The notes: generated by a model from the sequence alone, not told the origin. A DNA stretch of 64,000 nt from an uncultured delta proteobacterium (GCA_963771465.1 CAVYTU010000015.1:64001-128000), one strand, 5' to 3'; numbered from the stretch's first letter, positions 1 to 64,000 are shown. A program made the numbers and translations.

Positions 1-1
1 T

Positions 2-133
2 TCCCATTATCACATCGCCGTAGCGCTGGGAACGATCACTGCGGCCAAAACAGCGAATGCCGAAGAATTCGTCGATAGCAGTTTTCTCGAAGAACTAAAC
101 ACGTCACGTTACATCGACGGACTGTTTAGATAA
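2..133 (+). CDS. 3' end of a NitT/TauT-type ABC substrate-binding protein (partial, runs off window)
   Basis: Frame 2 reads ...AAKTANAEEFVDSSFLEELNTSRYIDGLFR-TAA(131-133), which resembles the C-terminus of the SBP at 9690-10667 (AAKTAKPEQFVDLRFLDTLEKSG). Confidence 0.6.
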   Translation, partial: SHYHIAVALGTITAAKTANAEEFVDSSFLEELNTSRYIDGLFR

Positions 134-148
134 CGGAAAAATGGGGCT

Positions 149-210
149 GATGGAGTAATGGAGTGTTGGTTGTGGATGAAGCTCATCACTCCAGTTCTCA
201 AACACTCCAA
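149..210. repeat. Inverted element made of 8-bp units (TGGAGTAA/TGGAGTGT ... CACTCCA)
   Basis: gatggagtaatggagtgttgg followed by catcactccagttctcaaacactccaa, between convergent genes. Confidence 0.6.
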
Positions 211-216
211 TTGTCC

Positions 217-1266
217 TTACTCCGCTCCTAACAATTTTTTCATCCGCGCAATGATATCAGCCGGCTGACTCATGACGTCCTTGACGATTTTTTCCAGCTC
301 CTCACCTTTGACCGGATCGAGGTCGAAATTCCGCTTGTCTAAGTCAGCCAAGAACTCTTTGTCTTCCATGGTTCTATTAAATGCGTCACGCAATACTTTC
401 ACCCGATCCGCCGCCATCCCCGGCGCGCCAAGCATCGGCCGACCCAAAGCGCCCGACGCCAGCATGATGCTCGCAAGCCGCCGTCCCGCTTCCGGCGTCT
501 TGTATTTATCCATCAGTTCCCAAACCGTTGGCGTCTCCGGCAACTTTCGATCGCGCTTCTTGCCGGTCTGAATGATGTTACGAACGAAACCGTTCTTACG
601 CCAGGTATGATACGGCTCCCGCGATAAGAACGCCTCGATGGTAAATGCCCGGCAATGAATCTCGCCTCTTTCAACCGCCAGATCGATCTCCGGACCGCCC
701 GGATAGCCTTGCACGAGGTTAAACTTCGTGCCGATCACTTCCTCGAACAGCTTGGGCAGATAATACGCCGAGTCCGATGTCCCTTGTGCTCCACAGCGCG
801 GCGGCTCCTTGGCGCTTCGCACATCTTCGATGGTCTTGTACGGCGTGTCCGCGCGCATGTACATCTGCGAGTCGCCCTGTACCGGCGAGCCGATCCACAT
901 AAACTTCGCCCAATCGAATTGCGCTTCCTTGCGCCCGACTAACTGATCGAAATAAAGTGTCGGCACGATCGAACCGATAATCGTTAAACCATCGGGTTTA
1001 GCCTTGTTGTACAGATAATTCGCCGCGATCATATGACCCGCGCCCGGCATGTTTTGCACGATCATTTCCGGACGCCCCGGAATATGTTTCCCCATATGCT
1101 GCGCCAAAACGCGCGACCATTGATCGTATAACGCCCCGGCGGTCGTGCCGGCGACGACGGTAATGGTTTTACCTTTGTAAAAATCCGCTTGGGCGAACGC
1201 TGGCACGGACCAGCCGAGGATGGCGATCGCTAACGTTGCGGCGAAACATTTTACGTCCAGTCTCAT
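217..1266 (-). CDS. Tripartite tricarboxylate transporter substrate-binding protein (TctC/Bug family)
   Basis: Signal peptide, FYKGKTITVV, QNMPGAG, KPDGLTI and GYPGG motifs; RBS GGAGG. Confidence 0.9.
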   Translation of the reverse strand: MRLDVKCFAATLAIAILGWSVPAFAQADFYKGKTITVVAGTTAGALYDQWSRVLAQHMGKHIPGRPEMIVQNMPGAGHMIAANYLYNKAKPDGLTIIGSIVPTLYFDQLVGRKEAQFDWAKFMWIGSPVQGDSQMYMRADTPYKTIEDVRSAKEPPRCGAQGTSDSAYYLPKLFEEVIGTKFNLVQGYPGGPEIDLAVERGEIHCRAFTIEAFLSREPYHTWRKNGFVRNIIQTGKKRDRKLPETPTVWELMDKYKTPEAGRRLASIMLASGALGRPMLGAPGMAADRVKVLRDAFNRTMEDKEFLADLDKRNFDLDPVKGEELEKIVKDVMSQPADIIARMKKLLGAE

Positions 1267-1433
1267 GCAAACCTCCTAAGAGTAACCCAATGGAAGCGTA
1301 GCGTAACACGACATTGAGGACAATCAACGCAGAACGATCGCTTGAAAACAACGCGATAAACGGCGAGCCGATCCCAATCTTGCTGATGCGAAGTGAAAAA
1401 TTCACCTCCCGCAAATTGAAAACAAGGAATCAT

Positions 1434-1868
1434 CTATCGGCTCAACACGCTGTCGATCGACAATGGGCCGGCGCCGCCAACCATGACCGCCAACGCCATG
1501 AGGAATAGCGCGAGCGTGTACTCGATGCCGCTGCCCTTGCCGGGTGCCGACGCGAGAAAGAAACCGTGGCTCCAATGACTCAAGACCATCGCAAAGCCGA
1601 TGAAAACGGCCAAGCAAAACGCCACCGGCCTGACGAAAAAACCCAGTGTCATCGACACCACCGTCGAAAGCTCGATCACCAGAGCGAAGACACCCATCGG
1701 CACCGGGATGTGATACTTATCGCGCCAGTTGGTCACCTGCGCCTTGGGTCCTTTGCCACCATGCCAGCCAAATGCGTGCTGCGTGCCATGCATGAAAAAC
1801 GTCACCGCCAAACCGAACCGCAAAATGACAAACGCGAATGAATCATAGGTGTGAAATATCCAGTCCAC
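1434..1868 (-). CDS. DoxX family membrane protein
   Basis: LRFGLAVTFFMHG, four TM segments, GIEYTL and GAGPLSID tail. Confidence 0.85.
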   Translation of the reverse strand: MDWIFHTYDSFAFVILRFGLAVTFFMHGTQHAFGWHGGKGPKAQVTNWRDKYHIPVPMGVFALVIELSTVVSMTLGFFVRPVAFCLAVFIGFAMVLSHWSHGFFLASAPGKGSGIEYTLALFLMALAVMVGGAGPLSIDSVLSR

Positions 1869-2024
1869 TGTTCCTCTCCCTTTCTAGGAATCGACGAGCA
1901 ATATCTTAGCGAGCCGCTCGACCATAGCAGAAGCTGTGAAAAGATTGCAAAACATCTTTGAAACAGCATAAACCTTGATGGGAGCTTGACGAGCCGATCG
2001 TGGATTAACCAAGGAGCTCATGCC

Positions 2025-3092
2025 ATGCAAATCATCGACGCCGACGGACACATCAACGACCACGCTTGCGGTGACGAGATCGCCGAATACATGCCCAAGG
2101 GCAATCAGATGGCGAAACTGTTTCCTGAGTTCGATCATTTGCACTTTCGCTATTTGAAGCAGAACCGCCGCGCCACCGGCAATCCGTCGGCGCAGGATTG
2201 GAATGCATTCTTAGACAAGACCGAAATTAGCTGGACCGTGCTCTATCCCACCGCCGGTCTCGCGATTGGCAGAATCATGGCGCCGGATTGGGCGATCATC
2301 GCTTGCAGAGCTTACAACACTTGGCTGTACGAAAAGTTTCTCAGCAAGAACTCGCGGCTCAAAGGTGTGGCGCTGATTCCGTTCCAAGACGTCGATGCGG
2401 CAATTGTCGAACTGCGCCGCGCGGTCAAAGAGCTCGGCATGCTCGGCGCCATGCTGCCGTCCAACGGCGAAGCGATTCAAGGCCATCTCGGCAATAAACT
2501 ATATTGGCCGCTGTACGAAGAAGCGGAAAAGCTCGGCTGCGCCCTGGCCGTCCACGTAGGCGCGCTCCATCACATGGGTCTCGACGCTTTCACGACGTAT
2601 TATCCGGCGCACGCTCTTGGCCATCCATTCAGTCTGATGATCCAGGCCTCGGCGATGATCGCCCACGGAGTTTTCGATCGCTTTCCCAAGCTGCGCGTCG
2701 CGTTTCTCGAAGGCGGCGCCACCTGGGTGCCGTTCATGATGGACCGGCTCGACCGCTCCTATCACGACGGACACGTGCAGTTAGATGTGAACGGCAATCT
2801 GCTCGGCGGACCGAAGCAGGGTGAAAAAGCCAGCGACTATTTCAAGAAGCAGTTACGCGAAGGGAGAATTTTTGTCGGCTTCGATTGCGACGACGACGGT
2901 TTGAACACCGCCGTGGCCAAAGGCGGCCGCCAATCATTTCTATTCGGCAGCGATTTTCCTCATGAGGTCTTCGACGCCGCCAAGTGCCGCCACGAGATAG
3001 ACGAGTTGTTGGAGCGCAATGACCTGACGCAAGAAGACAAGGAAGCTATCCTTGGCGGCAATGCGCTAAGGTTTTACCGCCCGGCGCTCTAG
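2025..3092 (+). CDS. Amidohydrolase family protein (Amidohydro_2)
   Basis: IIDADGH, VH, FLEGG and FGSDFPH motifs; ATG 2025 follows AAGGAG. Confidence 0.9.
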   Translation: MQIIDADGHINDHACGDEIAEYMPKGNQMAKLFPEFDHLHFRYLKQNRRATGNPSAQDWNAFLDKTEISWTVLYPTAGLAIGRIMAPDWAIIACRAYNTWLYEKFLSKNSRLKGVALIPFQDVDAAIVELRRAVKELGMLGAMLPSNGEAIQGHLGNKLYWPLYEEAEKLGCALAVHVGALHHMGLDAFTTYYPAHALGHPFSLMIQASAMIAHGVFDRFPKLRVAFLEGGATWVPFMMDRLDRSYHDGHVQLDVNGNLLGGPKQGEKASDYFKKQLREGRIFVGFDCDDDGLNTAVAKGGRQSFLFGSDFPHEVFDAAKCRHEIDELLERNDLTQEDKEAILGGNALRFYRPAL

Positions 3093-3131
3093 CATTCGTA
3101 CCCAACGCTTCATTGAGTCGTGCCTTTCTTC

Positions 3132-3277
3132 TTCCCCCTTTTGGAAAAGGGGGACTGAGGGGGATTTGTTGGCGCGGCGGGACGGTGTTCATTGAAACGT
3201 AACGGGTAACTATTGAGACGTTAGCGCTAACTGCACAAAAGAAAATCTCCCCTATCCCCTCTTTTCTAAAGAGGGGG
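3132..3277. repeat. REP-like doublet CCCCCTTT-nn-AAAGGGGG / AAATCTCCCC
   Basis: cccccttttggaaaagggggactgagggggattt ... aaatctcccctatcccctcttttctaaagagggg; same family at 5767-5857 and 7578-7621. Confidence 0.8.
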
Positions 3278-3403
3278 CATCAAAAAACTAACGCTTCGCT
3301 CTCGGTCGATCAGTGGTTGGCGTGTTTTCGACATCCAAAGTGTCAAGACACCAACTTTCGGTGGCGACTCAGTTTGCACGGTGAATTTTTTCGACACCAC
3401 TCT

Positions 3404-4561
3404 CTAGCCAAGCAGCGATTTCGCTCCAGCCGCCGTCACCTGGAAACTGTCGCCGTAGAGAACGATCTTCCCTTCGGTCTCGATCGTCACGCGCAGCGCC
3501 AGCGTCATGTTTTCATTCAGCGTCGTCGCACCGACGGACGGCGCGCCTACCTGCGCGGCGTCATCGAGATTCAGAAACGGCGCTTCCCACTGATTGAGAC
3601 CGATACCGTTGGCGAAACCGTAAACCGACGCCGTGGTGTAAAACTCGCCAAGTTCTTTGCGCGCCGTCTCATCAATCGCCGCGACGGCGCCCTTGGGTTT
3701 CAATTGTCGCATCATCGCCGCGACAATTTCTTGCGCCCTATTGTAAGTATTCTTGAGCTTCGCATCGTTGGACAGAAAGTAAGTCCGGCACGCTTCGGCC
3801 CAATAACGTTCATGCTGCACGGCGAAATAAACCGCCCAGTGCGATCCGACGCTCGCCGCTTGCTTGAAGCTCGGCGGATTCAAGCGCCGCTCGCCATAGA
3901 GAATGCGAATATCCTCGGCGCCTTTGTCGCGCGCCAGACGATCGATGTCGGCGACGATTTCATATTCTTTCCGACCCGGCTTGATAAAATCCCTCGCGCC
4001 GTCGCAAACCTCGTTGAGCAAGCGGCCGGCTTCGCCCATGGCGGCAAGTTCCCGCGCGCTCTTGTTGAGCCGCATCGGTTGAAACAACGAGGGCATATTT
4101 TCCCAGCGCACATCCGGCAGGGCATTTTTCATTTCCTCCAACTGCGGCAGCGGAAATCCCTGGCCGGAATCGACCAAGCCGAGCCGAGCTTTTTGGAAAC
4201 CTTTTTCCTTTAACAACTTGGCGCCGTCGGCACCGACCAAGTTCGACGCGCGCACGTCTTCGACCCAGGTGAGCGTTTTAGCGAACGGCACGTCGCGGCT
4301 GCCGATATTGAGCAAGAGCGAGAGCGCGCCGTCGCGCGGCACCACGGCGATGCCGCCGCGAACCTTGGGAAAATAGTTGGTGAGATAACAAAGATCGGCG
4401 AAGGAATAGTTATCGCCGTAGATAACCAGCGCGTCGAGATCGCGCTCGGTCATTTCCTTACGCACCCGCTCGAGCCGCGCCTGGAACTCCGCCTGCGGCA
4501 CTTGCGTTGAGTCCCAAGTCGAACACCCTCTTTTCAATACCGAATGTCGTCCGAAAATCAT
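3404..4561 (-). CDS. M24 (Xaa-Pro peptidase/creatinase) fold protein with degenerate metal site
   Basis: Creatinase_N-like N-terminus (ARLERVRKEM..DLDALVIYG), KSARE hinge and pita-bread domain; canonical ligands replaced (ANGIGL, LALRV). Confidence 0.8.
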   Translation of the reverse strand: MIFGRHSVLKRGCSTWDSTQVPQAEFQARLERVRKEMTERDLDALVIYGDNYSFADLCYLTNYFPKVRGGIAVVPRDGALSLLLNIGSRDVPFAKTLTWVEDVRASNLVGADGAKLLKEKGFQKARLGLVDSGQGFPLPQLEEMKNALPDVRWENMPSLFQPMRLNKSARELAAMGEAGRLLNEVCDGARDFIKPGRKEYEIVADIDRLARDKGAEDIRILYGERRLNPPSFKQAASVGSHWAVYFAVQHERYWAEACRTYFLSNDAKLKNTYNRAQEIVAAMMRQLKPKGAVAAIDETARKELGEFYTTASVYGFANGIGLNQWEAPFLNLDDAAQVGAPSVGATTLNENMTLALRVTIETEGKIVLYGDSFQVTAAGAKSLLG

Positions 4562-4595
4562 CTCAACCTCAGCTAGTCCGAAGCCGAATCACGAC

Positions 4596-4629
4596 TTGAA
4601 CATTTTGAACGGCTTGAACGATTGGAACG
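4596..4629. repeat. 9-bp period tandem repeat (TTGAACnnn) x4
   Basis: ttgaacatt ttgaacggc ttgaacgat tggaacg; family also at 20044-20070 and 25594-25650. Confidence 0.7.
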
Positions 4630-4632
4630 CGT

Positions 4633-5742
4633 TCATTCTTTTACAAAAATATCCCACGACGACTTCATCAACGATTCGGCTTTCGTCTTACCCATCACGA
4701 CGGTATCACCGAGCGTTAAATAACCCGTCTCCGGCAAGTATTGATTGGGATGAATAATGAAAGTCATGCCCTCTTCGAGCTTGGTTTTGTTCTCGTCTTC
4801 CAAACTTCCCGGCGCGAAGGAGCCACAGCCGAGGCCGTGGCCGCGCACACGCATGAACGGCGGGCGGCAATACTGTTCGTAGCCGAACTCGATGAAAGTC
4901 CCGTTAATCGCTTTGGCCACCGCGCTCGCCGGCGCGCCGGTTTGTGCCGCCGCCATACCCAAACCCATCGCTTTGTGCAGGATCGAGTACTTCTCGCGCA
5001 CCAGCGGCGGCGGCTCGCCCAATACAACGGTGCGGCATATCTGCACGAACAGTCCGCCGATACACGGCGTGATCTCGCCGATGATGATATCGCCCGGTTG
5101 GGTGACGCGGTCGGTGGCCGGATGGAGCGCTTGGTTGTGGCCATTGGCGACTACCATGCCAAAATTATCTTCCGCGCCGAGCGAACGCATGCGGTGCTCG
5201 ACGATCGCCGCAAGCTCATACTCTTTCAAACCGGGGCGCGCGTCCTCGTGCAATGCCGTGACACCCGCATCGGCGATGGCCGCAGCGCGCCGCAATCGTT
5301 CCAGCTCGAGCGGGCCTTTGCAGCGCGCCATGGTTTCGATGATGTCCTTGGCGTTGACCGGGGTTTGCTTGAGCGACGTGGCGATCTCGTCGTGTAGGTC
5401 GACGTGCATCGCTTCGCGGCCGATCAAACCAACCTTGCCGGCAATTTGCGGCAAGCGTGAGTGAAATTCTTTGAACGGGCGGACATCGGCAACAAAGGAT
5501 TCCTCGCGCGCGCGGGCGATATCCCAGACCGGCGCGAGATAAAGCACCGGCGCATCTTCCAGCGGCACGACGAGCATGGTCTCTGGACCGACGCTGATAA
5601 AATCGGTCAGATAGGCGACATAGTTCATGCGCAAAAAATTATGCCGCCCCGAATCGTGCACGAGCAGAGTTTGCAATCCTTGATCGCGCATCGCTTGACG
5701 AACTTGAGTTAAACGCTTATCGAATTCCGCTCGTTCATCCAT
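4633..5742 (-). CDS. M24 family peptidase-fold protein
   Basis: KGPLELERLRRAA, QICRT, RGHGLG, HPNQY and GDTV motifs; ATG 5742 (or GTG 5748). Confidence 0.85.
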   Translation of the reverse strand: MDERAEFDKRLTQVRQAMRDQGLQTLLVHDSGRHNFLRMNYVAYLTDFISVGPETMLVVPLEDAPVLYLAPVWDIARAREESFVADVRPFKEFHSRLPQIAGKVGLIGREAMHVDLHDEIATSLKQTPVNAKDIIETMARCKGPLELERLRRAAAIADAGVTALHEDARPGLKEYELAAIVEHRMRSLGAEDNFGMVVANGHNQALHPATDRVTQPGDIIIGEITPCIGGLFVQICRTVVLGEPPPLVREKYSILHKAMGLGMAAAQTGAPASAVAKAINGTFIEFGYEQYCRPPFMRVRGHGLGCGSFAPGSLEDENKTKLEEGMTFIIHPNQYLPETGYLTLGDTVVMGKTKAESLMKSSWDIFVKE

Positions 5743-5766
5743 ATTCACCTCTAAACTTTTTTCAGA

Positions 5767-5857
5767 AAATCTCCCCTAACCCCTCTTTTGCAAAGAGGGG
5801 AACAAGAATTCTCTGGGTAAAATTCCCCCTTTGAAAAAGGGGGATTAAGGGGGATTT
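5767..5857. repeat. REP-like doublet (same family as 3132-3277), overlapping the stop codon of the hydantoinase B gene
   Basis: aaatctcccctaacccctcttttgcaaagagggg ... ccccctttgaaaaagggggattaagggggattt. Confidence 0.8.
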
Positions 5858-7500
5858 GATACATAATCTAAGCGCCGATCCCGCTCAATAAATTCACCAC
5901 CACGTTCATCCACGGAACCGTATCCGCCGCCGCCCGCGGTATAAAACGTCACGCTGCCGCCTTGCTTTAGCGCATAGTTCGGTTTCTTGGTGAGCCACAC
6001 GCCGGGATCGCCCGGCGATTGTTTGACCAACGCTTTCGCCTTCTCGCCGCATTCGCCGCCGAATAGTCCCCATGGCGCCGTGCGTTGGCGTTCGACGTTG
6101 ATGTTGGTGGAGGCGTCACAGAGCACACGCACCGTGACTTCGATGCCTAAGCCGCCGCGGAATTTTCCGCCGCCGCCGCTGCCTGCGCGCAGCTGCTGGC
6201 GTTCGATGACGACAGGATAGTAAATTTCTTGCAGCTCCACCGGCGCGTTTTGCACATCGCCTTGGCACATCGACACGGTGGCGTTCTCGCCGTCTTCATG
6301 GGCGCGCCCGCCCCAGCCGCCGCCCATGATCGTTTGACAGAGAAATCGTCTGCCGGTTTTCGGATTGACACCGAAGAAGGCGTAGCCGCCCATATCGCCT
6401 TTGTGGCCCGCCGCAACTCGGTCCGGCAGCGCCGGCGCCAGCGCTTTGAGAATCAAATCGATCACCGTCGGCAAGGTGCGGCTCCAGTTGCCCACTGGAG
6501 ACGGCGTCGTCGCGCTCAAAATTTTTCCCTCGGGGATAACAACTTTCAATGCGCGAAAACAGCCTTCGTCGATGGGCGAGTACGGACTGACCAGCGACTT
6601 GAATGCGACCCGCGCCGCGGCCACAGCGCCGGACTCGCCGGAATTGATCGAGCCCGGCACTTGATCGCTCATCTCTGAAAAATCGATCGTCATGTCGCTG
6701 CCGGCGACTTCGACTTTAACTTTCAACGGCACGGGCCGGTCGAGATCGACGCCATCGCTATCGAACAACGCTTCAGCTTCGTACTTGCCCGGCTTGATGC
6801 GTTGAACTTGTTGCCGCGCCAGCTCTTCGGACTGCCGCCAGATCGTCTTCACACACTGCAAAAAAGCTTTGAGGCCGTATCGCTGGACCAGCGCGCCGAG
6901 ACCGCGGTCACCGATCCGGCAGGCGGCTATCTGGGCGCGCAGATCGCCGAGGGAGGATTCGGCGAAACGGACATTGTCGGTAATGATCTGAAAAATTTCC
7001 TGATTGGGCTGCTCGCCGCGGTAAAGTTTCAACGAGCGAAATTGCAAACCTTCTTCGTAAACTTCCCGCGTGCCGCTGAAACCGAATCCCGTCGGTCGGC
7101 CGCCGATATCGATCCAATGCGCGCGCACGGCGAGAAACGCCACCAGCGCGCCGTCGTGAAAGAACGGCGTGTAAACCACGACGTTGTTTAGATGCTGGCC
7201 GCAGACGTAGGGATGATTCATCAGCAGCACGTCGCCCGGCTGAAAGCCGTCGCGCCCGTGCATGCGCACGCCGTCGACGATCGCTGGTCCGAGATCTGCG
7301 AGAAAGATCGGCAGTGCGCCAAAATTTTGCGAGAGAATATTGCCGTCGGGATCGACGATGCCGACGCAATAGTCGCGCACCTCGTAGATCATCATGTTGT
7401 AGGAAGTCTTGCGCAGCACCGTCGCCATCTCGTTGGCGATATGTGCCAACCCGTTGCGTACGACTTCGACGGTGATCGGATTGACGGACGGTTGAGTCAT
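5845..7500 (-). CDS. Hydantoinase B / 5-oxoprolinase beta family protein
   Basis: NPITVEVVRN, NHPYVCGQHLNN, AHWIDIGG, GGGWGG, SGGGGKFRGG and TAGGGGYG motifs. Confidence 0.92.
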   Translation of the reverse strand: MTQPSVNPITVEVVRNGLAHIANEMATVLRKTSYNMMIYEVRDYCVGIVDPDGNILSQNFGALPIFLADLGPAIVDGVRMHGRDGFQPGDVLLMNHPYVCGQHLNNVVVYTPFFHDGALVAFLAVRAHWIDIGGRPTGFGFSGTREVYEEGLQFRSLKLYRGEQPNQEIFQIITDNVRFAESSLGDLRAQIAACRIGDRGLGALVQRYGLKAFLQCVKTIWRQSEELARQQVQRIKPGKYEAEALFDSDGVDLDRPVPLKVKVEVAGSDMTIDFSEMSDQVPGSINSGESGAVAAARVAFKSLVSPYSPIDEGCFRALKVVIPEGKILSATTPSPVGNWSRTLPTVIDLILKALAPALPDRVAAGHKGDMGGYAFFGVNPKTGRRFLCQTIMGGGWGGRAHEDGENATVSMCQGDVQNAPVELQEIYYPVVIERQQLRAGSGGGGKFRGGLGIEVTVRVLCDASTNINVERQRTAPWGLFGGECGEKAKALVKQSPGDPGVWLTKKPNYALKQGGSVTFYTAGGGGYGSVDERGGEFIERDRRLDYVSNPP

Positions 7501-7535
7501 TAGCTATCATCCAAGTTAACCAGATGTCGTCAGCG

Positions 7536-8432
7536 TTATCCCCAGGGTCTCGTCAAAGTCGCGTTGGGCAAGAGCAAAAATCCCTCTAAATCTCCCCTTT
7601 GAAAAAGGTCAGGGGAGATTTTCATAAAGAAATAACGCCATTTTTTTCTCGTCTGCCACACCGCCGACGCCGAGTGGATCGGCACCGTCGCTTCGCGCAG
7701 CGAGTAGAGATATTTGATCACGTCCTCGTTGGACATGTATTTGCTCATATCGTAGCGCTCGCGATGAACGATGTCGGCCAGCGGCCGGCGCACGCCGTCG
7801 CCGCGCGCGGAAACGTCGGGGTAACCGATGGGTATAATCAAGTAAAGTTTGAGCAGATCCGGCACGCCGAGAATCCGCTTGTGCGGCTCCTCGATATGGA
7901 TCGATACCCATTCGGAAGTGAGTCCCAGCGAGGCGATGGCGAGATGAAGCAAGAGGCAGGCGTTGGCCAGGCCGTCGGTCAAGTGCGATTGATCGCGGCC
8001 GAACGTATGCGCGCCCATCACCGTGCCCCATTGGCGCCGGCCGTCGCCGAGCACGACGATCACCGCCGGCGCTTGATGCCAGTTGGCCTTGGCTTTGTTG
8101 AAGCGCAGCGACTCGTGCGCATCGTTTTTCACCTGATAGGAGGGATGGCGCAGATTATACTCGCGTTGCTGCTCCATCCAAAAGATCAAGTCGGTGTTGT
8201 ATTCGGAGTAGGCGTCGCGCAGCTCTTTTTTGATCTTCGGATCGGTGACGACAATAAACTCCCACGGCTGCGAGTTCGCCCCCGACATCGCCCAACGAGC
8301 GACTTCGAGAATCTTGTCGATCGTATCGTCGGGAATCGGGTCGGGCTTGAACTTGCGCACGCTATGGCGCGTCCGCACCAGCTTGAGCAGCATGTCATAG
8401 GTTTCGTTGTGAATAATTTTATTGCTCGACAT
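7536..8432 (-). CDS. Nitroreductase family protein
   Basis: RHSVRKF, ARWAMSGANSQPWEF, A..LGL and IPIGYP motifs; the C-terminal ~35 aa run through a REP-like element. Confidence 0.9.
   Translation of the reverse strand: MSSNKIIHNETYDMLLKLVRTRHSVRKFKPDPIPDDTIDKILEVARWAMSGANSQPWEFIVVTDPKIKKELRDAYSEYNTDLIFWMEQQREYNLRHPSYQVKNDAHESLRFNKAKANWHQAPAVIVVLGDGRRQWGTVMGAHTFGRDQSHLTDGLANACLLLHLAIASLGLTSEWVSIHIEEPHKRILGVPDLLKLYLIIPIGYPDVSARGDGVRRPLADIVHRERYDMSKYMSNEDVIKYLYSLREATVPIHSASAVWQTRKKWRYFFMKISPDLFQRGDLEGFLLLPNATLTRPWG
7578..7621. repeat. REP-like element within the nitroreductase 3' end
   Basis: aaatccctctaaatctcccctttgaaaaaggtcaggggagattt. Confidence 0.7.
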
Positions 8433-8444
8433 TGAGTTTCTCCA

Positions 8445-9599
8445 TCAAACCGTCACAGAATTGCGCGCGCCATCACTTATCCATAGCGACAAAAATAAGT
8501 CAAAGCGTCTTCCGGCGGCAGCGTCCCGTCGTGCCGCGGGCGGTGCCGGCGATGCGCTTCGTGCTTTGATCGTCGCCCGGCCGATCAGTTGCCCACCTTC
8601 CGTTACCGCGTCGACCCGCACCTCAGCACCCGGCTCGATGACGTCGAATAAATAGTTCGTCCAAAGGCGAAAACCTTTTTCACGGCCGCCGGTGACTTCA
8701 ATGAACGGCGAGGCCCAAACCAGCTTATCGTTCTTATGCCAGCGGTGCTGGACCGTTTCTTTTAGCCCCAATGGCGCCTTGATCGGCGTCAATACATGGA
8801 GTTGGCGCGCCTGGCCGGGTTCCACGACAGTCAGTACCGGCGCGACCGCCTTCGACTCCGCCAGATATTCGCTCCCGAACTCGGCGGTCCGTAGATGCAG
8901 CGGCGCCGGAGGAATAAACAAACGCCCCACTTCGACCAGCGCCCCAAACAGCAGCGTGGAGCACAGGGCAAAAGCGTATTGCCGGCGTTTTGCCTGCGAG
9001 AAGGGCTGATAGATCGTGGAAAAACCGAGCGCCGCCAACACGGCGCTGATACGGGTAGCCCAGTTGTTGCCGATGCTCCACAACACCGGCAGCATGACGT
9101 TGAACAAGGCGAATAAATTGAAGGCAAAAAACGGCGCGGTCAGACTGCGCCGCACCGACAAATGGCGATCATACACCACGTCGAGCGTCGACAGCAGCGC
9201 CGAGATCGCCAGGAGCACGACGAAAATAAAATTCCACGACCAGCCGGTCGCGCTGCCATAGTAGATCGGCAGCACGAAGAATAGCACCTGCTGATAGAGA
9301 TTCTTATTGAATAAATTAACGAGCAGCCGCAGGCGCTCCGCCCAGCGCTCGGATAGCCATGGTTGATTCAACAGCTGCGGCAAATAAAGGCTGGAAATCC
9401 AGATGAAGCCGACGTGCAAAACCGCCACGCGCAAGTACGTATAATTGCGCGCGCCGAGCCACATGATACCGACACCCAGCAGCAGAGCATAAGTGCTGTG
9501 CAGCCACCAGAATTTATCTTTGTGGCGTTGAAACCAACTCAGCGACGAAGCTTGCGATGGATCAGCGGGATTTTCCCTGACGCTAGTAGACTGTGCCAT
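8445..9599 (-). CDS. Multi-pass membrane protein with C-terminal DUF2914-like beta domain
   Basis: About 7 TM segments, then TPIKAPLGLKETVQHRW...GGREKGFRLWT...RVDAVTEGGQLIGR, typical of DUF2914. Confidence 0.75.
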   Translation of the reverse strand: MAQSTSVRENPADPSQASSLSWFQRHKDKFWWLHSTYALLLGVGIMWLGARNYTYLRVAVLHVGFIWISSLYLPQLLNQPWLSERWAERLRLLVNLFNKNLYQQVLFFVLPIYYGSATGWSWNFIFVVLLAISALLSTLDVVYDRHLSVRRSLTAPFFAFNLFALFNVMLPVLWSIGNNWATRISAVLAALGFSTIYQPFSQAKRRQYAFALCSTLLFGALVEVGRLFIPPAPLHLRTAEFGSEYLAESKAVAPVLTVVEPGQARQLHVLTPIKAPLGLKETVQHRWHKNDKLVWASPFIEVTGGREKGFRLWTNYLFDVIEPGAEVRVDAVTEGGQLIGRATIKARSASPAPPAARRDAAAGRRFDLFLSLWISDGARNSVTV

Positions 9600-9609
9600 G
9601 TTGAACGCA

Positions 9610-9680
9610 GTAATGAGTAACGAATTATAAGTAAGTCGTGGCGAATTCCCCTTACCATTTACCTCTAACTCCTTACGTTA
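9610..9680. repeat. Degenerate inverted element of 7-bp units (GTAAnGA / TTAC)
   Basis: gtaatgagtaacgaattataagtaag ... cttaccatttacctctaactccttacgtta. Confidence 0.45.
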
Positions 9681-9689
9681 TTTTGAAAC

Positions 9690-10667
9690 CTACGGATACA
9701 ACTCTTTCAACAGACCGCTCTTCTCCAGCGTATCGAGAAAGCGTAGATCGACAAACTGCTCGGGCTTCGCCGTCTTGGCCGCTGGCACGGTCTTGGCCAA
9801 GTCTTCGAGCACGTTGACGACACCGGCCATATTGACCGCGGGGGTTTTTTCCAAAACCTTGGTCATGTAAAAATCATAGGCTTTCTGCAGCACCGATTGA
9901 TCGGTGATCTTGGTGTATTTGGCCAGTGATTTATAGGTAAACTCGCGGTCCGTGCGCGCGCGATGAATGCCGCGTGTATAGGCGCGCATGAAACGGTTGA
10001 TCACATCGGGCTTACTGCGAATGATCGAGCCCACGGCGACCAACGCCGGATTGGGAAAAGCATAATCCATATCCGTGATGCTGATCAGCTCTTTGAAGCC
10101 GGCCTTCTCGATGGCGAACTGCGTCGGCGGCGACACCACGCCGCCTTCGATGGAACCGCCTTGCAATCCGGCGGCGACCGTCGCCATGAAGCCGAGCTGG
10201 ATCAGCGTCAGATCTTTGTCCGGGTTGATGTTGAATTTTCTCAGCGCGTAGCGCACCGAAATATCCGGCGCCGAGCCGAAGCGCGTGATGCCGATCTTTT
10301 TCCCCTTCATCGCTTCGACAGTTTTGATCTCCGGCCGGACATAGAGCGAAAAAACCATCTTGTTGCCCGAGTTGCCGATGATTTTCAGATCGGCGCCGGA
10401 CAACGCCGCGGCAATCGCCGAGCTGCCGTTAAGCGAACCGATGTCGATTTCACCCGCCACCGTCACCTGCGCCAGCTGCGTGCCGCTGGGAATGAGAATG
10501 ATGTCGTCTTGCAAACCTTCTTTGGCGAAGTAACCGGCGTCATGCGCAACCCAGATTGGCGTGTAGGCGCCGCTGATGGAGCTGTAGCCGATGCGTACAC
10601 GATCCGCAGCGGCCGCCGATTGCTGCATCGAAAGCAGAACCAAGATTGTCAAAATGAATCGCTTCAT
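9690..10667 (-). CDS. ABC substrate-binding protein, NitT/TauT family
   Basis: Signal peptide, PIWVAHDAGYFAKEGL and KGKKIGITRFGS motifs. Confidence 0.9.
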   Translation of the reverse strand: MKRFILTILVLLSMQQSAAAADRVRIGYSSISGAYTPIWVAHDAGYFAKEGLQDDIILIPSGTQLAQVTVAGEIDIGSLNGSSAIAAALSGADLKIIGNSGNKMVFSLYVRPEIKTVEAMKGKKIGITRFGSAPDISVRYALRKFNINPDKDLTLIQLGFMATVAAGLQGGSIEGGVVSPPTQFAIEKAGFKELISITDMDYAFPNPALVAVGSIIRSKPDVINRFMRAYTRGIHRARTDREFTYKSLAKYTKITDQSVLQKAYDFYMTKVLEKTPAVNMAGVVNVLEDLAKTVPAAKTAKPEQFVDLRFLDTLEKSGLLKELYP

Positions 10668-10726
10668 TGGTTTCCCTTCCCGTTCGGTCAGATATCAGGT
10701 CGTGGCCACTATTCCAGGAATCGATT

Positions 10727-10750
10727 GTAGGGGCAACCGTCGGTCGCTCT
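10727..10750 (+). repeat. GTAG-tagged REP-like hairpin
   Basis: GTAG GGGCAACC gtc GGTCGCTC. Confidence 0.45.
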
Positions 10751-10809
10751 GCGCATTGACGCAATTCGTCGCTTCGTAATATGGTGAACGCGATTCAAAG
10801 GAGATCCCC

Positions 10810-11817
10810 ATGAGCAATCGCATGATCGTCATCGGCATCGGCCCCATCGGCGGCATCATCGGCGGCCGGCTCGCCCGCGCCGGCCAGGACATCACTTTCG
10901 TCGATATCGACAAGGCACACGTTGCGGCGATCCGTGAAAATGGACTGCAAATCGACGTCCCCGACGGACCATTCAACGTTAAAATCAAAACCGCTTTCCC
11001 CAACGAAATCGAAGGCAAGTACGACATCGGCTGCATCGCCGTGCGCTCCAACTACACGCCGGAGGCGTTGAATACGGTCCTGCCGCATCTCGCCGACGAC
11101 GGCCTGCTCGTGTCGATGCAGAACGGCATCAATCCACCGCTGCTGCAAGAAAAAGTCGGCGCCGACCGCACCGTCGGCTTGGCGATCCGCATGGGCAGCA
11201 AAAAAATCGCGCCCGGCCACCTCCAAACCGCCACGCGCGGCCACCTTTACGTCGGCCACCTGCACGGCAAGACGACACCGCGATTGCAAAGTCTCCACCA
11301 GATTCTAAATCCGGTGATGGAAACGGAAATTTCCGACAACATTCTCGGCGTCCTCTGGAGCAAACTCACCTACACATGCTTGGGTTACTTCGGTTCATTG
11401 GCCGACGCGTCGCTAGCCACCAGTTGCGCCGATGAAAAATCGCGCCGCGTGCTCGCCGACTTCTTCGCCGAAGTCGTCGCGGTGGGCGAAGCGAAAGGCG
11501 TGCGCTGGATCAAGCTGGCGGAATACAGCCCGGAGGATTTTCACCCGCGCAATTCGCCCGACAAACGGCTTGTGGCAGTGAATGGATTTGCCAAAACCTG
11601 GAAGCCTGACGACCGTAGAGGCCCGTTCGTCTACGTGCAGAAAAAAATTCGCACGGAAGTCGATTTCACTCTCGGCTACGTTGTCAAAGAAGGTGAAAAG
11701 CTCGGCATGCGAATGCCACTCTGCAACAAAGTCTTGGAGATATTCCGCGAATTGGAAGCCGGCAATAGACAATTCGGCCAGCAGAATTATGATGAGCTAG
11801 TCACAACAGCGAGATGA
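10810..11817 (+). CDS. Ketopantoate reductase (ApbA/PanE) family oxidoreductase
   Basis: GIGPIGG Rossmann motif, SMQNG, catalytic WSKL and RTEVD motifs. Confidence 0.85.
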   Translation: MSNRMIVIGIGPIGGIIGGRLARAGQDITFVDIDKAHVAAIRENGLQIDVPDGPFNVKIKTAFPNEIEGKYDIGCIAVRSNYTPEALNTVLPHLADDGLLVSMQNGINPPLLQEKVGADRTVGLAIRMGSKKIAPGHLQTATRGHLYVGHLHGKTTPRLQSLHQILNPVMETEISDNILGVLWSKLTYTCLGYFGSLADASLATSCADEKSRRVLADFFAEVVAVGEAKGVRWIKLAEYSPEDFHPRNSPDKRLVAVNGFAKTWKPDDRRGPFVYVQKKIRTEVDFTLGYVVKEGEKLGMRMPLCNKVLEIFRELEAGNRQFGQQNYDELVTTAR

Positions 11818-12020
11818 GTCAGTCGGGTAACGCGACACCGAGTCATTTCAAAGCATCGACGGCGAAACCTTAGTGACAACTTTCTGGTTTCGCATAATAC
11901 TACGGAACTTCTGAAAATTACGATTGTCGATAACCACACAAACTCTGATAAAGCGCACAGAATCCAGGTTTCCACAGACAGTCGAAGTCTTTTCCAGAGC
12001 ATTTCTAGCTTCCATAAGCG

Positions 12021-12050
12021 TTGACACCGAAACGGATTTTCCACTACTGT
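12021..12050 (+). promoter_or_regulatory. Putative sigma70 promoter TTGACA-N18-TACTGT
   Basis: Perfect -35 box at 12021-12026 and a weak -10 box at 12045-12050, upstream of the hydrolase operon. Confidence 0.4.
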
Positions 12051-12107
12051 CGGTGACGACGGGACCCCGAAACAGACTCGAATACCAATCAAGAGGGACA
12101 GCAAACC

Positions 12108-12974
12108 ATGAGCCATCAATTTTACAAAGGTTTCCGCCCCGACGAGATGGAGTTTCAATTCAATCCGCGCGAGTCGGTTCCGGAATACCCCGAGCTCGCA
12201 AAAGTCCGTGCCGCGCAAGCGAAGAAAGTTCGCGAGAGTGCTAAGTCGTGGCTGAACGTTGCGTACGGTAATTCGCCGCGTGAGATGCTCGACATTTACG
12301 CCGCGGACAAACCCGGCGGGCCGGTGCTCGTCTACATTCACGGCGGCTATTGGCGCAGCGGTAGCAAGGAAGACAACTGTAACTTCGTACCGACCTTCAC
12401 TAAGCGCGGCGCCACGGTGGTGTTGATCGAGTATGATCTTTGCCCACAAGTCACGGTCACAGAAATCGTCCGGCAGACCCGTGCGGCAATCGCCTGGGTC
12501 TACAAAAACATCACGCGCTACAGTGGCGACCCGGCGCGTATCTACGTGTCCGGCCACTCCGCCGGCGGCCACCTTACGTCAATGGCGTTAGCGAATGATT
12601 GGACGAAAGAAGGAATGCCCCAGGACTGCATCAAAGGCGCGGTGGCAACCTCCGGCGTCTTCGACCTCGGCATGGTGATGAAGATCAGCGTCCAGGAACA
12701 AGTGCGCATGACGCCCGAGGTTGCGAAACTCAACAGCCCATTTGAAAATCCGCCGCGCGTGAAATGCTCGCTGGTCGTCGCCGTCGGCGGCGCCGAGCCT
12801 AAAGGCTGGCAGCAGATGTCGGAAGATTATTACAACTACGCCAAACAACACGGCATGAACGCCGAATATCTCATCGTGCCCAGCGCCAATCACTACACCA
12901 TGTCGGAGAAATTACTTGACGATAGCAATCCGTTGACGCTGGCGATGATCAGGCAAATGAACTTGCCCCGATAA
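12108..12974 (+). CDS. Alpha/beta hydrolase, arylformamidase (kynurenine formamidase)-like
   Basis: IHGGYW, YDLCP, GHSAGGHL, SGVFDL and NHY motifs. Confidence 0.88.
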   Translation: MSHQFYKGFRPDEMEFQFNPRESVPEYPELAKVRAAQAKKVRESAKSWLNVAYGNSPREMLDIYAADKPGGPVLVYIHGGYWRSGSKEDNCNFVPTFTKRGATVVLIEYDLCPQVTVTEIVRQTRAAIAWVYKNITRYSGDPARIYVSGHSAGGHLTSMALANDWTKEGMPQDCIKGAVATSGVFDLGMVMKISVQEQVRMTPEVAKLNSPFENPPRVKCSLVVAVGGAEPKGWQQMSEDYYNYAKQHGMNAEYLIVPSANHYTMSEKLLDDSNPLTLAMIRQMNLPR

Positions 12975-12993
12975 ATTCGAGACGGAAATCAAT

Positions 12994-13827
12994 ATGCCGA
13001 ATGTAAATCTATCCACGGGCACGAATCTCTATTACGAAACATACGGTCAGGGCGAGCCGCTAGTGCTGGTGCCGTCGACGGCGTTCTCTTGTGAAGTGTG
13101 GAAGCCGTCGCAGCTGCCGCTGGCGAATTCCATACAGCTCATCATTCACGATCCGCGCGGCTGCGGCCGCACCACCGAGACGCAGAAAGTTTACACCATC
13201 AATCAGATGGCCAACGACATCGTCGCCCTTCTCGATCATTTGAAAATTTCCTCGGCACACCTCTGCGGCCACTCGATGGGCGGGCGCATCGCTTTGGAAA
13301 TGGCGCTCAACTTTCCCGGCCGGGTGAAAAGCTTGATCATGGCTGCCAGCGGTTCGGGACAAGCGGCGCGGCCGGGCCCGGATTGTATCCCCGGCTTGCC
13401 GCATTGGCTCGTGATCCGTCTAGTTGAAAAAGGTTTCGAAAAAGCCCTGCGTGAAGAATTTTGCGATACCAGCGCGTTTTTCACCGACGACTACCGTAAG
13501 AAACATCCGGACAAAGTCGAAGCATTCTTCCAACTCGCCTGGGCGACTCACGCCAAGTTACCCGAGTACATTCATCTGATTATCGCGCGCCACAATTGGG
13601 AAGCGACGCACCGCCTCGGCGACGTGAGATGTCCGACATTGATCTTCATCGGCGACAATGACTCGGCGCGCAGCAACCATCTCGCCCAAGCTGAAGCGTT
13701 GAAGCATCGAATCCCCGGCGCCGAGATGCAAGTTCTCAAAGGCCAATCCCACGGCTTTTTCTGGCAGGCGGCCGACGAAACCAACGCAGCGATTCTAAAC
13801 TGGGTAAAAAAGCACGGCGCAAAGTAG
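12994..13827 (+). CDS. Alpha/beta hydrolase (paralog 1)
   Basis: DPRGCG, GHSMGG nucleophile elbow, GDND acid and SHG His. Confidence 0.9.
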   Translation: MPNVNLSTGTNLYYETYGQGEPLVLVPSTAFSCEVWKPSQLPLANSIQLIIHDPRGCGRTTETQKVYTINQMANDIVALLDHLKISSAHLCGHSMGGRIALEMALNFPGRVKSLIMAASGSGQAARPGPDCIPGLPHWLVIRLVEKGFEKALREEFCDTSAFFTDDYRKKHPDKVEAFFQLAWATHAKLPEYIHLIIARHNWEATHRLGDVRCPTLIFIGDNDSARSNHLAQAEALKHRIPGAEMQVLKGQSHGFFWQAADETNAAILNWVKKHGAK

Positions 13828-13831
13828 CGTC

Positions 13832-14668
13832 ATGCCGCTGGCCAGTCTGCCGACGGGCGCAAATCTCTACTTCGAAACTCACGGCCAGGGCGAGCCGCTG
13901 CTGTTTTTTCCCTCGACGGCATTCTCCGGCGAAGTTTGGAAGCCGCACCAAGTGCCCGGCTTGGCGAAATCTCTTCAGCTAATTCTGCACGACCCGCGTG
14001 GCTGTCCACGCACGATGGTTTCACAGCAAGTCTACACCATCGAGCAGATGGCCAACGATGCGGTCGCGCTGCTCGATCATTTGCAAATACCCGCGGCGCA
14101 CTTACTCGGCCACTCCATGGGCGGCCGCATCGCGCTGACCATGGCGCTCAATTTTCCCGGGCGGGTGAAAAGTTTGATCATGGCTGCCAGCGGTTCGGGT
14201 CTGGTCACGCGGCCAGGACCGGATTGTATTCCCGGCTTGCCCCATTGGCTGATGCTTGGCTTGGTTGAGAAAGGCTTCGAGAAATTTTTGCGCGACGAGT
14301 ACTGCGAGTCGGATGTATTTTTCACCAAAGATTTTCGTGATCGCCAGCCAGAGAGCATTGAGGAATTTTTTAAGCTGGCACGAGCGACCCACGCCAACTT
14401 GTCGGAATATGTTCACTTGAGCATCGCGCGCCACAACTGGGAAGCAACCCACCGGCTCGGCGACGTGCAGTGCGCGACACTCGTGCTGATCGGCGATAAT
14501 GACCAGGCGCGCAGCAACCATCTGCTGCAAGCTGAGGCATTGAAGAATCGAATTCCCGGTGCTGAACTCAAAGTTCTCGCCGGCCAATCCCATGGGTTCT
14601 TCTGGCAAGCGCCGGAGGAAAGCAACCAGATAATTCTAGATTGGGTGAAGCGCCACTCCGCAACCTGA
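13832..14668 (+). CDS. Alpha/beta hydrolase (paralog 2, tandem duplicate)
   Basis: Collinear with 12994-13827, with long identical stretches (ALNFPGRVKSLIMAASGSG, IARHNWEATHRLGDV). Confidence 0.9.
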   Translation: MPLASLPTGANLYFETHGQGEPLLFFPSTAFSGEVWKPHQVPGLAKSLQLILHDPRGCPRTMVSQQVYTIEQMANDAVALLDHLQIPAAHLLGHSMGGRIALTMALNFPGRVKSLIMAASGSGLVTRPGPDCIPGLPHWLMLGLVEKGFEKFLRDEYCESDVFFTKDFRDRQPESIEEFFKLARATHANLSEYVHLSIARHNWEATHRLGDVQCATLVLIGDNDQARSNHLLQAEALKNRIPGAELKVLAGQSHGFFWQAPEESNQIILDWVKRHSAT

Positions 14669-14692
14669 GTGGCTCTAGTCAACTTCGTCTTT

Positions 14693-14778
14693 CGTCATAC
14701 CGGCGAAATCCGGTATCTAATCTTTTTTGTGATTGGCTAAAGCAGCGAACCTGGATTCCCGCGTGCGCGGGAATGACG
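14693..14778. repeat. CGTC-tagged REP-like inverted doublet
   Basis: cgtcATACCGGcgaaatCCGGTATc ... ggATTCCCGCgtgcGCGGGAATgacg, between convergent genes. Confidence 0.75.
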
Positions 14779-14841
14779 GACGAGCAAAATCCGAGTATTC
14801 GTCAGCGCGGTGGCAATCGTCCACTGCGAATCGATCATGCT

Positions 14842-15720
14842 TCAAACGACCGCGATATCGTAGCCGTCATTGCCCTTTTGTTCCGGCGGGAAAAGACCCC
14901 AGGATTCGATCCAATCGCGCGTGCGTTCGAAAGCCTGGCGTGGATAGGGCTCGAAAACGATGCGCTCGCCGGGACCGAAACGGCGAGTGTCGACCAGCGC
15001 GTGATATCGCTCCGGCAGCTCCCGCAAAAAATAGTGTTTGTACGCCTCGGGCTCCAAGTCGATATCATGCTGGGCACGCTGCAGTGCCTTAAAGTAGCGT
15101 CCCACATCCTGCAAGTCCGCGTGTTCCGAAACCAGATGACCGATCATGAAAGTGCTGTCGACGATTTTCTTGAAACCCAATTGCTCCGCGACATAGAACG
15201 GCGCGCCGAACAAACTTGCCGCCGGCACTTGGCAGTCGACCAGCAACGCCAAACGGTCGAGCAGCAATCCGCCAAAGTGCAATTTGATTTCATCCCGCTT
15301 GAGGAACGGCTCGAGGTTCTGCAACGTCGAGTAATGGCTCCCCGAATGATAGCCGACCGTCACGGGAATGCCGGCTAAATCTTCCGGCGTTTGAATAGTC
15401 GACTCCGGCGCCACAAATATGCCGGAGGGCGAAACCGAGTAGGCGCTGCCCCACATCTTACCGTGACCCGCGGAGGCCGCCATGTTCACCGTCCAATGGC
15501 AGGCCGAGCTTAGGTTGCAGTCGCGCCCAGCTTCGATGGACTCGAAAGCGCCCCGTTGGATCTCCGCCGGCGCCGACTCGACGCGCGGCGCGCCCGCCGA
15601 CCAGGAGACGATGGGTGTGACTAAGAACTCGTACTCCAATCCCTCCGCCTTGAAATAACCTTTTTGCTCGGCCACCCACTCTTGTAAGCGTCCGTGGGAC
15701 TGAATGCGAAATTTTGCCAT
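14842..15720 (-). CDS. Type 2 periplasmic-binding-fold protein (NitT/TauT/NMT1-like) lacking a signal peptide
   Basis: WVAEQKGYFKAEGL and IQTPEDLAG motifs start at about residue 14, with no hydrophobic leader; contains SSACHW. Confidence 0.8.
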   Translation of the reverse strand: MAKFRIQSHGRLQEWVAEQKGYFKAEGLEYEFLVTPIVSWSAGAPRVESAPAEIQRGAFESIEAGRDCNLSSACHWTVNMAASAGHGKMWGSAYSVSPSGIFVAPESTIQTPEDLAGIPVTVGYHSGSHYSTLQNLEPFLKRDEIKLHFGGLLLDRLALLVDCQVPAASLFGAPFYVAEQLGFKKIVDSTFMIGHLVSEHADLQDVGRYFKALQRAQHDIDLEPEAYKHYFLRELPERYHALVDTRRFGPGERIVFEPYPRQAFERTRDWIESWGLFPPEQKGNDGYDIAVV

Positions 15721-15874
15721 AAGCAGTTCCTCTCGTCGTGAACGAAACGGATGTGACGGGAATCATTCCTTCTACTCTTAAACTCCGAATACAATCAAGT
15801 CTCGTGTCTCACCGCCGGCAGCCAGTGGACAGCGCCGCGCCGCTGGGCTAAAACGTGACGTGGAGAAATCGTAA

Positions 15875-16765
15875 ATGCCCTATTGCTACCCGCCGGACCC
15901 AAACACGCGCAAACCGCGCTTCACGCCGCCGGCGAATTCATGCGACACCCATTTCCACGTCTTCGGACCGCCGGAAGTGTTTCCGTTCCTGTCGACCCAT
16001 GAATACACGCCACCGGCAGCGCCGCTGGAGCATTATCGAAAGATGCTCGCGGTCATCGGCATCGAGCGCGCCGTCGTCGTCCAGCCGAGCGTGCACGGCC
16101 TCGACAATTCGGCGACGTTGGATGCGATCAAGAATGCCCATGGAAATTTTCGCGGCGTCGGGCGCATCGACGACAAGACGCCGAGCGACGAACTCAAGCG
16201 GTTGCATGCCGGCGGCATCCGCGGCGTGAGATTCAATCTGCTCGACCGCCCGCGCGGCAACGTCAAGCTCGACGTGCTCGACCGCTGCATCGACAATATC
16301 GTCAGCCTCGGTTGGTCGGTCGACCTGCACATCGACATGAAGAATCTCATCGCGCAAGAGAAGCGCATTCGCAACTCGCCGATCCCGGTGATCGTCGATC
16401 ACATCGCACGGGTGAAGCCGGCTGAAGGTTTACAGCAAGCCGGCTTCCAACTCTTGCTCGATCTGATGAAACTCAAACATGTCTGGACCAAAGTCAGCGG
16501 CGCCGACAAGATTTGCGAGACCACGGTGCACTCGTATTACGGTCTCCCCTTCGTCGAGGTGACGCCCTATGCGCAAGCGGTCATCGCCGCCGCGCCCGAC
16601 CGCGTCATCTGGGGCACCGACTGGCCGCACTCGAACAATTTCATGCCGGGCCATACGCCCAACGACGGCGACCTGGTCGACCTACTCGCTGTATTTGCTC
16701 CCGATGTGGCAGTGCGGCACAAGATCCTTGTTGACAATCCGGCGGCATTGTATGGTTTCAGCTGA
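15875..16765 (+). CDS. Amidohydrolase, 2-pyrone-4,6-dicarboxylate lactonase (LigI)/galactarolactone isomerase-like
   Basis: CDTHFHVFGP, VQPSVHG.DN, GIRGVRFN, VDHIA, KVSG and WGTDWPH motifs. Confidence 0.88.
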   Translation: MPYCYPPDPNTRKPRFTPPANSCDTHFHVFGPPEVFPFLSTHEYTPPAAPLEHYRKMLAVIGIERAVVVQPSVHGLDNSATLDAIKNAHGNFRGVGRIDDKTPSDELKRLHAGGIRGVRFNLLDRPRGNVKLDVLDRCIDNIVSLGWSVDLHIDMKNLIAQEKRIRNSPIPVIVDHIARVKPAEGLQQAGFQLLLDLMKLKHVWTKVSGADKICETTVHSYYGLPFVEVTPYAQAVIAAAPDRVIWGTDWPHSNNFMPGHTPNDGDLVDLLAVFAPDVAVRHKILVDNPAALYGFS

Positions 16766-16792
16766 TTTCAGAATTCTTAGGAGGACCGAACC

Positions 16793-17212
16793 GTGATCAA
16801 GATGACCGACGAGATGAAACAACGCGTGGACAAAGCCTTCGAAGAAAAAAAATACTGCGTCTGGGCAACCACTTCCGACGATGGTTTTCCCGATATCAGC
16901 TTTCGCGGCAGCACGTTTGTTTTCGACGACGAGCATATCGCCTTTTGGGATCGATCTTTCGGCGCGAGCACGACGAACTTGGAAAACAATCCGCACGTCT
17001 GCATGCTGTTCTATGACAAAGAGAATCGATTGGGCTGGCGTTTTTACGGCACTGCGACCGTTTACAAAGACGGTGAGATTCGCCAGCAGATCATGCGCCG
17101 CACGGTCAAAGGCGAGCTGGATAAAGACCCCGAGCGCAAAGGCTACGGCGTGCTCGTGCGGGTCGACAAAATTCGCGGCTACAGCGGCTTTAACGTCGTG
17201 CAAGAGCGGTAG
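16793..17212 (+). CDS. Pyridoxamine 5'-phosphate oxidase-like FMN-binding split-barrel protein
   Basis: AT..DG.P.ISFRGS, NLENNPHV and RFYGTA motifs; RBS GGAGG. Confidence 0.82.
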   Translation: MIKMTDEMKQRVDKAFEEKKYCVWATTSDDGFPDISFRGSTFVFDDEHIAFWDRSFGASTTNLENNPHVCMLFYDKENRLGWRFYGTATVYKDGEIRQQIMRRTVKGELDKDPERKGYGVLVRVDKIRGYSGFNVVQER

Positions 17213-17238
17213 CCGACGGCAGGGCCATCTGATCTCAA

Positions 17239-18231
17239 ATGACAAATCTCAGGTTTCAAATCCGGAACTCGTTTCGGTTTATCTTGATCGTCGCGATTGC
17301 GACCTGCATCTGCCTCGGCTCCACTAGCCACGCCGTCGATCGCATACGCGTCGCCGTGTCCAATCCCAACATGCCCAATCTGACGACGCAGATGGCGCTG
17401 AAGCGAAATTTCTTCAAAGACGAGAATCTCGACGTCGAGGTCATCCGCATGAATCCCAACGTCGCCATTACCGCGCTCGCCACCGCAGATATCGACTATT
17501 GCCAGCTATTCGGCGCGGTGGTTGGCGGCGCCATCGCCGGGCTGCCGGTTAGAATTGTCGCCGGCTTTCTCGACAACTGGCCGATGACTCTGATCGCCCA
17601 GCCGGAAGTGAAAACGCTCAAAGACTTGCGCGGCAAGACGCTCGGCATTAGCAGCTTCGGCGCGACGCCGGATGTCGCCGCGCGCATGATGATCAAGCAA
17701 GCCGGCATCGATCCGGAAAAAGACATCAAAGTGCTCGCTCTAGGTTCCGACGCCGCGCGCATGACGGGCTTGATGCAGCGCGTGGTCGACGTCGTCGTCA
17801 TGTCACCGCCCGCCGACACACAGCTGGAAAAACAAGGCTACAAAATTTTGGCGCGCGCCTATGAGCTATTTAATTTCCCCTATCTCGGTCTCGGCACCAA
17901 CACCCGCAAGATCAAGGAAAAACCGCACGAGATTCGCCGCGTCATCAAAGCGGCCATCCGCGCCAATCGATTTATCCGGGACAATCGCGACGAGTCGGTG
18001 CGCACCTTCATGAGCTGGGGTAAAGTCGAGCGCGAGTTCGCCTACGCGTCCTATGACGCGCTCAGAAATTTGTTTAACGCCGACGGCGCCGTGCCGGAAG
18101 ACGGACTGAAGCTGGTGATCGACCAAGCGCGTCGCAGCAGCAAAGTCATCCGCGAAGTGGCGCCGAGTGAAGTGGCGGACTTAACATTGTTGCGCGACGC
18201 GCAAGCGGAGTTGGGGATCAGAGCGCGATGA
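17239..18231 (+). CDS. ABC substrate-binding protein, NitT/TauT family
   Basis: Hydrophobic leader, FFKDENLDVE and LKDLRGKTLGISSFGA motifs; exact start uncertain. Confidence 0.88.
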   Translation: MTNLRFQIRNSFRFILIVAIATCICLGSTSHAVDRIRVAVSNPNMPNLTTQMALKRNFFKDENLDVEVIRMNPNVAITALATADIDYCQLFGAVVGGAIAGLPVRIVAGFLDNWPMTLIAQPEVKTLKDLRGKTLGISSFGATPDVAARMMIKQAGIDPEKDIKVLALGSDAARMTGLMQRVVDVVVMSPPADTQLEKQGYKILARAYELFNFPYLGLGTNTRKIKEKPHEIRRVIKAAIRANRFIRDNRDESVRTFMSWGKVEREFAYASYDALRNLFNADGAVPEDGLKLVIDQARRSSKVIREVAPSEVADLTLLRDAQAELGIRAR

Positions 18232-18293
18232 TTCTAAATGGGCAGCCATGATGTGAGATCGCCGCGCCTGACGTAGCAGTCACCCCTATCCCA

Positions 18294-18318
18294 TCCTTTC
18301 CCCGTCGAGGGGAAAGGA
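18294..18318. repeat. Perfect 10-bp hairpin, REP-like
   Basis: tcctttcccc gtcga ggggaaagga, preceded by cacccctatccca. Confidence 0.55.
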
Positions 18319-18396
18319 ATCTAAAGTCGGCAGCAGGCGGCGGTATATAGTGCGACGAGTCACAGAATTGCAACACGCCATTAAGGAGCAACGATT

Positions 18397-19326
18397 ATGA
18401 TCGTCGACTGGCATGCTCATGTCTATCCGCCGGAGATGGCGAAGGAACGGCGTTGGGGCGGCGCGTCGCCGCTGACCATCGAGAACTTGCTCGAAGCGCA
18501 CGAGAAAGCCGGCATCGAGCGCTGCGTCGTCAGCAACACCATCCATTATCTCAAGGACAAATCGAACGACGAGTCGCTCGCGTTTCTGCGCCGCTGGAAC
18601 GAATACGGCGCGGAGATCCAGCAGAAGTACAAAGACCGCATTATCGTCTTCACCAGCACACTGCCCTGCGGCGGCGAAGCTTTTTTAAAAGAACTCGAAC
18701 GCGCCATCACTCAGAACGGCTTGAACGGCGTGCTGATCAATTCGAGCCATCAACACGCTTACCCCGACGACGATGAAGCCAAGCCGTTTTTTGAATTGAT
18801 CTCGGGCCTCGGCATCCCGATGATGATGCACGCGCCGTCGGTCGGTTACGGCGAAGAACGCATGCGCGACTACCGTTTGGCGTCGAGCGTGGGCCGGCCG
18901 TTCGACGAATGTCTGAGCATCGCCCGGCTGATCGTCCGCGGCGTCTTCGAACGGCACGGCAATCTTAAATTCGTCGGCTGCCATCTCGGCGGCGGCATTT
19001 GCGATGTCATCGGGCGCATGGACTACGCCTACGAGCTCGGCGACCAAGCTTCCGGCTTGGGCACCTACGAGCCGATGTTGATCACCAAGAAGCCGAGCGA
19101 GTATTTGAAAAAACTTTACATGGACACCGTCGCCTATCACCCGCCCGCAATTATGTGCGCCTATCAAACCGTCGGCGCTAAGCAATTGCTCTTCGGCAGC
19201 GACGCGCCGCCGCTTCTGCCGCTCCTGCCGCGCGCGAAAAAGATTATCGAAGAGCTGCCGATCAGCGACGCCGAGCGCCAAGATATTTTCGCGGGAAATG
19301 CACTCAAGCTACTCGAGCGCGGCTAA
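18397..19326 (+). CDS. Amidohydrolase_2 protein, ACMSD/non-oxidative decarboxylase-like
   Basis: VDWHAH, MMHAP, CHLGG, YMDT and FGSDAP motifs. Confidence 0.88.
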   Translation: MIVDWHAHVYPPEMAKERRWGGASPLTIENLLEAHEKAGIERCVVSNTIHYLKDKSNDESLAFLRRWNEYGAEIQQKYKDRIIVFTSTLPCGGEAFLKELERAITQNGLNGVLINSSHQHAYPDDDEAKPFFELISGLGIPMMMHAPSVGYGEERMRDYRLASSVGRPFDECLSIARLIVRGVFERHGNLKFVGCHLGGGICDVIGRMDYAYELGDQASGLGTYEPMLITKKPSEYLKKLYMDTVAYHPPAIMCAYQTVGAKQLLFGSDAPPLLPLLPRAKKIIEELPISDAERQDIFAGNALKLLERG

Positions 19327-19415
19327 AGCGATCGTCGCTACCGAGACACCTCCGCTGATTTGACGTTTCGGTTGCGCCGCATTATGGGAGTTTAATCGGA
19401 TCTAAGGAGAGTTAC

Positions 19416-19721
19416 ATGCCGCGTTGGACAGATATTGAGAAGTTTTCGTGGGCGCCGCGAATTTGCGCGGTCATGACGTTCGTGGCGATCATCAACCTAA
19501 CGGCTTTCGCCGTGTCAGCTCAAACTCAGTCGGTGCAAAGCTATCGAGAACTGTTCGAGCGCAGTGAAAAAGAAAAGAAAGGATTGGTTTTTTACGTAAA
19601 GGGTCAGACGATCTCCGGCATCGTCGTCAAGATCAGCACCGACGCGGTGGAAATTCGCAATCAAACCTACAGCCGGATTATCATTCGCCTCGATAGTGTC
19701 GATGCGGTAGCAATGAACTGA
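19416..19721 (+). CDS. Small exported hypothetical protein (possible Sm-like beta fold)
   Basis: RBS AAGGAG, hydrophobic leader with AxA site, beta-rich GLVFYVKGQTISGIV..IRLDSVDAV. Confidence 0.65.
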   Translation: MPRWTDIEKFSWAPRICAVMTFVAIINLTAFAVSAQTQSVQSYRELFERSEKEKKGLVFYVKGQTISGIVVKISTDAVEIRNQTYSRIIIRLDSVDAVAMN

Positions 19722-19762
19722 AGATTTGTGCAATAATAATTTTCACGCCGAGGAGGAGAGAA

Positions 19763-20035
19763 ATGCCGCTATCCTATGAAGATTTAGTCGAACCGACGAT
19801 TGTCAGGCAAGAATCAAAGAGCGTCGCCTACTGCCGCTGCACGCGCAGCAAGAACCTGCCGTTCTGTGACGGCTCCCATGCCGCGACGAGCATCCAGCCG
19901 GCGGTGTTGGAGTTCGCGCAACCCGAAACCATCGCTATCTGCCGTTGCTGGAAATCGAAAGATCATCCCTATTGCGACGGCACCCACGGCCGTCTCGTGA
20001 AACCCAAAGAGCGCCCGCCGAGAGCGCACGGTTGA
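19763..20035 (+). CDS. CDGSH iron-sulfur protein with two motifs (MiNT/CISD3-like)
   Basis: CRCTRSKNLPFCDGSH and CRCWKSKDHPYCDGTH. Confidence 0.92.
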   Translation: MPLSYEDLVEPTIVRQESKSVAYCRCTRSKNLPFCDGSHAATSIQPAVLEFAQPETIAICRCWKSKDHPYCDGTHGRLVKPKERPPRAHG

Positions 20036-20095
20036 CGTCCGATATGAACCGCTGGAACGTTTTGAACTGACTTAGAATTAACAAGGAGGAATCCC

Positions 20096-20482
20096 ATGGT
20101 CGAGATGAAAAATCCGATAAAGGAAGCCGATGCACATCCGGAGATCGGCCACTTAAGCCTGTGGCGCACCGATCTCGCGTATTTCTGGGTGATCAACTGC
20201 GAGCCCAATCTCCAGGACGACATGCACTACCATGAAAACGACGATCATATTTTCATGTGTCTCGAAGGCGAGTGCACCGTGCGCACGCCGCATAAAGCAT
20301 TTGTGCTAAAACAGCACGATACCGTCCTGCTCAAGTCCGGCGAGTCTTATCAGCTCTGCAATACCGGCAAGGGCAGAATGCTGCTGCTTGGCGCGGGCAA
20401 CACCGGCGTGAACGGCAACCCGCGCACCCGCGTGCCCAAGATCCCGAGCCACACGCAGCTCAAAGAAGCTGTCGTTGCGTAA
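20096..20482 (+). CDS. Cupin domain protein
   Basis: MHYHENDDHIFMCLEGE motif; RBS AAGGAG. Confidence 0.8.
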   Translation: MVEMKNPIKEADAHPEIGHLSLWRTDLAYFWVINCEPNLQDDMHYHENDDHIFMCLEGECTVRTPHKAFVLKQHDTVLLKSGESYQLCNTGKGRMLLLGAGNTGVNGNPRTRVPKIPSHTQLKEAVVA

Positions 20483-20522
20483 TCGCGTTACACCTCAACA
20501 ATCGATCGCTGACATCTAGTCC

Positions 20523-20562
20523 AAAAAAAACCGGCAGCGCAGAACAAACTGCGCTGCCGGTT
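20523..20562 (-). terminator. Rho-independent terminator, possibly bidirectional
   Basis: A-tract plus stem aaccggcagcgcag-aacaaa-ctgcgctgccggtt between convergent genes. Confidence 0.85.
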
Positions 20563-20585
20563 GGAATTGCATACTCGTATTGAAA

Positions 20586-21566
20586 TTAGGCCTGCTGCAC
20601 CGCCGTCAATTTCCACGCGTTCGGTCCGACCGGACGGGTGAATGTCCAAAACTCTTCGAACTGCACCGGCTGTGAATCATTGCCACTAACGACGCTGCCG
20701 TTGTCATCAACAGTGTAATCGAGCAGATTGGCGAAGAGTCGTACGGTAATAAAATCTTCGCCGTTTTCGGTCCACGCTTCGGTGATCTCGCTCTCGCGCA
20801 GCGCGATATTGTCCATGCGGTTTTTATGGCCGCGCAGCTTGAGTTGAGCCAACTCCTCTTCCCAGCTCTTCAACAATTCCGCGCCGCACAGCGCGCGCAA
20901 TGCACCGATATCCTGCTTGTTCCAGGCGCCCTGGACTTTAAAGAAAATATCCTGCGAGGTTTTTAAAAACAGATTGGGATCGAAAGTGCGATCCATCATC
21001 GTCAGCGAGCGGTAGTCGATACCGTTGAACGGTAACGGCTCCTGAACCGGTGGAGTATTGGAATAACTCGACCCGGTCGGCACCTGAGACTGCGCGTCTT
21101 GATACTGCATCGAGCCGTAACCCGGCGCCGCCGCGGCCTGAGACGATTTGTATTTACGATAAATGAAATACGCCAAGCCCCCGAAGAGCAGAATTTCCAT
21201 CATGCCAAAGCCGCTGCCACCTAAGCCACCCCCCAAACCGCCCATACCGGTCGCGTTGGCCAGGCCGGAAAAAAGCATTGAACCGAGGAATCCGCCCAGG
21301 ATTGCGGTGCCAATACCGCGCATGAATCCGCCCGATTGCATCATCGGCGATGGCTGTTGCACCTGCTGCGGCGTCGCGGCGCGCTGCGGCTGGGACGGCT
21401 GCGCCGGCTTGCTCGGCGCTTGATAACTTCGCGAACCGCGAAAACCGCCAGCTCGGCCGCCGCCGGCGCGGGCATCCGCCAAAGTTTCTAGAACAATTTG
21501 CGATAGTCCGATAATCGCGAAAAGGCCGACGGCCATTAGCGATAGTCTCGAATTTCTACTGAACAT
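20586..21566 (-). CDS. Tim44 domain-containing protein
   Basis: ADARAGGG..G.RGSR leader, Gly-rich TM region, F..VQGAW and FEEFWTFTR..W.L.AVQQ motifs. Confidence 0.9.
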   Translation of the reverse strand: MFSRNSRLSLMAVGLFAIIGLSQIVLETLADARAGGGRAGGFRGSRSYQAPSKPAQPSQPQRAATPQQVQQPSPMMQSGGFMRGIGTAILGGFLGSMLFSGLANATGMGGLGGGLGGSGFGMMEILLFGGLAYFIYRKYKSSQAAAAPGYGSMQYQDAQSQVPTGSSYSNTPPVQEPLPFNGIDYRSLTMMDRTFDPNLFLKTSQDIFFKVQGAWNKQDIGALRALCGAELLKSWEEELAQLKLRGHKNRMDNIALRESEITEAWTENGEDFITVRLFANLLDYTVDDNGSVVSGNDSQPVQFEEFWTFTRPVGPNAWKLTAVQQA

Positions 21567-21750
21567 ATAAGCTTGCCTCCTAAATAAGGGGTTAACGGTT
21601 GGGTGAATGGTCGAAGTCTAGCCATCGCAGCGCGTTGAGTCAATGCCATATTTTTTAAATGTTCGCCCCGCCAATAGGTGAACCATATCGCCGTCAAACC
21701 AGCCGCCAATCGTTGCCTTTCACGCGCCGGTGTGGCACTTGAGCACAACC

Positions 21751-22992
21751 ATGGCGGATTCCAAGTGGTATCAAGACCTCACCCCGTATCAGTGGCGGGT
21801 GCTCCTGTGCGCTTGCCTGGGTTGGGCGTTGGACATCATGGATGGCTATCTCTACGCCATTATCTTGTTCCCAGCCATGAGCGACCTTCTCGGCACCACC
21901 GAGAGCGCGGTCATCGGCTGGTACGGCGGCATCGTGCTGAGCATTTTCATGATCGGCTGGGCACTCGGCGGCCTCATCTTCGGGCCCATCGCGGATCGAT
22001 ACGGGCGCGCCAAGACCATGGCGATCACGATTCTAATCTACGCAACATTTACCGGTCTGTGTGGTGTGGCCAACAGCTGGTGGGAGCTGGCCATATTCCG
22101 GTTCTTAACCGGCTTAGGTATCGGCGGAGAGTGGGCCGCCGGCGCGGCGCTGATCGCCGAAAGTTGGCCGGCGCAGTCCCGCGCCAAAGCTGCCGGCATC
22201 ATGCAAGCATCGGGCGGCATCGGCTTTTTTCTCGCCTCAATGCTTTATCTTTTTATCGGTCCCTACGGTTGGCGCTGGGTCTTTGCGCTCGGCGTGCTGC
22301 CCGCCGTAGCGGCCTTCTACATTCGCAGATCGTTAGAAGAGCCAGAGCGTTGGGTCAGAGCGAAAAGTGCGAAGAATCCTTACTCCGGGCTCTTCGCCGG
22401 TTCCTTGCGCCATGACGTTGTGGTTTGCACGGCCATGGCGGTGATTGCCACCTTTGGATATCAAGGCGCGATTCAGTGGGTACCGAGCTGGATCAGCGCC
22501 ATGCTTCAAGCCCAAGGGCCGCGCGCCGTGATCCCGCAAGTTAGTCTCATCACCAGCGTGCTCAACTTCGGCGGTATGTTCGGCTGCTTGGCGCTGCCCT
22601 TTATTGCTGATCGTTACGGGCGCAAACGCGCGCTGTTCTACTATTTCTTGGGCGCGTCCTTGTCGGTCCCGACGACATTTTTCCTGGCGCAAGGATTTAC
22701 TCAGGCCGTGCTCGCCGCACCGATCATGGGATTTTTTGCCGGTGGGGTTTTTACCGGCTTCGCGATTTATTTCCCCGAACTGTTCCCCACCGCGATCCGC
22801 GCCACCGCCCAAGGATTTTGCTACAACTTCGCACGCTTTTTCTCCGCCGTGGCGCCCTTCGCCACCGGCGCCATCGTCTCGGCCTACCGCTCCTTCGCAC
22901 CGGCCATCGCAATGGTCGGCTTGGTTTACCTGCTCGGTCTAGTCGTTCTCGTTTACGCGCGCGAAACTAAAGGCCACGCACTGCCGGAATAG
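21751..22992 (+). CDS. MFS transporter (aromatic acid/sialate-like)
   Basis: GWALDIMD, GPIADRYGR, RFLTGLGIGGEW and PELFPT.IRAT motifs; about 12 TMs. Confidence 0.92.
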   Translation: MADSKWYQDLTPYQWRVLLCACLGWALDIMDGYLYAIILFPAMSDLLGTTESAVIGWYGGIVLSIFMIGWALGGLIFGPIADRYGRAKTMAITILIYATFTGLCGVANSWWELAIFRFLTGLGIGGEWAAGAALIAESWPAQSRAKAAGIMQASGGIGFFLASMLYLFIGPYGWRWVFALGVLPAVAAFYIRRSLEEPERWVRAKSAKNPYSGLFAGSLRHDVVVCTAMAVIATFGYQGAIQWVPSWISAMLQAQGPRAVIPQVSLITSVLNFGGMFGCLALPFIADRYGRKRALFYYFLGASLSVPTTFFLAQGFTQAVLAAPIMGFFAGGVFTGFAIYFPELFPTAIRATAQGFCYNFARFFSAVAPFATGAIVSAYRSFAPAIAMVGLVYLLGLVVLVYARETKGHALPE

Positions 22993-23033
22993 GGAGGGAC
23001 TGCGGATAATCCTCCGCATCCGAATCTTCTTCC

Positions 23034-24164
23034 CTACTTCGCGCCGACCGCCTGCGCTTTCGGGAAGCCGTAGGCTTCGAAAACCTTCTTCTGCAGCTCT
23101 TCGAGCTGCGGCGCGTGCTCCCAACCGACGAGCGTGACTTTTCTTCCCTGGGTCAACTGATGCGGCGTCGTGCCGGGGAAGAACACCGAACCTTTGTCGT
23201 CGCGATTGATGATGTTCTGGGTTTCCGCGCTGGCAAGGAACTCCAACCAGAGTAATCCGGCGTAGGGCGAGCTGGCTTTTCCTAAAACGGCCTCATGATC
23301 GGCGATCCGAATCGGTACCGGCTCGACAACTTTAAAAGCCAACGACCCGCTGCGATCTTTGGCCATGGCCCGCTTCGTGCTGTTCAGGTTGGCACCCAAT
23401 AACATCGCATATTCGCCGGCAACGATGGCCGCCAGCGTGCGCGAGTGGCCGCGGATCCAGATCGGTTCCTGCGCCGCGATCGCTTTGGCAAATTGCAGCG
23501 TCTTTTCCAAACCCCAAGCAGGAATCAGATTGGCGACTTCCTGCGGGCGGATGTCGACTAAAAATTTTCTTCCCTTGAACTCGGGTCTCAAGAAGTCGTC
23601 CCAAACGCCGGGCACCTTGTTCTCGGCAATCAATTTTTTGTTGTAGGCCACCACTTGCGTATTGGTGCTGTAGGAAACGATGTTGCGATTGACCGGATCG
23701 ATCATTCCCAGCGCCATTTGCAGCACGCCCTGCTGCGCCATGCCTAAAACATCGAACTTCTTTTGGTAGGGAAAATAGTCGTCATAATAATCGGTGGTGA
23801 GATAATTAACGTCCCAGCCGCTCGCCGTGCCGGATTTCATCTCCAAGAGCATGCGTTGATAGGTGTCGGTGCCGGCGATTTCCTCCGCCCGCAGCTCGAT
23901 GAATGGATATTTTTTCCTGAAGGCATCGGACACCGGCTTGAGGCTTTCCATTTCGAGCGAAGTCACAACTCTCAGCTTGCCCTCTTTCCTCGCTTTGGCG
24001 ACGATCTCGTCGTGGCTGGTTTCGAAGATAAAGCCTTTCGCTTCGGCGTCTTGCTTTGCCTTTTGCAGCGCGGCCGGCGCAGCAGCGGCATTAAGCGCGA
24101 CTGGTATTCCGGAGAGTAGCAGAAAGGTCACGAGCAGCGTTTTGGTTACATTCTGAAACCCCAT
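23034..24164 (-). CDS. Extracellular solute-binding protein (AfuA/FbpA-like)
   Basis: Signal peptide, AKARKEGKL and AYNKKLI...P..WDDFL.P.FKG motifs; ATG 24164 follows AGGAGG. Confidence 0.88.
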   Translation of the reverse strand: MGFQNVTKTLLVTFLLLSGIPVALNAAAAPAALQKAKQDAEAKGFIFETSHDEIVAKARKEGKLRVVTSLEMESLKPVSDAFRKKYPFIELRAEEIAGTDTYQRMLLEMKSGTASGWDVNYLTTDYYDDYFPYQKKFDVLGMAQQGVLQMALGMIDPVNRNIVSYSTNTQVVAYNKKLIAENKVPGVWDDFLRPEFKGRKFLVDIRPQEVANLIPAWGLEKTLQFAKAIAAQEPIWIRGHSRTLAAIVAGEYAMLLGANLNSTKRAMAKDRSGSLAFKVVEPVPIRIADHEAVLGKASSPYAGLLWLEFLASAETQNIINRDDKGSVFFPGTTPHQLTQGRKVTLVGWEHAPQLEELQKKVFEAYGFPKAQAVGAK

Positions 24165-24205
24165 GGTAAACCTCCTGTGTTTGGCGTCAGACTGAGCAAA
24201 ATCAA

Positions 24206-25570
24206 TCACAGCGCCAATTGCGCCGCAAGCCCAGCCAAGTCGGTTAAGTTTTCCAGACTGCGTGCTGACTCGACAATCGCTTTGGAGCGCGCATCACCCA
24301 ATACCGGCACGCTGAGCAGGAGAAATTTTTCCTCCACCTCGGCGGCGGAGAGCGGATTGTACGGCGCGCCCGGCACGCGATCGATGAGGATTTTGAAATG
24401 GCCGCCGTCGATCATATTGATCTCGACGATCGCCGGGCGCACGGCGGGAAAAATTTTCGTCAGTTCAGCGTCGGCGACGATCTCGACGCATTTTTTCCTT
24501 TCCAACACTGCCGGGTCATGCATGCGTGCGAAGTCATGGGAGTTTTGAAAATCGATTTTGCCGTCGATCATCGCCGCCGCCAGCATGTACTGGCAATTGA
24601 CGTCGGGCATGTGGCGGTCGTTGATCGTGCGCGCCTGGGTCTCGGGCAGCCGCACGGTGATCTTGCGGATTTGCCGGCCGTCGAGACGATTCTCCCGCAC
24701 CAACCGGAAGTAACCTTCCAGCGTCGCCTGCATCGGCTGCCCAGCGGGATATTTCTTGATGCTGGTGTCGAGCAATTCGTAGCGCGAACCCAACTCTTTG
24801 ATCGTCTCTTCGGGATGCGCGTTGTCGGAGAACGCTTTGAAAAAATTCTCCTCGCCTTCGAACACCGTCGCCGTGCCGGTGAAACCCGCCTCGGCCATCA
24901 GCGCCGCGCTGACGCCGTTGCGCGCCGAGGCGCCGGAAAAACAGAGTGCTTTGTCGATGTGTTCGGGATCTTGACGCCAGGTGTTGATGCCGCTCGCCTG
25001 TGTGCCGGCGAGCGCGAGCGCATGACGCGCTTGCTGCGAATTCAAACCTAACAAGCGGCTCGCCGCGGCGGCGACGCCAAAAACCGCGCACAGCGATCCG
25101 GCATGCAGACCGCGCTGGCCCATCCAGTTACGGTCGAAGGCTTTGTTGATCCGGCACATCACGTCGTAGCCCAGAACATAAGCGTTGATCAGCTCGCGGC
25201 CCGAACGTCGGCGCAGTTCCGCCGCGGCCAAAGCCGCCGGTAAAATCACCGAACCGGGATGAGTCACCGTCGGGAAATGCGCGTCATCGGTTTCGTCGGC
25301 ATGAGCCGTCATCGCATTGGCCAACGCCGCAAGAATCGCGCTCGTGCGCAAGTTAGTGGCGACGACGGTCGCTTGCGCCGGCCCGCCTTGCCCGCGCACG
25401 AATTCAATCGCCACTGTCCCCGGTTTCAACGTCGAACCGGAAATCATCGCGCCGAGAGTATCGAGAAGGTGAATCTTCGCGCGCTCGACGACCGCTTGCG
25501 GCAACTGCGCCGCACGATCGCTAACGATGTAGTTGCTAAGCGTTTCGGTAATATTAAGCTTCTCTGCCAT
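24206..25570 (-). CDS. MmgE/PrpD family protein
   Basis: LLDTLG, AHADETDD, HPGS, ARNG..AA..A..GFTG and KKYP motifs. Confidence 0.9.
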   Translation of the reverse strand: MAEKLNITETLSNYIVSDRAAQLPQAVVERAKIHLLDTLGAMISGSTLKPGTVAIEFVRGQGGPAQATVVATNLRTSAILAALANAMTAHADETDDAHFPTVTHPGSVILPAALAAAELRRRSGRELINAYVLGYDVMCRINKAFDRNWMGQRGLHAGSLCAVFGVAAAASRLLGLNSQQARHALALAGTQASGINTWRQDPEHIDKALCFSGASARNGVSAALMAEAGFTGTATVFEGEENFFKAFSDNAHPEETIKELGSRYELLDTSIKKYPAGQPMQATLEGYFRLVRENRLDGRQIRKITVRLPETQARTINDRHMPDVNCQYMLAAAMIDGKIDFQNSHDFARMHDPAVLERKKCVEIVADAELTKIFPAVRPAIVEINMIDGGHFKILIDRVPGAPYNPLSAAEVEEKFLLLSVPVLGDARSKAIVESARSLENLTDLAGLAAQLAL

Positions 25571-25593
25571 TACGAGTCCTCTCTAATTCCAGA

Positions 25594-25650
25594 GTTCCAA
25601 ATGTTCAAGTCGTTCAACCGCTGCGCTCCGTTCAATCGGTTTGAACGGTT
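25594..25650. repeat. 9-bp period GTTCAA repeat with inverted arm
   Basis: gttccaaat gttcaagtc gttcaaccg ctgcgctcc gttcaatcg gtttgaacgg. Confidence 0.7.
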
Positions 25651-25658
25651 ACGACAAG

Positions 25659-26996
25659 CTATAGCCTTATCAAGTCCGTCAAGGCATTCACATCGGCAAC
25701 ATCTTCGAGTTTGTCCACAGTGGCGATGATCTTTTCAATATTCGGTTCCTTCAGCACACGCGCCGCGTTGTCGCGGAATTTCCCGACCCACTCTTCGCGC
25801 GGCAAAGGGTAGCGCCAGTGGCTGCGCGGCAGCGGCTCCGATGCGTTCACTTCCCTGCCGTCGTTGAGTTTGATCACGACCGTTTCGTAGACCAGATCGG
25901 AGTTGATCGGGATTGCCGCGTCGACCCGCAGACTCATTTTTTTCAGGAGCTGCTGTACGTCATCGGCCAGTGCACGTGAATCGTGAAAGCTCTCGATGGT
26001 CAATTTTTGATCCAAGATCGCCATGGCGACGTGATATTGGTAAGAAAATTTTCCTTCCAACCCGGTGTGCACGGTGGGTCGATTGAAATGACCGCGACGC
26101 GGCACAATAAGTTCGATGGCGTTGATCTGTTCAGGCCGAATGCTGTGCTGCTTGACCAGCTTCAACGCTGCTTCAAAAGGGTGATGCAGATGATAGCCGC
26201 TCGGGTACATTTTGACGCCGATGCCCGGCGTCGCCAGGTGAAAAGGTTTGCCCAGCGTAGCGGTCAACTGCCAATTTTCATTTGACCCGGTGCCATAGAA
26301 GGCCTCAAAAAACGCGCCGTCGAGCACGTTTGGATTCGCGGTAAAGCCGTCGGCGGCGAGCATTGCAGCGACCACACCATTGCGCGCGCCATGACCGGAA
26401 TGAAACGGCTTGGTCATCGTGCCGCTGTGCGAACCGATACCGCTTGCTTCGGACGAAGCAATGCCAAAAGCAAGCTGCACACGGCGCGCGTCTAGGTTTA
26501 AAAGTTTTGCGACCGCAGCGGCGGCGCCAAAAGTGCCGAACACCGGCGTCGGATGCCAGCCCGCGCGCTTATCGGCGCAGACATGAAGCTTGCCGGTGAT
26601 CTCATAGGCCGCCACCTGCGCGGCCAACAGCTGCCGTCCCGATGCGCGGGTCGATTCCGCAACGGCGAGCGTCGCTGGAAATGTCACGCCGGTGGGATGC
26701 GCACCCGGCAGCCACATGTCATCGTAATCGGTGGCGTGACAGAAGATACCGTTGGCAAACGCCGCCTGCGGCGCCGAAGTGCGCAGCTTCGTGCCCCACA
26801 CCGTGCAGTCGGGCGTACCGCCCGTGCGCTCGACGAACTTGAGCGCGATCTTGCCGACCTCCTGCGTACTGCCCGCAAGGGCGACGCCGATGACGTCGAG
26901 AATCTGCCGTTTAGCGCGCTCGATCACCTCGCGCGGAATATCTTCGAACTTGAGCTCACTGACAAAGCGAGCGACATACTCGGTCGTGCGTTCCAT
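25659..26996 (-). CDS. MmgE/PrpD family protein (iminodisuccinate epimerase/aconitate decarboxylase-like)
   Basis: ILDVIG, HATDYDD, HPTG, GWHPT, GTMTKPFHSG and EGKFS motifs. Confidence 0.9.
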   Translation of the reverse strand: MERTTEYVARFVSELKFEDIPREVIERAKRQILDVIGVALAGSTQEVGKIALKFVERTGGTPDCTVWGTKLRTSAPQAAFANGIFCHATDYDDMWLPGAHPTGVTFPATLAVAESTRASGRQLLAAQVAAYEITGKLHVCADKRAGWHPTPVFGTFGAAAAVAKLLNLDARRVQLAFGIASSEASGIGSHSGTMTKPFHSGHGARNGVVAAMLAADGFTANPNVLDGAFFEAFYGTGSNENWQLTATLGKPFHLATPGIGVKMYPSGYHLHHPFEAALKLVKQHSIRPEQINAIELIVPRRGHFNRPTVHTGLEGKFSYQYHVAMAILDQKLTIESFHDSRALADDVQQLLKKMSLRVDAAIPINSDLVYETVVIKLNDGREVNASEPLPRSHWRYPLPREEWVGKFRDNAARVLKEPNIEKIIATVDKLEDVADVNALTDLIRL

Positions 26997-27089
26997 TGGA
27001 GACTCCCTTTTGATGACGAAAAAATTTTTATCCTTATCATCAGCCGACTATCACAAAGAAGGTAACTAATGCCAGCGGCGAAAACACCA

Positions 27090-28823
27090 TCACCCGCCCA
27101 TTCCGGGCAGTTGCGTACGCGCGAGCACTCTGCGGGCGACGAGACCGATGATCGCGGTCAAGATGATCAGCACCACACCGATCGCCGAAGCTTGCGGAAT
27201 AAAGCCGTCTTGCCAGTGGATCCACAACCAGACCGACAAAAGCTCATTATTTTTTCCCGCCAACACTAGCGGGGTGCCGAACGCTCTCGACGCATGGGCG
27301 ACGACCCAGACCCAGCCGGCAACTAAAGACGCGACCATCAGCCGCGCGGTGATCATCCACATGGTGCGCAGCCGGCTCGCACCCGAAACCAAAGCAGCTT
27401 CTTCCATCTCTTTGTGAATTTGTAGCAAGCCGGCGTTGGTTGTGCGCGTGGCGAAGGCCAAGTACTGCGTCATTAAACCGATGACGATGATCCAAACCGA
27501 TCCGTAAATCCCCAGGAAGCGAAAGGGTGGCTGAAGATAGACAAAAACCATGGCAAGTGCGACCACGACGCCGGGAATCGCGTAGGAGACAAAGGTGATG
27601 CCGTCGAGCAGAAAGCGCGCGCGGAACCGGGTGCGTACCGAGATCCAGGAAATCAGAAAGGCGACCACCATCGTCGCGCAACCAGCGGCCAGCGCGACGA
27701 CCAACGTATTGGTCAAATCTCGGAGAAAGCGCGGATTAGCCAGCAGCGTAAAATAGTTTTGCAGCGATATCGTTCTTACCGCTTCGAGGGAAGGCACGAC
27801 GTAGAATGGCAGAAGCGAAGCCCACACAAGAATTAACAGGGGCGCCAGAATCGTGAAAAAAAAGTACAGCGCAAACAGTCCTAGCGCGGCAAAGCGCCAG
27901 CGGCCGAGTCGGTAGCGAATGGGTTGGAAGCCCTTGCCGGTGATGACCGCAAAGCGCTCGCTCCGGCTGATCGTGCGGACATAGAACGCCGCCAACACCG
28001 CCATGATCGACATAAAAAAAACCGAATAAGCCGCGCTTAAGCCGTAATCGAAAGGCGCGTTATATCTCGAGGTAAAGTAGATCAGCGTGCTTAGCACGAA
28101 GATGCGCGCGGCCAGGCCGAGCACCAGCGGCCCTTCGAAAGAATCGAGGTGATCGACAAAGGAATAGATCCCCGCGGCGAACAGCGCCGGGCCCGCAAGC
28201 GGCAAAGTGACGCGGCGAAAAACCGTCCAAGGGCTGGCGCCGGACAGACGCCCGGCCTCTTCCAGTCGTGGGTCCATCATGCGGAAGCCACCGACGATCA
28301 TCAAGAAAATCGTGCTAATGCCGCGCAACCAGCCGAGAAAGATGATGCCCCACAACGACTGAATGTCGAATGGCCCACGTTCCAGCGTGTAACCAAAAAC
28401 ACCTAAGAGCCAACGTATCGCGATGTTGACCAGCCCAACTTCCGGCATCAACAACAACATCCAAGTTAGCGCGAAGATCACGCCGGGCATGGCGATCGGC
28501 AGCAGCATGACCACCCAGGCGGCGCCGCGAAACGGCATATCGCTGCGCTCGATGAGCCAGGCAAACAGCACCGCGGTGGCAAGGCCACCCGCCGTGGCGA
28601 TTACCGAGAACAGCGCGGTGTTGAAAAACGCGCCTAAGAAAAACGGATTATTGAATGCCGCGACATAATTTCTCAGCGTCCAGGTGCCGCCGAAAAACGA
28701 CGGCGGACCAATGCGAAAGCTGTTCAAGACCAACAGCGTCATTGGCAGCACCACCAGCCACAACACAAAGACCAAGGCGAGGACTAGGACCACGGTGGCG
28801 GGATTTAATTTTAGCTGTCGCAC
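27090..28823 (-). CDS. Fused double-domain ABC permease (FbpB/AfuB-like)
   Basis: Two EAA motifs (LEEAGRLSGAS, MEEAALVSGAS) and ITGKG linker. Confidence 0.92.
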   Translation of the reverse strand: MRQLKLNPATVVLVLALVFVLWLVVLPMTLLVLNSFRIGPPSFFGGTWTLRNYVAAFNNPFFLGAFFNTALFSVIATAGGLATAVLFAWLIERSDMPFRGAAWVVMLLPIAMPGVIFALTWMLLLMPEVGLVNIAIRWLLGVFGYTLERGPFDIQSLWGIIFLGWLRGISTIFLMIVGGFRMMDPRLEEAGRLSGASPWTVFRRVTLPLAGPALFAAGIYSFVDHLDSFEGPLVLGLAARIFVLSTLIYFTSRYNAPFDYGLSAAYSVFFMSIMAVLAAFYVRTISRSERFAVITGKGFQPIRYRLGRWRFAALGLFALYFFFTILAPLLILVWASLLPFYVVPSLEAVRTISLQNYFTLLANPRFLRDLTNTLVVALAAGCATMVVAFLISWISVRTRFRARFLLDGITFVSYAIPGVVVALAMVFVYLQPPFRFLGIYGSVWIIVIGLMTQYLAFATRTTNAGLLQIHKEMEEAALVSGASRLRTMWMITARLMVASLVAGWVWVVAHASRAFGTPLVLAGKNNELLSVWLWIHWQDGFIPQASAIGVVLIILTAIIGLVARRVLARTQLPGMGG

Positions 28824-28981
28824 GTTTGTGGTCTGAGAATGCTCGCCGCTTATGCTTTTATCTGGCGCAACGCTTATCCCGAGTCACGCGAATTCAAATT
28901 CGAGCTTGGTTTCAGCACACACCGAGTCCAGATTTATCGCGAGTGATCCGGACTCGGCGCTAGCGCAGAGACTGGAGAGCT

Positions 28982-30040
28982 TTACTTTTCCGCTCTCGGA
29001 AAGCCCCATATTTCGACGATCCGTTTCGACACTCTTTCAGCCTGCGCTACGACGTCCCAGTCCGCGACTTTGATCGTGCGTCCTTTGACTTGCTTGGCCA
29101 ATTTGGTCTCGGGGTGAAAGACACTTTCACGCCCTGTGTCGAGGATCGGCAGTCCTTTGCTCGCGACCCAACCGACAAATAGTATCGCCGCATTGGCATT
29201 GGCTGCGCCTTTGACCGGGCTCAGAAGCAGACTCTGATCGCCCAAGATCGGTCCTTCCGGGAACACCCAGCCGACTGGGAAATTAGGATTGCGGCTCGCC
29301 TGCCGATACCAGGTGCCGTAACTGGTGGGACAGAGCAAGAGTATTTCGCCGGCGACCATCAGAGTCAGAGCGGCAGTGCCGCTACTCATCCATTTTGGTT
29401 TGTTAGCGGCAATTTTTTTGGCATAATCGACCGCCCATTCTTCTCCCTGAGCAGCCGCCAGTTCAGTAAATTGCTGGGGCCGCACTTCGGTTGCCATTTT
29501 CCCTCGGAAAAATGGATTGGTGCAATCGTCCCAAGTCTTCGGGATGTTCTCTTTGGGGACCTTATTTTTGTTGTACATGATCCCGCCGAGTGTGTTCGCC
29601 ACCGCTACGCCGAAGCGGCGCGGATGAATCATGCGCGGATCGATCTTAAACAGTCCGTTCCAATCGATCGGGTCAACCAAGAAACCCAAGCTCTGGAACC
29701 GTGGGATCAAGTCTGCGCCGACATGGACCATGTCATGGGTATAAATCCCGGCTTGCATCTCCGATAGCAGCCGTTCATTTTCTTCCGGACCGCGCATGCG
29801 CGCGTACTCGACGCTCTTGATGAACGGGTACTCTTTCTGAAAGGCCTTGTTGAGCGCGACCACTTCTTCGTCCACCAAATTGGACGCCCAGGAAATTTTG
29901 CCTTCTCGCTTGGCGCCCTGGAGAATCGAGTCCATCGTCAGCTTCGCTTGCGCCGCGTTGACGACCGCCGCCCAATAGCCAGGTATCGGCGCAACGACAA
30001 CACTGAAAATTAGCGCCATCGCAAACAGTTTCTTCGCCAT
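28982..30040 (-). CDS. Extracellular solute-binding protein (AfuA/FbpA-like)
   Basis: ATG 30040 follows AAGGAGG; signal peptide; GAKREGK and MYNKNKV..IPKTWDD motifs. Confidence 0.88.
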   Translation of the reverse strand: MAKKLFAMALIFSVVVAPIPGYWAAVVNAAQAKLTMDSILQGAKREGKISWASNLVDEEVVALNKAFQKEYPFIKSVEYARMRGPEENERLLSEMQAGIYTHDMVHVGADLIPRFQSLGFLVDPIDWNGLFKIDPRMIHPRRFGVAVANTLGGIMYNKNKVPKENIPKTWDDCTNPFFRGKMATEVRPQQFTELAAAQGEEWAVDYAKKIAANKPKWMSSGTAALTLMVAGEILLLCPTSYGTWYRQASRNPNFPVGWVFPEGPILGDQSLLLSPVKGAANANAAILFVGWVASKGLPILDTGRESVFHPETKLAKQVKGRTIKVADWDVVAQAERVSKRIVEIWGFPRAEK

Positions 30041-30252
30041 AAACACCTCCTTAGCCCCTGTCCTTAAGTTTCTTTCCCCTCGGCACCCGCCACGCTGGGA
30101 CTGAAGGGACAACTTTAAGATAAATCTCAACGCCGATCCCCGCACCTTACTGCGGGGCATTTAAATTTTTGAGTTTAGTATCGGAACCGATTATGCCTGC
30201 AAACGCGCAAATTACGCCAAGCACGAGATAATTGGAAGACATTAATTATCCC

Positions 30253-31248
30253 TCATTTAATGACTTTATTCGCCCGCGCCAACACCTCGGGTGGAATCGT
30301 TAGGCCGATTTGCTTGGCCGCCTTGAGATTGATGATGAACTCAAACTTCATCGGCTGCTCCACCGGCAGATCGGCTGTTTTGGTGCCTTTGAGAATCCTG
30401 TCGACAAAATATGCCGCACGGCGGTACTGATCAGGAAAGTCGATCCCGTAGCTCATCAACCCGCCGTCATCGACAAACTCTCGCGACTCGTAGATTGTCG
30501 GCAGCCGGTGCTTAGCTGCCAACTCGACGATCCGTTTTCCCGCTGCTAAAAAGTTGGGACCGCCAATCGGTATAACGCATCTACCCGCTTTCGCCTTGCC
30601 GTCTCAAAGGCATTCTCCAGACCTTTCGGGTCGCGTTTAGCCTCGATGTACGTGAGTTTCACTCTGAGCGCTTGAGCCGCAGGTTCGATCTCTTTGATCT
30701 GCCGCTTCATTCCCACGACTGGAACCGTCCCCTCGAGAAGAATACCCACCAGCGTGAGCTTCGGGACTGCATCTTTGATTACTTCCAACCTCTTGGTGTT
30801 TAGTTCAGGGGACAGGGTAACTGATCCCGGTGATATTGCCGCCCGGGCTGAGCCAGGCTATTAACGATTCCCGCGCCCACGGGATCGCCACCGCTCGTCA
30901 TGACAATCGGGATCGTCGATGTCGCTTGCTTTGCCGCCAGGGCGCCGGTGGTGCCGCGCGGCACGATGACATCGACCTTGAGTTGAACCAACTCTGCTGC
31001 GAGCTCTTTGAACCGTTCACCACCTTTTCCTTCGCCAAAGCGGTACTCGAAAGCAGATCTGTTTTCCTTCGACCCAGCCAAGTTCACGCAGTCGCTGCCG
31101 AAACGCCTCCAAGCGTGGCGCGGCAGCTGAAAAAGAACCGCCGTCAAGGAAGCCGATTCGGTAAATCTTTGCTGGTTGAGCTTCCAGCTCGATGAACAAA
31201 CCCAAGCACCGCTACAGCGACCACAACGGCAACGATTTTTCTATCCAC
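30253..31248 (-). pseudogene. Frameshifted ABC_sub_bind (putative Trp/Tyr-type) substrate-binding protein
   Basis: Fragments 31017-31205, 30800-31147, 30546-30788 and 30253-30522 join into a paralog of 31293-32270 with about 5 single-base indels. Confidence 0.8.
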
Positions 31249-31262
31249 GTGTCCGGCTCCGT

Positions 31263-31294
31263 TCATTTTGCCTTTTACATTTTGACTTTGCCTT
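31263..31294. repeat. 7-bp period repeat (TTTTGnC)
   Basis: tcattttgccttttacattttgactttgcctt. Confidence 0.5.
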
Positions 31295-32270
31295 AGCGAA
31301 TTACCCTATCCGCTCGCACCAAAACGTTCGGCGGGATCGTGAGGCCGCTCTGTTTGGCGGCTTTCAAGTTGATGATGAATTCGAATTTTATCGGCTGCTC
31401 GACGGGTAAGTCGGCAGGCTTGGTGCCTTTCAAAACCTTGTCCACGTAGACAGCGGCGCGCCGATGCAGGTCCAATGTGTTCGCCGCGTATGACATCAGT
31501 CCACCGTCATCGACATATTCCTGATTTGAGTACATCGCCGGCAGCCGGTGCTTTGCCGCAAACTCGACAATCCGTTTTCGGTTAGCGCTCATGAACGCGG
31601 AGGTAACCGGGAAGTAGCCGTCGGGCCGCTCCTTGGTTACCAACGTAAACGCGCCGTCGAAATCCTCCGGAGCTCGGATCTCATGCGATTGAATACTGAA
31701 TCCTAAAGCTTGTGCCGCTGCCTGCGTTTCTCTGAAAGCCGAGTCACTCGCGCTGTACCAGAGGACCGCGACGCGGCGAACTTTGGGGAAAGTTTCTTTG
31801 AACAGCTCTAGCCGTTTGCCGCTTAGTTCCTGTGAGATACTGGACAAACCTGTGACGTTGCCGCCAGGCCTCGCAAGGCTATCCACCAGTCCGCTTCCCA
31901 ATGGATCGTCGCTGTTCAACATTACGATAGGAATCGTGCTCGTGGCCTTTTTCGCCACCAAGTTCACCTGCGTACCGCCGGCAACGATGACGTCTACCTT
32001 GAGGCGCACTAGCTCGGCGGCCAGTTCAGGGAGCCGTTCCGCTCTGCTATCGCCGTAGCGGTATTCGATGATGATGTTTTGCCCATCGACGTAACCCAGT
32101 TTTCGCAGGCCATCGAGAAACGCGTCGCGTCTCGCCGAGTTAGCGGCGAGCGACGATAGTGTTAGATAGCCGATCCGCGGATTCTTGCCCGCCGACAATT
32201 GTGCCTGCGACGAGGGCACACCTGCCAGCAGAAAGACTGCGAGCGCGATACGGGAAACGCTTCTACCCAT
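31293..32270 (-). CDS. ABC_sub_bind family substrate-binding protein
   Basis: RIGYL, LAAELVRLKVDVIV, SLARPGGNVTG, GGLMSY and KPADLPVEQP motifs. Confidence 0.92.
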   Translation of the reverse strand: MGRSVSRIALAVFLLAGVPSSQAQLSAGKNPRIGYLTLSSLAANSARRDAFLDGLRKLGYVDGQNIIIEYRYGDSRAERLPELAAELVRLKVDVIVAGGTQVNLVAKKATSTIPIVMLNSDDPLGSGLVDSLARPGGNVTGLSSISQELSGKRLELFKETFPKVRRVAVLWYSASDSAFRETQAAAQALGFSIQSHEIRAPEDFDGAFTLVTKERPDGYFPVTSAFMSANRKRIVEFAAKHRLPAMYSNQEYVDDGGLMSYAANTLDLHRRAAVYVDKVLKGTKPADLPVEQPIKFEFIINLKAAKQSGLTIPPNVLVRADRVIR

Positions 32271-32555
32271 GACTCTTCCCCCGAAGGATCGATGATAACT
32301 GAGTTCTGATCGCTAATTTCTACCCGTTGTCTCTTACCGCAACCTTGATACCAGTGTCGAGCGTATTGCTCGGGCGAGCGTGGTGGTTAATTATTAAGAA
32401 GTCTGCAAAATCAGCGGTGGGTCGGAGATTCGCAGTCTATACCAGAGTAGTCAACCTGCTACACGCTGTAACAGATTTGATACAACTTGGCCCAACGATG
32501 TCCGATCAAGATTGGAAATTCGAAGCTCGAAGAAAAGGTCCGCCGACCGAAACAG

Positions 32556-32680
32556 ATCTTTGCGCCATGGCGATGCTTTATGCGAGATATTCGGGACAGA
32601 TTCTTTATGCGTCCTTTGCGTTCTCTGCGGCCCAGTCTTTCCGAATCCGATGCTTTTACTTTGTGGCCTTTGTGATGAAT
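32556..32680. repeat. Composite patch of CTTTGYG-type 8-9-bp repeats
   Basis: ctttgcgccatggcg; tgcgtcctttgcgttctctgcggc; ctttgtggcctttgtgatgaa (the last unit encodes the ATPase C-terminus). Confidence 0.55.
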
Positions 32681-34812
32681 TCAGAATCCGCCTTCTCAGC
32701 ATTGGCGCGTTCCAGCAGCACTTGTTCCAAGGCGGCGAGCAGATGCGACGGCGAGAGTGAAATGTCTTTGCGATAATTGCCGTCGCGCAGGCCGACCAGT
32801 TTGGCTTTCTCGCAGATCGCCGAGAGATCGGCGCCGGAGAAACCTTCGCTGCGCTCGGCCGCGGTTGCGATCGCCTGGTCGAGCTTTTCTTTTTCAGGAA
32901 TGCTCGACAGTAGTACCGTGAGTATTTCTTTGCGGCCTGCTAAATCGGGCAGGCCGACGTAGATTTCTAATCCAAGCCGGCCCGGCCTGAGCAGCGCGGG
33001 ATCGAGCAAATCGCGCCGGTTGGTGGCGGCCAGAACAATCACCTGGCTCGCGGCGCGTAGCCCGTCCATCTCGGCGAGCAGTTGGTTGACCACTCGTTCG
33101 GTGGTGGCGTTGGCCGCTTCGCCGCGCCGTTTGGGCGCGATGGCATCGATCTGATCGAACAGAATTACGGTCGGCTGCACCTGGCGCGCCATCTGAAAGA
33201 CATCGCGGATGGTCTGCTCCGATTCGCCGAGCCACATGCTGAAAATCTCCGGGCCGTTGACCGGAATAAAATTGGCGCCGCATTCATGCGCCAGTGCCTT
33301 GGCAACCATCGTCTTACCCGTTCCCGGCGGACCGTAGAGCAAGATCCCCGGTGAGCGGCGCAGGCCCAGCCGAGCGAAGGCGTCGGGATAGATCAACGGC
33401 GTTTCCACCGCCTCGCGCAGCTGGTTGATGACCTTGTTCATGCCGCCGATATCTTTCCAACCGACATCCGGCGTCACCCATAAAGTCTCGCGCAATGCGG
33501 AAGGCGAAGTTTTCTCCAGCGCGGCAACGAAGTCGTCTTTTTTGACGACGATCTGTTCCAAACTGCCGGCGCCGCGTAGCGAAGAGAATCCCGGGCCGGC
33601 GGCGGCGCGCAGCGCGGTGAGTCCGGCTTGGCGCACTAACTCCATCAGATCGGCGCCGACGTAGCCGTGGGTGCGGTGCGCTACCTCCGGCAAAAACGCG
33701 ATCGCCTCTTCATCCATCGGCACGCGCCGGGTGTGGATGTTGAGGATTTCCAAGCGCCCTTCGGCGTTAGGCGGCGCAATGAATATCTCGCGGTCGAAAC
33801 GGCCTGGCCGACGCAGCGCCGGATCGACCGAATCGACTCGATTGGTCGTGCCGATGACGACGACGTCTTCCATGCTGACCAAGCCATCGAGCAGAGAAAG
33901 CAATTGTGTCCCCATGCGCACGTCGGCTTGCGAGCCGCTCTCGCCGCGGCGCGGCGCGATGGCGTCCAACTCATCCATCATGACGATCGACGGACTATGT
34001 TCCATCGCCTCTTCGAAGACCCGGCGCAAATTGGCCTCGGTGCCGCCATGCACGGAGCTCACCAGCTCGGGGCCGTTGACGTAAAGAAAGTGCGCGCCGA
34101 TCTCGTTGGCGATCGCTTTCGCCAAATAAGTTTTGCCGACTCCCGGCGGTCCGTAGAAAAGAATGCCGCGCGGCGCTTCGATGCCGAGGTGTTCGTAGAC
34201 TTGCGGAAACTGGATCGGACACTCGACCAACTCGCGGATCGTCTCGATCTCGGCGGACAGCCCGCCGACATCGTCGAAGGTCACCATGTTCGCCGCGACG
34301 CCGGCGCGCAGCGCGCTGGTGCGCAGCACCACCCGGGTATTTTCGCCGACAAACGAGCGGTCGGGCTCGGCGGAGATGACGCGGAAAATAATATTGCGCG
34401 GAAACTCGAATAGCTTTACCGACAGCACCATGCCGCTGCACGTCAATTGTTTCTCTTCGACAAAGCGAGTTTGTAGCTCGCGCTCCAGCGTCGTCAGGTT
34501 GCCGGTGAGCGGCGCCATCGGTTCCAACACCAGTCGTTTGGCTTCGTCGATCTTTACCGAGTTGAAAGTGATTTTTTCGCGCAGATCGGGTTTTAGAAAC
34601 TGAATCTGAAAGCGGTCCAAACGGACGCAGCCGCGCCCTTCATCCTGCGGCCGCGCCGCAACCCGCGCCAACAGCCGGCGCGCCCGCTGCGTGGTCAATT
34701 CCACCACACTGCCATCCGCGATGCCGTCTTGTTTGAGAATCAACGGATCGACAAAGGCGATATTGCGCCCGCTCTCCGCGCTCGGTAGCCGTTCCACCGG
34801 CAGTTGTGTCAT
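32656..34812 (-). CDS. Cdc48/p97/VAT-family double-ring AAA+ ATPase (N-D1-D2)
   Basis: CDC48_N-like N-domain (RNIAFVDP..DEGRGCVRLD). D1: VTFDDVGGL, GPPGVGKT, MMDE, ALRRPGRFDRE. Linker PSALRE..PDVGWKDIGG. D2: GPPGTGKT, MWLGESE, LFDQID, ALLRPGR. Confidence 0.93.
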   Translation of the reverse strand: MTQLPVERLPSAESGRNIAFVDPLILKQDGIADGSVVELTTQRARRLLARVAARPQDEGRGCVRLDRFQIQFLKPDLREKITFNSVKIDEAKRLVLEPMAPLTGNLTTLERELQTRFVEEKQLTCSGMVLSVKLFEFPRNIIFRVISAEPDRSFVGENTRVVLRTSALRAGVAANMVTFDDVGGLSAEIETIRELVECPIQFPQVYEHLGIEAPRGILFYGPPGVGKTYLAKAIANEIGAHFLYVNGPELVSSVHGGTEANLRRVFEEAMEHSPSIVMMDELDAIAPRRGESGSQADVRMGTQLLSLLDGLVSMEDVVVIGTTNRVDSVDPALRRPGRFDREIFIAPPNAEGRLEILNIHTRRVPMDEEAIAFLPEVAHRTHGYVGADLMELVRQAGLTALRAAAGPGFSSLRGAGSLEQIVVKKDDFVAALEKTSPSALRETLWVTPDVGWKDIGGMNKVINQLREAVETPLIYPDAFARLGLRRSPGILLYGPPGTGKTMVAKALAHECGANFIPVNGPEIFSMWLGESEQTIRDVFQMARQVQPTVILFDQIDAIAPKRRGEAANATTERVVNQLLAEMDGLRAASQVIVLAATNRRDLLDPALLRPGRLGLEIYVGLPDLAGRKEILTVLLSSIPEKEKLDQAIATAAERSEGFSGADLSAICEKAKLVGLRDGNYRKDISLSPSHLLAALEQVLLERANAEKADSEFITKATK

Positions 34813-34899
34813 TCGTAACGTCCTCCGATCAGTAGCCGGAATTTATCAGCGAGAAGGTGCCGCGTTTTTTCCTCGGCACACTGGAACATTCGGGCTTGA

Positions 34900-34965
34900 A
34901 TCGCGCTCATGGCTCGCGCTCGTAGGCAAACGATTACGAGTCACGAGCAGAACACGAACACGATT
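34900..34965. repeat. Inverted element of 6-bp units (CTCGYG / CACGAG)
   Basis: tcgcgctcatggctcgcgctcgt ... acgattacgagtcacgagcagaacacgaacacga. Confidence 0.55.
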
Positions 34966-36087
34966 TCACGACTTGTTCCAACTCGAAGCGTCGCTGATAT
35001 GTTCGATGCCGCCGAGAAACTCATGGGACAGCTGGCGCGACCAGCTCGAGATCAGTCGCGCCGGGCTGCTGCCGTCGTTGAAATGCTGATGCGCCGTCAT
35101 CGGCGGGATGCAGATCACATCGCCGGCTTCCCACGGATATTTGGTCTGCTCGTGGACATCGTAGCCTTTGCCCGCTTGCACGTAGATCATTTCCTCGAAG
35201 ATATGGCGGTGTTTGCCGGTGTGGCCGTTGGCCTCGATCTCCATCGTCATCAGGTCCATGGCCCGCGCCGCCACCTCGGTCCACAGGCTGATGTAAAATT
35301 TGAGCTTGCCCTGCCGGGTGTTTTCCAGCGCCGTGTCGGCGCCCTTGATCACCCGCGGCCCTTTTACTTCGGTGTTGTTCTCTTCGACCAGTCGATCGAG
35401 AAACCAATCGTACTTGGTTTTTCCCGTGGCGCCTTGCTTCACCGCTCGGCGCGCCGAGAATACCGCTTCGCGCTTGCCGTCGGCGCCTTTGCGCACTTCC
35501 ATGTCTTCTTCCAAGCCGAGCAAACCGCGCGGGACTTTGAATCCAACCAGCTGTCCCGCGTTATCTTTGATCGGCAGCGTTCCTTCGGGAATCGATTTGA
35601 AATCGAACTGCTCCTGCCACAAAAGACCGAGCACGTGCCAGAGCCGCACCTGCGGCAGCCAGGCGCGAAAGCCGGTTTTGTCGTCGGCAATGAACTCCTG
35701 TGTAGTGTACGGCGGGATGACCACAACGTCGTTGGCTGAGAAAGCGTAGCTCTGGCCGTCTTGCACCGAGGTGCCGCTGCCTTCGAGAATATACGCGGTC
35801 ATCGACGGAATCAGCCGGACTTTTTCGCTCCGCTCGCCGGCTTTGAGATCGATAAAGCTGGCGGTCAAAGCACTCAGCGGCGCGACAGTGAAGCGCTCGA
35901 AGACACGCAGGTCGCCCAGGATATGGCCGCCCTTGGCGAACATCGGCGGCTTGACCACCCGCGGCAACAACTCCATGCGCTCGCGCTCGAGCTTCTGTTT
36001 AATGAACCGACCCTCGTAATCGTAATAGAGCTTTGGGTCGACTTCCGTCTCGCGCAAATTTTCTCGGACTCGTTCTTTCTCCGCCAT
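34966..36087 (-). CDS. Bicupin protein (paralog D; N-terminal cupin lacks His ligands)
   Basis: C-domain TGKHRHIFEE...PMTAHQHFN; N-domain SEKVRL...PPYTTQEF. Confidence 0.85.
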   Translation of the reverse strand: MAEKERVRENLRETEVDPKLYYDYEGRFIKQKLERERMELLPRVVKPPMFAKGGHILGDLRVFERFTVAPLSALTASFIDLKAGERSEKVRLIPSMTAYILEGSGTSVQDGQSYAFSANDVVVIPPYTTQEFIADDKTGFRAWLPQVRLWHVLGLLWQEQFDFKSIPEGTLPIKDNAGQLVGFKVPRGLLGLEEDMEVRKGADGKREAVFSARRAVKQGATGKTKYDWFLDRLVEENNTEVKGPRVIKGADTALENTRQGKLKFYISLWTEVAARAMDLMTMEIEANGHTGKHRHIFEEMIYVQAGKGYDVHEQTKYPWEAGDVICIPPMTAHQHFNDGSSPARLISSWSRQLSHEFLGGIEHISDASSWNKS

Positions 36088-36092
36088 GATTC

Positions 36093-37238
36093 CTATCTTC
36101 CTTTCTCGTTGTATTCGGGGGCGTCTTCGATTTGCTCAATGCCGCCGACGCCAAGATCGGCACACATGCTCGGCATGGAGCTCATCAGCAGCACCGGATT
36201 GTCGGGATCGCTGTTGAAATGCTGATGTTCGACCATGGCCGGAATATTGATCAAATCGCCCTTCTGCCAATTCCACCGCTCGCCGTCGTGAATGTCATAG
36301 CCGTTGCCGTTGATGATGAAGATTTGCTCCTCGGCCATATGACGATGTTTGCCCGACCGGCTCGCCGGTGGAATTTCTTGCAGGTAGAGCCACACGCGCC
36401 GCGCCGATGAGTCAACGTGGGGATGGGTGTACCATTTCAACCGTCCCTGCCGCGTCCACTCCCACGGTTGTTCTTCGTAGCGAATGACGTGGGTAATGGA
36501 TTTGCAGAACTTGACCTCGTCGCCGAGCAGCTTCAAGTAACGATCGTAAGTATTTTCCGTCGGACCGCTCCACTCTTTGCTCTCCAAGCGGGCGCGAAAC
36601 ACGCCCTCGACGTCGGGTGATGGCCCGAGGAAAACGTCGATGTCTTCGGTGATTCCCAGGATGCCTTTTTTGATCCGGTAGCCGATCAGCTTCTTGTCAT
36701 TGTCGTATAGCGGCTCTGTGCCCGCCGGGAACGTCGGCTTATCAGCAAACTTGATCTGCTCGCGGTGCAACAACCCGAGGGCGTGGATCATGCGCGACTG
36801 CGGCACGTAGATTTGGCAGCCAACGTCGCGGTCGCCGCCATGTTGATGAATCGTGTACGGTGGCACGATCAATAAATCGAATACTTCGAATTCATAAGTC
36901 ACGCCGTCGTTCCACTCCCACCCCTTACCGGCGATGCAGAATAAAGTCGGCGCGCTAATATGGCGGTGCGCGCCGCGCACCGGCGCGTTGGCCGGAATAT
37001 CGGAAAAATGACAAGTGAGGATATGCATTGGCGCGCGGTTCAGGATGTCGTAGCAGAGCAGATCGCCGGTCTGATGCGGACTGCTGTGACCGTTCATCGT
37101 TCCCTGCGGCGGAATTGGCTTTATCACTCGCGGCAGTTGATTGACGAAGTATTCCTCCCGATCCTGATGCACAAAACGCTTCAGCCGATCCGAATGAGCG
37201 ACTTCCGCGTTACTTTCCCATGGTGTTAAGTCAGACAT
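36093..37238 (-). CDS. Bicupin protein (paralog C), gentisate 1,2-dioxygenase-like motifs
   Basis: RGAHRHISAPT...PPYTIHQH and SGKHRHMAEE...EHQHFN. Confidence 0.88.
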   Translation of the reverse strand: MSDLTPWESNAEVAHSDRLKRFVHQDREEYFVNQLPRVIKPIPPQGTMNGHSSPHQTGDLLCYDILNRAPMHILTCHFSDIPANAPVRGAHRHISAPTLFCIAGKGWEWNDGVTYEFEVFDLLIVPPYTIHQHGGDRDVGCQIYVPQSRMIHALGLLHREQIKFADKPTFPAGTEPLYDNDKKLIGYRIKKGILGITEDIDVFLGPSPDVEGVFRARLESKEWSGPTENTYDRYLKLLGDEVKFCKSITHVIRYEEQPWEWTRQGRLKWYTHPHVDSSARRVWLYLQEIPPASRSGKHRHMAEEQIFIINGNGYDIHDGERWNWQKGDLINIPAMVEHQHFNSDPDNPVLLMSSMPSMCADLGVGGIEQIEDAPEYNEKGR

Positions 37239-37263
37239 TCAAAACCTCCGAGTGTAGAAACTG

Positions 37264-37368
37264 GTCGAGGATAGAGGATAGAAGATCGAGGATGGCAAAT
37301 CCGAACTCTGACGTCCGACCGCCGACCTCTGTCTTTCAATCTTCCATCCTCAATCCTCTATCGTCGAC
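37264..37368. repeat. Inverted element of 7-bp units (GAGGATA / TCCTCWA) with nested CTCYGAC units
   Basis: gtcgaggatagaggatagaagatcgaggatgg ... ccatcctcaatcctctatcgtcgac; related element at 57179-57243. Confidence 0.75.
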
Positions 37369-38493
37369 CTATCCACTAAACTCCGGCGCATCTTCCAACT
37401 GCTCGATGCCACCGACGCCTAAATTAATATACGTCGCCGGCATGGCGCAGAGCAGCTTCACAGGATCGGCGCCGGAATTGAAATGCTGATGCTCGGTCAT
37501 GCCGGGGATGCAAATCAAATCGCCCTGCTCCCAGTTCCAGCGCTCGCCATCGTGGACGTCGTAGCCTTTGCCTTCGAGCACCAAGATCAACTCTTCCGAC
37601 ACATGGCGATGACGGCCGGAACGGCTGCCGGGAGGGATTTCGTGGAAGTAGATATATTTACGCTTGGTCGCGATCACCATTTCCGGATGGATAAGCCATT
37701 TGATTTTGCCCTGCCGGGTCAATTCCCAGGGTTCGTCCTTTTCCATCACGACGTGCGGCGCGTGACGGCAGAGATCAGCCTCTTCATGCATCAGCTTCAT
37801 GTAGCGGTCATAGGTATTTTCCACCGGACTCGTCCAGTTACCCGCGCCGCGGCGCGCTTGAAAGCTCGCTTCACGGTTGGGCTCCGGCCCCAAGATGACT
37901 TCGATGTCTTTGGTGATGCCGAGCACGCCTTGCTTGATGCGGTAGCCGATCAAATTTCCTTCGGCGTCATTGATCGGTTCGGTGCCCTGGGGAAAGGTCG
38001 GCTTCTCGTTGAGCTTATGCTGCTCGCGCCAGATCAGTCCCAAGACATGATGGATGCGGCCATCTTCGGGAACGAAGATCGTACAGCCGATGTCCTTGTC
38101 GCCGCCGTGCTGGTGCACGGTGTAGGGCGGCACGGTTAGAATATCGTAGGTTTCGAAATTGTAAGTCTCGCCGTCGTTCCACTCCCAGCCTTTGCCGGTG
38201 AGGCAGAAGAGCGATGGCGCGCCGATATGCCGGTGGGCGCCGCGCACCGGCGCGTGCGGCGCAATGCGGGTAAAGTGACTGGTCATGCAGTAAAGCGGCC
38301 CGCGCGTCAGCATGTCATAGGAAATGTGATCACCGGTCTGATGCGGGCTATCCATGCCCATCACCGTCGGCTGCATCGGCAGTTGTTTCAGCGCATGCGG
38401 CAACGACTGTGCTTTGGTATCTTCCTGGCGCTGATAAACAAACCGCTTCATCTGGTCCGGCACGTTCTCAATTTCACGCCACGGTTCGAGCAT
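37369..38493 (-). CDS. Bicupin protein (paralog B)
   Basis: RGAHRHIGAPS...HQH and SGRHRHVSEE...EHQHFN; tail GGIEQLEDAPE. Confidence 0.88.
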   Translation of the reverse strand: MLEPWREIENVPDQMKRFVYQRQEDTKAQSLPHALKQLPMQPTVMGMDSPHQTGDHISYDMLTRGPLYCMTSHFTRIAPHAPVRGAHRHIGAPSLFCLTGKGWEWNDGETYNFETYDILTVPPYTVHQHGGDKDIGCTIFVPEDGRIHHVLGLIWREQHKLNEKPTFPQGTEPINDAEGNLIGYRIKQGVLGITKDIEVILGPEPNREASFQARRGAGNWTSPVENTYDRYMKLMHEEADLCRHAPHVVMEKDEPWELTRQGKIKWLIHPEMVIATKRKYIYFHEIPPGSRSGRHRHVSEELILVLEGKGYDVHDGERWNWEQGDLICIPGMTEHQHFNSGADPVKLLCAMPATYINLGVGGIEQLEDAPEFSG

Positions 38494-38591
38494 TGCTTCG
38501 GCCTCTTACTAATTTTTATTCACCACGAAGGACGTGGAATGGAAAGTTATTCGCAAAGCTGCCGAGTTTGCGGTCTTTGCGGCAAACCTCT

Positions 38592-39707
38592 TCACTCCGG
38601 CGCGTCTTCCAACTGTTCGATGCCGCCCAGACCTAATTCGGCGTAAATGCTCGGCGCCGCGCTGAACAAAAGCGCCGGGCTATCGCCGAGAGAAAAATGC
38701 TGGTGCGTAGTCATCGTCGGGATACAGATCAGATCGCCCTGCTCCCAGTTCCAACGCTCGCCGTCATGGATGTCGTAGCCTTTACCCTCAAGCACGAGAA
38801 TCAATTCTTCCGCTACATGCCGGTGCTGCCCGGAACGGCTGCCCGAATCGATCTGCTGGAAATAAATCCACGCATGATTGGTCGCGGTTTGCGTATGCGG
38901 ATGAACCATCCATTTAATTTTTCCTTGGCGGGTTTGCTCCCAAGGCTCTTTGGTATCGCGCGCGACGTGATCCACCTTGCGGCAGAAGTCCGCCTCGTCA
39001 TGCATGAGCTTGAGGTAGCGGTCATAGGTGCTTTCCACCGAGCCGTTGAATGAACCCGCCGTCCGGCGCGCCTGAAAGCTCGCTTCGCGATTGGGTTCCG
39101 TACCGAGAATGACTTCGATATCCTCGGTGATGCCGAGCACGCCTTTCTTGATTCGGTATCCTTTCAGTACGCCGTCTTCGCCGTAGATCGGCTCGGTGCC
39201 GTCGCGGAAAGTCGGCTTCTCGTTGAGCTTATGCTGCTCGCGCCAGGTGAGGCCCATGAGATTGCCCACCCGGCCGGTCTCAGGCACGTAGATCGTGCAG
39301 CCGATATCTTTGTCGCCGCCATGCTGATGCATGGTGTAGGGCGGCACGATGAGCAGATCGTAGGCTTCGAAATTGTAAGTTTCGCCGTCGTTCCACTCCC
39401 AGCCTTTGCCGGTAACGCAAAATAATGTCGGCGCGCCAATATGGCGATGCATGCCTCGTACCGGCGCCTGCGGCGCCACCCGAGTGAAATGGCTGGTCAT
39501 GCAGTAGAACGGCCCACGGGTCAGCATGTCGTAGCAAACATGGTCGCCGGTCTGGTGCGGACTATCCATGCCCATCACCGTCGGCTGCATCGGCAATTGC
39601 TTCAAAACATGCGGCAATGAACGCGCCTTGGCGTCTTCCTGCTGCTGATAGACGAAACGCTTGATCTGATCGGGCTCACGCTGAACTTCACGCCATGGCT
39701 CAAGCAT
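38592..39707 (-). CDS. Bicupin protein (paralog A)
   Basis: ATG 39707 (MLEPW) follows GAGG; RGMHRH...HQH and SGQHRHVAEE...HQHF. Confidence 0.88.
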   Translation of the reverse strand: MLEPWREVQREPDQIKRFVYQQQEDAKARSLPHVLKQLPMQPTVMGMDSPHQTGDHVCYDMLTRGPFYCMTSHFTRVAPQAPVRGMHRHIGAPTLFCVTGKGWEWNDGETYNFEAYDLLIVPPYTMHQHGGDKDIGCTIYVPETGRVGNLMGLTWREQHKLNEKPTFRDGTEPIYGEDGVLKGYRIKKGVLGITEDIEVILGTEPNREASFQARRTAGSFNGSVESTYDRYLKLMHDEADFCRKVDHVARDTKEPWEQTRQGKIKWMVHPHTQTATNHAWIYFQQIDSGSRSGQHRHVAEELILVLEGKGYDIHDGERWNWEQGDLICIPTMTTHQHFSLGDSPALLFSAAPSIYAELGLGGIEQLEDAPE

Positions 39708-39766
39708 AGTATTTACCTCTGCCAAATTTGAATATTCACAACGGATCCCCCAAGCTTGGGGCCTGT

Positions 39767-40780
39767 CTACAACCCCAACGTCGCCGGCGCGAACAGCTCT
39801 TCGAGTTTGAACTTGTTCTTCGTCAGCCCCTGCTCGTGCGAAAAATCGACGATGGTTTGCAACATATTTTTATTCGCCTTGATACCGTAGGGGAACGGAT
39901 CGTTGCCGAAAATCGCGCGCGTCTTGGCCAAATATTCATCGCGGAATATCAGACCGCTGGGAATGCTATCTTTGAAACGCTCTTGCCAATACTCTTTGCT
40001 CGCGACAAGCGCTTTGTAGAGATTAAATGCCAGCCAGGGATATTTGCGGTCGATGTCGCCGCGAATGATATAGGCATGGTTTGCCGGGACGTAACCGTGT
40101 TTTTTGAAATAACGTGTTCCCTCTTCGATGATATCGGGGAATAGCGGCTTCACCTTGCTCCAGTCGCCGCCGCGGGCGCGAATCTGCGTGGAGCGGTCGA
40201 CGATGTTGCTCTCACGCGAAAAGGCGCGGTGCACAGACGCCACGTCAAGCTCATTGTTGACCATCATCGATGCCAGGCTCTTGTCGTTGGGGATCCGGTG
40301 GAACTTGATTCCCGGCGGCGGCGTAAAGCCGGTGGCGCCGCCGTGGCTTAGTTCTTCGCTTCGTTCCATGTACCAATCGACCTTGTACTGCGATACGCCG
40401 AAATCATGCTCCAATATACCGCGCACCCATAAGGACGCGGTTTGCTGATACTCGCCCACGCCGATGCGCTTGCCGACGATGTCTTCCGGCTTCTTGATGC
40501 CTGAATCGACGTGGTAGGAAAGCTGGCAATGCATGAAGCGACGCGATGGGAAGACGGGAATCGCAATCATGTCCATGCCGTTCGACTTGGCAATCAGATA
40601 CGATGACAGTGACATTTCCGCAATCTCGAACTCCTGAAAGTTGAGCTGGCGCCAGAAGGTTTCCGACGGATCGGAGTAAGTCGTGATCAGCTCAGCGCCT
40701 TCGATGGGCACCGCGCCATTGATTACCGGCTCAACCCGCTCGTTTTCACCGGTGATGAAACTAAATTGCAATTTGGCCAT
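39767..40780 (-). CDS. 4,5-dihydroxyphthalate decarboxylase (Pht5/OphC)-like protein
   Basis: P.ETFWR...FEIAEMSLSSY, AIPVFPSR.F, GKRIGV.EYQQTA..W.RG.L and PYG...N motifs; no signal peptide. Confidence 0.8.
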   Translation of the reverse strand: MAKLQFSFITGENERVEPVINGAVPIEGAELITTYSDPSETFWRQLNFQEFEIAEMSLSSYLIAKSNGMDMIAIPVFPSRRFMHCQLSYHVDSGIKKPEDIVGKRIGVGEYQQTASLWVRGILEHDFGVSQYKVDWYMERSEELSHGGATGFTPPPGIKFHRIPNDKSLASMMVNNELDVASVHRAFSRESNIVDRSTQIRARGGDWSKVKPLFPDIIEEGTRYFKKHGYVPANHAYIIRGDIDRKYPWLAFNLYKALVASKEYWQERFKDSIPSGLIFRDEYLAKTRAIFGNDPFPYGIKANKNMLQTIVDFSHEQGLTKNKFKLEELFAPATLGL

Positions 40781-40893
40781 GGTTATTTACCTCCTGTGCT
40801 TTCGCTTCCTGGGTCAGATGATTGTCCGTCTATGGAGAATCACATGGCTTCCGATATCCGCTCTCCGACACCGACGCGTCATTCTCACCGGCC

Positions 40894-41994
40894 TCACTTT
40901 ATCTCGTTAACCAGCTTCTTCACCACGTCGCGATCCCAGACATCAGGCCCCCACAGCCGCTGGTATTTTACATTTTTCTGCCGGTGCGCCCAGGCAGGGA
41001 AGTCATCTTTGGGAATGTCTTCGCGTAAAGAATTGGGACCCGGGTCGTTTGGCTCGCCCTTCTGGACGGCGATCTGTCCCTCGCGCGAGAGAAACCAGTT
41101 GATCATCACCTTGGCGGCGTTTGGATGGGGTGCCTTGTTCAATAGCGCGATCATCGTCCCGCCAGCTTCCATCGCCACGCCTTCTTTCGACATCGCATGG
41201 GGATCCATCACGTCTACCGGCAGGCCCTGCTTCTTGGCTTCGTCGACTTCGGTCGCTTTAGCCGTGATCGCAATCGGCACTTTTCCCGACGCGATCCAGT
41301 CGGTCTGTTGGCGCTCGTCGCGCACTAAAGTAAGCCCGCCGACGGTTATAAGTTTTTTCAAATACTCCTGGCCCAAACTCGGATTATAGTAGAGAAACAG
41401 TAGCGGGCTAGCACCCCCTGGGTCGTTGGGATCCTTCGCGCTGACCTTGCCTTTCCATTTCGGGTCGAGCAGATCCCAGAACGATGTCAGACTTTTTGGA
41501 TCGACCAGCTTGGTGTTATAAGCCACCATGCGCAGAGGAAAGGCGGCGTAGATGAAAATGTAACGGTTCTCACCGTCATTATAATGATGCTTGCCGTCAA
41601 ACCATTTCGAAGCATCTTTCACCTCGGGCATGATCAGCGCCGGGGGGATCGGATCAAAGGCCTTGGCATTCAACATCGTCATCGCCGTGCCGCCGCCCGT
41701 TCGGACAACGTCGGCGAGATATTTTCCCGCACGCCGCTCAGCCATAATGCGCTGCAAGATTTGCGACCCGCTGCCGGTGATCAAATTGAGTTTGATCTTG
41801 GGATATCTTTTCTGGAAAGCATGGAACTCGGCATCCGTGGCCAGCTTGTAAACGGTGACTTGCCCTTCCTGCTCCGCCGCCTTAACTGTCCGCTCCCATT
41901 CATCGCCTGGCGAACTTACCGCCGCCGCAAAGCTCGTCCCATGCAGCAAGAACGTGGATAAACTAAGCGCCACCAGGCTTCTGAGAAGCATCAT
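40894..41994 (-). CDS. Extracellular solute-binding protein (AfuA/FbpA-like)
   Basis: Signal peptide, W..TVKAAEQEG, DLLDPKWKGK and APHPNAAKV.INWFLSREGQ motifs. Confidence 0.9.
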   Translation of the reverse strand: MMLLRSLVALSLSTFLLHGTSFAAAVSSPGDEWERTVKAAEQEGQVTVYKLATDAEFHAFQKRYPKIKLNLITGSGSQILQRIMAERRAGKYLADVVRTGGGTAMTMLNAKAFDPIPPALIMPEVKDASKWFDGKHHYNDGENRYIFIYAAFPLRMVAYNTKLVDPKSLTSFWDLLDPKWKGKVSAKDPNDPGGASPLLFLYYNPSLGQEYLKKLITVGGLTLVRDERQQTDWIASGKVPIAITAKATEVDEAKKQGLPVDVMDPHAMSKEGVAMEAGGTMIALLNKAPHPNAAKVMINWFLSREGQIAVQKGEPNDPGPNSLREDIPKDDFPAWAHRQKNVKYQRLWGPDVWDRDVVKKLVNEIK

Positions 41995-42093
41995 AAGACT
42001 TCTTCTCCTTTGAAGTTCGATATATGCATTTCATCACCAATATCCATTGCAGTAAAGCCGCAACCGAAACTGGAAGTCGGCGTACTTAAACCA

Positions 42094-42762
42094 TCACTCG
42101 CCCTTGAAACCGCCAACAATCGCCGTATTGGTCTCACGCCAGAAACAATCGATGTCACGAAAACCGGCGCGCTTGAGCAGGCTAAACTGCTGCGCCAGAC
42201 TCGGCGCGGCGCCGTCCATTTTCGCTGCGTGGCCGCGGGTTTTAATTTGCAGCTCGCGGAAGTGTCGGCGCAAAGCCGGCGTTGCAAAGTTAACCCGCTC
42301 GATATTCATGAAGACGCCGCCGGGACGGAGTAATTCATGAACCTGACCGTACACCGGACCGATGAGCTTGAGTTTGCGCAGATTGTGGATCGCCCGTGCG
42401 CTCACCACCGCGTCCAACTGCCGCGGCAAGTTCGTAATCCAATTCTCCGCGCCAAAATCAGCCTGCGCGTAACTTACTCTGTCGCCGTAGGATGCCAGAC
42501 GTTGACGCGCGAGCTTCAGCATCTCATCGGAGCCATCCGAGCAAATGACGTGCATATCGGGAAACGTCGCGAGCAATTTCTCCGCCAATGTCCCAGGACC
42601 GCAACCCAGATCCATTACGCGAGATTGTCCGCCGACAAACACCGACAGCCAACTGAGCGCAGCGGTAAATTGCGCTTCGCGCTCCGCCGCGCGCCGGCTA
42701 TCCTTGTCGACCCATTCTTGGTCATACTGTTGCGAGCCCCACTCATGTTCGCTTTTCGCCAT
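42094..42762 (-). CDS. Class I SAM-dependent methyltransferase
   Basis: VMDLGCGPG, DAVVSARAIH and LRPGGVF motifs; ATG 42762 follows GGAG. Confidence 0.88.
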   Translation of the reverse strand: MAKSEHEWGSQQYDQEWVDKDSRRAAEREAQFTAALSWLSVFVGGQSRVMDLGCGPGTLAEKLLATFPDMHVICSDGSDEMLKLARQRLASYGDRVSYAQADFGAENWITNLPRQLDAVVSARAIHNLRKLKLIGPVYGQVHELLRPGGVFMNIERVNFATPALRRHFRELQIKTRGHAAKMDGAAPSLAQQFSLLKRAGFRDIDCFWRETNTAIVGGFKGE

Positions 42763-42926
42763 CTTACACTGCTCCAATCAGTTAACCTTGAGCCACACTC
42801 CGCCTTGGCCCATGCCAACAGCGCGCTGAAAAGCGCGAAGTTTTCGTCATCTATTTAAGCCCTGTGTTTGGCTCCAGTTCCTTCCGCAGCCGCTCAGGAC
42901 AAGCTTTGCGACTAATCCGACCAATT

Positions 42927-44024
42927 TCAGCGCGTCACCTGACAGTGATCGGGCGGCACGTGAACGTAGACCTGTTCACCGGGCTGAAATAGTTCATGGG
43001 GGCTCAGCAGGGCGCGGAAGATTTTGCCTTTGATCAGCACTTCGCCGTCGATAAAGCTGCCCAGGAACAGTGAGCGCTTAATCGTTCCCTCAAAACAATT
43101 ATCGACAAACTTGCTGCGCTCGTGGGAGCACATCAATGCTTCGGGGCGAATTACGACAAAGACCGAATCGTTGACGTTCACTTCTTCGTTTTTGCTGAGA
43201 TCCACCAAGATCGGCCCGAGCTCGGTATCCACCGAGCCCTTGTCACCGGTTATGGTCACTCGTCCTTGGAGCGCGTTGGCAGTACCGAGAAACTCAGCCA
43301 CCAGTTTGTTCTTGGGCCGTACGTACATTTGATACGGCGTACCCACCTCGACCAACTCGCCATTCATGATCACACCGACGCTGTCCGATAGCGCCAGCGC
43401 CTCGGTCTGGTCGTGGGTGACAAAAAACGTCGTGATACCGACGGCGCGCGCCACTTCCTTTAACTCAACGCGCATCTCCTCGCGTAGCTTGGCGTCTAGA
43501 TTGCTGAGCGGTTCGTCGAGCAAGAGCAGTTTGGGTTTGCGCACCAGCGCGCGCGCCAGGGCGACACGCTGTTGTTGACCGCCGCTCAATTGAGTCGCCG
43601 GCCGACTGGCGTAGCCGCCCATTTGCACTTGAGCTAAAGCCTCGTTTACGCCTTTTTCGACGTCAGCTTTTGAATGTTTTTTTCCTTTGGCGCCGTAGAG
43701 CAATGGGAACGCCACGTTGTGAAACACGTCCATGTGCGGCCAGATGGCGTAGGATTGAAACACCATGCCGATGGGCCGCTGTTCGGGCGGTACGAGAATC
43801 TGCCGTTTAGCCGAAAAGACGCACTCGCCGCCGATGTGAATCTCACCGTCTTCGGGCTGCTCCAAGCCGGCGATGCAGCGCAACGTCGTGCTCTTCCCCG
43901 AGCCGCTGGGCCCGAGCAAAGTGAAAAATTGTCCCTCGGCGATATCGATGTTCACGTCCTGCACGGCGCGCACCTCGCCCTTGTCAACCACGAAGCTTTT
44001 TCTCAAGTTGTCGATTCTTAGCAT
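42927..44024 (-). CDS. ABC ATP-binding protein (FbpC/PotA-like, with TOBE domain)
   Basis: GPSGSGKST, LSGGQQQ, LLLDEP and VTHDQ motifs. Confidence 0.93.
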   Translation of the reverse strand: MLRIDNLRKSFVVDKGEVRAVQDVNIDIAEGQFFTLLGPSGSGKSTTLRCIAGLEQPEDGEIHIGGECVFSAKRQILVPPEQRPIGMVFQSYAIWPHMDVFHNVAFPLLYGAKGKKHSKADVEKGVNEALAQVQMGGYASRPATQLSGGQQQRVALARALVRKPKLLLLDEPLSNLDAKLREEMRVELKEVARAVGITTFFVTHDQTEALALSDSVGVIMNGELVEVGTPYQMYVRPKNKLVAEFLGTANALQGRVTITGDKGSVDTELGPILVDLSKNEEVNVNDSVFVVIRPEALMCSHERSKFVDNCFEGTIKRSLFLGSFIDGEVLIKGKIFRALLSPHELFQPGEQVYVHVPPDHCQVTR

Positions 44025-44065
44025 AGGTCTAATCTCCAATACTCAATTGTTACCGCCATATTGTT

Positions 44066-45232
44066 TTACCATGGGCCGCACGTTTGCTGACTGAGTCGCA
44101 CGTCGCGTTTTTCCCGATCCGATTCGAGAATCGCCAGACAGACCTCGAGAGTCGCCTTGGCCCATCGACCATCCGGATAAAGCTTTTTCGGTTCAGCGAT
44201 CGCTTCACGCAACGCTAGCAGCGCACCGGTCACAGAAGGTCTTCCCTTGCCGGGATAGCTCGAACAAGAAATCTCCTGGCAGCCCGCCGCGGTGTAAACA
44301 TAAAGCCCGCTCTGGGATTGGCGCAGATCGCCCTTTTCGCAGCTCACTAATGTAAAGCCATAAAACGGTTGGCCTTTACCTTCCGGCGATCCGAAAAAAT
44401 AATCCCGCCGCGGCGCCGCCTGATACTTGGTCGCTTCGTCCGCCGCCGCGGTAAAACGCTCGTCAGTCGGCGGGCCGCCCGCAGTGCTCATGCCGTGGGT
44501 AAGCTCCCGCGTACTGAAAAAGCCATAGCCGTTCATCACCATGGTGACCGGCGTACCATCCGCCATTTCGATGAACGCGGTATAGTTGCCTTCGGTATCT
44601 TTGAAATTTACATCCCACCGGCCGGTCATAGCCCGCACGGTTTTCACCATGCCGCCACCGATGGCGCGAATGATGTCGGCCTGGTGCGGCGCTTGACGAA
44701 AGACGACACCGCCGCCGGCATCCGTGCTGAGTTCGGAGGCCAGGCGCGCTTTACGCTGCAACCAGCCGCCGTACATCCAGGTGTTGATTTGAATCACTCG
44801 CCCGAGCTCGCCGCTGCGCACGATCTCCGCCATTTTTTTAACCGGCGGATCGTAAATGCGCGAGTGGCCGTAGACGAGCTTGACATTGGCCTTGTCCGCC
44901 GCGGTGATGAGAACATCAGAATCCGCCAGCGTGAGCGCCAACGGCTTCACGACGATGACGTGCTTGCGGTTGGCGATCGCCGCCAGCGCATTGGCAACGT
45001 GAAATTTGTTCGGCGTGGCGACGTAAACCACGTCCACCACGTCGCTGGCGCACATCTCGTCGACGCTGGTAAAACTATTCGTGCCGTATTTTTCATGGTG
45101 CGTGCGCAAGGCGTCCTGGCGAGTGTCCGCGATCGCGGTGAGTTCGAATCCCGGCAAACCGGGAACCGCCTGGACGACTTGGCCGCCGGCATCGCCCACG
45201 CCGGCAACGCCGACTCTTAGTGTTTGCGCCAT
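44066..45232 (-). CDS. Gfo/Idh/MocA oxidoreductase, phthalate 4,5-cis-dihydrodiol dehydrogenase-like
   Basis: GVGDAG, VATPN.FH, KP.A, GHS, GGGVVFRQAPHQ.D, TEGNY.A and DGRWAKATLEVC motifs. Confidence 0.85.
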   Translation of the reverse strand: MAQTLRVGVAGVGDAGGQVVQAVPGLPGFELTAIADTRQDALRTHHEKYGTNSFTSVDEMCASDVVDVVYVATPNKFHVANALAAIANRKHVIVVKPLALTLADSDVLITAADKANVKLVYGHSRIYDPPVKKMAEIVRSGELGRVIQINTWMYGGWLQRKARLASELSTDAGGGVVFRQAPHQADIIRAIGGGMVKTVRAMTGRWDVNFKDTEGNYTAFIEMADGTPVTMVMNGYGFFSTRELTHGMSTAGGPPTDERFTAAADEATKYQAAPRRDYFFGSPEGKGQPFYGFTLVSCEKGDLRQSQSGLYVYTAAGCQEISCSSYPGKGRPSVTGALLALREAIAEPKKLYPDGRWAKATLEVCLAILESDREKRDVRLSQQTCGPW

Positions 45233-45395
45233 AAATTCTTACAATCCCGCAATCGGCTCGCCCAAAAAAATTCAGCGATCCGTAATGTACCGATAATCAA
45301 CACCGCGTTAAACAAGCTGATGATTGCAATTACTAAACAAACAGATCGTGGTCAACCCTCATGCGGCCAGAATAACGGCGCTGCGAGGAGAAGCG

Positions 45396-46409
45396 CTACT
45401 TCGATGCGAGAATCTCGCGCCAGAAGTGACAGGCGACGGAATGCTCGTTTTCGACTTTTTCCAAGGCCGGACGTTGCTCGCGGCAACGCTGCTGCGCGTA
45501 GGGGCAGCGGGTGTGATAGCGGCAACCAGACGGCGCATCGAGGAGCCCAGGGATATCGCCCGCGGTGAAACGCACCGCCGCGTTGAGCTGCGCGCGCGCC
45601 GTGTGGTCGGGACGAAGCACGGAAGCGATGAGGCCTTTGGTGTAAGGGTGAAGCGGACGATCAAAAAGCGCGGCGGCCGGCGCGGTTTCGACGAACTGGC
45701 CGAGATACATGACCGCCACCCGATCGCTGAGCGAGCGCACCACGCCCAAGTTGTGGGCGACGAAGAGATAGGCGACGCCCAGATCTTCTTTCAATTCCTG
45801 CAAGAGATTTAAAATCTGTGCTTGGATCGAGACGTCGAGAGATGAAACCGGCTCATCACAGACGACGAATTTCGGCCGCGTCACCAGCGCCCGCGCGATA
45901 CCGACGCGTTGCTGCTGCCCGCCGCTCAGCTGCGCCGGCCGCTGATTGAAATAGGACGACGCCAACCCAACCTGCCCGAGCATTTCCCGCGCCCTCCGTC
46001 TGCGCTCGTCGCGCGCCGCCAATCGATGCACGCGCAGCGGCTCTTCGACGATCCGTCCAACGCTCCAACGCGGGTTGAGCGAACCGCGCGGGTCTTGAAA
46101 GACGATCTGCATTTGCCGGCGCATGGAGCGAAGGGCCGAGCCTGCCAGTTGGGTTAAGTCTTGGCCGAGAAAGCTGACCTTGCCCGATGCCGGACGAATG
46201 AGCTGCAAAATGGCCCGTCCCAAACTCGACTTGCCGCAACCGCTTTCACCGACCAGGCCGAGCGTCTCGCCGGGGTAAAGTTCAAACGAAACCTTATCCA
46301 CCGCTGTCAACACGCGATTGGGCCCAAGTGAATACCGCACTTCCAAATTTTCCACCGAAAGCAGCGGCTCACTTTTGGCATTATTAGTAAGGGGAATTGC
46401 ATCACTCAT
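45396..46409 (-). CDS. Peptide/nickel ABC ATP-binding protein (DppF/OppF-like)
   Basis: GESGCGKS, LSGGQQQ, LHPYT and C-terminal GCRYHTRC...ACH. Confidence 0.92.
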   Translation of the reverse strand: MSDAIPLTNNAKSEPLLSVENLEVRYSLGPNRVLTAVDKVSFELYPGETLGLVGESGCGKSSLGRAILQLIRPASGKVSFLGQDLTQLAGSALRSMRRQMQIVFQDPRGSLNPRWSVGRIVEEPLRVHRLAARDERRRRAREMLGQVGLASSYFNQRPAQLSGGQQQRVGIARALVTRPKFVVCDEPVSSLDVSIQAQILNLLQELKEDLGVAYLFVAHNLGVVRSLSDRVAVMYLGQFVETAPAAALFDRPLHPYTKGLIASVLRPDHTARAQLNAAVRFTAGDIPGLLDAPSGCRYHTRCPYAQQRCREQRPALEKVENEHSVACHFWREILASK

Positions 46410-46422
46410 GGTTGCAATCGGA

Positions 46423-46510
46423 TTTCTCACCCTAAAGGACACGAAGAGCACGAAGTTCGGTGAAATATTTTCCCGAACTCTTCGTATCCTTCCTGATCTT
46501 CGTGATGAAA
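46423..46510. repeat. Inverted element of 9-bp units (CACGAAGnn / CTTCGTG)
   Basis: tttctcaccctaaaggacacgaagagcacgaagttcgg ... ccgaactcttcgtatccttcctgatcttcgtgatgaaa; related sequence at 38515-38535. Confidence 0.7.
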
Positions 46511-46517
46511 AATATCT

Positions 46518-47522
46518 TCACTCTTTCTCCGCCGCTGCCGCCGCAAAACGTTCTTCCGCCAGCCAACAGGCGCTCACGTGATGGTTGCCGAAATCGTGTA
46601 CCGGTGGATCGTCGCTGTGACAGCGCTCGGCGGCAAACTCACAGCGCGCGCTAAAGCAGCAGCCGCGCGCAACTCCAAAGACCGGCGCGGGTTGTCCCGG
46701 AATCGGTGCGAGCCTACGTTCAACCGGTGCATCGATGCGCGACACTAAACGCAACAGCGCGGCTGTGTAGGGATGATTGGGACGGGTAAGAATCTCTTCT
46801 ATGTGGCCTCTTTCCACCACCCGTCCGCCGTACATCACCTGGGCGAAGTCGCAGGTCGCCGCGATCACGCCGAGATCATGACTGATCATGATCAATGCCA
46901 TACCCAACTCGTCGCGCAGGCGATTGAGCAGCATCAGTACTTGCGATTGCACGGTCACATCGAGCGCGGTGGTGGGCTCGTCGGCGATGAGCAGTTTCGG
47001 TTCACATGCGATGGCGATGGCGATCATGATGCGCTGGCGCATGCCGCCGCTAAATTGTTCCGGCAGATCGTCGTAACGGCGCGCCGGCTCGCCGATGCCG
47101 ACCAGCTCCATCAATTCTTGAGTACGCGCGCGCGCCACCGGCTTCTTTAAACCGCGATGGTAACGCAGCGTCTCGGCGATCTGCTCGCCGACCGGCATGA
47201 CCGGATTGAGCGACGTCAGCGGATCCTGAAATACCATGGCGATTTTGCTGCCGCGGATATGGCGAAGGTCAGCTTGGGAAAGTTTGAGCAAATCGACGCC
47301 GTCAAACAGAATCTCGCCGCTGACGACGACTTTATCGAGCAGCCCGAACAAGCGGAGAATGCTCAACGCAGTAACGCTTTTGCCGCTGCCACTTTCGCCG
47401 ACGATGCCAATGGCGGCGCGATGGTGCAGCGCAAAAGAGACGCCGTCGACGGCGCGGAGAATTCCATTGGCAGTACTGAACTGCGTGCACAGATTCTTGA
47501 CTTCGAGCAGCGCGTCGCTCAT
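46518..47522 (-). CDS. Peptide/nickel ABC ATP-binding protein (DppD/OppD-like)
   Basis: GESGSGKS, FSGGMRQR, ADEPTTALD and HPYT motifs; ATGA overlap with the upstream permease. Confidence 0.92.
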   Translation of the reverse strand: MSDALLEVKNLCTQFSTANGILRAVDGVSFALHHRAAIGIVGESGSGKSVTALSILRLFGLLDKVVVSGEILFDGVDLLKLSQADLRHIRGSKIAMVFQDPLTSLNPVMPVGEQIAETLRYHRGLKKPVARARTQELMELVGIGEPARRYDDLPEQFSGGMRQRIMIAIAIACEPKLLIADEPTTALDVTVQSQVLMLLNRLRDELGMALIMISHDLGVIAATCDFAQVMYGGRVVERGHIEEILTRPNHPYTAALLRLVSRIDAPVERRLAPIPGQPAPVFGVARGCCFSARCEFAAERCHSDDPPVHDFGNHHVSACWLAEERFAAAAAEKE

Positions 47523-48418
47523 GCCGCGCTGCCACTGGTCGCGGCGAAACGGCGCGACAGCATATTTAACGCTAACACGGTTAGCCCGAGCATAATGCCC
47601 GGCATAATCGCCAACCACCACGCCACCGCGAGATAAGCGCGTCCGCGCGCGATCAAGAGTCCCCAGGTCGTCGCCGGCGGCTGCACGCCGACGCCGAGAA
47701 AACTAAGTCCCGCCTCGGCAAGCATGACGTGGCCCAATTCAATGACGGCGAGCACGGCGATGCGCGGCGCCATGTTGGGAAGAATGTTCGACCAGAGTAT
47801 CGTCCAATCGGTGGCGCCGGTCGCCACCGCCGCTTCGACGAATAGACAACCGCGCAACCGTAATGTTTCGGCGCGCACCATGCGGGCGAAGGCGGGCCAA
47901 ATCAATGTTGGGAGAATCATTACCACGTTGAGCACTGTCGGTCCCAACACGGTCAAGAAAAAAATCGCTACCAGAAACATCGGCATGGCGGTCTGCGCTT
48001 CACTGAGCCGCATGACGAAACGGTCCACCGCGCCGCCGTAATAACCGGCGACTAGGCCTAAAGCGACACCGATTGCCATGCCGATGAAGTTGCTGATGAG
48101 ACCGATGAAGAGGGTTAAGCGCGCCCCGGCGATCATGTTCGACAACAGATCGCGGCCCAGTTGATCGGTGCCAAGCCAATGAAAGCCCCGGCTCGATAAA
48201 GATAACGGCGGCATCAAGCGCGCCAACACCTGCTGCGCCGTCGGATCGTAAGGCGCAAGTTGTGCGCCGGTCACGGCGAACAAGGTAACGACCACCAAGT
48301 ATCCGAGCCAGACAACTAAGCCCCAGCTCAGAAAAAGCCGGAGTGATGCAGTGTTGGAGCGTTGCAATAATCCACTCAAACCCCAAGACTCGATGACTTC
48401 ATCACGCCATTTTCCCAT
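47519..48418 (-). CDS. Peptide ABC permease (DppC-like)
   Basis: HWLGTDQLGRD, FVEAA..TGA and EAGLSFLG.G..PP..TWG motifs. Confidence 0.88.
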   Translation of the reverse strand: MGKWRDEVIESWGLSGLLQRSNTASLRLFLSWGLVVWLGYLVVVTLFAVTGAQLAPYDPTAQQVLARLMPPLSLSSRGFHWLGTDQLGRDLLSNMIAGARLTLFIGLISNFIGMAIGVALGLVAGYYGGAVDRFVMRLSEAQTAMPMFLVAIFFLTVLGPTVLNVVMILPTLIWPAFARMVRAETLRLRGCLFVEAAVATGATDWTILWSNILPNMAPRIAVLAVIELGHVMLAEAGLSFLGVGVQPPATTWGLLIARGRAYLAVAWWLAIMPGIMLGLTVLALNMLSRRFAATSGSAA

Positions 48419-48426
48419 GACTTTTC

Positions 48427-49362
48427 CTACGCCGCGCGAATACGAGTATCGAGATAGCGATGAAGCAAATCGACGACGCCGTTGGTGACGATGACGAACG
48501 CGCCGGCGATGATGACGGCGGCTTGCAGCACGGGAAAATCCTGGCGCGATGCCGCGTTGATCATCAGCTGGCCAATGCCGGGCCAGGCAAACACGACTTC
48601 GATGGCGAACGCCGCGCCGCCCATCATGCGCACGTATTCCCAGCCGATGGTCGTGAGCATCGTCACCGCGGTGTTGCGCAGAATATGCTTCCAGAGTATC
48701 AGCCGTTCCGGCAAGCCTTTGCTGCGCGCCACCAAGGCGTAGGGTTTGGTCATCTCTTCGAAAGTCGCCGAGCGCACCAGCTGAAACACCCGTGCGCCAT
48801 GAATGATCGCCAGCGCGCCAGCGGGAAGAACCAAACCTTGCCACGACGCAAATCCGGATGTCGGCAACACACCAAGCTGCACCGCGAAGATCACGATCAA
48901 AAGCAAACCCAACCAAAAATTGGGCACCGATAATGCCGTAATCGACAAGAAGTTTGCCCCGCGATCAAGTGCGGATTCGGGCCGGGCGCCGGCGAGGACG
49001 CCGAGCAGCGAACCACCCGATCCGGCGAAAACCAAGCCGACCAGGGTGAGCAACACGGTCGCCGGCAAAGCCTCAAGCACGACGGTTAACGCCGGCCGGT
49101 CCTGCCACAACGATTGACCGAAATCGCCGCGCACCAACGAGCCGAAGTAAGCGGTGAATTGTTCCGCAAACGGACGGTCCAGGCCGAGCTGGCGGCGCAA
49201 ACGGGCGATTTCTTGCTCGCTGGCATCCACCGGCGCCATCAGCGCCGCAGGATCGCCGATCATGTGGCCGAGGACGAAGATCACCAGAGTGACCAGGAAG
49301 AGAACGAGCAAGCCATCGCGCAGCCGCGCGAGCAGAAAAACCGGGAGCGAAGAATGATTCAA
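48427..49362 (-). CDS. Peptide ABC permease (DppB-like); start uncertain
   Basis: GDPA, LGLDRP, GDFGQS, P.FWLG, ARSKGL and EVVFAWPGIG motifs. Confidence 0.88.
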   Translation of the reverse strand: MNHSSLPVFLLARLRDGLLVLFLVTLVIFVLGHMIGDPAALMAPVDASEQEIARLRRQLGLDRPFAEQFTAYFGSLVRGDFGQSLWQDRPALTVVLEALPATVLLTLVGLVFAGSGGSLLGVLAGARPESALDRGANFLSITALSVPNFWLGLLLIVIFAVQLGVLPTSGFASWQGLVLPAGALAIIHGARVFQLVRSATFEEMTKPYALVARSKGLPERLILWKHILRNTAVTMLTTIGWEYVRMMGGAAFAIEVVFAWPGIGQLMINAASRQDFPVLQAAVIIAGAFVIVTNGVVDLLHRYLDTRIRAA

Positions 49363-49378
49363 GAAATTGATCCGGCAA

Positions 49379-50866
49379 TCATTGGCTAGCGCGCATGGCG
49401 GCGACGCGCACCTCATCATCGAGTCTCGGCTGCCACTCGAGCCGCTTGGACAAGCCGTAGATCAAATTCTGCTGCAGCAAATAGATCGCATGGGGATCTT
49501 TGTTCAGCATCGCCCACACTTCTTGATAGAGCTTATCGCGCGCCTTTTGATCCAAGGTCTGAATCGCCTTGTCCATCAGCTCGTCGATTTTTTTGTCGCA
49601 CAGTTTACTCGACGTGCCGTCGCAGGTGATATGCGAAACGATGCGCGAGGCGTCGAACCATTCGTTGGAGTTCCAGCCATATTTGAGATCGAAGGCGTTG
49701 GCTTCCTTGCCCGGTATCCGCCCGAGCTTGCGGTAGGCGTTCCACTCGTGCAGCTGAATCTTGACCTTGATGCCAACTTCTTTAAGTTGCGCTGCGACGA
49801 ACTCGGAGGTCTCTTCGCCTTTTAAATACCGGCCGATGGGCGCGTGCAACACCAGCTCGAAGCCATCCGGAAAACCAGCCTCCTTGAGCAACTGGCGCGC
49901 CCGCTTGAGATCGTAAGCATAGGGTTTGAGCTTGGCGTTGTAGCCCAACATACCCTTGGCTAAGTGCTGCGCATCCATTGGCCGGCCGTGACCCTGGTAA
50001 ATCGTCTTGGCCAGCGTCGCTTTGTCGATGGCGAGATTGAGCGCGATGCGCACCCGCGGGTCGGCCAATTCTTTTTTGTGGGCGTTGAATTGAATGTAGC
50101 TAAACTCGGTGGCCGGCACGGAAATAAACTTCGGCGCCAGCTTGGCCTGTTCGGGCAGTAAATCGAGCACGAGATCGATCTCGCCGGCCTGTAACGCCGA
50201 GATTTGCGTTTGCGCATCGGGGATGACCCGCACGGCGAATTCTCTAATTGACGGCTTCTCGCGCCAATAGGTTTCGTTGACGGCGAGAACGATGTCGCGG
50301 CCGCGGTCCCAGCGAACAAATTTATAGGGGCCGGTGCCGATGGGCGTCACGCCAAAGTTTTTTTCCTTGGCCGCTTTCGGCGGCACCATGACCAATTGCG
50401 TCATCTGCACCGGCAACACCGCATTGGTGCCGTCGGTCATCACGTCAAGAGTGTTCTCGTCGACCGCTTTGGCGCCTTTGATATTTTCAATGTAAGACGC
50501 GCGCTGGGTCTTATACTCTTTGTCGACGATCCGGTTGACGCTAAACGCCGCCGCCTCGGCGTTGAACGGCTCGCCGTTATGGAACTTGACGTTCTTTTTT
50601 AGATTGAAGCGCCAGGTGGTATCGTTGACCGCCTTGTAACTCTCCGCCAACCAGGGAATCACCTGGCCATTGGCGCCGCGGTCCAACAAGCTTTCGAAGA
50701 TATTGCCGCTGGCGACTCGAGAGTTTCGGTCGATGACAGCCTGGCCGTCCAAGGTCGAAGGTTCGGTGCTCACTGCTATCACGAGTGGCCGCGACGGTTT
50801 GGCCGCCGCTCCGGTCAGAAACACCAGAGCCGCGGCGACTATTATTAAGTGTCTGACAGTTTTCAT
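49379..50866 (-). CDS. Family 5 extracellular solute-binding protein (DppA-like)
   Basis: PWLAESY, VKFHNGEPF.A, PIGTGPYKF and DPRVR.A motifs; RBS AGGAGG. Confidence 0.93.
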   Translation of the reverse strand: MKTVRHLIIVAAALVFLTGAAAKPSRPLVIAVSTEPSTLDGQAVIDRNSRVASGNIFESLLDRGANGQVIPWLAESYKAVNDTTWRFNLKKNVKFHNGEPFNAEAAAFSVNRIVDKEYKTQRASYIENIKGAKAVDENTLDVMTDGTNAVLPVQMTQLVMVPPKAAKEKNFGVTPIGTGPYKFVRWDRGRDIVLAVNETYWREKPSIREFAVRVIPDAQTQISALQAGEIDLVLDLLPEQAKLAPKFISVPATEFSYIQFNAHKKELADPRVRIALNLAIDKATLAKTIYQGHGRPMDAQHLAKGMLGYNAKLKPYAYDLKRARQLLKEAGFPDGFELVLHAPIGRYLKGEETSEFVAAQLKEVGIKVKIQLHEWNAYRKLGRIPGKEANAFDLKYGWNSNEWFDASRIVSHITCDGTSSKLCDKKIDELMDKAIQTLDQKARDKLYQEVWAMLNKDPHAIYLLQQNLIYGLSKRLEWQPRLDDEVRVAAMRASQ

Positions 50867-50890
50867 AGCATCGACCTCCTAATGACTTCC

Positions 50891-50906
50891 GCGATAATTT
50901 TGCCAA
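50891..50906 (-). promoter_or_regulatory. Possible sigma54 -24/-12 promoter
   Basis: Minus strand TTGGCAAAATTATCGC (GG-N10-GC) just upstream of the dppA-like RBS; a similar TTGGCGTAATTTGCGC at 30205-30220. Confidence 0.3.
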
Positions 50907-51165
50907 TGTGAACCGATTGAAGAGATTGCGTTTACTAGCTTTGCCGGAGTAATTCAACGATTTCCCCCGCGCCAAAGATTAGCCAACTGCTGTGCCGAGC
51001 GATCTCTCGCTTAGCCACTAAATATCAGAAATATACTATGGAGACTATACTCCCCAACCAACGGCCCCGGCACTATGATGCTCTTGCTCCAAGGCGTCGG
51101 TTCGCGGTAATACGCTTCCAGAAGATCTAATTTTCGATCGAATGCAATTGCTAAACGCCGCGCCA

Positions 51166-52191
51166 ATGACTGCACTACGAAAAACAATCCTTTTACTCGG
51201 TTTAGCCGGGTCGCTGCCACTAATCTTCGGCTTGCGGGTCGCCCGCGCTCAGCAGGAGAAGCTCGAACGCATGGTTATCTCCTATGCCGGAATCACCGGC
51301 GGACGGGGGCCGGTTTGGATCGCCAAGGAGCTGAAACTTTTCGAAAAGCACGGCCTTGATGCGCGCCTGGTGCAAATCACCGCCGGCGCTACTTCGATCA
51401 ACGCTTTGATCGCCGGCGACGTCGACATGGCGATGACGACGTCGTCGGCTGCCGTCGCGGCGGTTCTGCGCGACGCGCCGTTGTCGATCATAGCCACCGG
51501 CGGCGCGCCACCCTACAAACTGGTCGCCCACTCGGCTATAAATTCTGCGGCACAGCTCAAGGGCAAGGTCGTCGGCAGCAGTCAACTCGCCTCCGGCGCC
51601 GACTTCGCCATCCGCAAGCTCTTGCCCAAGTTGGGATTGACTCCGGGAAAAGATGTAACCGTTTTACCGACCGGCTTAAGCGAGTCGCATAAACGCATCC
51701 TGCTGATTTTCCAGGGACGCATCGATGCTACCTTGGCGACCGTTGAAAATGTCTTCCAAGTCGAGCTCGGCGGCCAAAAACTAAACGTCATCGCCGATTT
51801 AAAAGAAATGGGTGTCCACGTCAGCGGCACGGACATGTTGACGACCCAGCAGTTTTTGAAAACCCATCCGCAAAAAGTCAAATCGTTTTTACGGGCCTAT
51901 ATCGAAGGGGTGTGGACCGGCATACAGAATCGAGAAGTTTCTGACCGCATTTACCGAAAATATTTAAAAATCGATAACCCAAAACTGTTGGAAGCGATGC
52001 ACAAAAGTTATTTTGTCGCCGGCAACGTGCCGCTCAAACCCTATCCGCAGCTCGATTCGGTACAATCGGACGTAGAATATTTAACCACGGCGAATCCCGG
52101 GCTTAAGACCAAGAAAGCAACCGAGATCGTCGACACGACGCTACTGCGCGAAATCGAGAACGAAGGCTTTTACACGCAGCTGCGGCGCTGA
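51166..52191 (+). CDS. ABC substrate-binding protein, NitT/TauT family
   Basis: Hydrophobic leader, PVWIAKELKLFEKHGL and LKGKVVG motifs; alternative start 51142. Confidence 0.88.
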   Translation: MTALRKTILLLGLAGSLPLIFGLRVARAQQEKLERMVISYAGITGGRGPVWIAKELKLFEKHGLDARLVQITAGATSINALIAGDVDMAMTTSSAAVAAVLRDAPLSIIATGGAPPYKLVAHSAINSAAQLKGKVVGSSQLASGADFAIRKLLPKLGLTPGKDVTVLPTGLSESHKRILLIFQGRIDATLATVENVFQVELGGQKLNVIADLKEMGVHVSGTDMLTTQQFLKTHPQKVKSFLRAYIEGVWTGIQNREVSDRIYRKYLKIDNPKLLEAMHKSYFVAGNVPLKPYPQLDSVQSDVEYLTTANPGLKTKKATEIVDTTLLREIENEGFYTQLRR

Positions 52192-52254
52192 CCCAGAGAA
52201 TGAACGCATCGCCTTAGCGAATTTTTAGCGCAACAAAATAACAAGAGAACTCAA

Positions 52255-53427
52255 ATGGGCTATCAAGGTTTTACCGTCATCGACGCCGACTCGCATTTCC
52301 GCGAGTATCTCGACGTCGATCGCACCTATCGCGACAATATCGATCCTGAGTATCGTGAAGCGTTCGAGCGGCTTTCCCGCGCCGTCGCCAAGCGACGTGA
52401 GGTAGGGCAATCCACCGATCTGTTCATGGGACCCATGGCGATCATCGAACCGTCGGACGAGTGGCGTCCACTCGGCGTCTACGATACCTTCGGCGCCGAG
52501 CGACCAACTCAGGCGCGCATGACGCGCCAGACGCCGATTCCGCGCGAGGTCAACTGGCAGCCGGAGCTGAGACTCAAGGATATGGACCGCGCCGGGATCG
52601 ATATGAGCGTGATCTTTCCGAGCCACGCCGCCAGTTATTGTATTTTGCGCGAGGTTGGTTTCGAGAGCGCGCTGCACCGGGCGCATCACCGTTACATGAG
52701 CCAATACTGTGGCGGCGCCAACGGCCGGCTGCGCTGGGTCGCCATCGCGACCATGCGCGATATAGCCGCGAGCGTAGGAGAAATCACCCATTGGGCCGAG
52801 AAAGATGCCAATCTCGCCGGCGTGCTGGTGCCGCCGCTCTGTCCCGATGGCAAGCTGCTCGACACTCCTGATCTCCATCCGTTGTTTCAGCGCGCTCAGG
52901 AACTCGACCTGCCGATTCTGGTTCACGGCGGCGTCTTGCGCTCACCCCACGGCCCTGGCGCCAGCGAGCTCAATAACGCCGGCTTTATCATTCGCGCCGT
53001 CTATCAGCCTTGGGGCGGCATGACCGCAATCAGCGCGCTGATTGGCGGCGGCGTTTTCGAACTGTTCACCAAGCTCCGCGTCGCGGTTTTCGAAACCAGC
53101 GCGGGCTGGCTGCCGTGGTTAATTGAACGGCTCGACGAAAGCTATGAGTCAAAGCCGAATCTTGTGCCCCATTTGAAGCGCAAACCATCCGAGGTGCTCG
53201 CCGAAGGACGGCTGTTCCACTCCATCGACCCCGGCGAGCGTTACATCGCGCATTGTGTCCAAGAGTTGGGCGAAGACATCTGGCTGTTCGCGACGGATTA
53301 CCCGCACACCGGCGTGGCATTTCCCGACGGCGCCCAAGCCGCAGTCGACCGGCCGGGACTCTCCGAAAGCGCCAAGAGAAAAATCCTCGGCGCCAACGCG
53401 CAACGCTTATTTGCCCGGCTCGCCTGA
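52255..53427 (+). CDS. Amidohydrolase_2 family protein
   Basis: IDADSH, RLKDMD..GID..V.FPS, LVHG, FETSAGW and FATDYPH motifs. Confidence 0.9.
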   Translation: MGYQGFTVIDADSHFREYLDVDRTYRDNIDPEYREAFERLSRAVAKRREVGQSTDLFMGPMAIIEPSDEWRPLGVYDTFGAERPTQARMTRQTPIPREVNWQPELRLKDMDRAGIDMSVIFPSHAASYCILREVGFESALHRAHHRYMSQYCGGANGRLRWVAIATMRDIAASVGEITHWAEKDANLAGVLVPPLCPDGKLLDTPDLHPLFQRAQELDLPILVHGGVLRSPHGPGASELNNAGFIIRAVYQPWGGMTAISALIGGGVFELFTKLRVAVFETSAGWLPWLIERLDESYESKPNLVPHLKRKPSEVLAEGRLFHSIDPGERYIAHCVQELGEDIWLFATDYPHTGVAFPDGAQAAVDRPGLSESAKRKILGANAQRLFARLA

Positions 53428-53613
53428 GCAGTCGCGCAAGACAGCACCCCGGTGAAATCGCTGATAAGAAGGATTGCACCCACGACAATTTAACCGAAGT
53501 CGGAGACTTCACGGTGACCCCCGCTTGCCGATTGACGCGAGTTTTTCTAAGATCACCCCATTAACTCGTAGAAATTCTTTGAATGAAGACTCCGAGAAAG
53601 CGAGGACACTGCA

Positions 53614-54888
53614 ATGTTAACTAGAGAAGAGAACCAACTGGTAACTCGCGTCGGTCGCGGCACACCGATGGGCGAAGTCATGCGACGTTATTGGATGCCG
53701 GCGTTGCTCGCCGAACAATTACCGTCGCCCGATTGCCCGCCGGTTCGGGTGAAACTCTTGGGCGAAGAACTGGTCGCCTTTCGCGACAGCCAAGGCCGCG
53801 TCGGCCTATTGGAAGAATTTTGTCCGCACCGGCGCGCATCGCTCTTCCTGGGCCGTAACGAAGAGAGCGGCTTGCGCTGCGTCTATCACGGCTGGAAGTT
53901 CGACGTTCAAGGCCGTTGCGTCGACATGCCCAACGAGCCGGCGGCGAGCAACTTCAAAGACAAGGTTAGCATACAATCCTATCCCACGATCGAAATGGGC
54001 GGGGTGATCTGGACCTACATGGGTCCGCCGGAAAAAATCCCCGAACCGGTCGGTATGGAGTGGCTGCGTGCTCCAGAGAACCATCGCTTCGTGTCTCAGA
54101 CCCATGAATTTTGCAATTACGTCCAATGCGTCGAAGGCGGCATCGATACCTGCCACGGCTCGTTTCTCCACAACAACGATCTCTCCGATCTCGCCGCGTT
54201 TAGCCGCATCGATCGGGCGCCGCGGCTGGAAGTGGAACGGACCGATTATGGCTTTCGATATGTCGGTATTCGCGATGTAGGCGAGATCGGCACCTATTTG
54301 CGGCTCTATCAATTCGTCCTGCCGTTTCATCAGTTCCGCTCCCAACAAATCGTTCGCCGTAAAGGCCAAGGCAGCGGCAACCGCGCCGATATCCCGATCA
54401 TGAAAGGCCACATGTGGGTGCCCATGGATGACCACAGCACCATGGTTTACAACTGGATGTTTGCTGTCGACGAGGACAAACCGATGACTCAGGAGTTCAT
54501 CGAGCAGCAGGAAAACAGCGGCGGCCGCGGTCCCGCAGGCGAAACTACCGTGCGCCACCGCACCCGCGAAAATGACTGGCTGATCGACCGCGAAGTGCAA
54601 CGCACGAAGACTTACACCGGCATCAAGGGCGTCAACACGCAGGACTTGGCCGTGCAGGAAAGCATGGGCGCCATCGTCGATCGCAGCCTCGAGCATCTCG
54701 GCACATCGGATAAAGCGATTATTACCTACCGGCGCATTCTGCTCGACGTTCTCCGCGATTTTGAGAACGGCATCGAGCCGCTCGGTGTCAACCCGCGCAC
54801 TTATCGCAATGTACGATCGGCCGATATCGTCATTCCAAAAGACGCGCGCTGGCAAGACATCGCCGACCAAAGTGTCGCGCACTGGTAG
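53614..54888 (+). CDS. Rieske non-heme iron oxygenase alpha subunit (phthalate 4,5-dioxygenase/LigXa-like)
   Basis: CPHR...CVYHGW Rieske motif, EGGIDTCHGSFLH and QD iron ligands, EHLGTSD. Confidence 0.92.
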   Translation: MLTREENQLVTRVGRGTPMGEVMRRYWMPALLAEQLPSPDCPPVRVKLLGEELVAFRDSQGRVGLLEEFCPHRRASLFLGRNEESGLRCVYHGWKFDVQGRCVDMPNEPAASNFKDKVSIQSYPTIEMGGVIWTYMGPPEKIPEPVGMEWLRAPENHRFVSQTHEFCNYVQCVEGGIDTCHGSFLHNNDLSDLAAFSRIDRAPRLEVERTDYGFRYVGIRDVGEIGTYLRLYQFVLPFHQFRSQQIVRRKGQGSGNRADIPIMKGHMWVPMDDHSTMVYNWMFAVDEDKPMTQEFIEQQENSGGRGPAGETTVRHRTRENDWLIDREVQRTKTYTGIKGVNTQDLAVQESMGAIVDRSLEHLGTSDKAIITYRRILLDVLRDFENGIEPLGVNPRTYRNVRSADIVIPKDARWQDIADQSVAHW

Positions 54889-54896
54889 ATACGGTA

Positions 54897-56043
54897 ATGC
54901 CCAGTGTAATTGCACAGATGAGGCATCGGCGCGTCGTTACATTCTCGGTGCTCTTGGCTTTGGCATCATTTTTTTACTGCGCGCCGACCCTTCACGCGGA
55001 CTGGAAAAGCGACTGGGAGAAAGTAACCGCAGCAGCGAAAAAAGAAGGCCAGCTCAATCTCTACGTCGGCCGGTACGGCCAGGCGGCGCTGCTGGACGAG
55101 TTCAAAAAAGAATTCCCCGAGATCAAGATTGTTTCGGTCAATGGCACCGGCGATCAATTGGCGACGCGCATCGCCGCCGAAGTGCGCGGCGGCAAAACCA
55201 TCGCCGACATTTACAGCGGCGGGCCCAATTCAATTCAGAACGCGCTTTACCGCGGCAAGATGCTCGACTCGATCAAGTCCGCTTTTATTCTGCCGGAAAT
55301 CCTCGATGAGTCGAAATGGTATGGCGGCAAACATGTTTTCATTGACCGCGAAGGCCAGTTCATATTTCTTTACGTCGCGCTGCCGGGCTCGCGCGGTTTA
55401 TCTTTCAACGCAAGCTTGGTAAACCCGAAAGGAATTCAAATCGTATTGGGATCTGACGCTACCGAAGTGGAAAGGAAAAATCACTTCCCAGCGGGTCACT
55501 GAAACCGGCCTGAGCGCGCACTTGCAGTTCTACTACTATCATCCCGACCTCGGCCCCGAGTTCATCAAGCGCGCCTTCGGCGCCATGGACATCACGTTTG
55601 GTGATCGGCGCACGATCACCGATTGGCTGGCGGTCGGCAAATACGCCATCTGCCATGGCTGCCGCCAAGTCGACAAAGCCCAGAGTCAAGGTCTGGCGGT
55701 CGATGACTTCGACACTGGCGATTGGAAAGAAGGACAGCAGCTCAGCACGGGCGGCGGCTCCATCGGGCTGATCAAAGGCGGGCCCAATCCTAACGCGGCG
55801 CGGGTTTTTATCAATTGGTTCCTGTCGCGCAAAGGGCAGACGGCGATGCAAAAATCCAACGATCTTTACGGCGAGAATCCGCCGAACTCTCGCCGCATCG
55901 ATATTCCCAAAGACATGCTGCCTAGTGAAAACCGTCTGATCGACGGTAGAAAATATCTAGACGTATCGAACCCGGAGTTTAGCGACATGGCGCCGGTACT
56001 AAAACTAGCGCGCGAGATCATGCGCGCGCGCGATCAGAAGTGA
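54897..56043 (+). pseudogene. AfuA/FbpA-like solute-binding protein split by one +1 frameshift (pseudogene or sequencing error)
   Basis: Removing one base at ccgaaaggaa (about 55428-55431) gives ...VNPKEFKSYWDLTLPKWKGK..., joining ORFs 54897-55502 and 55522-56043; paralog of 40894-41994. Confidence 0.82.
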
Positions 56044-56050
56044 GGAGACT

Positions 56051-57175
56051 ATGAAGATAATTGGTATCAGCAAAATTTTCTTGTTGGCTGCGAGTTGGTT
56101 CTTAGTCTGTGGCAACAGCTTTGCCGCCGCACCCAACGCAGCGTTAGTCAAAGCCAAACAAGACGCCGAAGCCAAAGGATTCCTATTCGAATCGAGCCAC
56201 GACGACATCGTCGCCAAGGCCAAGAAGGAAGGCAAGCTACGCGTCATCAGCACCATGGAAACCGCCGTCATCAAGGCAATGCGCGATAGCTTCAAGAAAA
56301 AGTATCCGTTCATCGACGTGCAGACTCAGGAGCTCGGCTCGGTCGACGAGAATCAACGCTTTCTCCTGGAGCTCAAAGCCGGCATCGTCAAAAACTGGGA
56401 CGTGAACCGGGCGTACACTGACTTCTACGATCAGTATTTTCCTTATCAGAAAAAATTTGACATCCTTGGCATGGCGGAACAGAAAGTGCTGAACATTCCG
56501 CCTAAACTCGTCGATCCACAGCAACGCAATTTGATCGCTATCGGCAGCAACATCACCGTGGTCGCTTACAACAAGAAGATGATCAGCGCCGAGAAAGTGC
56601 CCGATCGTTGGGAGGACTTTCTCAAACCCGAGTTCAAAGGCAAGAAATTCGTGCTCGATATCCGGCCGTTGCCGCTCGGTATGTTAGTGCCCGCTTGGGG
56701 TCAAGAGAAAACCGTCGACTTCGCCAAAAAATTAAACGCGCAGCAGCCGGTGTGGGGCCGTGGACACACCCGTGTCATGGCGTCATTGCAAGCCGGCGAA
56801 TATCCGCTCTTCCTCGGCCCGAACTTCGGAGCGGTCAAAAGATCACAAATGAAGGACCCGACCGGAGCGATCGGCTATAAGATTCCAGAACCCATCCCAG
56901 TGCGATTGCATGAAGCCAATGGCGTCTTGGCCAACGCCGAATATCCTTACGCGGCGTTGCTGTGGCTGGAATACCAAGCGTCGCCCGAGGGCCAGAAAAT
57001 CATGGACGAGCACTGGCCGTTCGGCGCATCGCTCTTCGCGCCCGGATCGGCCCAAGAAGAAGTCACCCGCGGTAAAAAACTTTCGCTCATCGATTGGGGC
57101 CACTACACCAAGCTCGATGACTATATAAACAAAGCCGTCGAAGCGATGGGCTTCCCGACGGCGACCGTGAAGTGA
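56051..57175 (+). CDS. Extracellular solute-binding protein (paralog of 23034-24164)
   Basis: Shared KAKQDAEAKGF.FE.SHD.IVAKA.KEGKLRV N-terminus. Confidence 0.9.
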   Translation: MKIIGISKIFLLAASWFLVCGNSFAAAPNAALVKAKQDAEAKGFLFESSHDDIVAKAKKEGKLRVISTMETAVIKAMRDSFKKKYPFIDVQTQELGSVDENQRFLLELKAGIVKNWDVNRAYTDFYDQYFPYQKKFDILGMAEQKVLNIPPKLVDPQQRNLIAIGSNITVVAYNKKMISAEKVPDRWEDFLKPEFKGKKFVLDIRPLPLGMLVPAWGQEKTVDFAKKLNAQQPVWGRGHTRVMASLQAGEYPLFLGPNFGAVKRSQMKDPTGAIGYKIPEPIPVRLHEANGVLANAEYPYAALLWLEYQASPEGQKIMDEHWPFGASLFAPGSAQEEVTRGKKLSLIDWGHYTKLDDYINKAVEAMGFPTATVK

Positions 57176-57178
57176 ATA

Positions 57179-57243
57179 GTCGAGGATGGATCAGGATCGA
57201 AGATGGCAGTCCGATCGCAGATTTCTCGATTCTCCATCTTCGG
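57179..57243. repeat. Degenerate GAGGAT/ATCCTC 7-bp inverted element
   Basis: gtcgaggatggatcaggatcgaagatggc ... tctcgattctccatcttcg. Confidence 0.6.
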
Positions 57244-57292
57244 GCCATCTGTCGTGATCTAACCCATTGGGCATCATTGATAAGGGAAACAT

Positions 57293-58012
57293 ATGAATCA
57301 AACGCGCATCGGCCTCTTGAGCCCCGAAGGAACCAACTCGGGACACTTTCGCAATTTGGAAAAACTCTTGCCTTCCGAAGTTCACGTTTCGATGGATGGC
57401 TTGGAGCTGGCACGTTCATCGCGCTATGAACTGGCTGATAAATCCGCGGTCATCGTTGCGCGCGCCCGTGATTTCGCCCAGAAAGAGTCGCTGCAAGGAA
57501 TGATAGTCACCGGCGCCCCGGTGGCGATTCTCAATCCAGGAATTGAATTAAAGGTCTCACAGGCTGTGGGAATTCCAGTCGTCACGGCGGTTTCATCCTG
57601 CATCGCGGCGCTCAAAGCTATCGGTGCCAAAAAACTCGTCGTGATGACGCCTTTCGATGTACCGATGAATGAGAAACTTACCAGTGAACTCGAGCGGGCT
57701 GGATTGAACGTGCTCGCCTGCCCGCCGTTCAAAGATCCCACTTTCGGAGCCAGCTCAAAAATCGGCCCGGAGGAAGTCTTTGCAACCACAACAGCCGCCT
57801 TCAATGCGGCTGAGGGCGCCGACGCGATTTATTTCCAAGGCGCGCGACTCGATCCGCTGCCGGTAATCGACAAATTAGAAGGGTCGCTCGGCGTACCGGT
57901 GATCGCCAGCAATCCGGCGATGTTGTGGAACATCTTGTCGCTCTTGAACGTTCAATGCTCCATCAGCGGCTACGGCAAGCTGCTCAAGAATTGGCCGCTG
58001 CTGATCAAGTAA
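57293..58012 (+). CDS. Maleate isomerase/arylmalonate decarboxylase (Asp/Glu racemase fold) family protein
   Basis: RIGLLSP, PVVTAV, GAKKL...TPF, DAIY, LE..LG.PVIASN.A.LW and GYGKLL motifs. Confidence 0.85.
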   Translation: MNQTRIGLLSPEGTNSGHFRNLEKLLPSEVHVSMDGLELARSSRYELADKSAVIVARARDFAQKESLQGMIVTGAPVAILNPGIELKVSQAVGIPVVTAVSSCIAALKAIGAKKLVVMTPFDVPMNEKLTSELERAGLNVLACPPFKDPTFGASSKIGPEEVFATTTAAFNAAEGADAIYFQGARLDPLPVIDKLEGSLGVPVIASNPAMLWNILSLLNVQCSISGYGKLLKNWPLLIK

Positions 58013-58026
58013 AAGTAACTACGCCT

Positions 58027-59040
58027 ATGAAGATAAAACTATTTGTACTTCGTTTAGGGTTGATAATTGTTATTGGCAGCGGCGCTGCCAAGCTGTTTGC
58101 CGCCGACGCTTCGCTGGTTGAAAGAGCCAAGAAGGAAGGCACCTTCATGCTCTACTCGTCCATGAACCAGCCGGACGTCAATCACCTGTTTGACGGCTTC
58201 CGCAAGAAATATCCGTTTATTACGCCAAAAGGCTATACGACGAGAAGCGCCGCTCTGCTGGAGAGGGTTGTTACCGAGGCTCGGGCGGGAAAACAGTTCG
58301 CCGACGTCATCCAAGGCAACGCTTTTACCCTCTATTTGCTGGCCAAGCGAGGCCATACGGAAGCTTATTTTTCTCCCGAAGCCAAAACCTACGCCGACTC
58401 CTTCCGCGATCCGGCCAATGGTTGGATCGCGGTTTATCTGCAACTGAACGTCATCGGCTACAACAGCAAGCTCGTGCCACGAGCCGAAGCGCCCAAAGGC
58501 TACGAGGATCTTTTGAATCCCAAATGGAAAGGCCGTATGGGCCTCGATGACAAACAATACATTTGGTACGACGGCATGCTCAAAGCGCTCGGGCGTGAAA
58601 AAGGACTCGCTTACATGAAGCGGCTCGCCGGCCAAGCGATTAACTTTCGCAGCGGCAACTCGTTGCTGGCCAATCTGCTCGCCGCCGGCGAATTCGGCAT
58701 TTTGATCAACACGCGGCCGGAAAGCATCGACGAGCTCAAGCAGAAAGGTGCGCCGGTCGAATGGGTCACGACCAAACCGATGACCGCCAATGTGCTTCCC
58801 ATCGCGATCGCGAAAAACGCTCAACATCCCAACGCCGGCAAACTTTTCATGGACTACATGCTCTCGGAAGAAGGACAAAAAGTTTTGAGCGCCATGAGCC
58901 GCACACCGGTTCGCCCAGGCATCCCGGCCACCAATCCGCGCTTATCGCAGGGCCTTGAAATCGCCGTCAACGACCCCGGCATGGCCGAACGCTTCGATCA
59001 AGTCGTCGAGCAGTACAAGAGTGTTTTTGGCTTGCAGTAG
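58027..59040 (+). CDS. Extracellular solute-binding protein (AfuA/FbpA-like)
   Basis: AKKEG..YSS, TEARAG, YNSKLV...P..YEDLL.PKWKG and HPNAGKLF motifs. Confidence 0.9.
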   Translation: MKIKLFVLRLGLIIVIGSGAAKLFAADASLVERAKKEGTFMLYSSMNQPDVNHLFDGFRKKYPFITPKGYTTRSAALLERVVTEARAGKQFADVIQGNAFTLYLLAKRGHTEAYFSPEAKTYADSFRDPANGWIAVYLQLNVIGYNSKLVPRAEAPKGYEDLLNPKWKGRMGLDDKQYIWYDGMLKALGREKGLAYMKRLAGQAINFRSGNSLLANLLAAGEFGILINTRPESIDELKQKGAPVEWVTTKPMTANVLPIAIAKNAQHPNAGKLFMDYMLSEEGQKVLSAMSRTPVRPGIPATNPRLSQGLEIAVNDPGMAERFDQVVEQYKSVFGLQ

Positions 59041-59055
59041 CCCTACGGGATATCG

Positions 59056-59136
59056 CATTACAAATTCCAAATTCTAGATTCCAAATCGCCGGTCCGAATT
59101 CTGAAATCTGGAGTTTGGAATCTGCAATCTGAAATT
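59056..59136. repeat. Inverted element of 7-bp units (ATTCCAA / TGGAATY)
   Basis: attacaa attccaa attctag attccaa ... tgaaatc tggagtt tggaatc tgcaatc tgaaatt; related sequence at 17231-17262. Confidence 0.75.
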
Positions 59137-59164
59137 CCTCGCGTTAGCGAGGACGGGAGGCTTT

Positions 59165-59944
59165 ATGAAGATCATGTTTCTTTCCTACTCGCCGCGCGGC
59201 AAATCACGCGACACCTTTGATAATGAAACTCAGCGTCAATTGGAAAGCTACGCTTCGCCCGGCACGGAGATTGTGCTCGCCGCGCCCGAAGATCAGGGTG
59301 GCGGCGCGGTCGACAAGCGGCTCTCCGCGGAGATGGCGATAAACGGCCTGCATCATCTTCTCCGTGTGCCGGCGTTGATCAAGAAAGTTGTCGAGGCGGA
59401 GCGCGACGGCTTCGACGCGGTGATCCAGAGCAACACCTACGACCCCGGCGTCGAGCAAGCACGCCTCGCCGTGCGTATTCCCGTCGTTGGAGTGCTGCGA
59501 GCCAGCTGTCACGTCGCCGCCTGCCTCTCCCATCGAGTTGGCATTACGATTTTGCTTGAATCGATGCTCCCCTACACACGCAGCATCCTACGCGAGTACG
59601 GTCTGACGTCCCTCATCAGCGGTATCAAAGCGCTCAACATGTACGAAACTGGCGATCTCGCCAAAGTGCGCGAACCGATCAAACAGAAAGTGATCCAGCT
59701 AGCGAAGGAACTTAAAGCGGAAGGCGCCGAAGTCGTGATTCCACTCGGCGGCCGAGTCTTTCCTGGAGCGATAAGCTGCGAAGAAATCGAAGCCGAAGCC
59801 GGCATCCCGATCCTCAACACGAAGGCAATCGGCATCCAGTTCACCGAAATGCTGGTACGCAACCGTATGAGCCACAGCCCGCTCGCCTACCCGTGCAAGA
59901 TTCCACTTGCACCGGAGGATTTTACCAAGAAGATGTCTAGTTAA
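59165..59944 (+). CDS. Hydantoin/allantoin racemase-like protein (Asp/Glu/hydantoin racemase family)
   Basis: ASPGTE, AERDGFDAVI, DPGV..AR..V.IPVVG, GAEVVI and S...YP motifs. Confidence 0.85.
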   Translation: MKIMFLSYSPRGKSRDTFDNETQRQLESYASPGTEIVLAAPEDQGGGAVDKRLSAEMAINGLHHLLRVPALIKKVVEAERDGFDAVIQSNTYDPGVEQARLAVRIPVVGVLRASCHVAACLSHRVGITILLESMLPYTRSILREYGLTSLISGIKALNMYETGDLAKVREPIKQKVIQLAKELKAEGAEVVIPLGGRVFPGAISCEEIEAEAGIPILNTKAIGIQFTEMLVRNRMSHSPLAYPCKIPLAPEDFTKKMSS

Positions 59945-60022
59945 GCGGCTGTGAAGGATTGCGCATGACGCAACTCAAATCACTACCTCCCCAGTTCGTA
60001 AGGAGCGCCCTAGCGCGCGCTG

Positions 60023-60865
60023 TTATGATTTGCAAAATTCGAGTACTCGATCGCATACTTTCTGAGTCGTCTGCTCCGGCGGCATGACGTTCCAGAAATC
60101 AGACTTCGGTAGAAGCTCGCGCAGATAGTGCGCCCCAGAGGTCGCGTGGGATTGATCGTCGCCCGGAATAATCAATGACGGCGCTTTGACGCCCATTACT
60201 TCTTCCGGTTCAGCTCCCGGTGCCGTGTCGCGGTCAAACAGAGTGCGCCCGCTGGTGATGGTGATGCTCAGATAACGCTCCAAATCCTGACTCGCGAATC
60301 TGTGCGCAAAAGAATGATCCCTGGCGATCAAGCCCGCCCATGGGCCTGTTTCTGGGTCCTGCCAGAAATTTTTCTTGTCCCGCGACCGCTCGATGACGCC
60401 GGTCAAACCATTTTGCTTAGCGAAATTGGAATGGCGCACGAATCGGTCTTGCGCGGCAACCTTCCACCGATAGCCGCCCACCGGCCAGTGCAGAATCAAT
60501 CCCCGCGTCGCTTCCGGATAGTGTACGCCGAAGGCCAACGCCACCGAGCAGCCCATGCAGCCGCCCATGATGTAAGCCGAGTCGATTTTTAAATGATCGA
60601 GCAGCGCTTTGCCCTGTTTGGTATACGTCGCCCAGCCGAGCCGCTCGATGCGCCCGCCGGACCGGCCACACTCGCGCCGGTCGTAGACGATCAACTGGTG
60701 CTCGGCGCCAAGCGCATCGAACGCATTGATCCCAGTCCATGCGCTCGCCACGCGCCACTTGTCGATGGTCGCGTCGAAGCCGCCCGGCGCGCACATCAAG
60801 ATCGGCGTTCCCGAACCGTAGGTTTCGTAGTAAGTTTCAATCCCGTCGAGGGTCGCAGTCGGCAT
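60023..60865 (-). CDS. Alpha/beta hydrolase with Cys at the nucleophile elbow
   Basis: YDRRECGRSGG, MGGCMG and PGDDQSH motifs. Confidence 0.85.
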   Translation of the reverse strand: MPTATLDGIETYYETYGSGTPILMCAPGGFDATIDKWRVASAWTGINAFDALGAEHQLIVYDRRECGRSGGRIERLGWATYTKQGKALLDHLKIDSAYIMGGCMGCSVALAFGVHYPEATRGLILHWPVGGYRWKVAAQDRFVRHSNFAKQNGLTGVIERSRDKKNFWQDPETGPWAGLIARDHSFAHRFASQDLERYLSITITSGRTLFDRDTAPGAEPEEVMGVKAPSLIIPGDDQSHATSGAHYLRELLPKSDFWNVMPPEQTTQKVCDRVLEFCKS

Positions 60866-60969
60866 GGTTTTCTCCTCTGACTCTGCTATAGATTTTAACT
60901 CGACCCATGCTTATCACGGCGCCGGTTGGGAGAAAAGTTTCACTGCCAGCAGGACTCGGAGGTTAAGAA

Positions 60970-61785
60970 GTGAGCGATCGAGAAACCGAAACAAAATTCA
61001 CCGAACTTTTAGATGTGATGGCGCGGTTACGCAGTGAAACCGGCTGCCCATGGGACAAAGAGCAAACCCATTTGTCACTCAAAGCGTGCCTACTGGAGGA
61101 AACCTACGAACTGCTCGACGCTCTCGACGACGGCGACACAAAGAAGCTTAAAGAGGAGTTGGGCGATGTTTTGTTGCAAGTTATTTTCCACGCACAGATC
61201 GCCAGCGAAGAGCGCCGCTTCACGATCAAAGACGTAATCGAATTACTCACCGACAAACTCGTCCGCCGCCACCCCTATGTTTTTGCCGGCGAACCGCTCC
61301 CCGAAGATCCCGCGGCCGCGCTCAAACAACGCGCGCAGATCAAAGCCAATGAAAAGAAGGATGGCAAAAGCCAATCTGCCCTCGGCAATGTGCCCAAGGC
61401 AATGCCGGCGCTGGCGCGGGCACAGTCCATCTCCCGGCGCGCCGCCCATCTCGGTTTCGAGTGGCCGAACATCGACCCGGTCTGGGCTAAGGTCGAAGAG
61501 GAGATGCGCGAACTTAAGGAAGCCGTGGCGTCGGGTAATAAAACTCATACCGGCGAAGAATTTGGCGATCTGCTTTTCACTATGGTCAATATCGCGCGCT
61601 TTCTCGATATCGAGTCGGAAGAAGTGTTAGCTCAGACCGTCGACCGCTTTACCCGCCGCTTCCATCACATCGAAGCGCGACTGCGCCAAGCCAATAAGGA
61701 ATGGGGTCAGTCGTCCATCGAAGAGATGGATCGCTACTGGGATGAAGCCAAAAAGATCGAAGCTCAAGGGAAGTCGGTAAAATGA
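60970..61785 (+). CDS. mazG: Nucleoside triphosphate pyrophosphohydrolase MazG
   Basis: LR...GCPWD.EQT, EETYE, EELGD.L.Q, KLVRRHP, EEFGDLLF and two MazG domains. Confidence 0.95.
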   Translation: MSDRETETKFTELLDVMARLRSETGCPWDKEQTHLSLKACLLEETYELLDALDDGDTKKLKEELGDVLLQVIFHAQIASEERRFTIKDVIELLTDKLVRRHPYVFAGEPLPEDPAAALKQRAQIKANEKKDGKSQSALGNVPKAMPALARAQSISRRAAHLGFEWPNIDPVWAKVEEEMRELKEAVASGNKTHTGEEFGDLLFTMVNIARFLDIESEEVLAQTVDRFTRRFHHIEARLRQANKEWGQSSIEEMDRYWDEAKKIEAQGKSVK

Positions 61786-62759
61786 GCAAGCAGCAACTAA
61801 GAACCGTCTTTCTTGACGCCGCCACTTACGGCGACATGTCGCTAGAACTATTCACCGACAGTTGGAACTGCACAGTGCATCAAGTCACTGATCGCGCCGA
61901 AACGAGCGAACGACTCGCCGGCCACACGGTCGCCGTCACCAATAAAGTCGTTATCGACAAAGCGATTTTGAATGCTGCCCAAGCGCGCGAGTTGAAACTG
62001 ATCGCCGTCGCGGCCACCGGCACCGACATTATCGACAAAGAAGAAGCGGCCAAGCGCGGCGTCAAAGTCTGCAATGTGCCGGGCTACGCGACCCAATCGG
62101 TGGCGCAGTTCACCATGGCGCTGATTCTAGAACTCGCCACCCGCGCCGCGAAGTACGGCAACGCGGTGAAGTCAGGTGAATGGCAGAAAAGTCCCGTCTT
62201 CTCGCTCCTGACTTTTTCGAATATTGAACTCGCCGGCAAAAAGCTCGGCATCATCGGCTACGGCAACATCGGACAAGCTGTCGCTCAAATGGCGCGCGGC
62301 TTCGGCCTGGACATTCTCATCGCGGCTCGTCCGGGAAGCACAGGGTCAATTCCAAAAGATCGGTTGTCGGTCAGCGACTTGCTTCAGCAAGCAGACATCC
62401 TATCGCTCCACTGCCCGCTCACGCCGGAAACGAAAGACTTGATTAACCGAGAGACGCTGGCGTTGATGAAACCGACGGCGTTCCTAATCAACACCGCCCG
62501 CGGCGCGCTCATAGACGAAGGCGCATTGATCGACGCTTTGCGCCGCAAAAGACTCGCCGCCGCAGCCCTCGACGTGATTTCCAAAGAGCCGCCGCCGGGG
62601 GATCACCCGCTCATTCAAGCCGCAGCGGAATTGGACAATTTGCTGGTCACGCCGCACACGGCGTGGAGCGCGCGCGAAGCGCGCCAGCGGCTCTTGGTGG
62701 AAGTCAAAGCGAACATTGACGCGTTTATACGCGGCAAGCCGCGAAATCTTGTTGCATAG
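61782..62759 (+). CDS. D-2-hydroxyacid dehydrogenase (glycerate dehydrogenase/hydroxypyruvate reductase-like)
   Basis: TNKV, ATG, GYGNIG, INTARG, DV...EPP and TPHTAW motifs; ATGA overlap with mazG. Confidence 0.92.
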   Translation: MSKQQLRTVFLDAATYGDMSLELFTDSWNCTVHQVTDRAETSERLAGHTVAVTNKVVIDKAILNAAQARELKLIAVAATGTDIIDKEEAAKRGVKVCNVPGYATQSVAQFTMALILELATRAAKYGNAVKSGEWQKSPVFSLLTFSNIELAGKKLGIIGYGNIGQAVAQMARGFGLDILIAARPGSTGSIPKDRLSVSDLLQQADILSLHCPLTPETKDLINRETLALMKPTAFLINTARGALIDEGALIDALRRKRLAAAALDVISKEPPPGDHPLIQAAAELDNLLVTPHTAWSAREARQRLLVEVKANIDAFIRGKPRNLVA

Positions 62760-62791
62760 AACTAAGTACCAACCGCAGATCGACTAAAAGT

Positions 62792-62823
62792 GAGCGCCGC
62801 GGCCGGCTCCGGCCGCGGCGCTC
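62792..62823 (-). terminator. GC-rich hairpin terminator
   Basis: gagcgccgcggccgg-ct-ccggccgcggcgctc, followed on the minus strand by ACTTTT; between convergent genes. Confidence 0.75.
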
Positions 62824-62830
62824 GCCGAGA

Positions 62831-63955
62831 TTAAATCACCTCGTCAACATCCAACCCCAGCGCGATCCGGCCCGCGTAGGTTTGTTGCGCGCCATCGCGC
62901 AGCGGATGATAGCGCGCGGCCTGCGCGTCGCGGAACAGCCTTTCCAACTCGACCGAACGGTAGAACGCGCTGCCGCCCGCGGCTTCCATCGCCAGCTCGA
63001 CGATTTTCAGCACACCGCGCGCCACTAATGCGCGGCCGATCATGACGCGATTGGTCGTTGTCAGGCCCGGATCGTTGGTCGCAGCGGCGGCAATCATCTC
63101 TTGGCGCGCCAACCGAGCCATCGTCAACTCGTTATCGATACTACCGATAAGTTCCACCGAACGATGATCCGCATTGCGCTTGCGGGTCTTCTCAACAGCG
63201 AGATCGCGCGCTGCCTCGGCGACACCGAGATAAGCGGAGTAAACTAATGGAAAGGCGATCATGGAAATGATGTGAAATAACGGGTGCCATTTGCCCTGTG
63301 GCCGCTTCCCGCCAATAGCCGCATCGGCGATGAAAACATCGGTCAGTTCGATATCGTGAGACCCGGTGCCGCGCATCCCCATCACCTTCCAGGTATCGAG
63401 CACCTTCACGCCCTCGGTTTTCATCGGCACCGCGAAATGCAACACCGACGGCCCACCCTCGGGGTCATCGTAAACCGCGCTGGTCATCAACAAGTCGCCG
63501 GCGGGCGCGCCACTCGAAAAGATTTTCCGACCGTTAATGCGATAGCCGCCCTCGACTCGTGTTGCCGTACCCGAGCCCTGCAGCCAGTCGGAACCGCCAC
63601 TGCTCAAAAGCACGATATTTTCAGCAGCGACTCGCTTCAACAAGCCGTCCACCGGCGCTTTCTGATGACGCCAGCGCCACGCGTTGGTCGCCACCTGGTG
63701 GGTGTGCATGGAAAAGGCCAAACCCGTCGAACCACAATGATAAGCGATGCGGCGCAACATCTCGCACAGCTCGGCATGGCTGGCGCCGAGCCCGCCTAAT
63801 TCTTCCGGCACACCGGCCGCTATCAGCCCTTGAGCTTTGAGTTCAGCGTAGTTTTCCAGAACAAAGCGATCTTGCTCATCGGCCGCCGCGGCCCGTTCGG
63901 CAAACCGCGGCTCCAGTTCGCTCAGCACGGTGGCAATCTTTTCGGGCGCTTTCAT
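62831..63955 (-). CDS. Acyl-CoA dehydrogenase superfamily flavoprotein (possibly group D monooxygenase-like)
   Basis: VPEELGG.G, FSMH, NGRKIFSSG, W..MGMRGTGSHD and GG...LERLFRD motifs; ATG 63955 (alternative 63994). Confidence 0.88.
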   Translation of the reverse strand: MKAPEKIATVLSELEPRFAERAAAADEQDRFVLENYAELKAQGLIAAGVPEELGGLGASHAELCEMLRRIAYHCGSTGLAFSMHTHQVATNAWRWRHQKAPVDGLLKRVAAENIVLLSSGGSDWLQGSGTATRVEGGYRINGRKIFSSGAPAGDLLMTSAVYDDPEGGPSVLHFAVPMKTEGVKVLDTWKVMGMRGTGSHDIELTDVFIADAAIGGKRPQGKWHPLFHIISMIAFPLVYSAYLGVAEAARDLAVEKTRKRNADHRSVELIGSIDNELTMARLARQEMIAAAATNDPGLTTTNRVMIGRALVARGVLKIVELAMEAAGGSAFYRSVELERLFRDAQAARYHPLRDGAQQTYAGRIALGLDVDEVI

Positions 63956-64000
63956 TTTGCTTCCCTCAGGTAATTTTATTGCTGATACAGACATATCAAT

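Follow-up and report, generated by a model that had tools for sequence, protein, structure and literature searches.

Cdc48, p97, and VAT are segregases that work with the proteasome or with ubiquitin-type systems, and bacterial homologues have been treated as sporadic, apart from Cpa. Among other AAA+ proteins, such as Rubisco activase/CbbX, CbbQ-CbbO, NorQ-NorD, CoxD, and RavA-LdcI, the ATPase gene is kept beside the gene of the enzyme that is remodelled, matured, or bound. In the type II AAA+ protein NSF, D1 is the working ring, while D2 binds ATP without hydrolysis and holds the hexamer together. On the side of the cupin enzymes, the two-subunit hydroquinone 1,2-dioxygenase PnpCD/HapCD is heteromeric, with one catalytic and one non-catalytic subunit, and we know of no ATPase partner for it. 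The Cpa gene lies in an operon with psd and pssA (psd-pssA-cpa), and the protein is a partner of the 20S proteasome; its D1 is mildly degenerate and lacks the sensor Asn and the Arg finger, while its D2 is strictly conserved (PMC6017811).

A Cdc48-like ATPase gene follows four bicupin genes

We analyzed a 64,000-nucleotide stretch of DNA from an uncultured delta proteobacterium (GCA_963771465.1, CAVYTU010000015.1:64001-128000; hereafter, the window), for which an original prediction had proposed that a Cdc48-type ATPase serves as an assembly, metal-loading, or reactivation factor for a hetero-oligomeric cupin enzyme. As predicted, six co-oriented genes lie on the minus strand: a homologue of 4,5-dihydroxyphthalate decarboxylase (P0006, 337 aa, 39767-40780), the paralogous bicupins P0005 (38592-39725), P0004 (374 aa, 37369-38493), P0003 (381 aa, 36093-37238), and P0002 (373 aa, 34966-36087), and the ATPase P0001 (718 aa, 32656-34812). 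The intergenic gaps, counted from the ATPase, are 153, 5, 130, 98, and 41 nt, in agreement with the predicted range of 5 to 153 nt. The P0005 frame is listed from a TTG at 39725, but translation probably begins at the ATG at 39707, since P0005 from residue 7 on corresponds to the beginning of P0004; the last gap would then be 59 nt.

Only some of the larger gaps are filled by repeats, as had been claimed for them in general. The element between P0004 and P0003 (37239-37368) is a palindrome with 53-nt arms (37263-37315 and 37317-37369) that has 16 further partial copies elsewhere in the genome, while the 153-nt spacer between P0002 and the ATPase (34813-34965) occurs nowhere else in the genome. 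The corresponding gap in relatives is about 30 to 220 nt. Simple consensus scans of the coding (minus) strand of this spacer found no sigma-70-like promoter or terminator, either of which the original prediction had counted against itself. Four RNA libraries, each from a different study, contain contigs that match parts of the ATPase, bicupin, and decarboxylase genes, with 0 to 5 differences in the run with the largest share (X1), and one of them crosses the decarboxylase/bicupin junction (39272-40274). These contigs lend weak support to an ATPase-cupin partnership, since contig matches alone do not prove transcription.

The label "decarboxylase-like" for 39767-40780 is right because the encoded protein is homologous, by sequence, to the solved enzyme 9jp7 over its full length (chain A, E 6e-45, query 1-334 to chain 21-343); Pfam returned only a weak Phosphonate-bd match. 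Genes of this type recur next to the same cupin family, whether or not the ATPase is there. Upstream on the minus strand (40894-45232) are genes for an SBP_bac_1 solute-binding protein, a SAM methyltransferase, a PotA/FbpC-like ABC ATPase with TOBE_2, and a GFO/IDH/MocA oxidoreductase, and downstream on the same strand (27090-32270) are transport genes for an ABC_sub_bind protein, an SBP_bac_8/1/6 binding protein, and a 577-aa double BPD_transp_1 permease. The window also encodes Rieske, Amidohydro_2, and PrpD genes. Similar genes for a TOBE ATPase, a permease, and a binding protein flank an actinobacterial locus (L068).

Glutamine in the D2 Walker B motif marks the distinct clade of the ATPase

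P0001, identified by domain and motif matches and by an AF2 model, has the N-D1-D2 layout, with an N domain ahead of a pair of classical AAA modules. Pfam placed PF00004 and AAA_lid_3 twice each and matched CDC48_N weakly (29.7 bits versus a cut-off of 35.1), while the NCBIfam CDC48 model TIGR01243 matched residues 12-677 at 665.9 bits (E 7.5e-200), below its curated cut-off of 802.65. Among solved structures, VAT (5g4g, 592 bits) is the closest in sequence. The AF2 model has a pLDDT of 81.5 overall and 80 to 90 for residues 1-165, and Foldseek aligned it to p97 chains over 711 to 731 columns, N domain included (E 1e-65). D1 contains the Walker A motif GPPGVGKT, the Walker B motif MMDELD, and the pore loop SSVHGG, and D2 contains GPPGTGKT, LFDQID, and SMWLG, so that the catalytic Walker B glutamate is present in D1 and replaced in D2. 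P0001 has neither the aromatic D1 pore loop (K-F/Y-Y-G) nor the C-terminal HbYX motif of archaeal Cdc48/VAT; its C terminus reads ...EFITKATK.

A phylogeny had been proposed as a check on the original prediction, and in a FastTree of 115 Cdc48 sequences the ATPase fell into a monophyletic bacterial clade (support 1.0, stem 0.61). Position 554, in the D2 Walker B motif, is Gln in 15/15 aligned members of this clade and Glu in 100/100 other Cdc48 sequences, a comparison set that includes one duplicate (L038 = L067). The D1 Walker B DE is intact in all 15 members, and D1 retains all catalytic motifs. D2 retains the features of ATP binding (Walker A, the sensor Asn, and the Arg fingers) and the pore-loop Trp (S(K/M)WLG), with Gly in place of Asp after the Arg finger (RPGR(F/L)G versus RPGRFD in the 12 other Cdc48 sequences compared here). 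The D1 pore loops of the clade are SSVHGG, SSVYGE, GTYTGE, and similar, where the others have (S/H)K(F/Y)YGE; in the bicupin-linked branch this loop is non-aromatic. No clade member ends in an HbYX-like motif. With glutamine in Walker B, hydrolysis by D2 may be incompletely abolished. The view of P0001 as a Cdc48-type ATPase thus stands for its N-D1-D2 architecture, but it is a member of a distinct D2-Gln clade and not a generic Cdc48.

The clade divides into one bicupin-linked branch and one monocupin-linked branch, and the ATPase tree therefore follows cupin architecture. Its distribution is patchy: about 4 to 5 of 24 same-genus genomes carry a member, and others are scattered over several phyla. 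Among 401 sampled Actinomycetota genomes, five have a match at E<=1e-150, three of which are D2-Gln.

The bicupins resemble gentisate 1,2-dioxygenase, and one has a degenerate metal site

The four bicupins are 36 to 75% identical, P0005 and P0004 being the closest (75%). All four proteins have HRH and HQH motifs in their C-terminal cupin. P0003, P0004, and P0005 have them in the N-terminal cupin as well, but the N-terminal cupin of P0002 is without His ligands. The C-terminal cupin of P0002 retains HRH...E and HQH, both of which are conserved across the cupins. An AF2 model of P0002 (pLDDT 80.5) is a bicupin whose top Foldseek match is the gentisate dioxygenase 3bu7 (E 2.5e-17), and these proteins are accordingly predicted by modeling to have a gentisate 1,2-dioxygenase-like bicupin fold with His metal ligands. 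They score far below the curated cut-offs of the family models for gentisate 1,2-dioxygenase (TIGR02272, best score 47.1 bits versus a cut-off of 442.1) and 5-aminosalicylate 1,2-dioxygenase (NF049978, 58.7 versus 650), each match covering one cupin domain only, although these are still their best NCBIfam matches. Cupins of this family share an acidic C-terminal tail, GG-I-E-Q/H-x-x-D-A-P/S-x-aromatic, and also match AraC_binding, a ligand-sensing cupin family. The same genome has one more close bicupin, the fifth, at 58% identity; no ATPase gene lies near it.

Cupins of one family adjoin the D2-Gln ATPase across phyla

The original prediction would have lost its basis if close ATPase homologues were not linked to cupins in other genomes. 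We found cupins of one family about 20 nt to 2 kb from the ATPase in 16 of 18 D2-Gln loci, but beside none of the 94 ordinary, D2-Glu Cdc48 genes (72 archaeal and 22 bacterial, some from the same phylum), with the proviso that related genomes in these counts are non-independent samples. By source label, the 16 linked loci come from Binatia-like/Deltaproteobacteria MAGs, four Actinomycetota (L068, L237-L239), and three Alphaproteobacteria (L071, L073, L075). The two unlinked loci are a 4.2-kb contig cut inside the ATPase (L050) and a 17-kb locus of a Chloroflexi MAG (L069) in which no cupin was found. Conserved adjacency to the genes of a client enzyme across lineages, as known for dedicated AAA+ partners, is therefore observed here for the ATPase and the cupins.

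The other neighbors vary among loci (PhtD-like, UbiD, Amidohydro_2, LigB, RraA-like, and different transporters), as does orientation, and the cupin-ATPase pair is the part that persists. The cupins lie on the opposite strand to the ATPase in 3/16 linked loci (L072, L237, L238), and in five an extra gene separates the ATPase from the nearest cupin (EutA-like in L012-L014, TctC-like in L073 and L075). In every bicupin-type locus with an examined layout the nearest cupin is of the P0002 type, except in L167, where the ATPase is placed further upstream; in monocupin loci with an examined order it is of the cupA type. Aligned cupA proteins are without the motif-1 His pair in 7/7 cases, one retaining a single His. 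Wherever the degenerate cupins occur, there are also catalytic-type cupins whose His motifs are intact. The set of four tandem bicupins, which had been proposed as the unit of the system, was not conserved, as relatives carry two to four bicupins or pairs of monocupins of about 165 aa.

The cupin pair also occurs without the ATPase

In a reverse test we picked metagenome loci with the P0002 family, of which 50 were evaluable. At 32 of these, a P0003-like protein is paired with a short P0002-like protein and there is no Cdc48 within up to 6 kb. Where the P0002-like protein keeps an inter-domain segment, the ATPase is present at 14/18 loci, and where the segment is missing, at 0/32; the segment was noticed first and counted afterwards. 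Among same-genus genomes, G012 and G022 encode such a bicupin pair, and G001 and G011 at least a P0003-like bicupin, and in all four (completeness 94, 95, 65, and 88%, respectively) the only matches to P0001 were to single AAA domains. Because the bicupin-pair family is common without Cdc48, with a large sister group of such pairs free of the ATPase, the ATPase is an accessory and not an obligatory component, and the cupin enzyme is in general independent of it. The core of the original interpretation, that the ATPase is linked to the cupins, withstood the tests that could have refuted it; the four-bicupin unit and an obligatory ATPase had to be given up.

A proposed role in remodelling a cupin enzyme

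Judging from sequence, we propose that P0001 is dedicated to remodelling a heteromeric gentisate-dioxygenase-like cupin enzyme, with D1 as the motor, a partnership and mechanism to which we assign a probability of roughly one half. The locus would encode a metalloenzyme made of catalytic and metal-site-degenerate subunits within an uptake and breakdown cluster for a hydroxylated aromatic or heteroaromatic carboxylate, where it may act downstream of the dihydroxyphthalate-decarboxylase-like enzyme. Its dedicated partner ATPase would come from the distinct bacterial Cdc48 clade. In this ATPase, D2 would be locked with nucleotide and keep the hexameric ring intact while D1 does the work, an arrangement closer to NSF than to p97. 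The client of the ATPase would be the cupin oligomer, which it would probably engage via the degenerate subunit encoded nearest to it, in oligomer assembly, subunit exchange, or reactivation, for instance the replacement of oxidized or lost Fe. A more specific version is tentative: P0001 could be the first Cdc48-family enzyme activase, in which the D2 Walker B "trap" holds the hexamer while D1 and the N domain grip the dead cupin subunit of an Fe(II) dioxygenase and pry the oligomer open for metal or subunit exchange, allowing the inactivated enzyme to recover; in lineages where this subunit had its inter-domain hairpin deleted, the enzyme would have become ATPase-independent and the ATPase would have been lost.

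The degenerate cupins might instead be ligand-sensing adaptors or regulators that switch Cdc48 on with the aromatic substrate, the real clients lying elsewhere. The degenerate type is indeed the one nearest the ATPase (L167 excepted), the AraC_binding match would fit such sensing, and Cdc48/p97 normally act through cofactors bound to the N domain. We consider this unlikely, however, as the degenerate cupins never occur without catalytic-type partners with intact His motifs, and as the same two-gene cupin pair is widespread in catabolic clusters without any Cdc48, so that the cupins have a function of their own. Equally improbable in our estimate is that the ATPase is a quality-control factor, co-expressed with a damage-producing oxidative pathway, that passes damaged or unneeded catabolic enzymes, cupins included, to FtsH, Lon, Clp, or HslV. 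Turnover is what Cdc48/VAT canonically serve, P0001 still has the D2 pore-loop Trp, and the genome encodes several FtsH-like genes and an HslV-like frame. But the replacement of the D2 Walker B Glu in 15/15 members and the non-aromatic D1 loop of the bicupin branch argue against processive threading, and there is no HbYX motif. The original prediction had stated that the window has no proteasome or protease gene, and none of 40 window proteins scanned (20.6-59 kb) matched peptidase, proteasome, or Pup families. In the whole genome there was a single PF00227 match, a 193-aa frame on another contig, and no 20S alpha/beta pair was found. Moreover, the linkage is limited to one cupin family and does not extend to oxidative pathways generally, and the Rieske, Amidohydro_2, and PrpD genes present in the window also sit in cupin loci without the ATPase. 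Given that the clade has no HbYX tail, that no 20S pair was found, and that the D1 loop of the bicupin branch is non-aromatic, the ATPase most likely remodels its client and does not fully unfold it.

Least probable, and to our mind very unlikely, is that the adjacency has no functional meaning and that ATPase and cupins merely travel together in a mobile catabolic island, their linkage being inherited. The patchy distribution of the clade does suggest horizontal transfer, and kin genomes are not independent. Against this, the pair persists at 45 to 55% ATPase identity while every other neighbor, gene order, and even cupin architecture change, the ATPase tree splits by cupin architecture, and these cupins occur in 0/94 other Cdc48 loci.

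If a dedicated remodeller of the cupin enzyme is what the locus encodes, it would represent a new functional class of the Cdc48 family, tied to one metabolic enzyme family in at least three phyla, and the clade would be a natural experiment on the D1/D2 division of labor. Cupin ring-cleaving dioxygenases could then have an ATP-driven helper, which matters for expressing such enzymes and for understanding the turnover of aromatic compounds by soil bacteria. The system is directly testable, as it comprises two or three small genes and one ATPase, with natural ATPase-free sister systems as controls.

Comparison with known systems

In the literature searched, we found no description of a cupin-linked D2-Gln Cdc48 and no ATPase partner for cupin dioxygenase-like enzymes. 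P0001 shares with VAT, Cdc48, and p97 the N-D1-D2 order, Walker A, sensor Asn, and Arg fingers in both rings, and the D2 pore-loop Trp. It differs in being bacterial and encoded beside cupins, while the ordinary Cdc48 gene stands alone (0/94 with cupins), and the clade differs in having DQ in place of DE in the D2 Walker B, RPGR(F/L)G in place of RPGRFD, a D1 pore loop other than KYYG/KFYG, and no HbYX tail. Cpa is likewise a bacterial Cdc48-family hexameric ATPase with no classical HbYX motif, but the ring pattern of the clade is reversed, with D1 intact and D2 altered, the neighboring genes encode cupins, and the genome yielded no 20S pair. The intact D1, altered D2, and cupin neighbors set P0001 apart from Cpa. 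The division of labor that the motifs suggest for D1 and D2 resembles that of NSF, which belongs to another subfamily and whose clients are SNARE complexes engaged via SNAP adaptors.

The cupins are most like the gentisate, salicylate, and 5-aminosalicylate 1,2-dioxygenases, which are bicupins with a 3-His Fe(II) site, in their fold, in the HRH and H-x-H motifs, and in giving their best NCBIfam and PDB sequence matches with them. They differ in scoring far below the cut-offs (at most 47 versus 442 and at most 59 versus 650 bits), in being encoded either in sets of two to four paralogues or as pairs of monocupins of which one is degenerate, and in sharing the conserved acidic C-terminal tail. 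PnpCD/HapCD offers a parallel as a heteromeric cupin-type ring-cleaving dioxygenase of a catalytic and a non-catalytic subunit, but we saw no detectable sequence relation between it and these cupins. Finally, as with the dedicated AAA+ partners, the ATPase gene lies beside an enzyme gene whose family also exists ATPase-free in other lineages; those partners are single-ring ATPases of the Rca/CbbX or MoxR type, whereas P0001, of the Cdc48 family, has two rings and an N domain.

The ATPase and four bicupins lie in a catabolic gene island

The window carries six genes in the same direction on the minus strand, namely an ATPase (P0001, 32656-34812), four bicupins (P0002, 34966-36087; P0003, 36093-37238; P0004, 37369-38493; and P0005, 38592-39725), and a decarboxylase homologue (P0006, 39767-40780). 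The 718-residue ATPase combines two AAA modules and their lids with a weak match to CDC48_N; it scored 665.9 bits against TIGR01243 CDC48, under the cut-off of 802.65, and the closest solved structure in a sequence search was Thermoplasma VAT (5g4g, 592 bits). In the AlphaFold2 model (pLDDT 81.5, 80-90 in the N domain), p97 chains aligned over 711-731 columns, and as modeled P0001 is a true N-D1-D2 protein. The bicupins are paralogues of ~375 residues each. HRH and HQH motifs are present in both cupin domains of P0003-P0005 and only in the C-terminal domain of P0002, whose AlphaFold2 model (pLDDT 80.5) is a bicupin with gentisate 1,2-dioxygenase (3bu7) as its best Foldseek match and oxalate decarboxylase and salicylate dioxygenase next in rank. 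P0006 is homologous over its full length to 4,5-dihydroxyphthalate decarboxylase (9jp7, E 6e-45).

The surrounding genes encode ABC-transporter parts, a methyltransferase, and a GFO/IDH/MocA oxidoreductase. The locus is flanked (window 24206-26996 and 52255-54888) by genes for two MmgE/PrpD paralogues in tandem, an Amidohydro_2 protein, and a LigXa-like Rieske oxygenase, and at least nine solute-binding protein genes lie around it. These surroundings are an uptake and catabolism island for aromatic acids, and the flanking catabolic genes together with the solute-binding protein genes suggest that it is a large one, serving aromatic acids derived from lignin. Two adjacent ORFs without a Pfam match (54897-55502 and 55522-56043) were checked as possible monocupins and are not cupins; they read as if one solute-binding protein had been divided into an N-terminal and a C-terminal half, perhaps through a frameshift or a split of the gene. 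The nearest homologues carry the source labels Candidatus Binatia or Deltaproteobacteria MAGs, and the ESM Atlas returned cupin clusters only, most common in Candidatus Binatota. In the window's own genome, 60 cupin-domain matches to P0004 were found, and many of them are pairs within one frame of ~350-390 residues, which points to dozens of bicupin genes.

A consensus scan of the coding strand revealed no promoter or terminator splitting the genes in the 153-nt gap before the ATPase (34813-34965); in relatives, the corresponding gap spans about 30-220 nt. The larger gaps had been read in the original prediction as repeat elements. This held for the 130-nt gap at 37239-37368, a dispersed palindrome (53-nt arms, 72% complementary, with 16 more arm copies in the genome) that looks like a REP/MITE-type element within the operon, but not for 34813-34965, the sequence of which is unique within the genome. 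Contigs from four soil RNA libraries match parts of the ATPase, bicupin, and decarboxylase genes, with 0-5 differences in one run (X1), which is no proof of transcription. None of the listed RNA contigs bridges the whole 34813-34965 gap, with one X1 contig lying over 34949, and several parts of the locus are uncovered in some runs; both observations are evidence neither way.

Cupin linkage coincides with a Gln in the D2 Walker B motif

In what follows, D2-Gln denotes bacterial Cdc48 proteins with Gln in place of the catalytic Glu in the D2 Walker B motif, and D2-Glu the ordinary type. Among 41 genomes including the window's own (E<=1e-60), a full-length ATPase match was present in 3 of 24 same-genus genomes, with the gene cut by a contig end in a fourth (G024), in all five genomes of the sister family f2, and in 0/11 genomes of the related family f3. 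The same-genus loci keep bicupins directly upstream. In three f2 genomes (G025, G027, and G029), the ATPase is 49-50% identical to that of the window and is preceded by a EutA-like gene and two ~165-residue monocupins, with three further monocupins on the opposite side at one locus (L012); the remaining two f2 genomes have Cdc48-like genes of the ordinary type without cupins, as does G029 in a second copy.

A Cdc48-like gene was found in 44 genomes of a 401-genome sample of the phylum (E<=1e-120), and 20 loci were taken with wide flanks. Three loci at 46-80% identity had four bicupins, two monocupins, and a UbiD gene (on a 4.2-kb contig, L050), respectively, while the 17 at 39-44% identity had no cupin of the family found in the window. 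Among the matches listed in a one-genome-per-species contig scan (at least 80 loci), the ATPase has cupins beside it in one Stellaceae and two Beijerinckiaceae genomes, in two Deltaproteobacteria MAGs, and in an Actinomycetota MAG, where two bicupins lie upstream and two monocupins downstream; cupins are absent from its flanks in a Chloroflexi MAG, an Allosphingosinicella genome, and all 72 archaeal loci. In a 401-genome Actinomycetota sample, where scoring covered the top two candidates of each genome, five matches reached E<=1e-150, the starting genome G441 among them; adjacent cupins were observed for 3/3 new D2-Gln ATPases, and for neither the new D2-Glu Cdc48 nor the second Cdc48 of the Chloroflexi genome. 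Among the loci fetched or listed, cupins of this family lie near the ATPase in 16/18 D2-Gln loci versus 0/94 D2-Glu loci, bearing out the expectation that ATPase homologues are cupin-linked in other genomes. Equal longest-contig sizes for 14 ATPase and 14 P0002 homologues suggest shared contigs and were not counted as evidence.

Several loci showed further features. In one genome (G331), a D2-Gln Cdc48 gene occurs twice, once at 80% identity after four bicupins (L048) and once at 46% identity after two monocupins (L049). The same-genus Cdc48 ORF at L016 (7-1116, G007:C125; 59% identical) has a P0002-like bicupin ahead of it and ends after D1 at 369 residues, with six bases left to the start of the contig; the protein may be truncated, or its early stop may have arisen in assembly. 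In the Chloroflexi MAG (L069), the only D2-Gln member without cupins apart from the short contig L050, the ATPase adjoins a 977-residue ORF (7562-10495) that by eye resembles a helicase or restriction-enzyme subunit. A gene of the EutA family, full-length (PF06277, E 8e-57), lies between the monocupins and Cdc48 at L012 (12057-13616) and likewise at L013 and L014, and another ATPase-linked locus has a weaker EutA-like match (L167, 10671-11951). No ethanolamine ammonia-lyase was seen among the scanned ORFs beside this gene in the f2 loci, and its product may serve as another ATP-dependent, "reactivase-like" partner.

In a tree of 115 Cdc48 sequences from the surveyed loci, the 15 cupin-associated ones, L069 and L050 included, form a single clade with support of 1.0 and a long stem. 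The catalytic D2 Walker B position is Gln in all 15 (LFDQID; EQ in one) and Glu in 100/100 others. The D2 segment reads RPGR(F/L)G in the clade versus RPGRFD in the 12 other sequences printed, and the D1 pore loop of the clade does not have the Lys-aromatic-Tyr pattern. The D1 Walker B, both Walker A motifs, and the D2 sensor Asn are kept, as are both D2 Arg fingers in 14/15. Within the clade, a bicupin-linked branch (the window, same-genus loci, G331, and Actinomycetota L068) separates from a monocupin-linked one.

A distinct cupin type accompanies the ATPase

At the bicupin loci examined, the cupin closest to the ATPase is of the P0002 type with a degenerate N-terminal cupin domain (L167 excepted). 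Monocupins fall into two types; the B type has H-x-H, and in the A type the motif-1 His pair is absent from 7/7 aligned sequences (a single His is left in one); where gene order was examined, the A type is the cupin closest to the ATPase. An N-terminal ERVRE motif is common to P0002 and the B-type monocupins. An acidic C-terminal tail is common to the whole family, and we dropped it as a distinguishing handle for the ATPase because ATPase-free bicupins carry the same tail.

A metagenome scan with the P0002 family gave 80 loci, 50 of them evaluable because the sequence downstream of the P0002-like gene extends for 1.5 kb or more, and the ATPase was present in 14/50. It was found in 14/18 loci where the P0002-like protein has a segment of ~36 residues between its cupin domains, and in 0/32 where the protein is shorter and lacks the segment; a P0003-like gene always precedes the shorter form. 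The P0003-like partner keeps its segment both with and without the ATPase. A P0002-family protein of a Nocardioides species (P0192) also retains the segment. Two same-genus genomes (G012 and G022) have a P0003-like plus short P0002-like pair and two (G001 and G011) at least one P0003-like bicupin, and a double-ring Cdc48 is absent from all four. Neighbors at the ATPase-free loci include NMT1-type binding proteins, molybdo-flavoprotein dehydrogenase subunits, a luciferase-like monooxygenase, and PhtD-like genes. Since cupin pairs occur without the ATPase in catabolic settings, the pair is predicted to work as a catabolic enzyme on its own, the ATPase being an accessory in one part of the family.

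Discussion

Taken together, these results show a conserved, multi-phylum gene pairing that links a single cupin family to a single Cdc48 clade whose D2 site is remodeled. We hypothesize that D1 would be the motor ring and D2 a nucleotide-bound structural ring, and that the ATPase would remodel its client instead of feeding a protease. The client or partner would be the cupin oligomer, probably engaged via the degenerate subunit, and the purpose may be assembly, subunit or metal exchange, or reactivation of that oligomer. We put the probability of this reading as a whole, which we infer from the gene and motif comparisons, at about one half. Complex prediction with ATPase residues 1-180 and P0002, run without controls, scored 0.00 twice and speaks neither for nor against binding.

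Other explanations were weighed with the same observations. The cupins could be ligand-sensing adaptors, a role that we consider unlikely for a family that also occurs in ATPase-free catabolic loci. It is similarly doubtful that the ATPase is a quality control or turnover factor: no HbYX-like ending was seen among the clade C-termini, while many archaeal sequences have one, and no alpha/beta 20S pair was found in the window's genome, its sole PF00227 match being a 193-residue frame. Adjacency of ATPase and cupins by mere hitchhiking seems very improbable. As to a defense system, PADLOC gave only a generic AAA-domain likeness for the ATPase (IetA, TRIP13) and no match for the cupins or the decarboxylase, and this candidate was rejected.

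We found no description of the ATPase-cupin arrangement in the openly accessible article texts searched. Motifs and operon led us to reject Cpa as the identity of the ATPase: Cpa is described as having a degenerate D1 next to a conserved D2, as encoded in a psd-pssA-cpa operon, and as binding the 20S proteasome (PMC6017811), whereas in the window's clade the D1 motifs are kept and D2 is altered.
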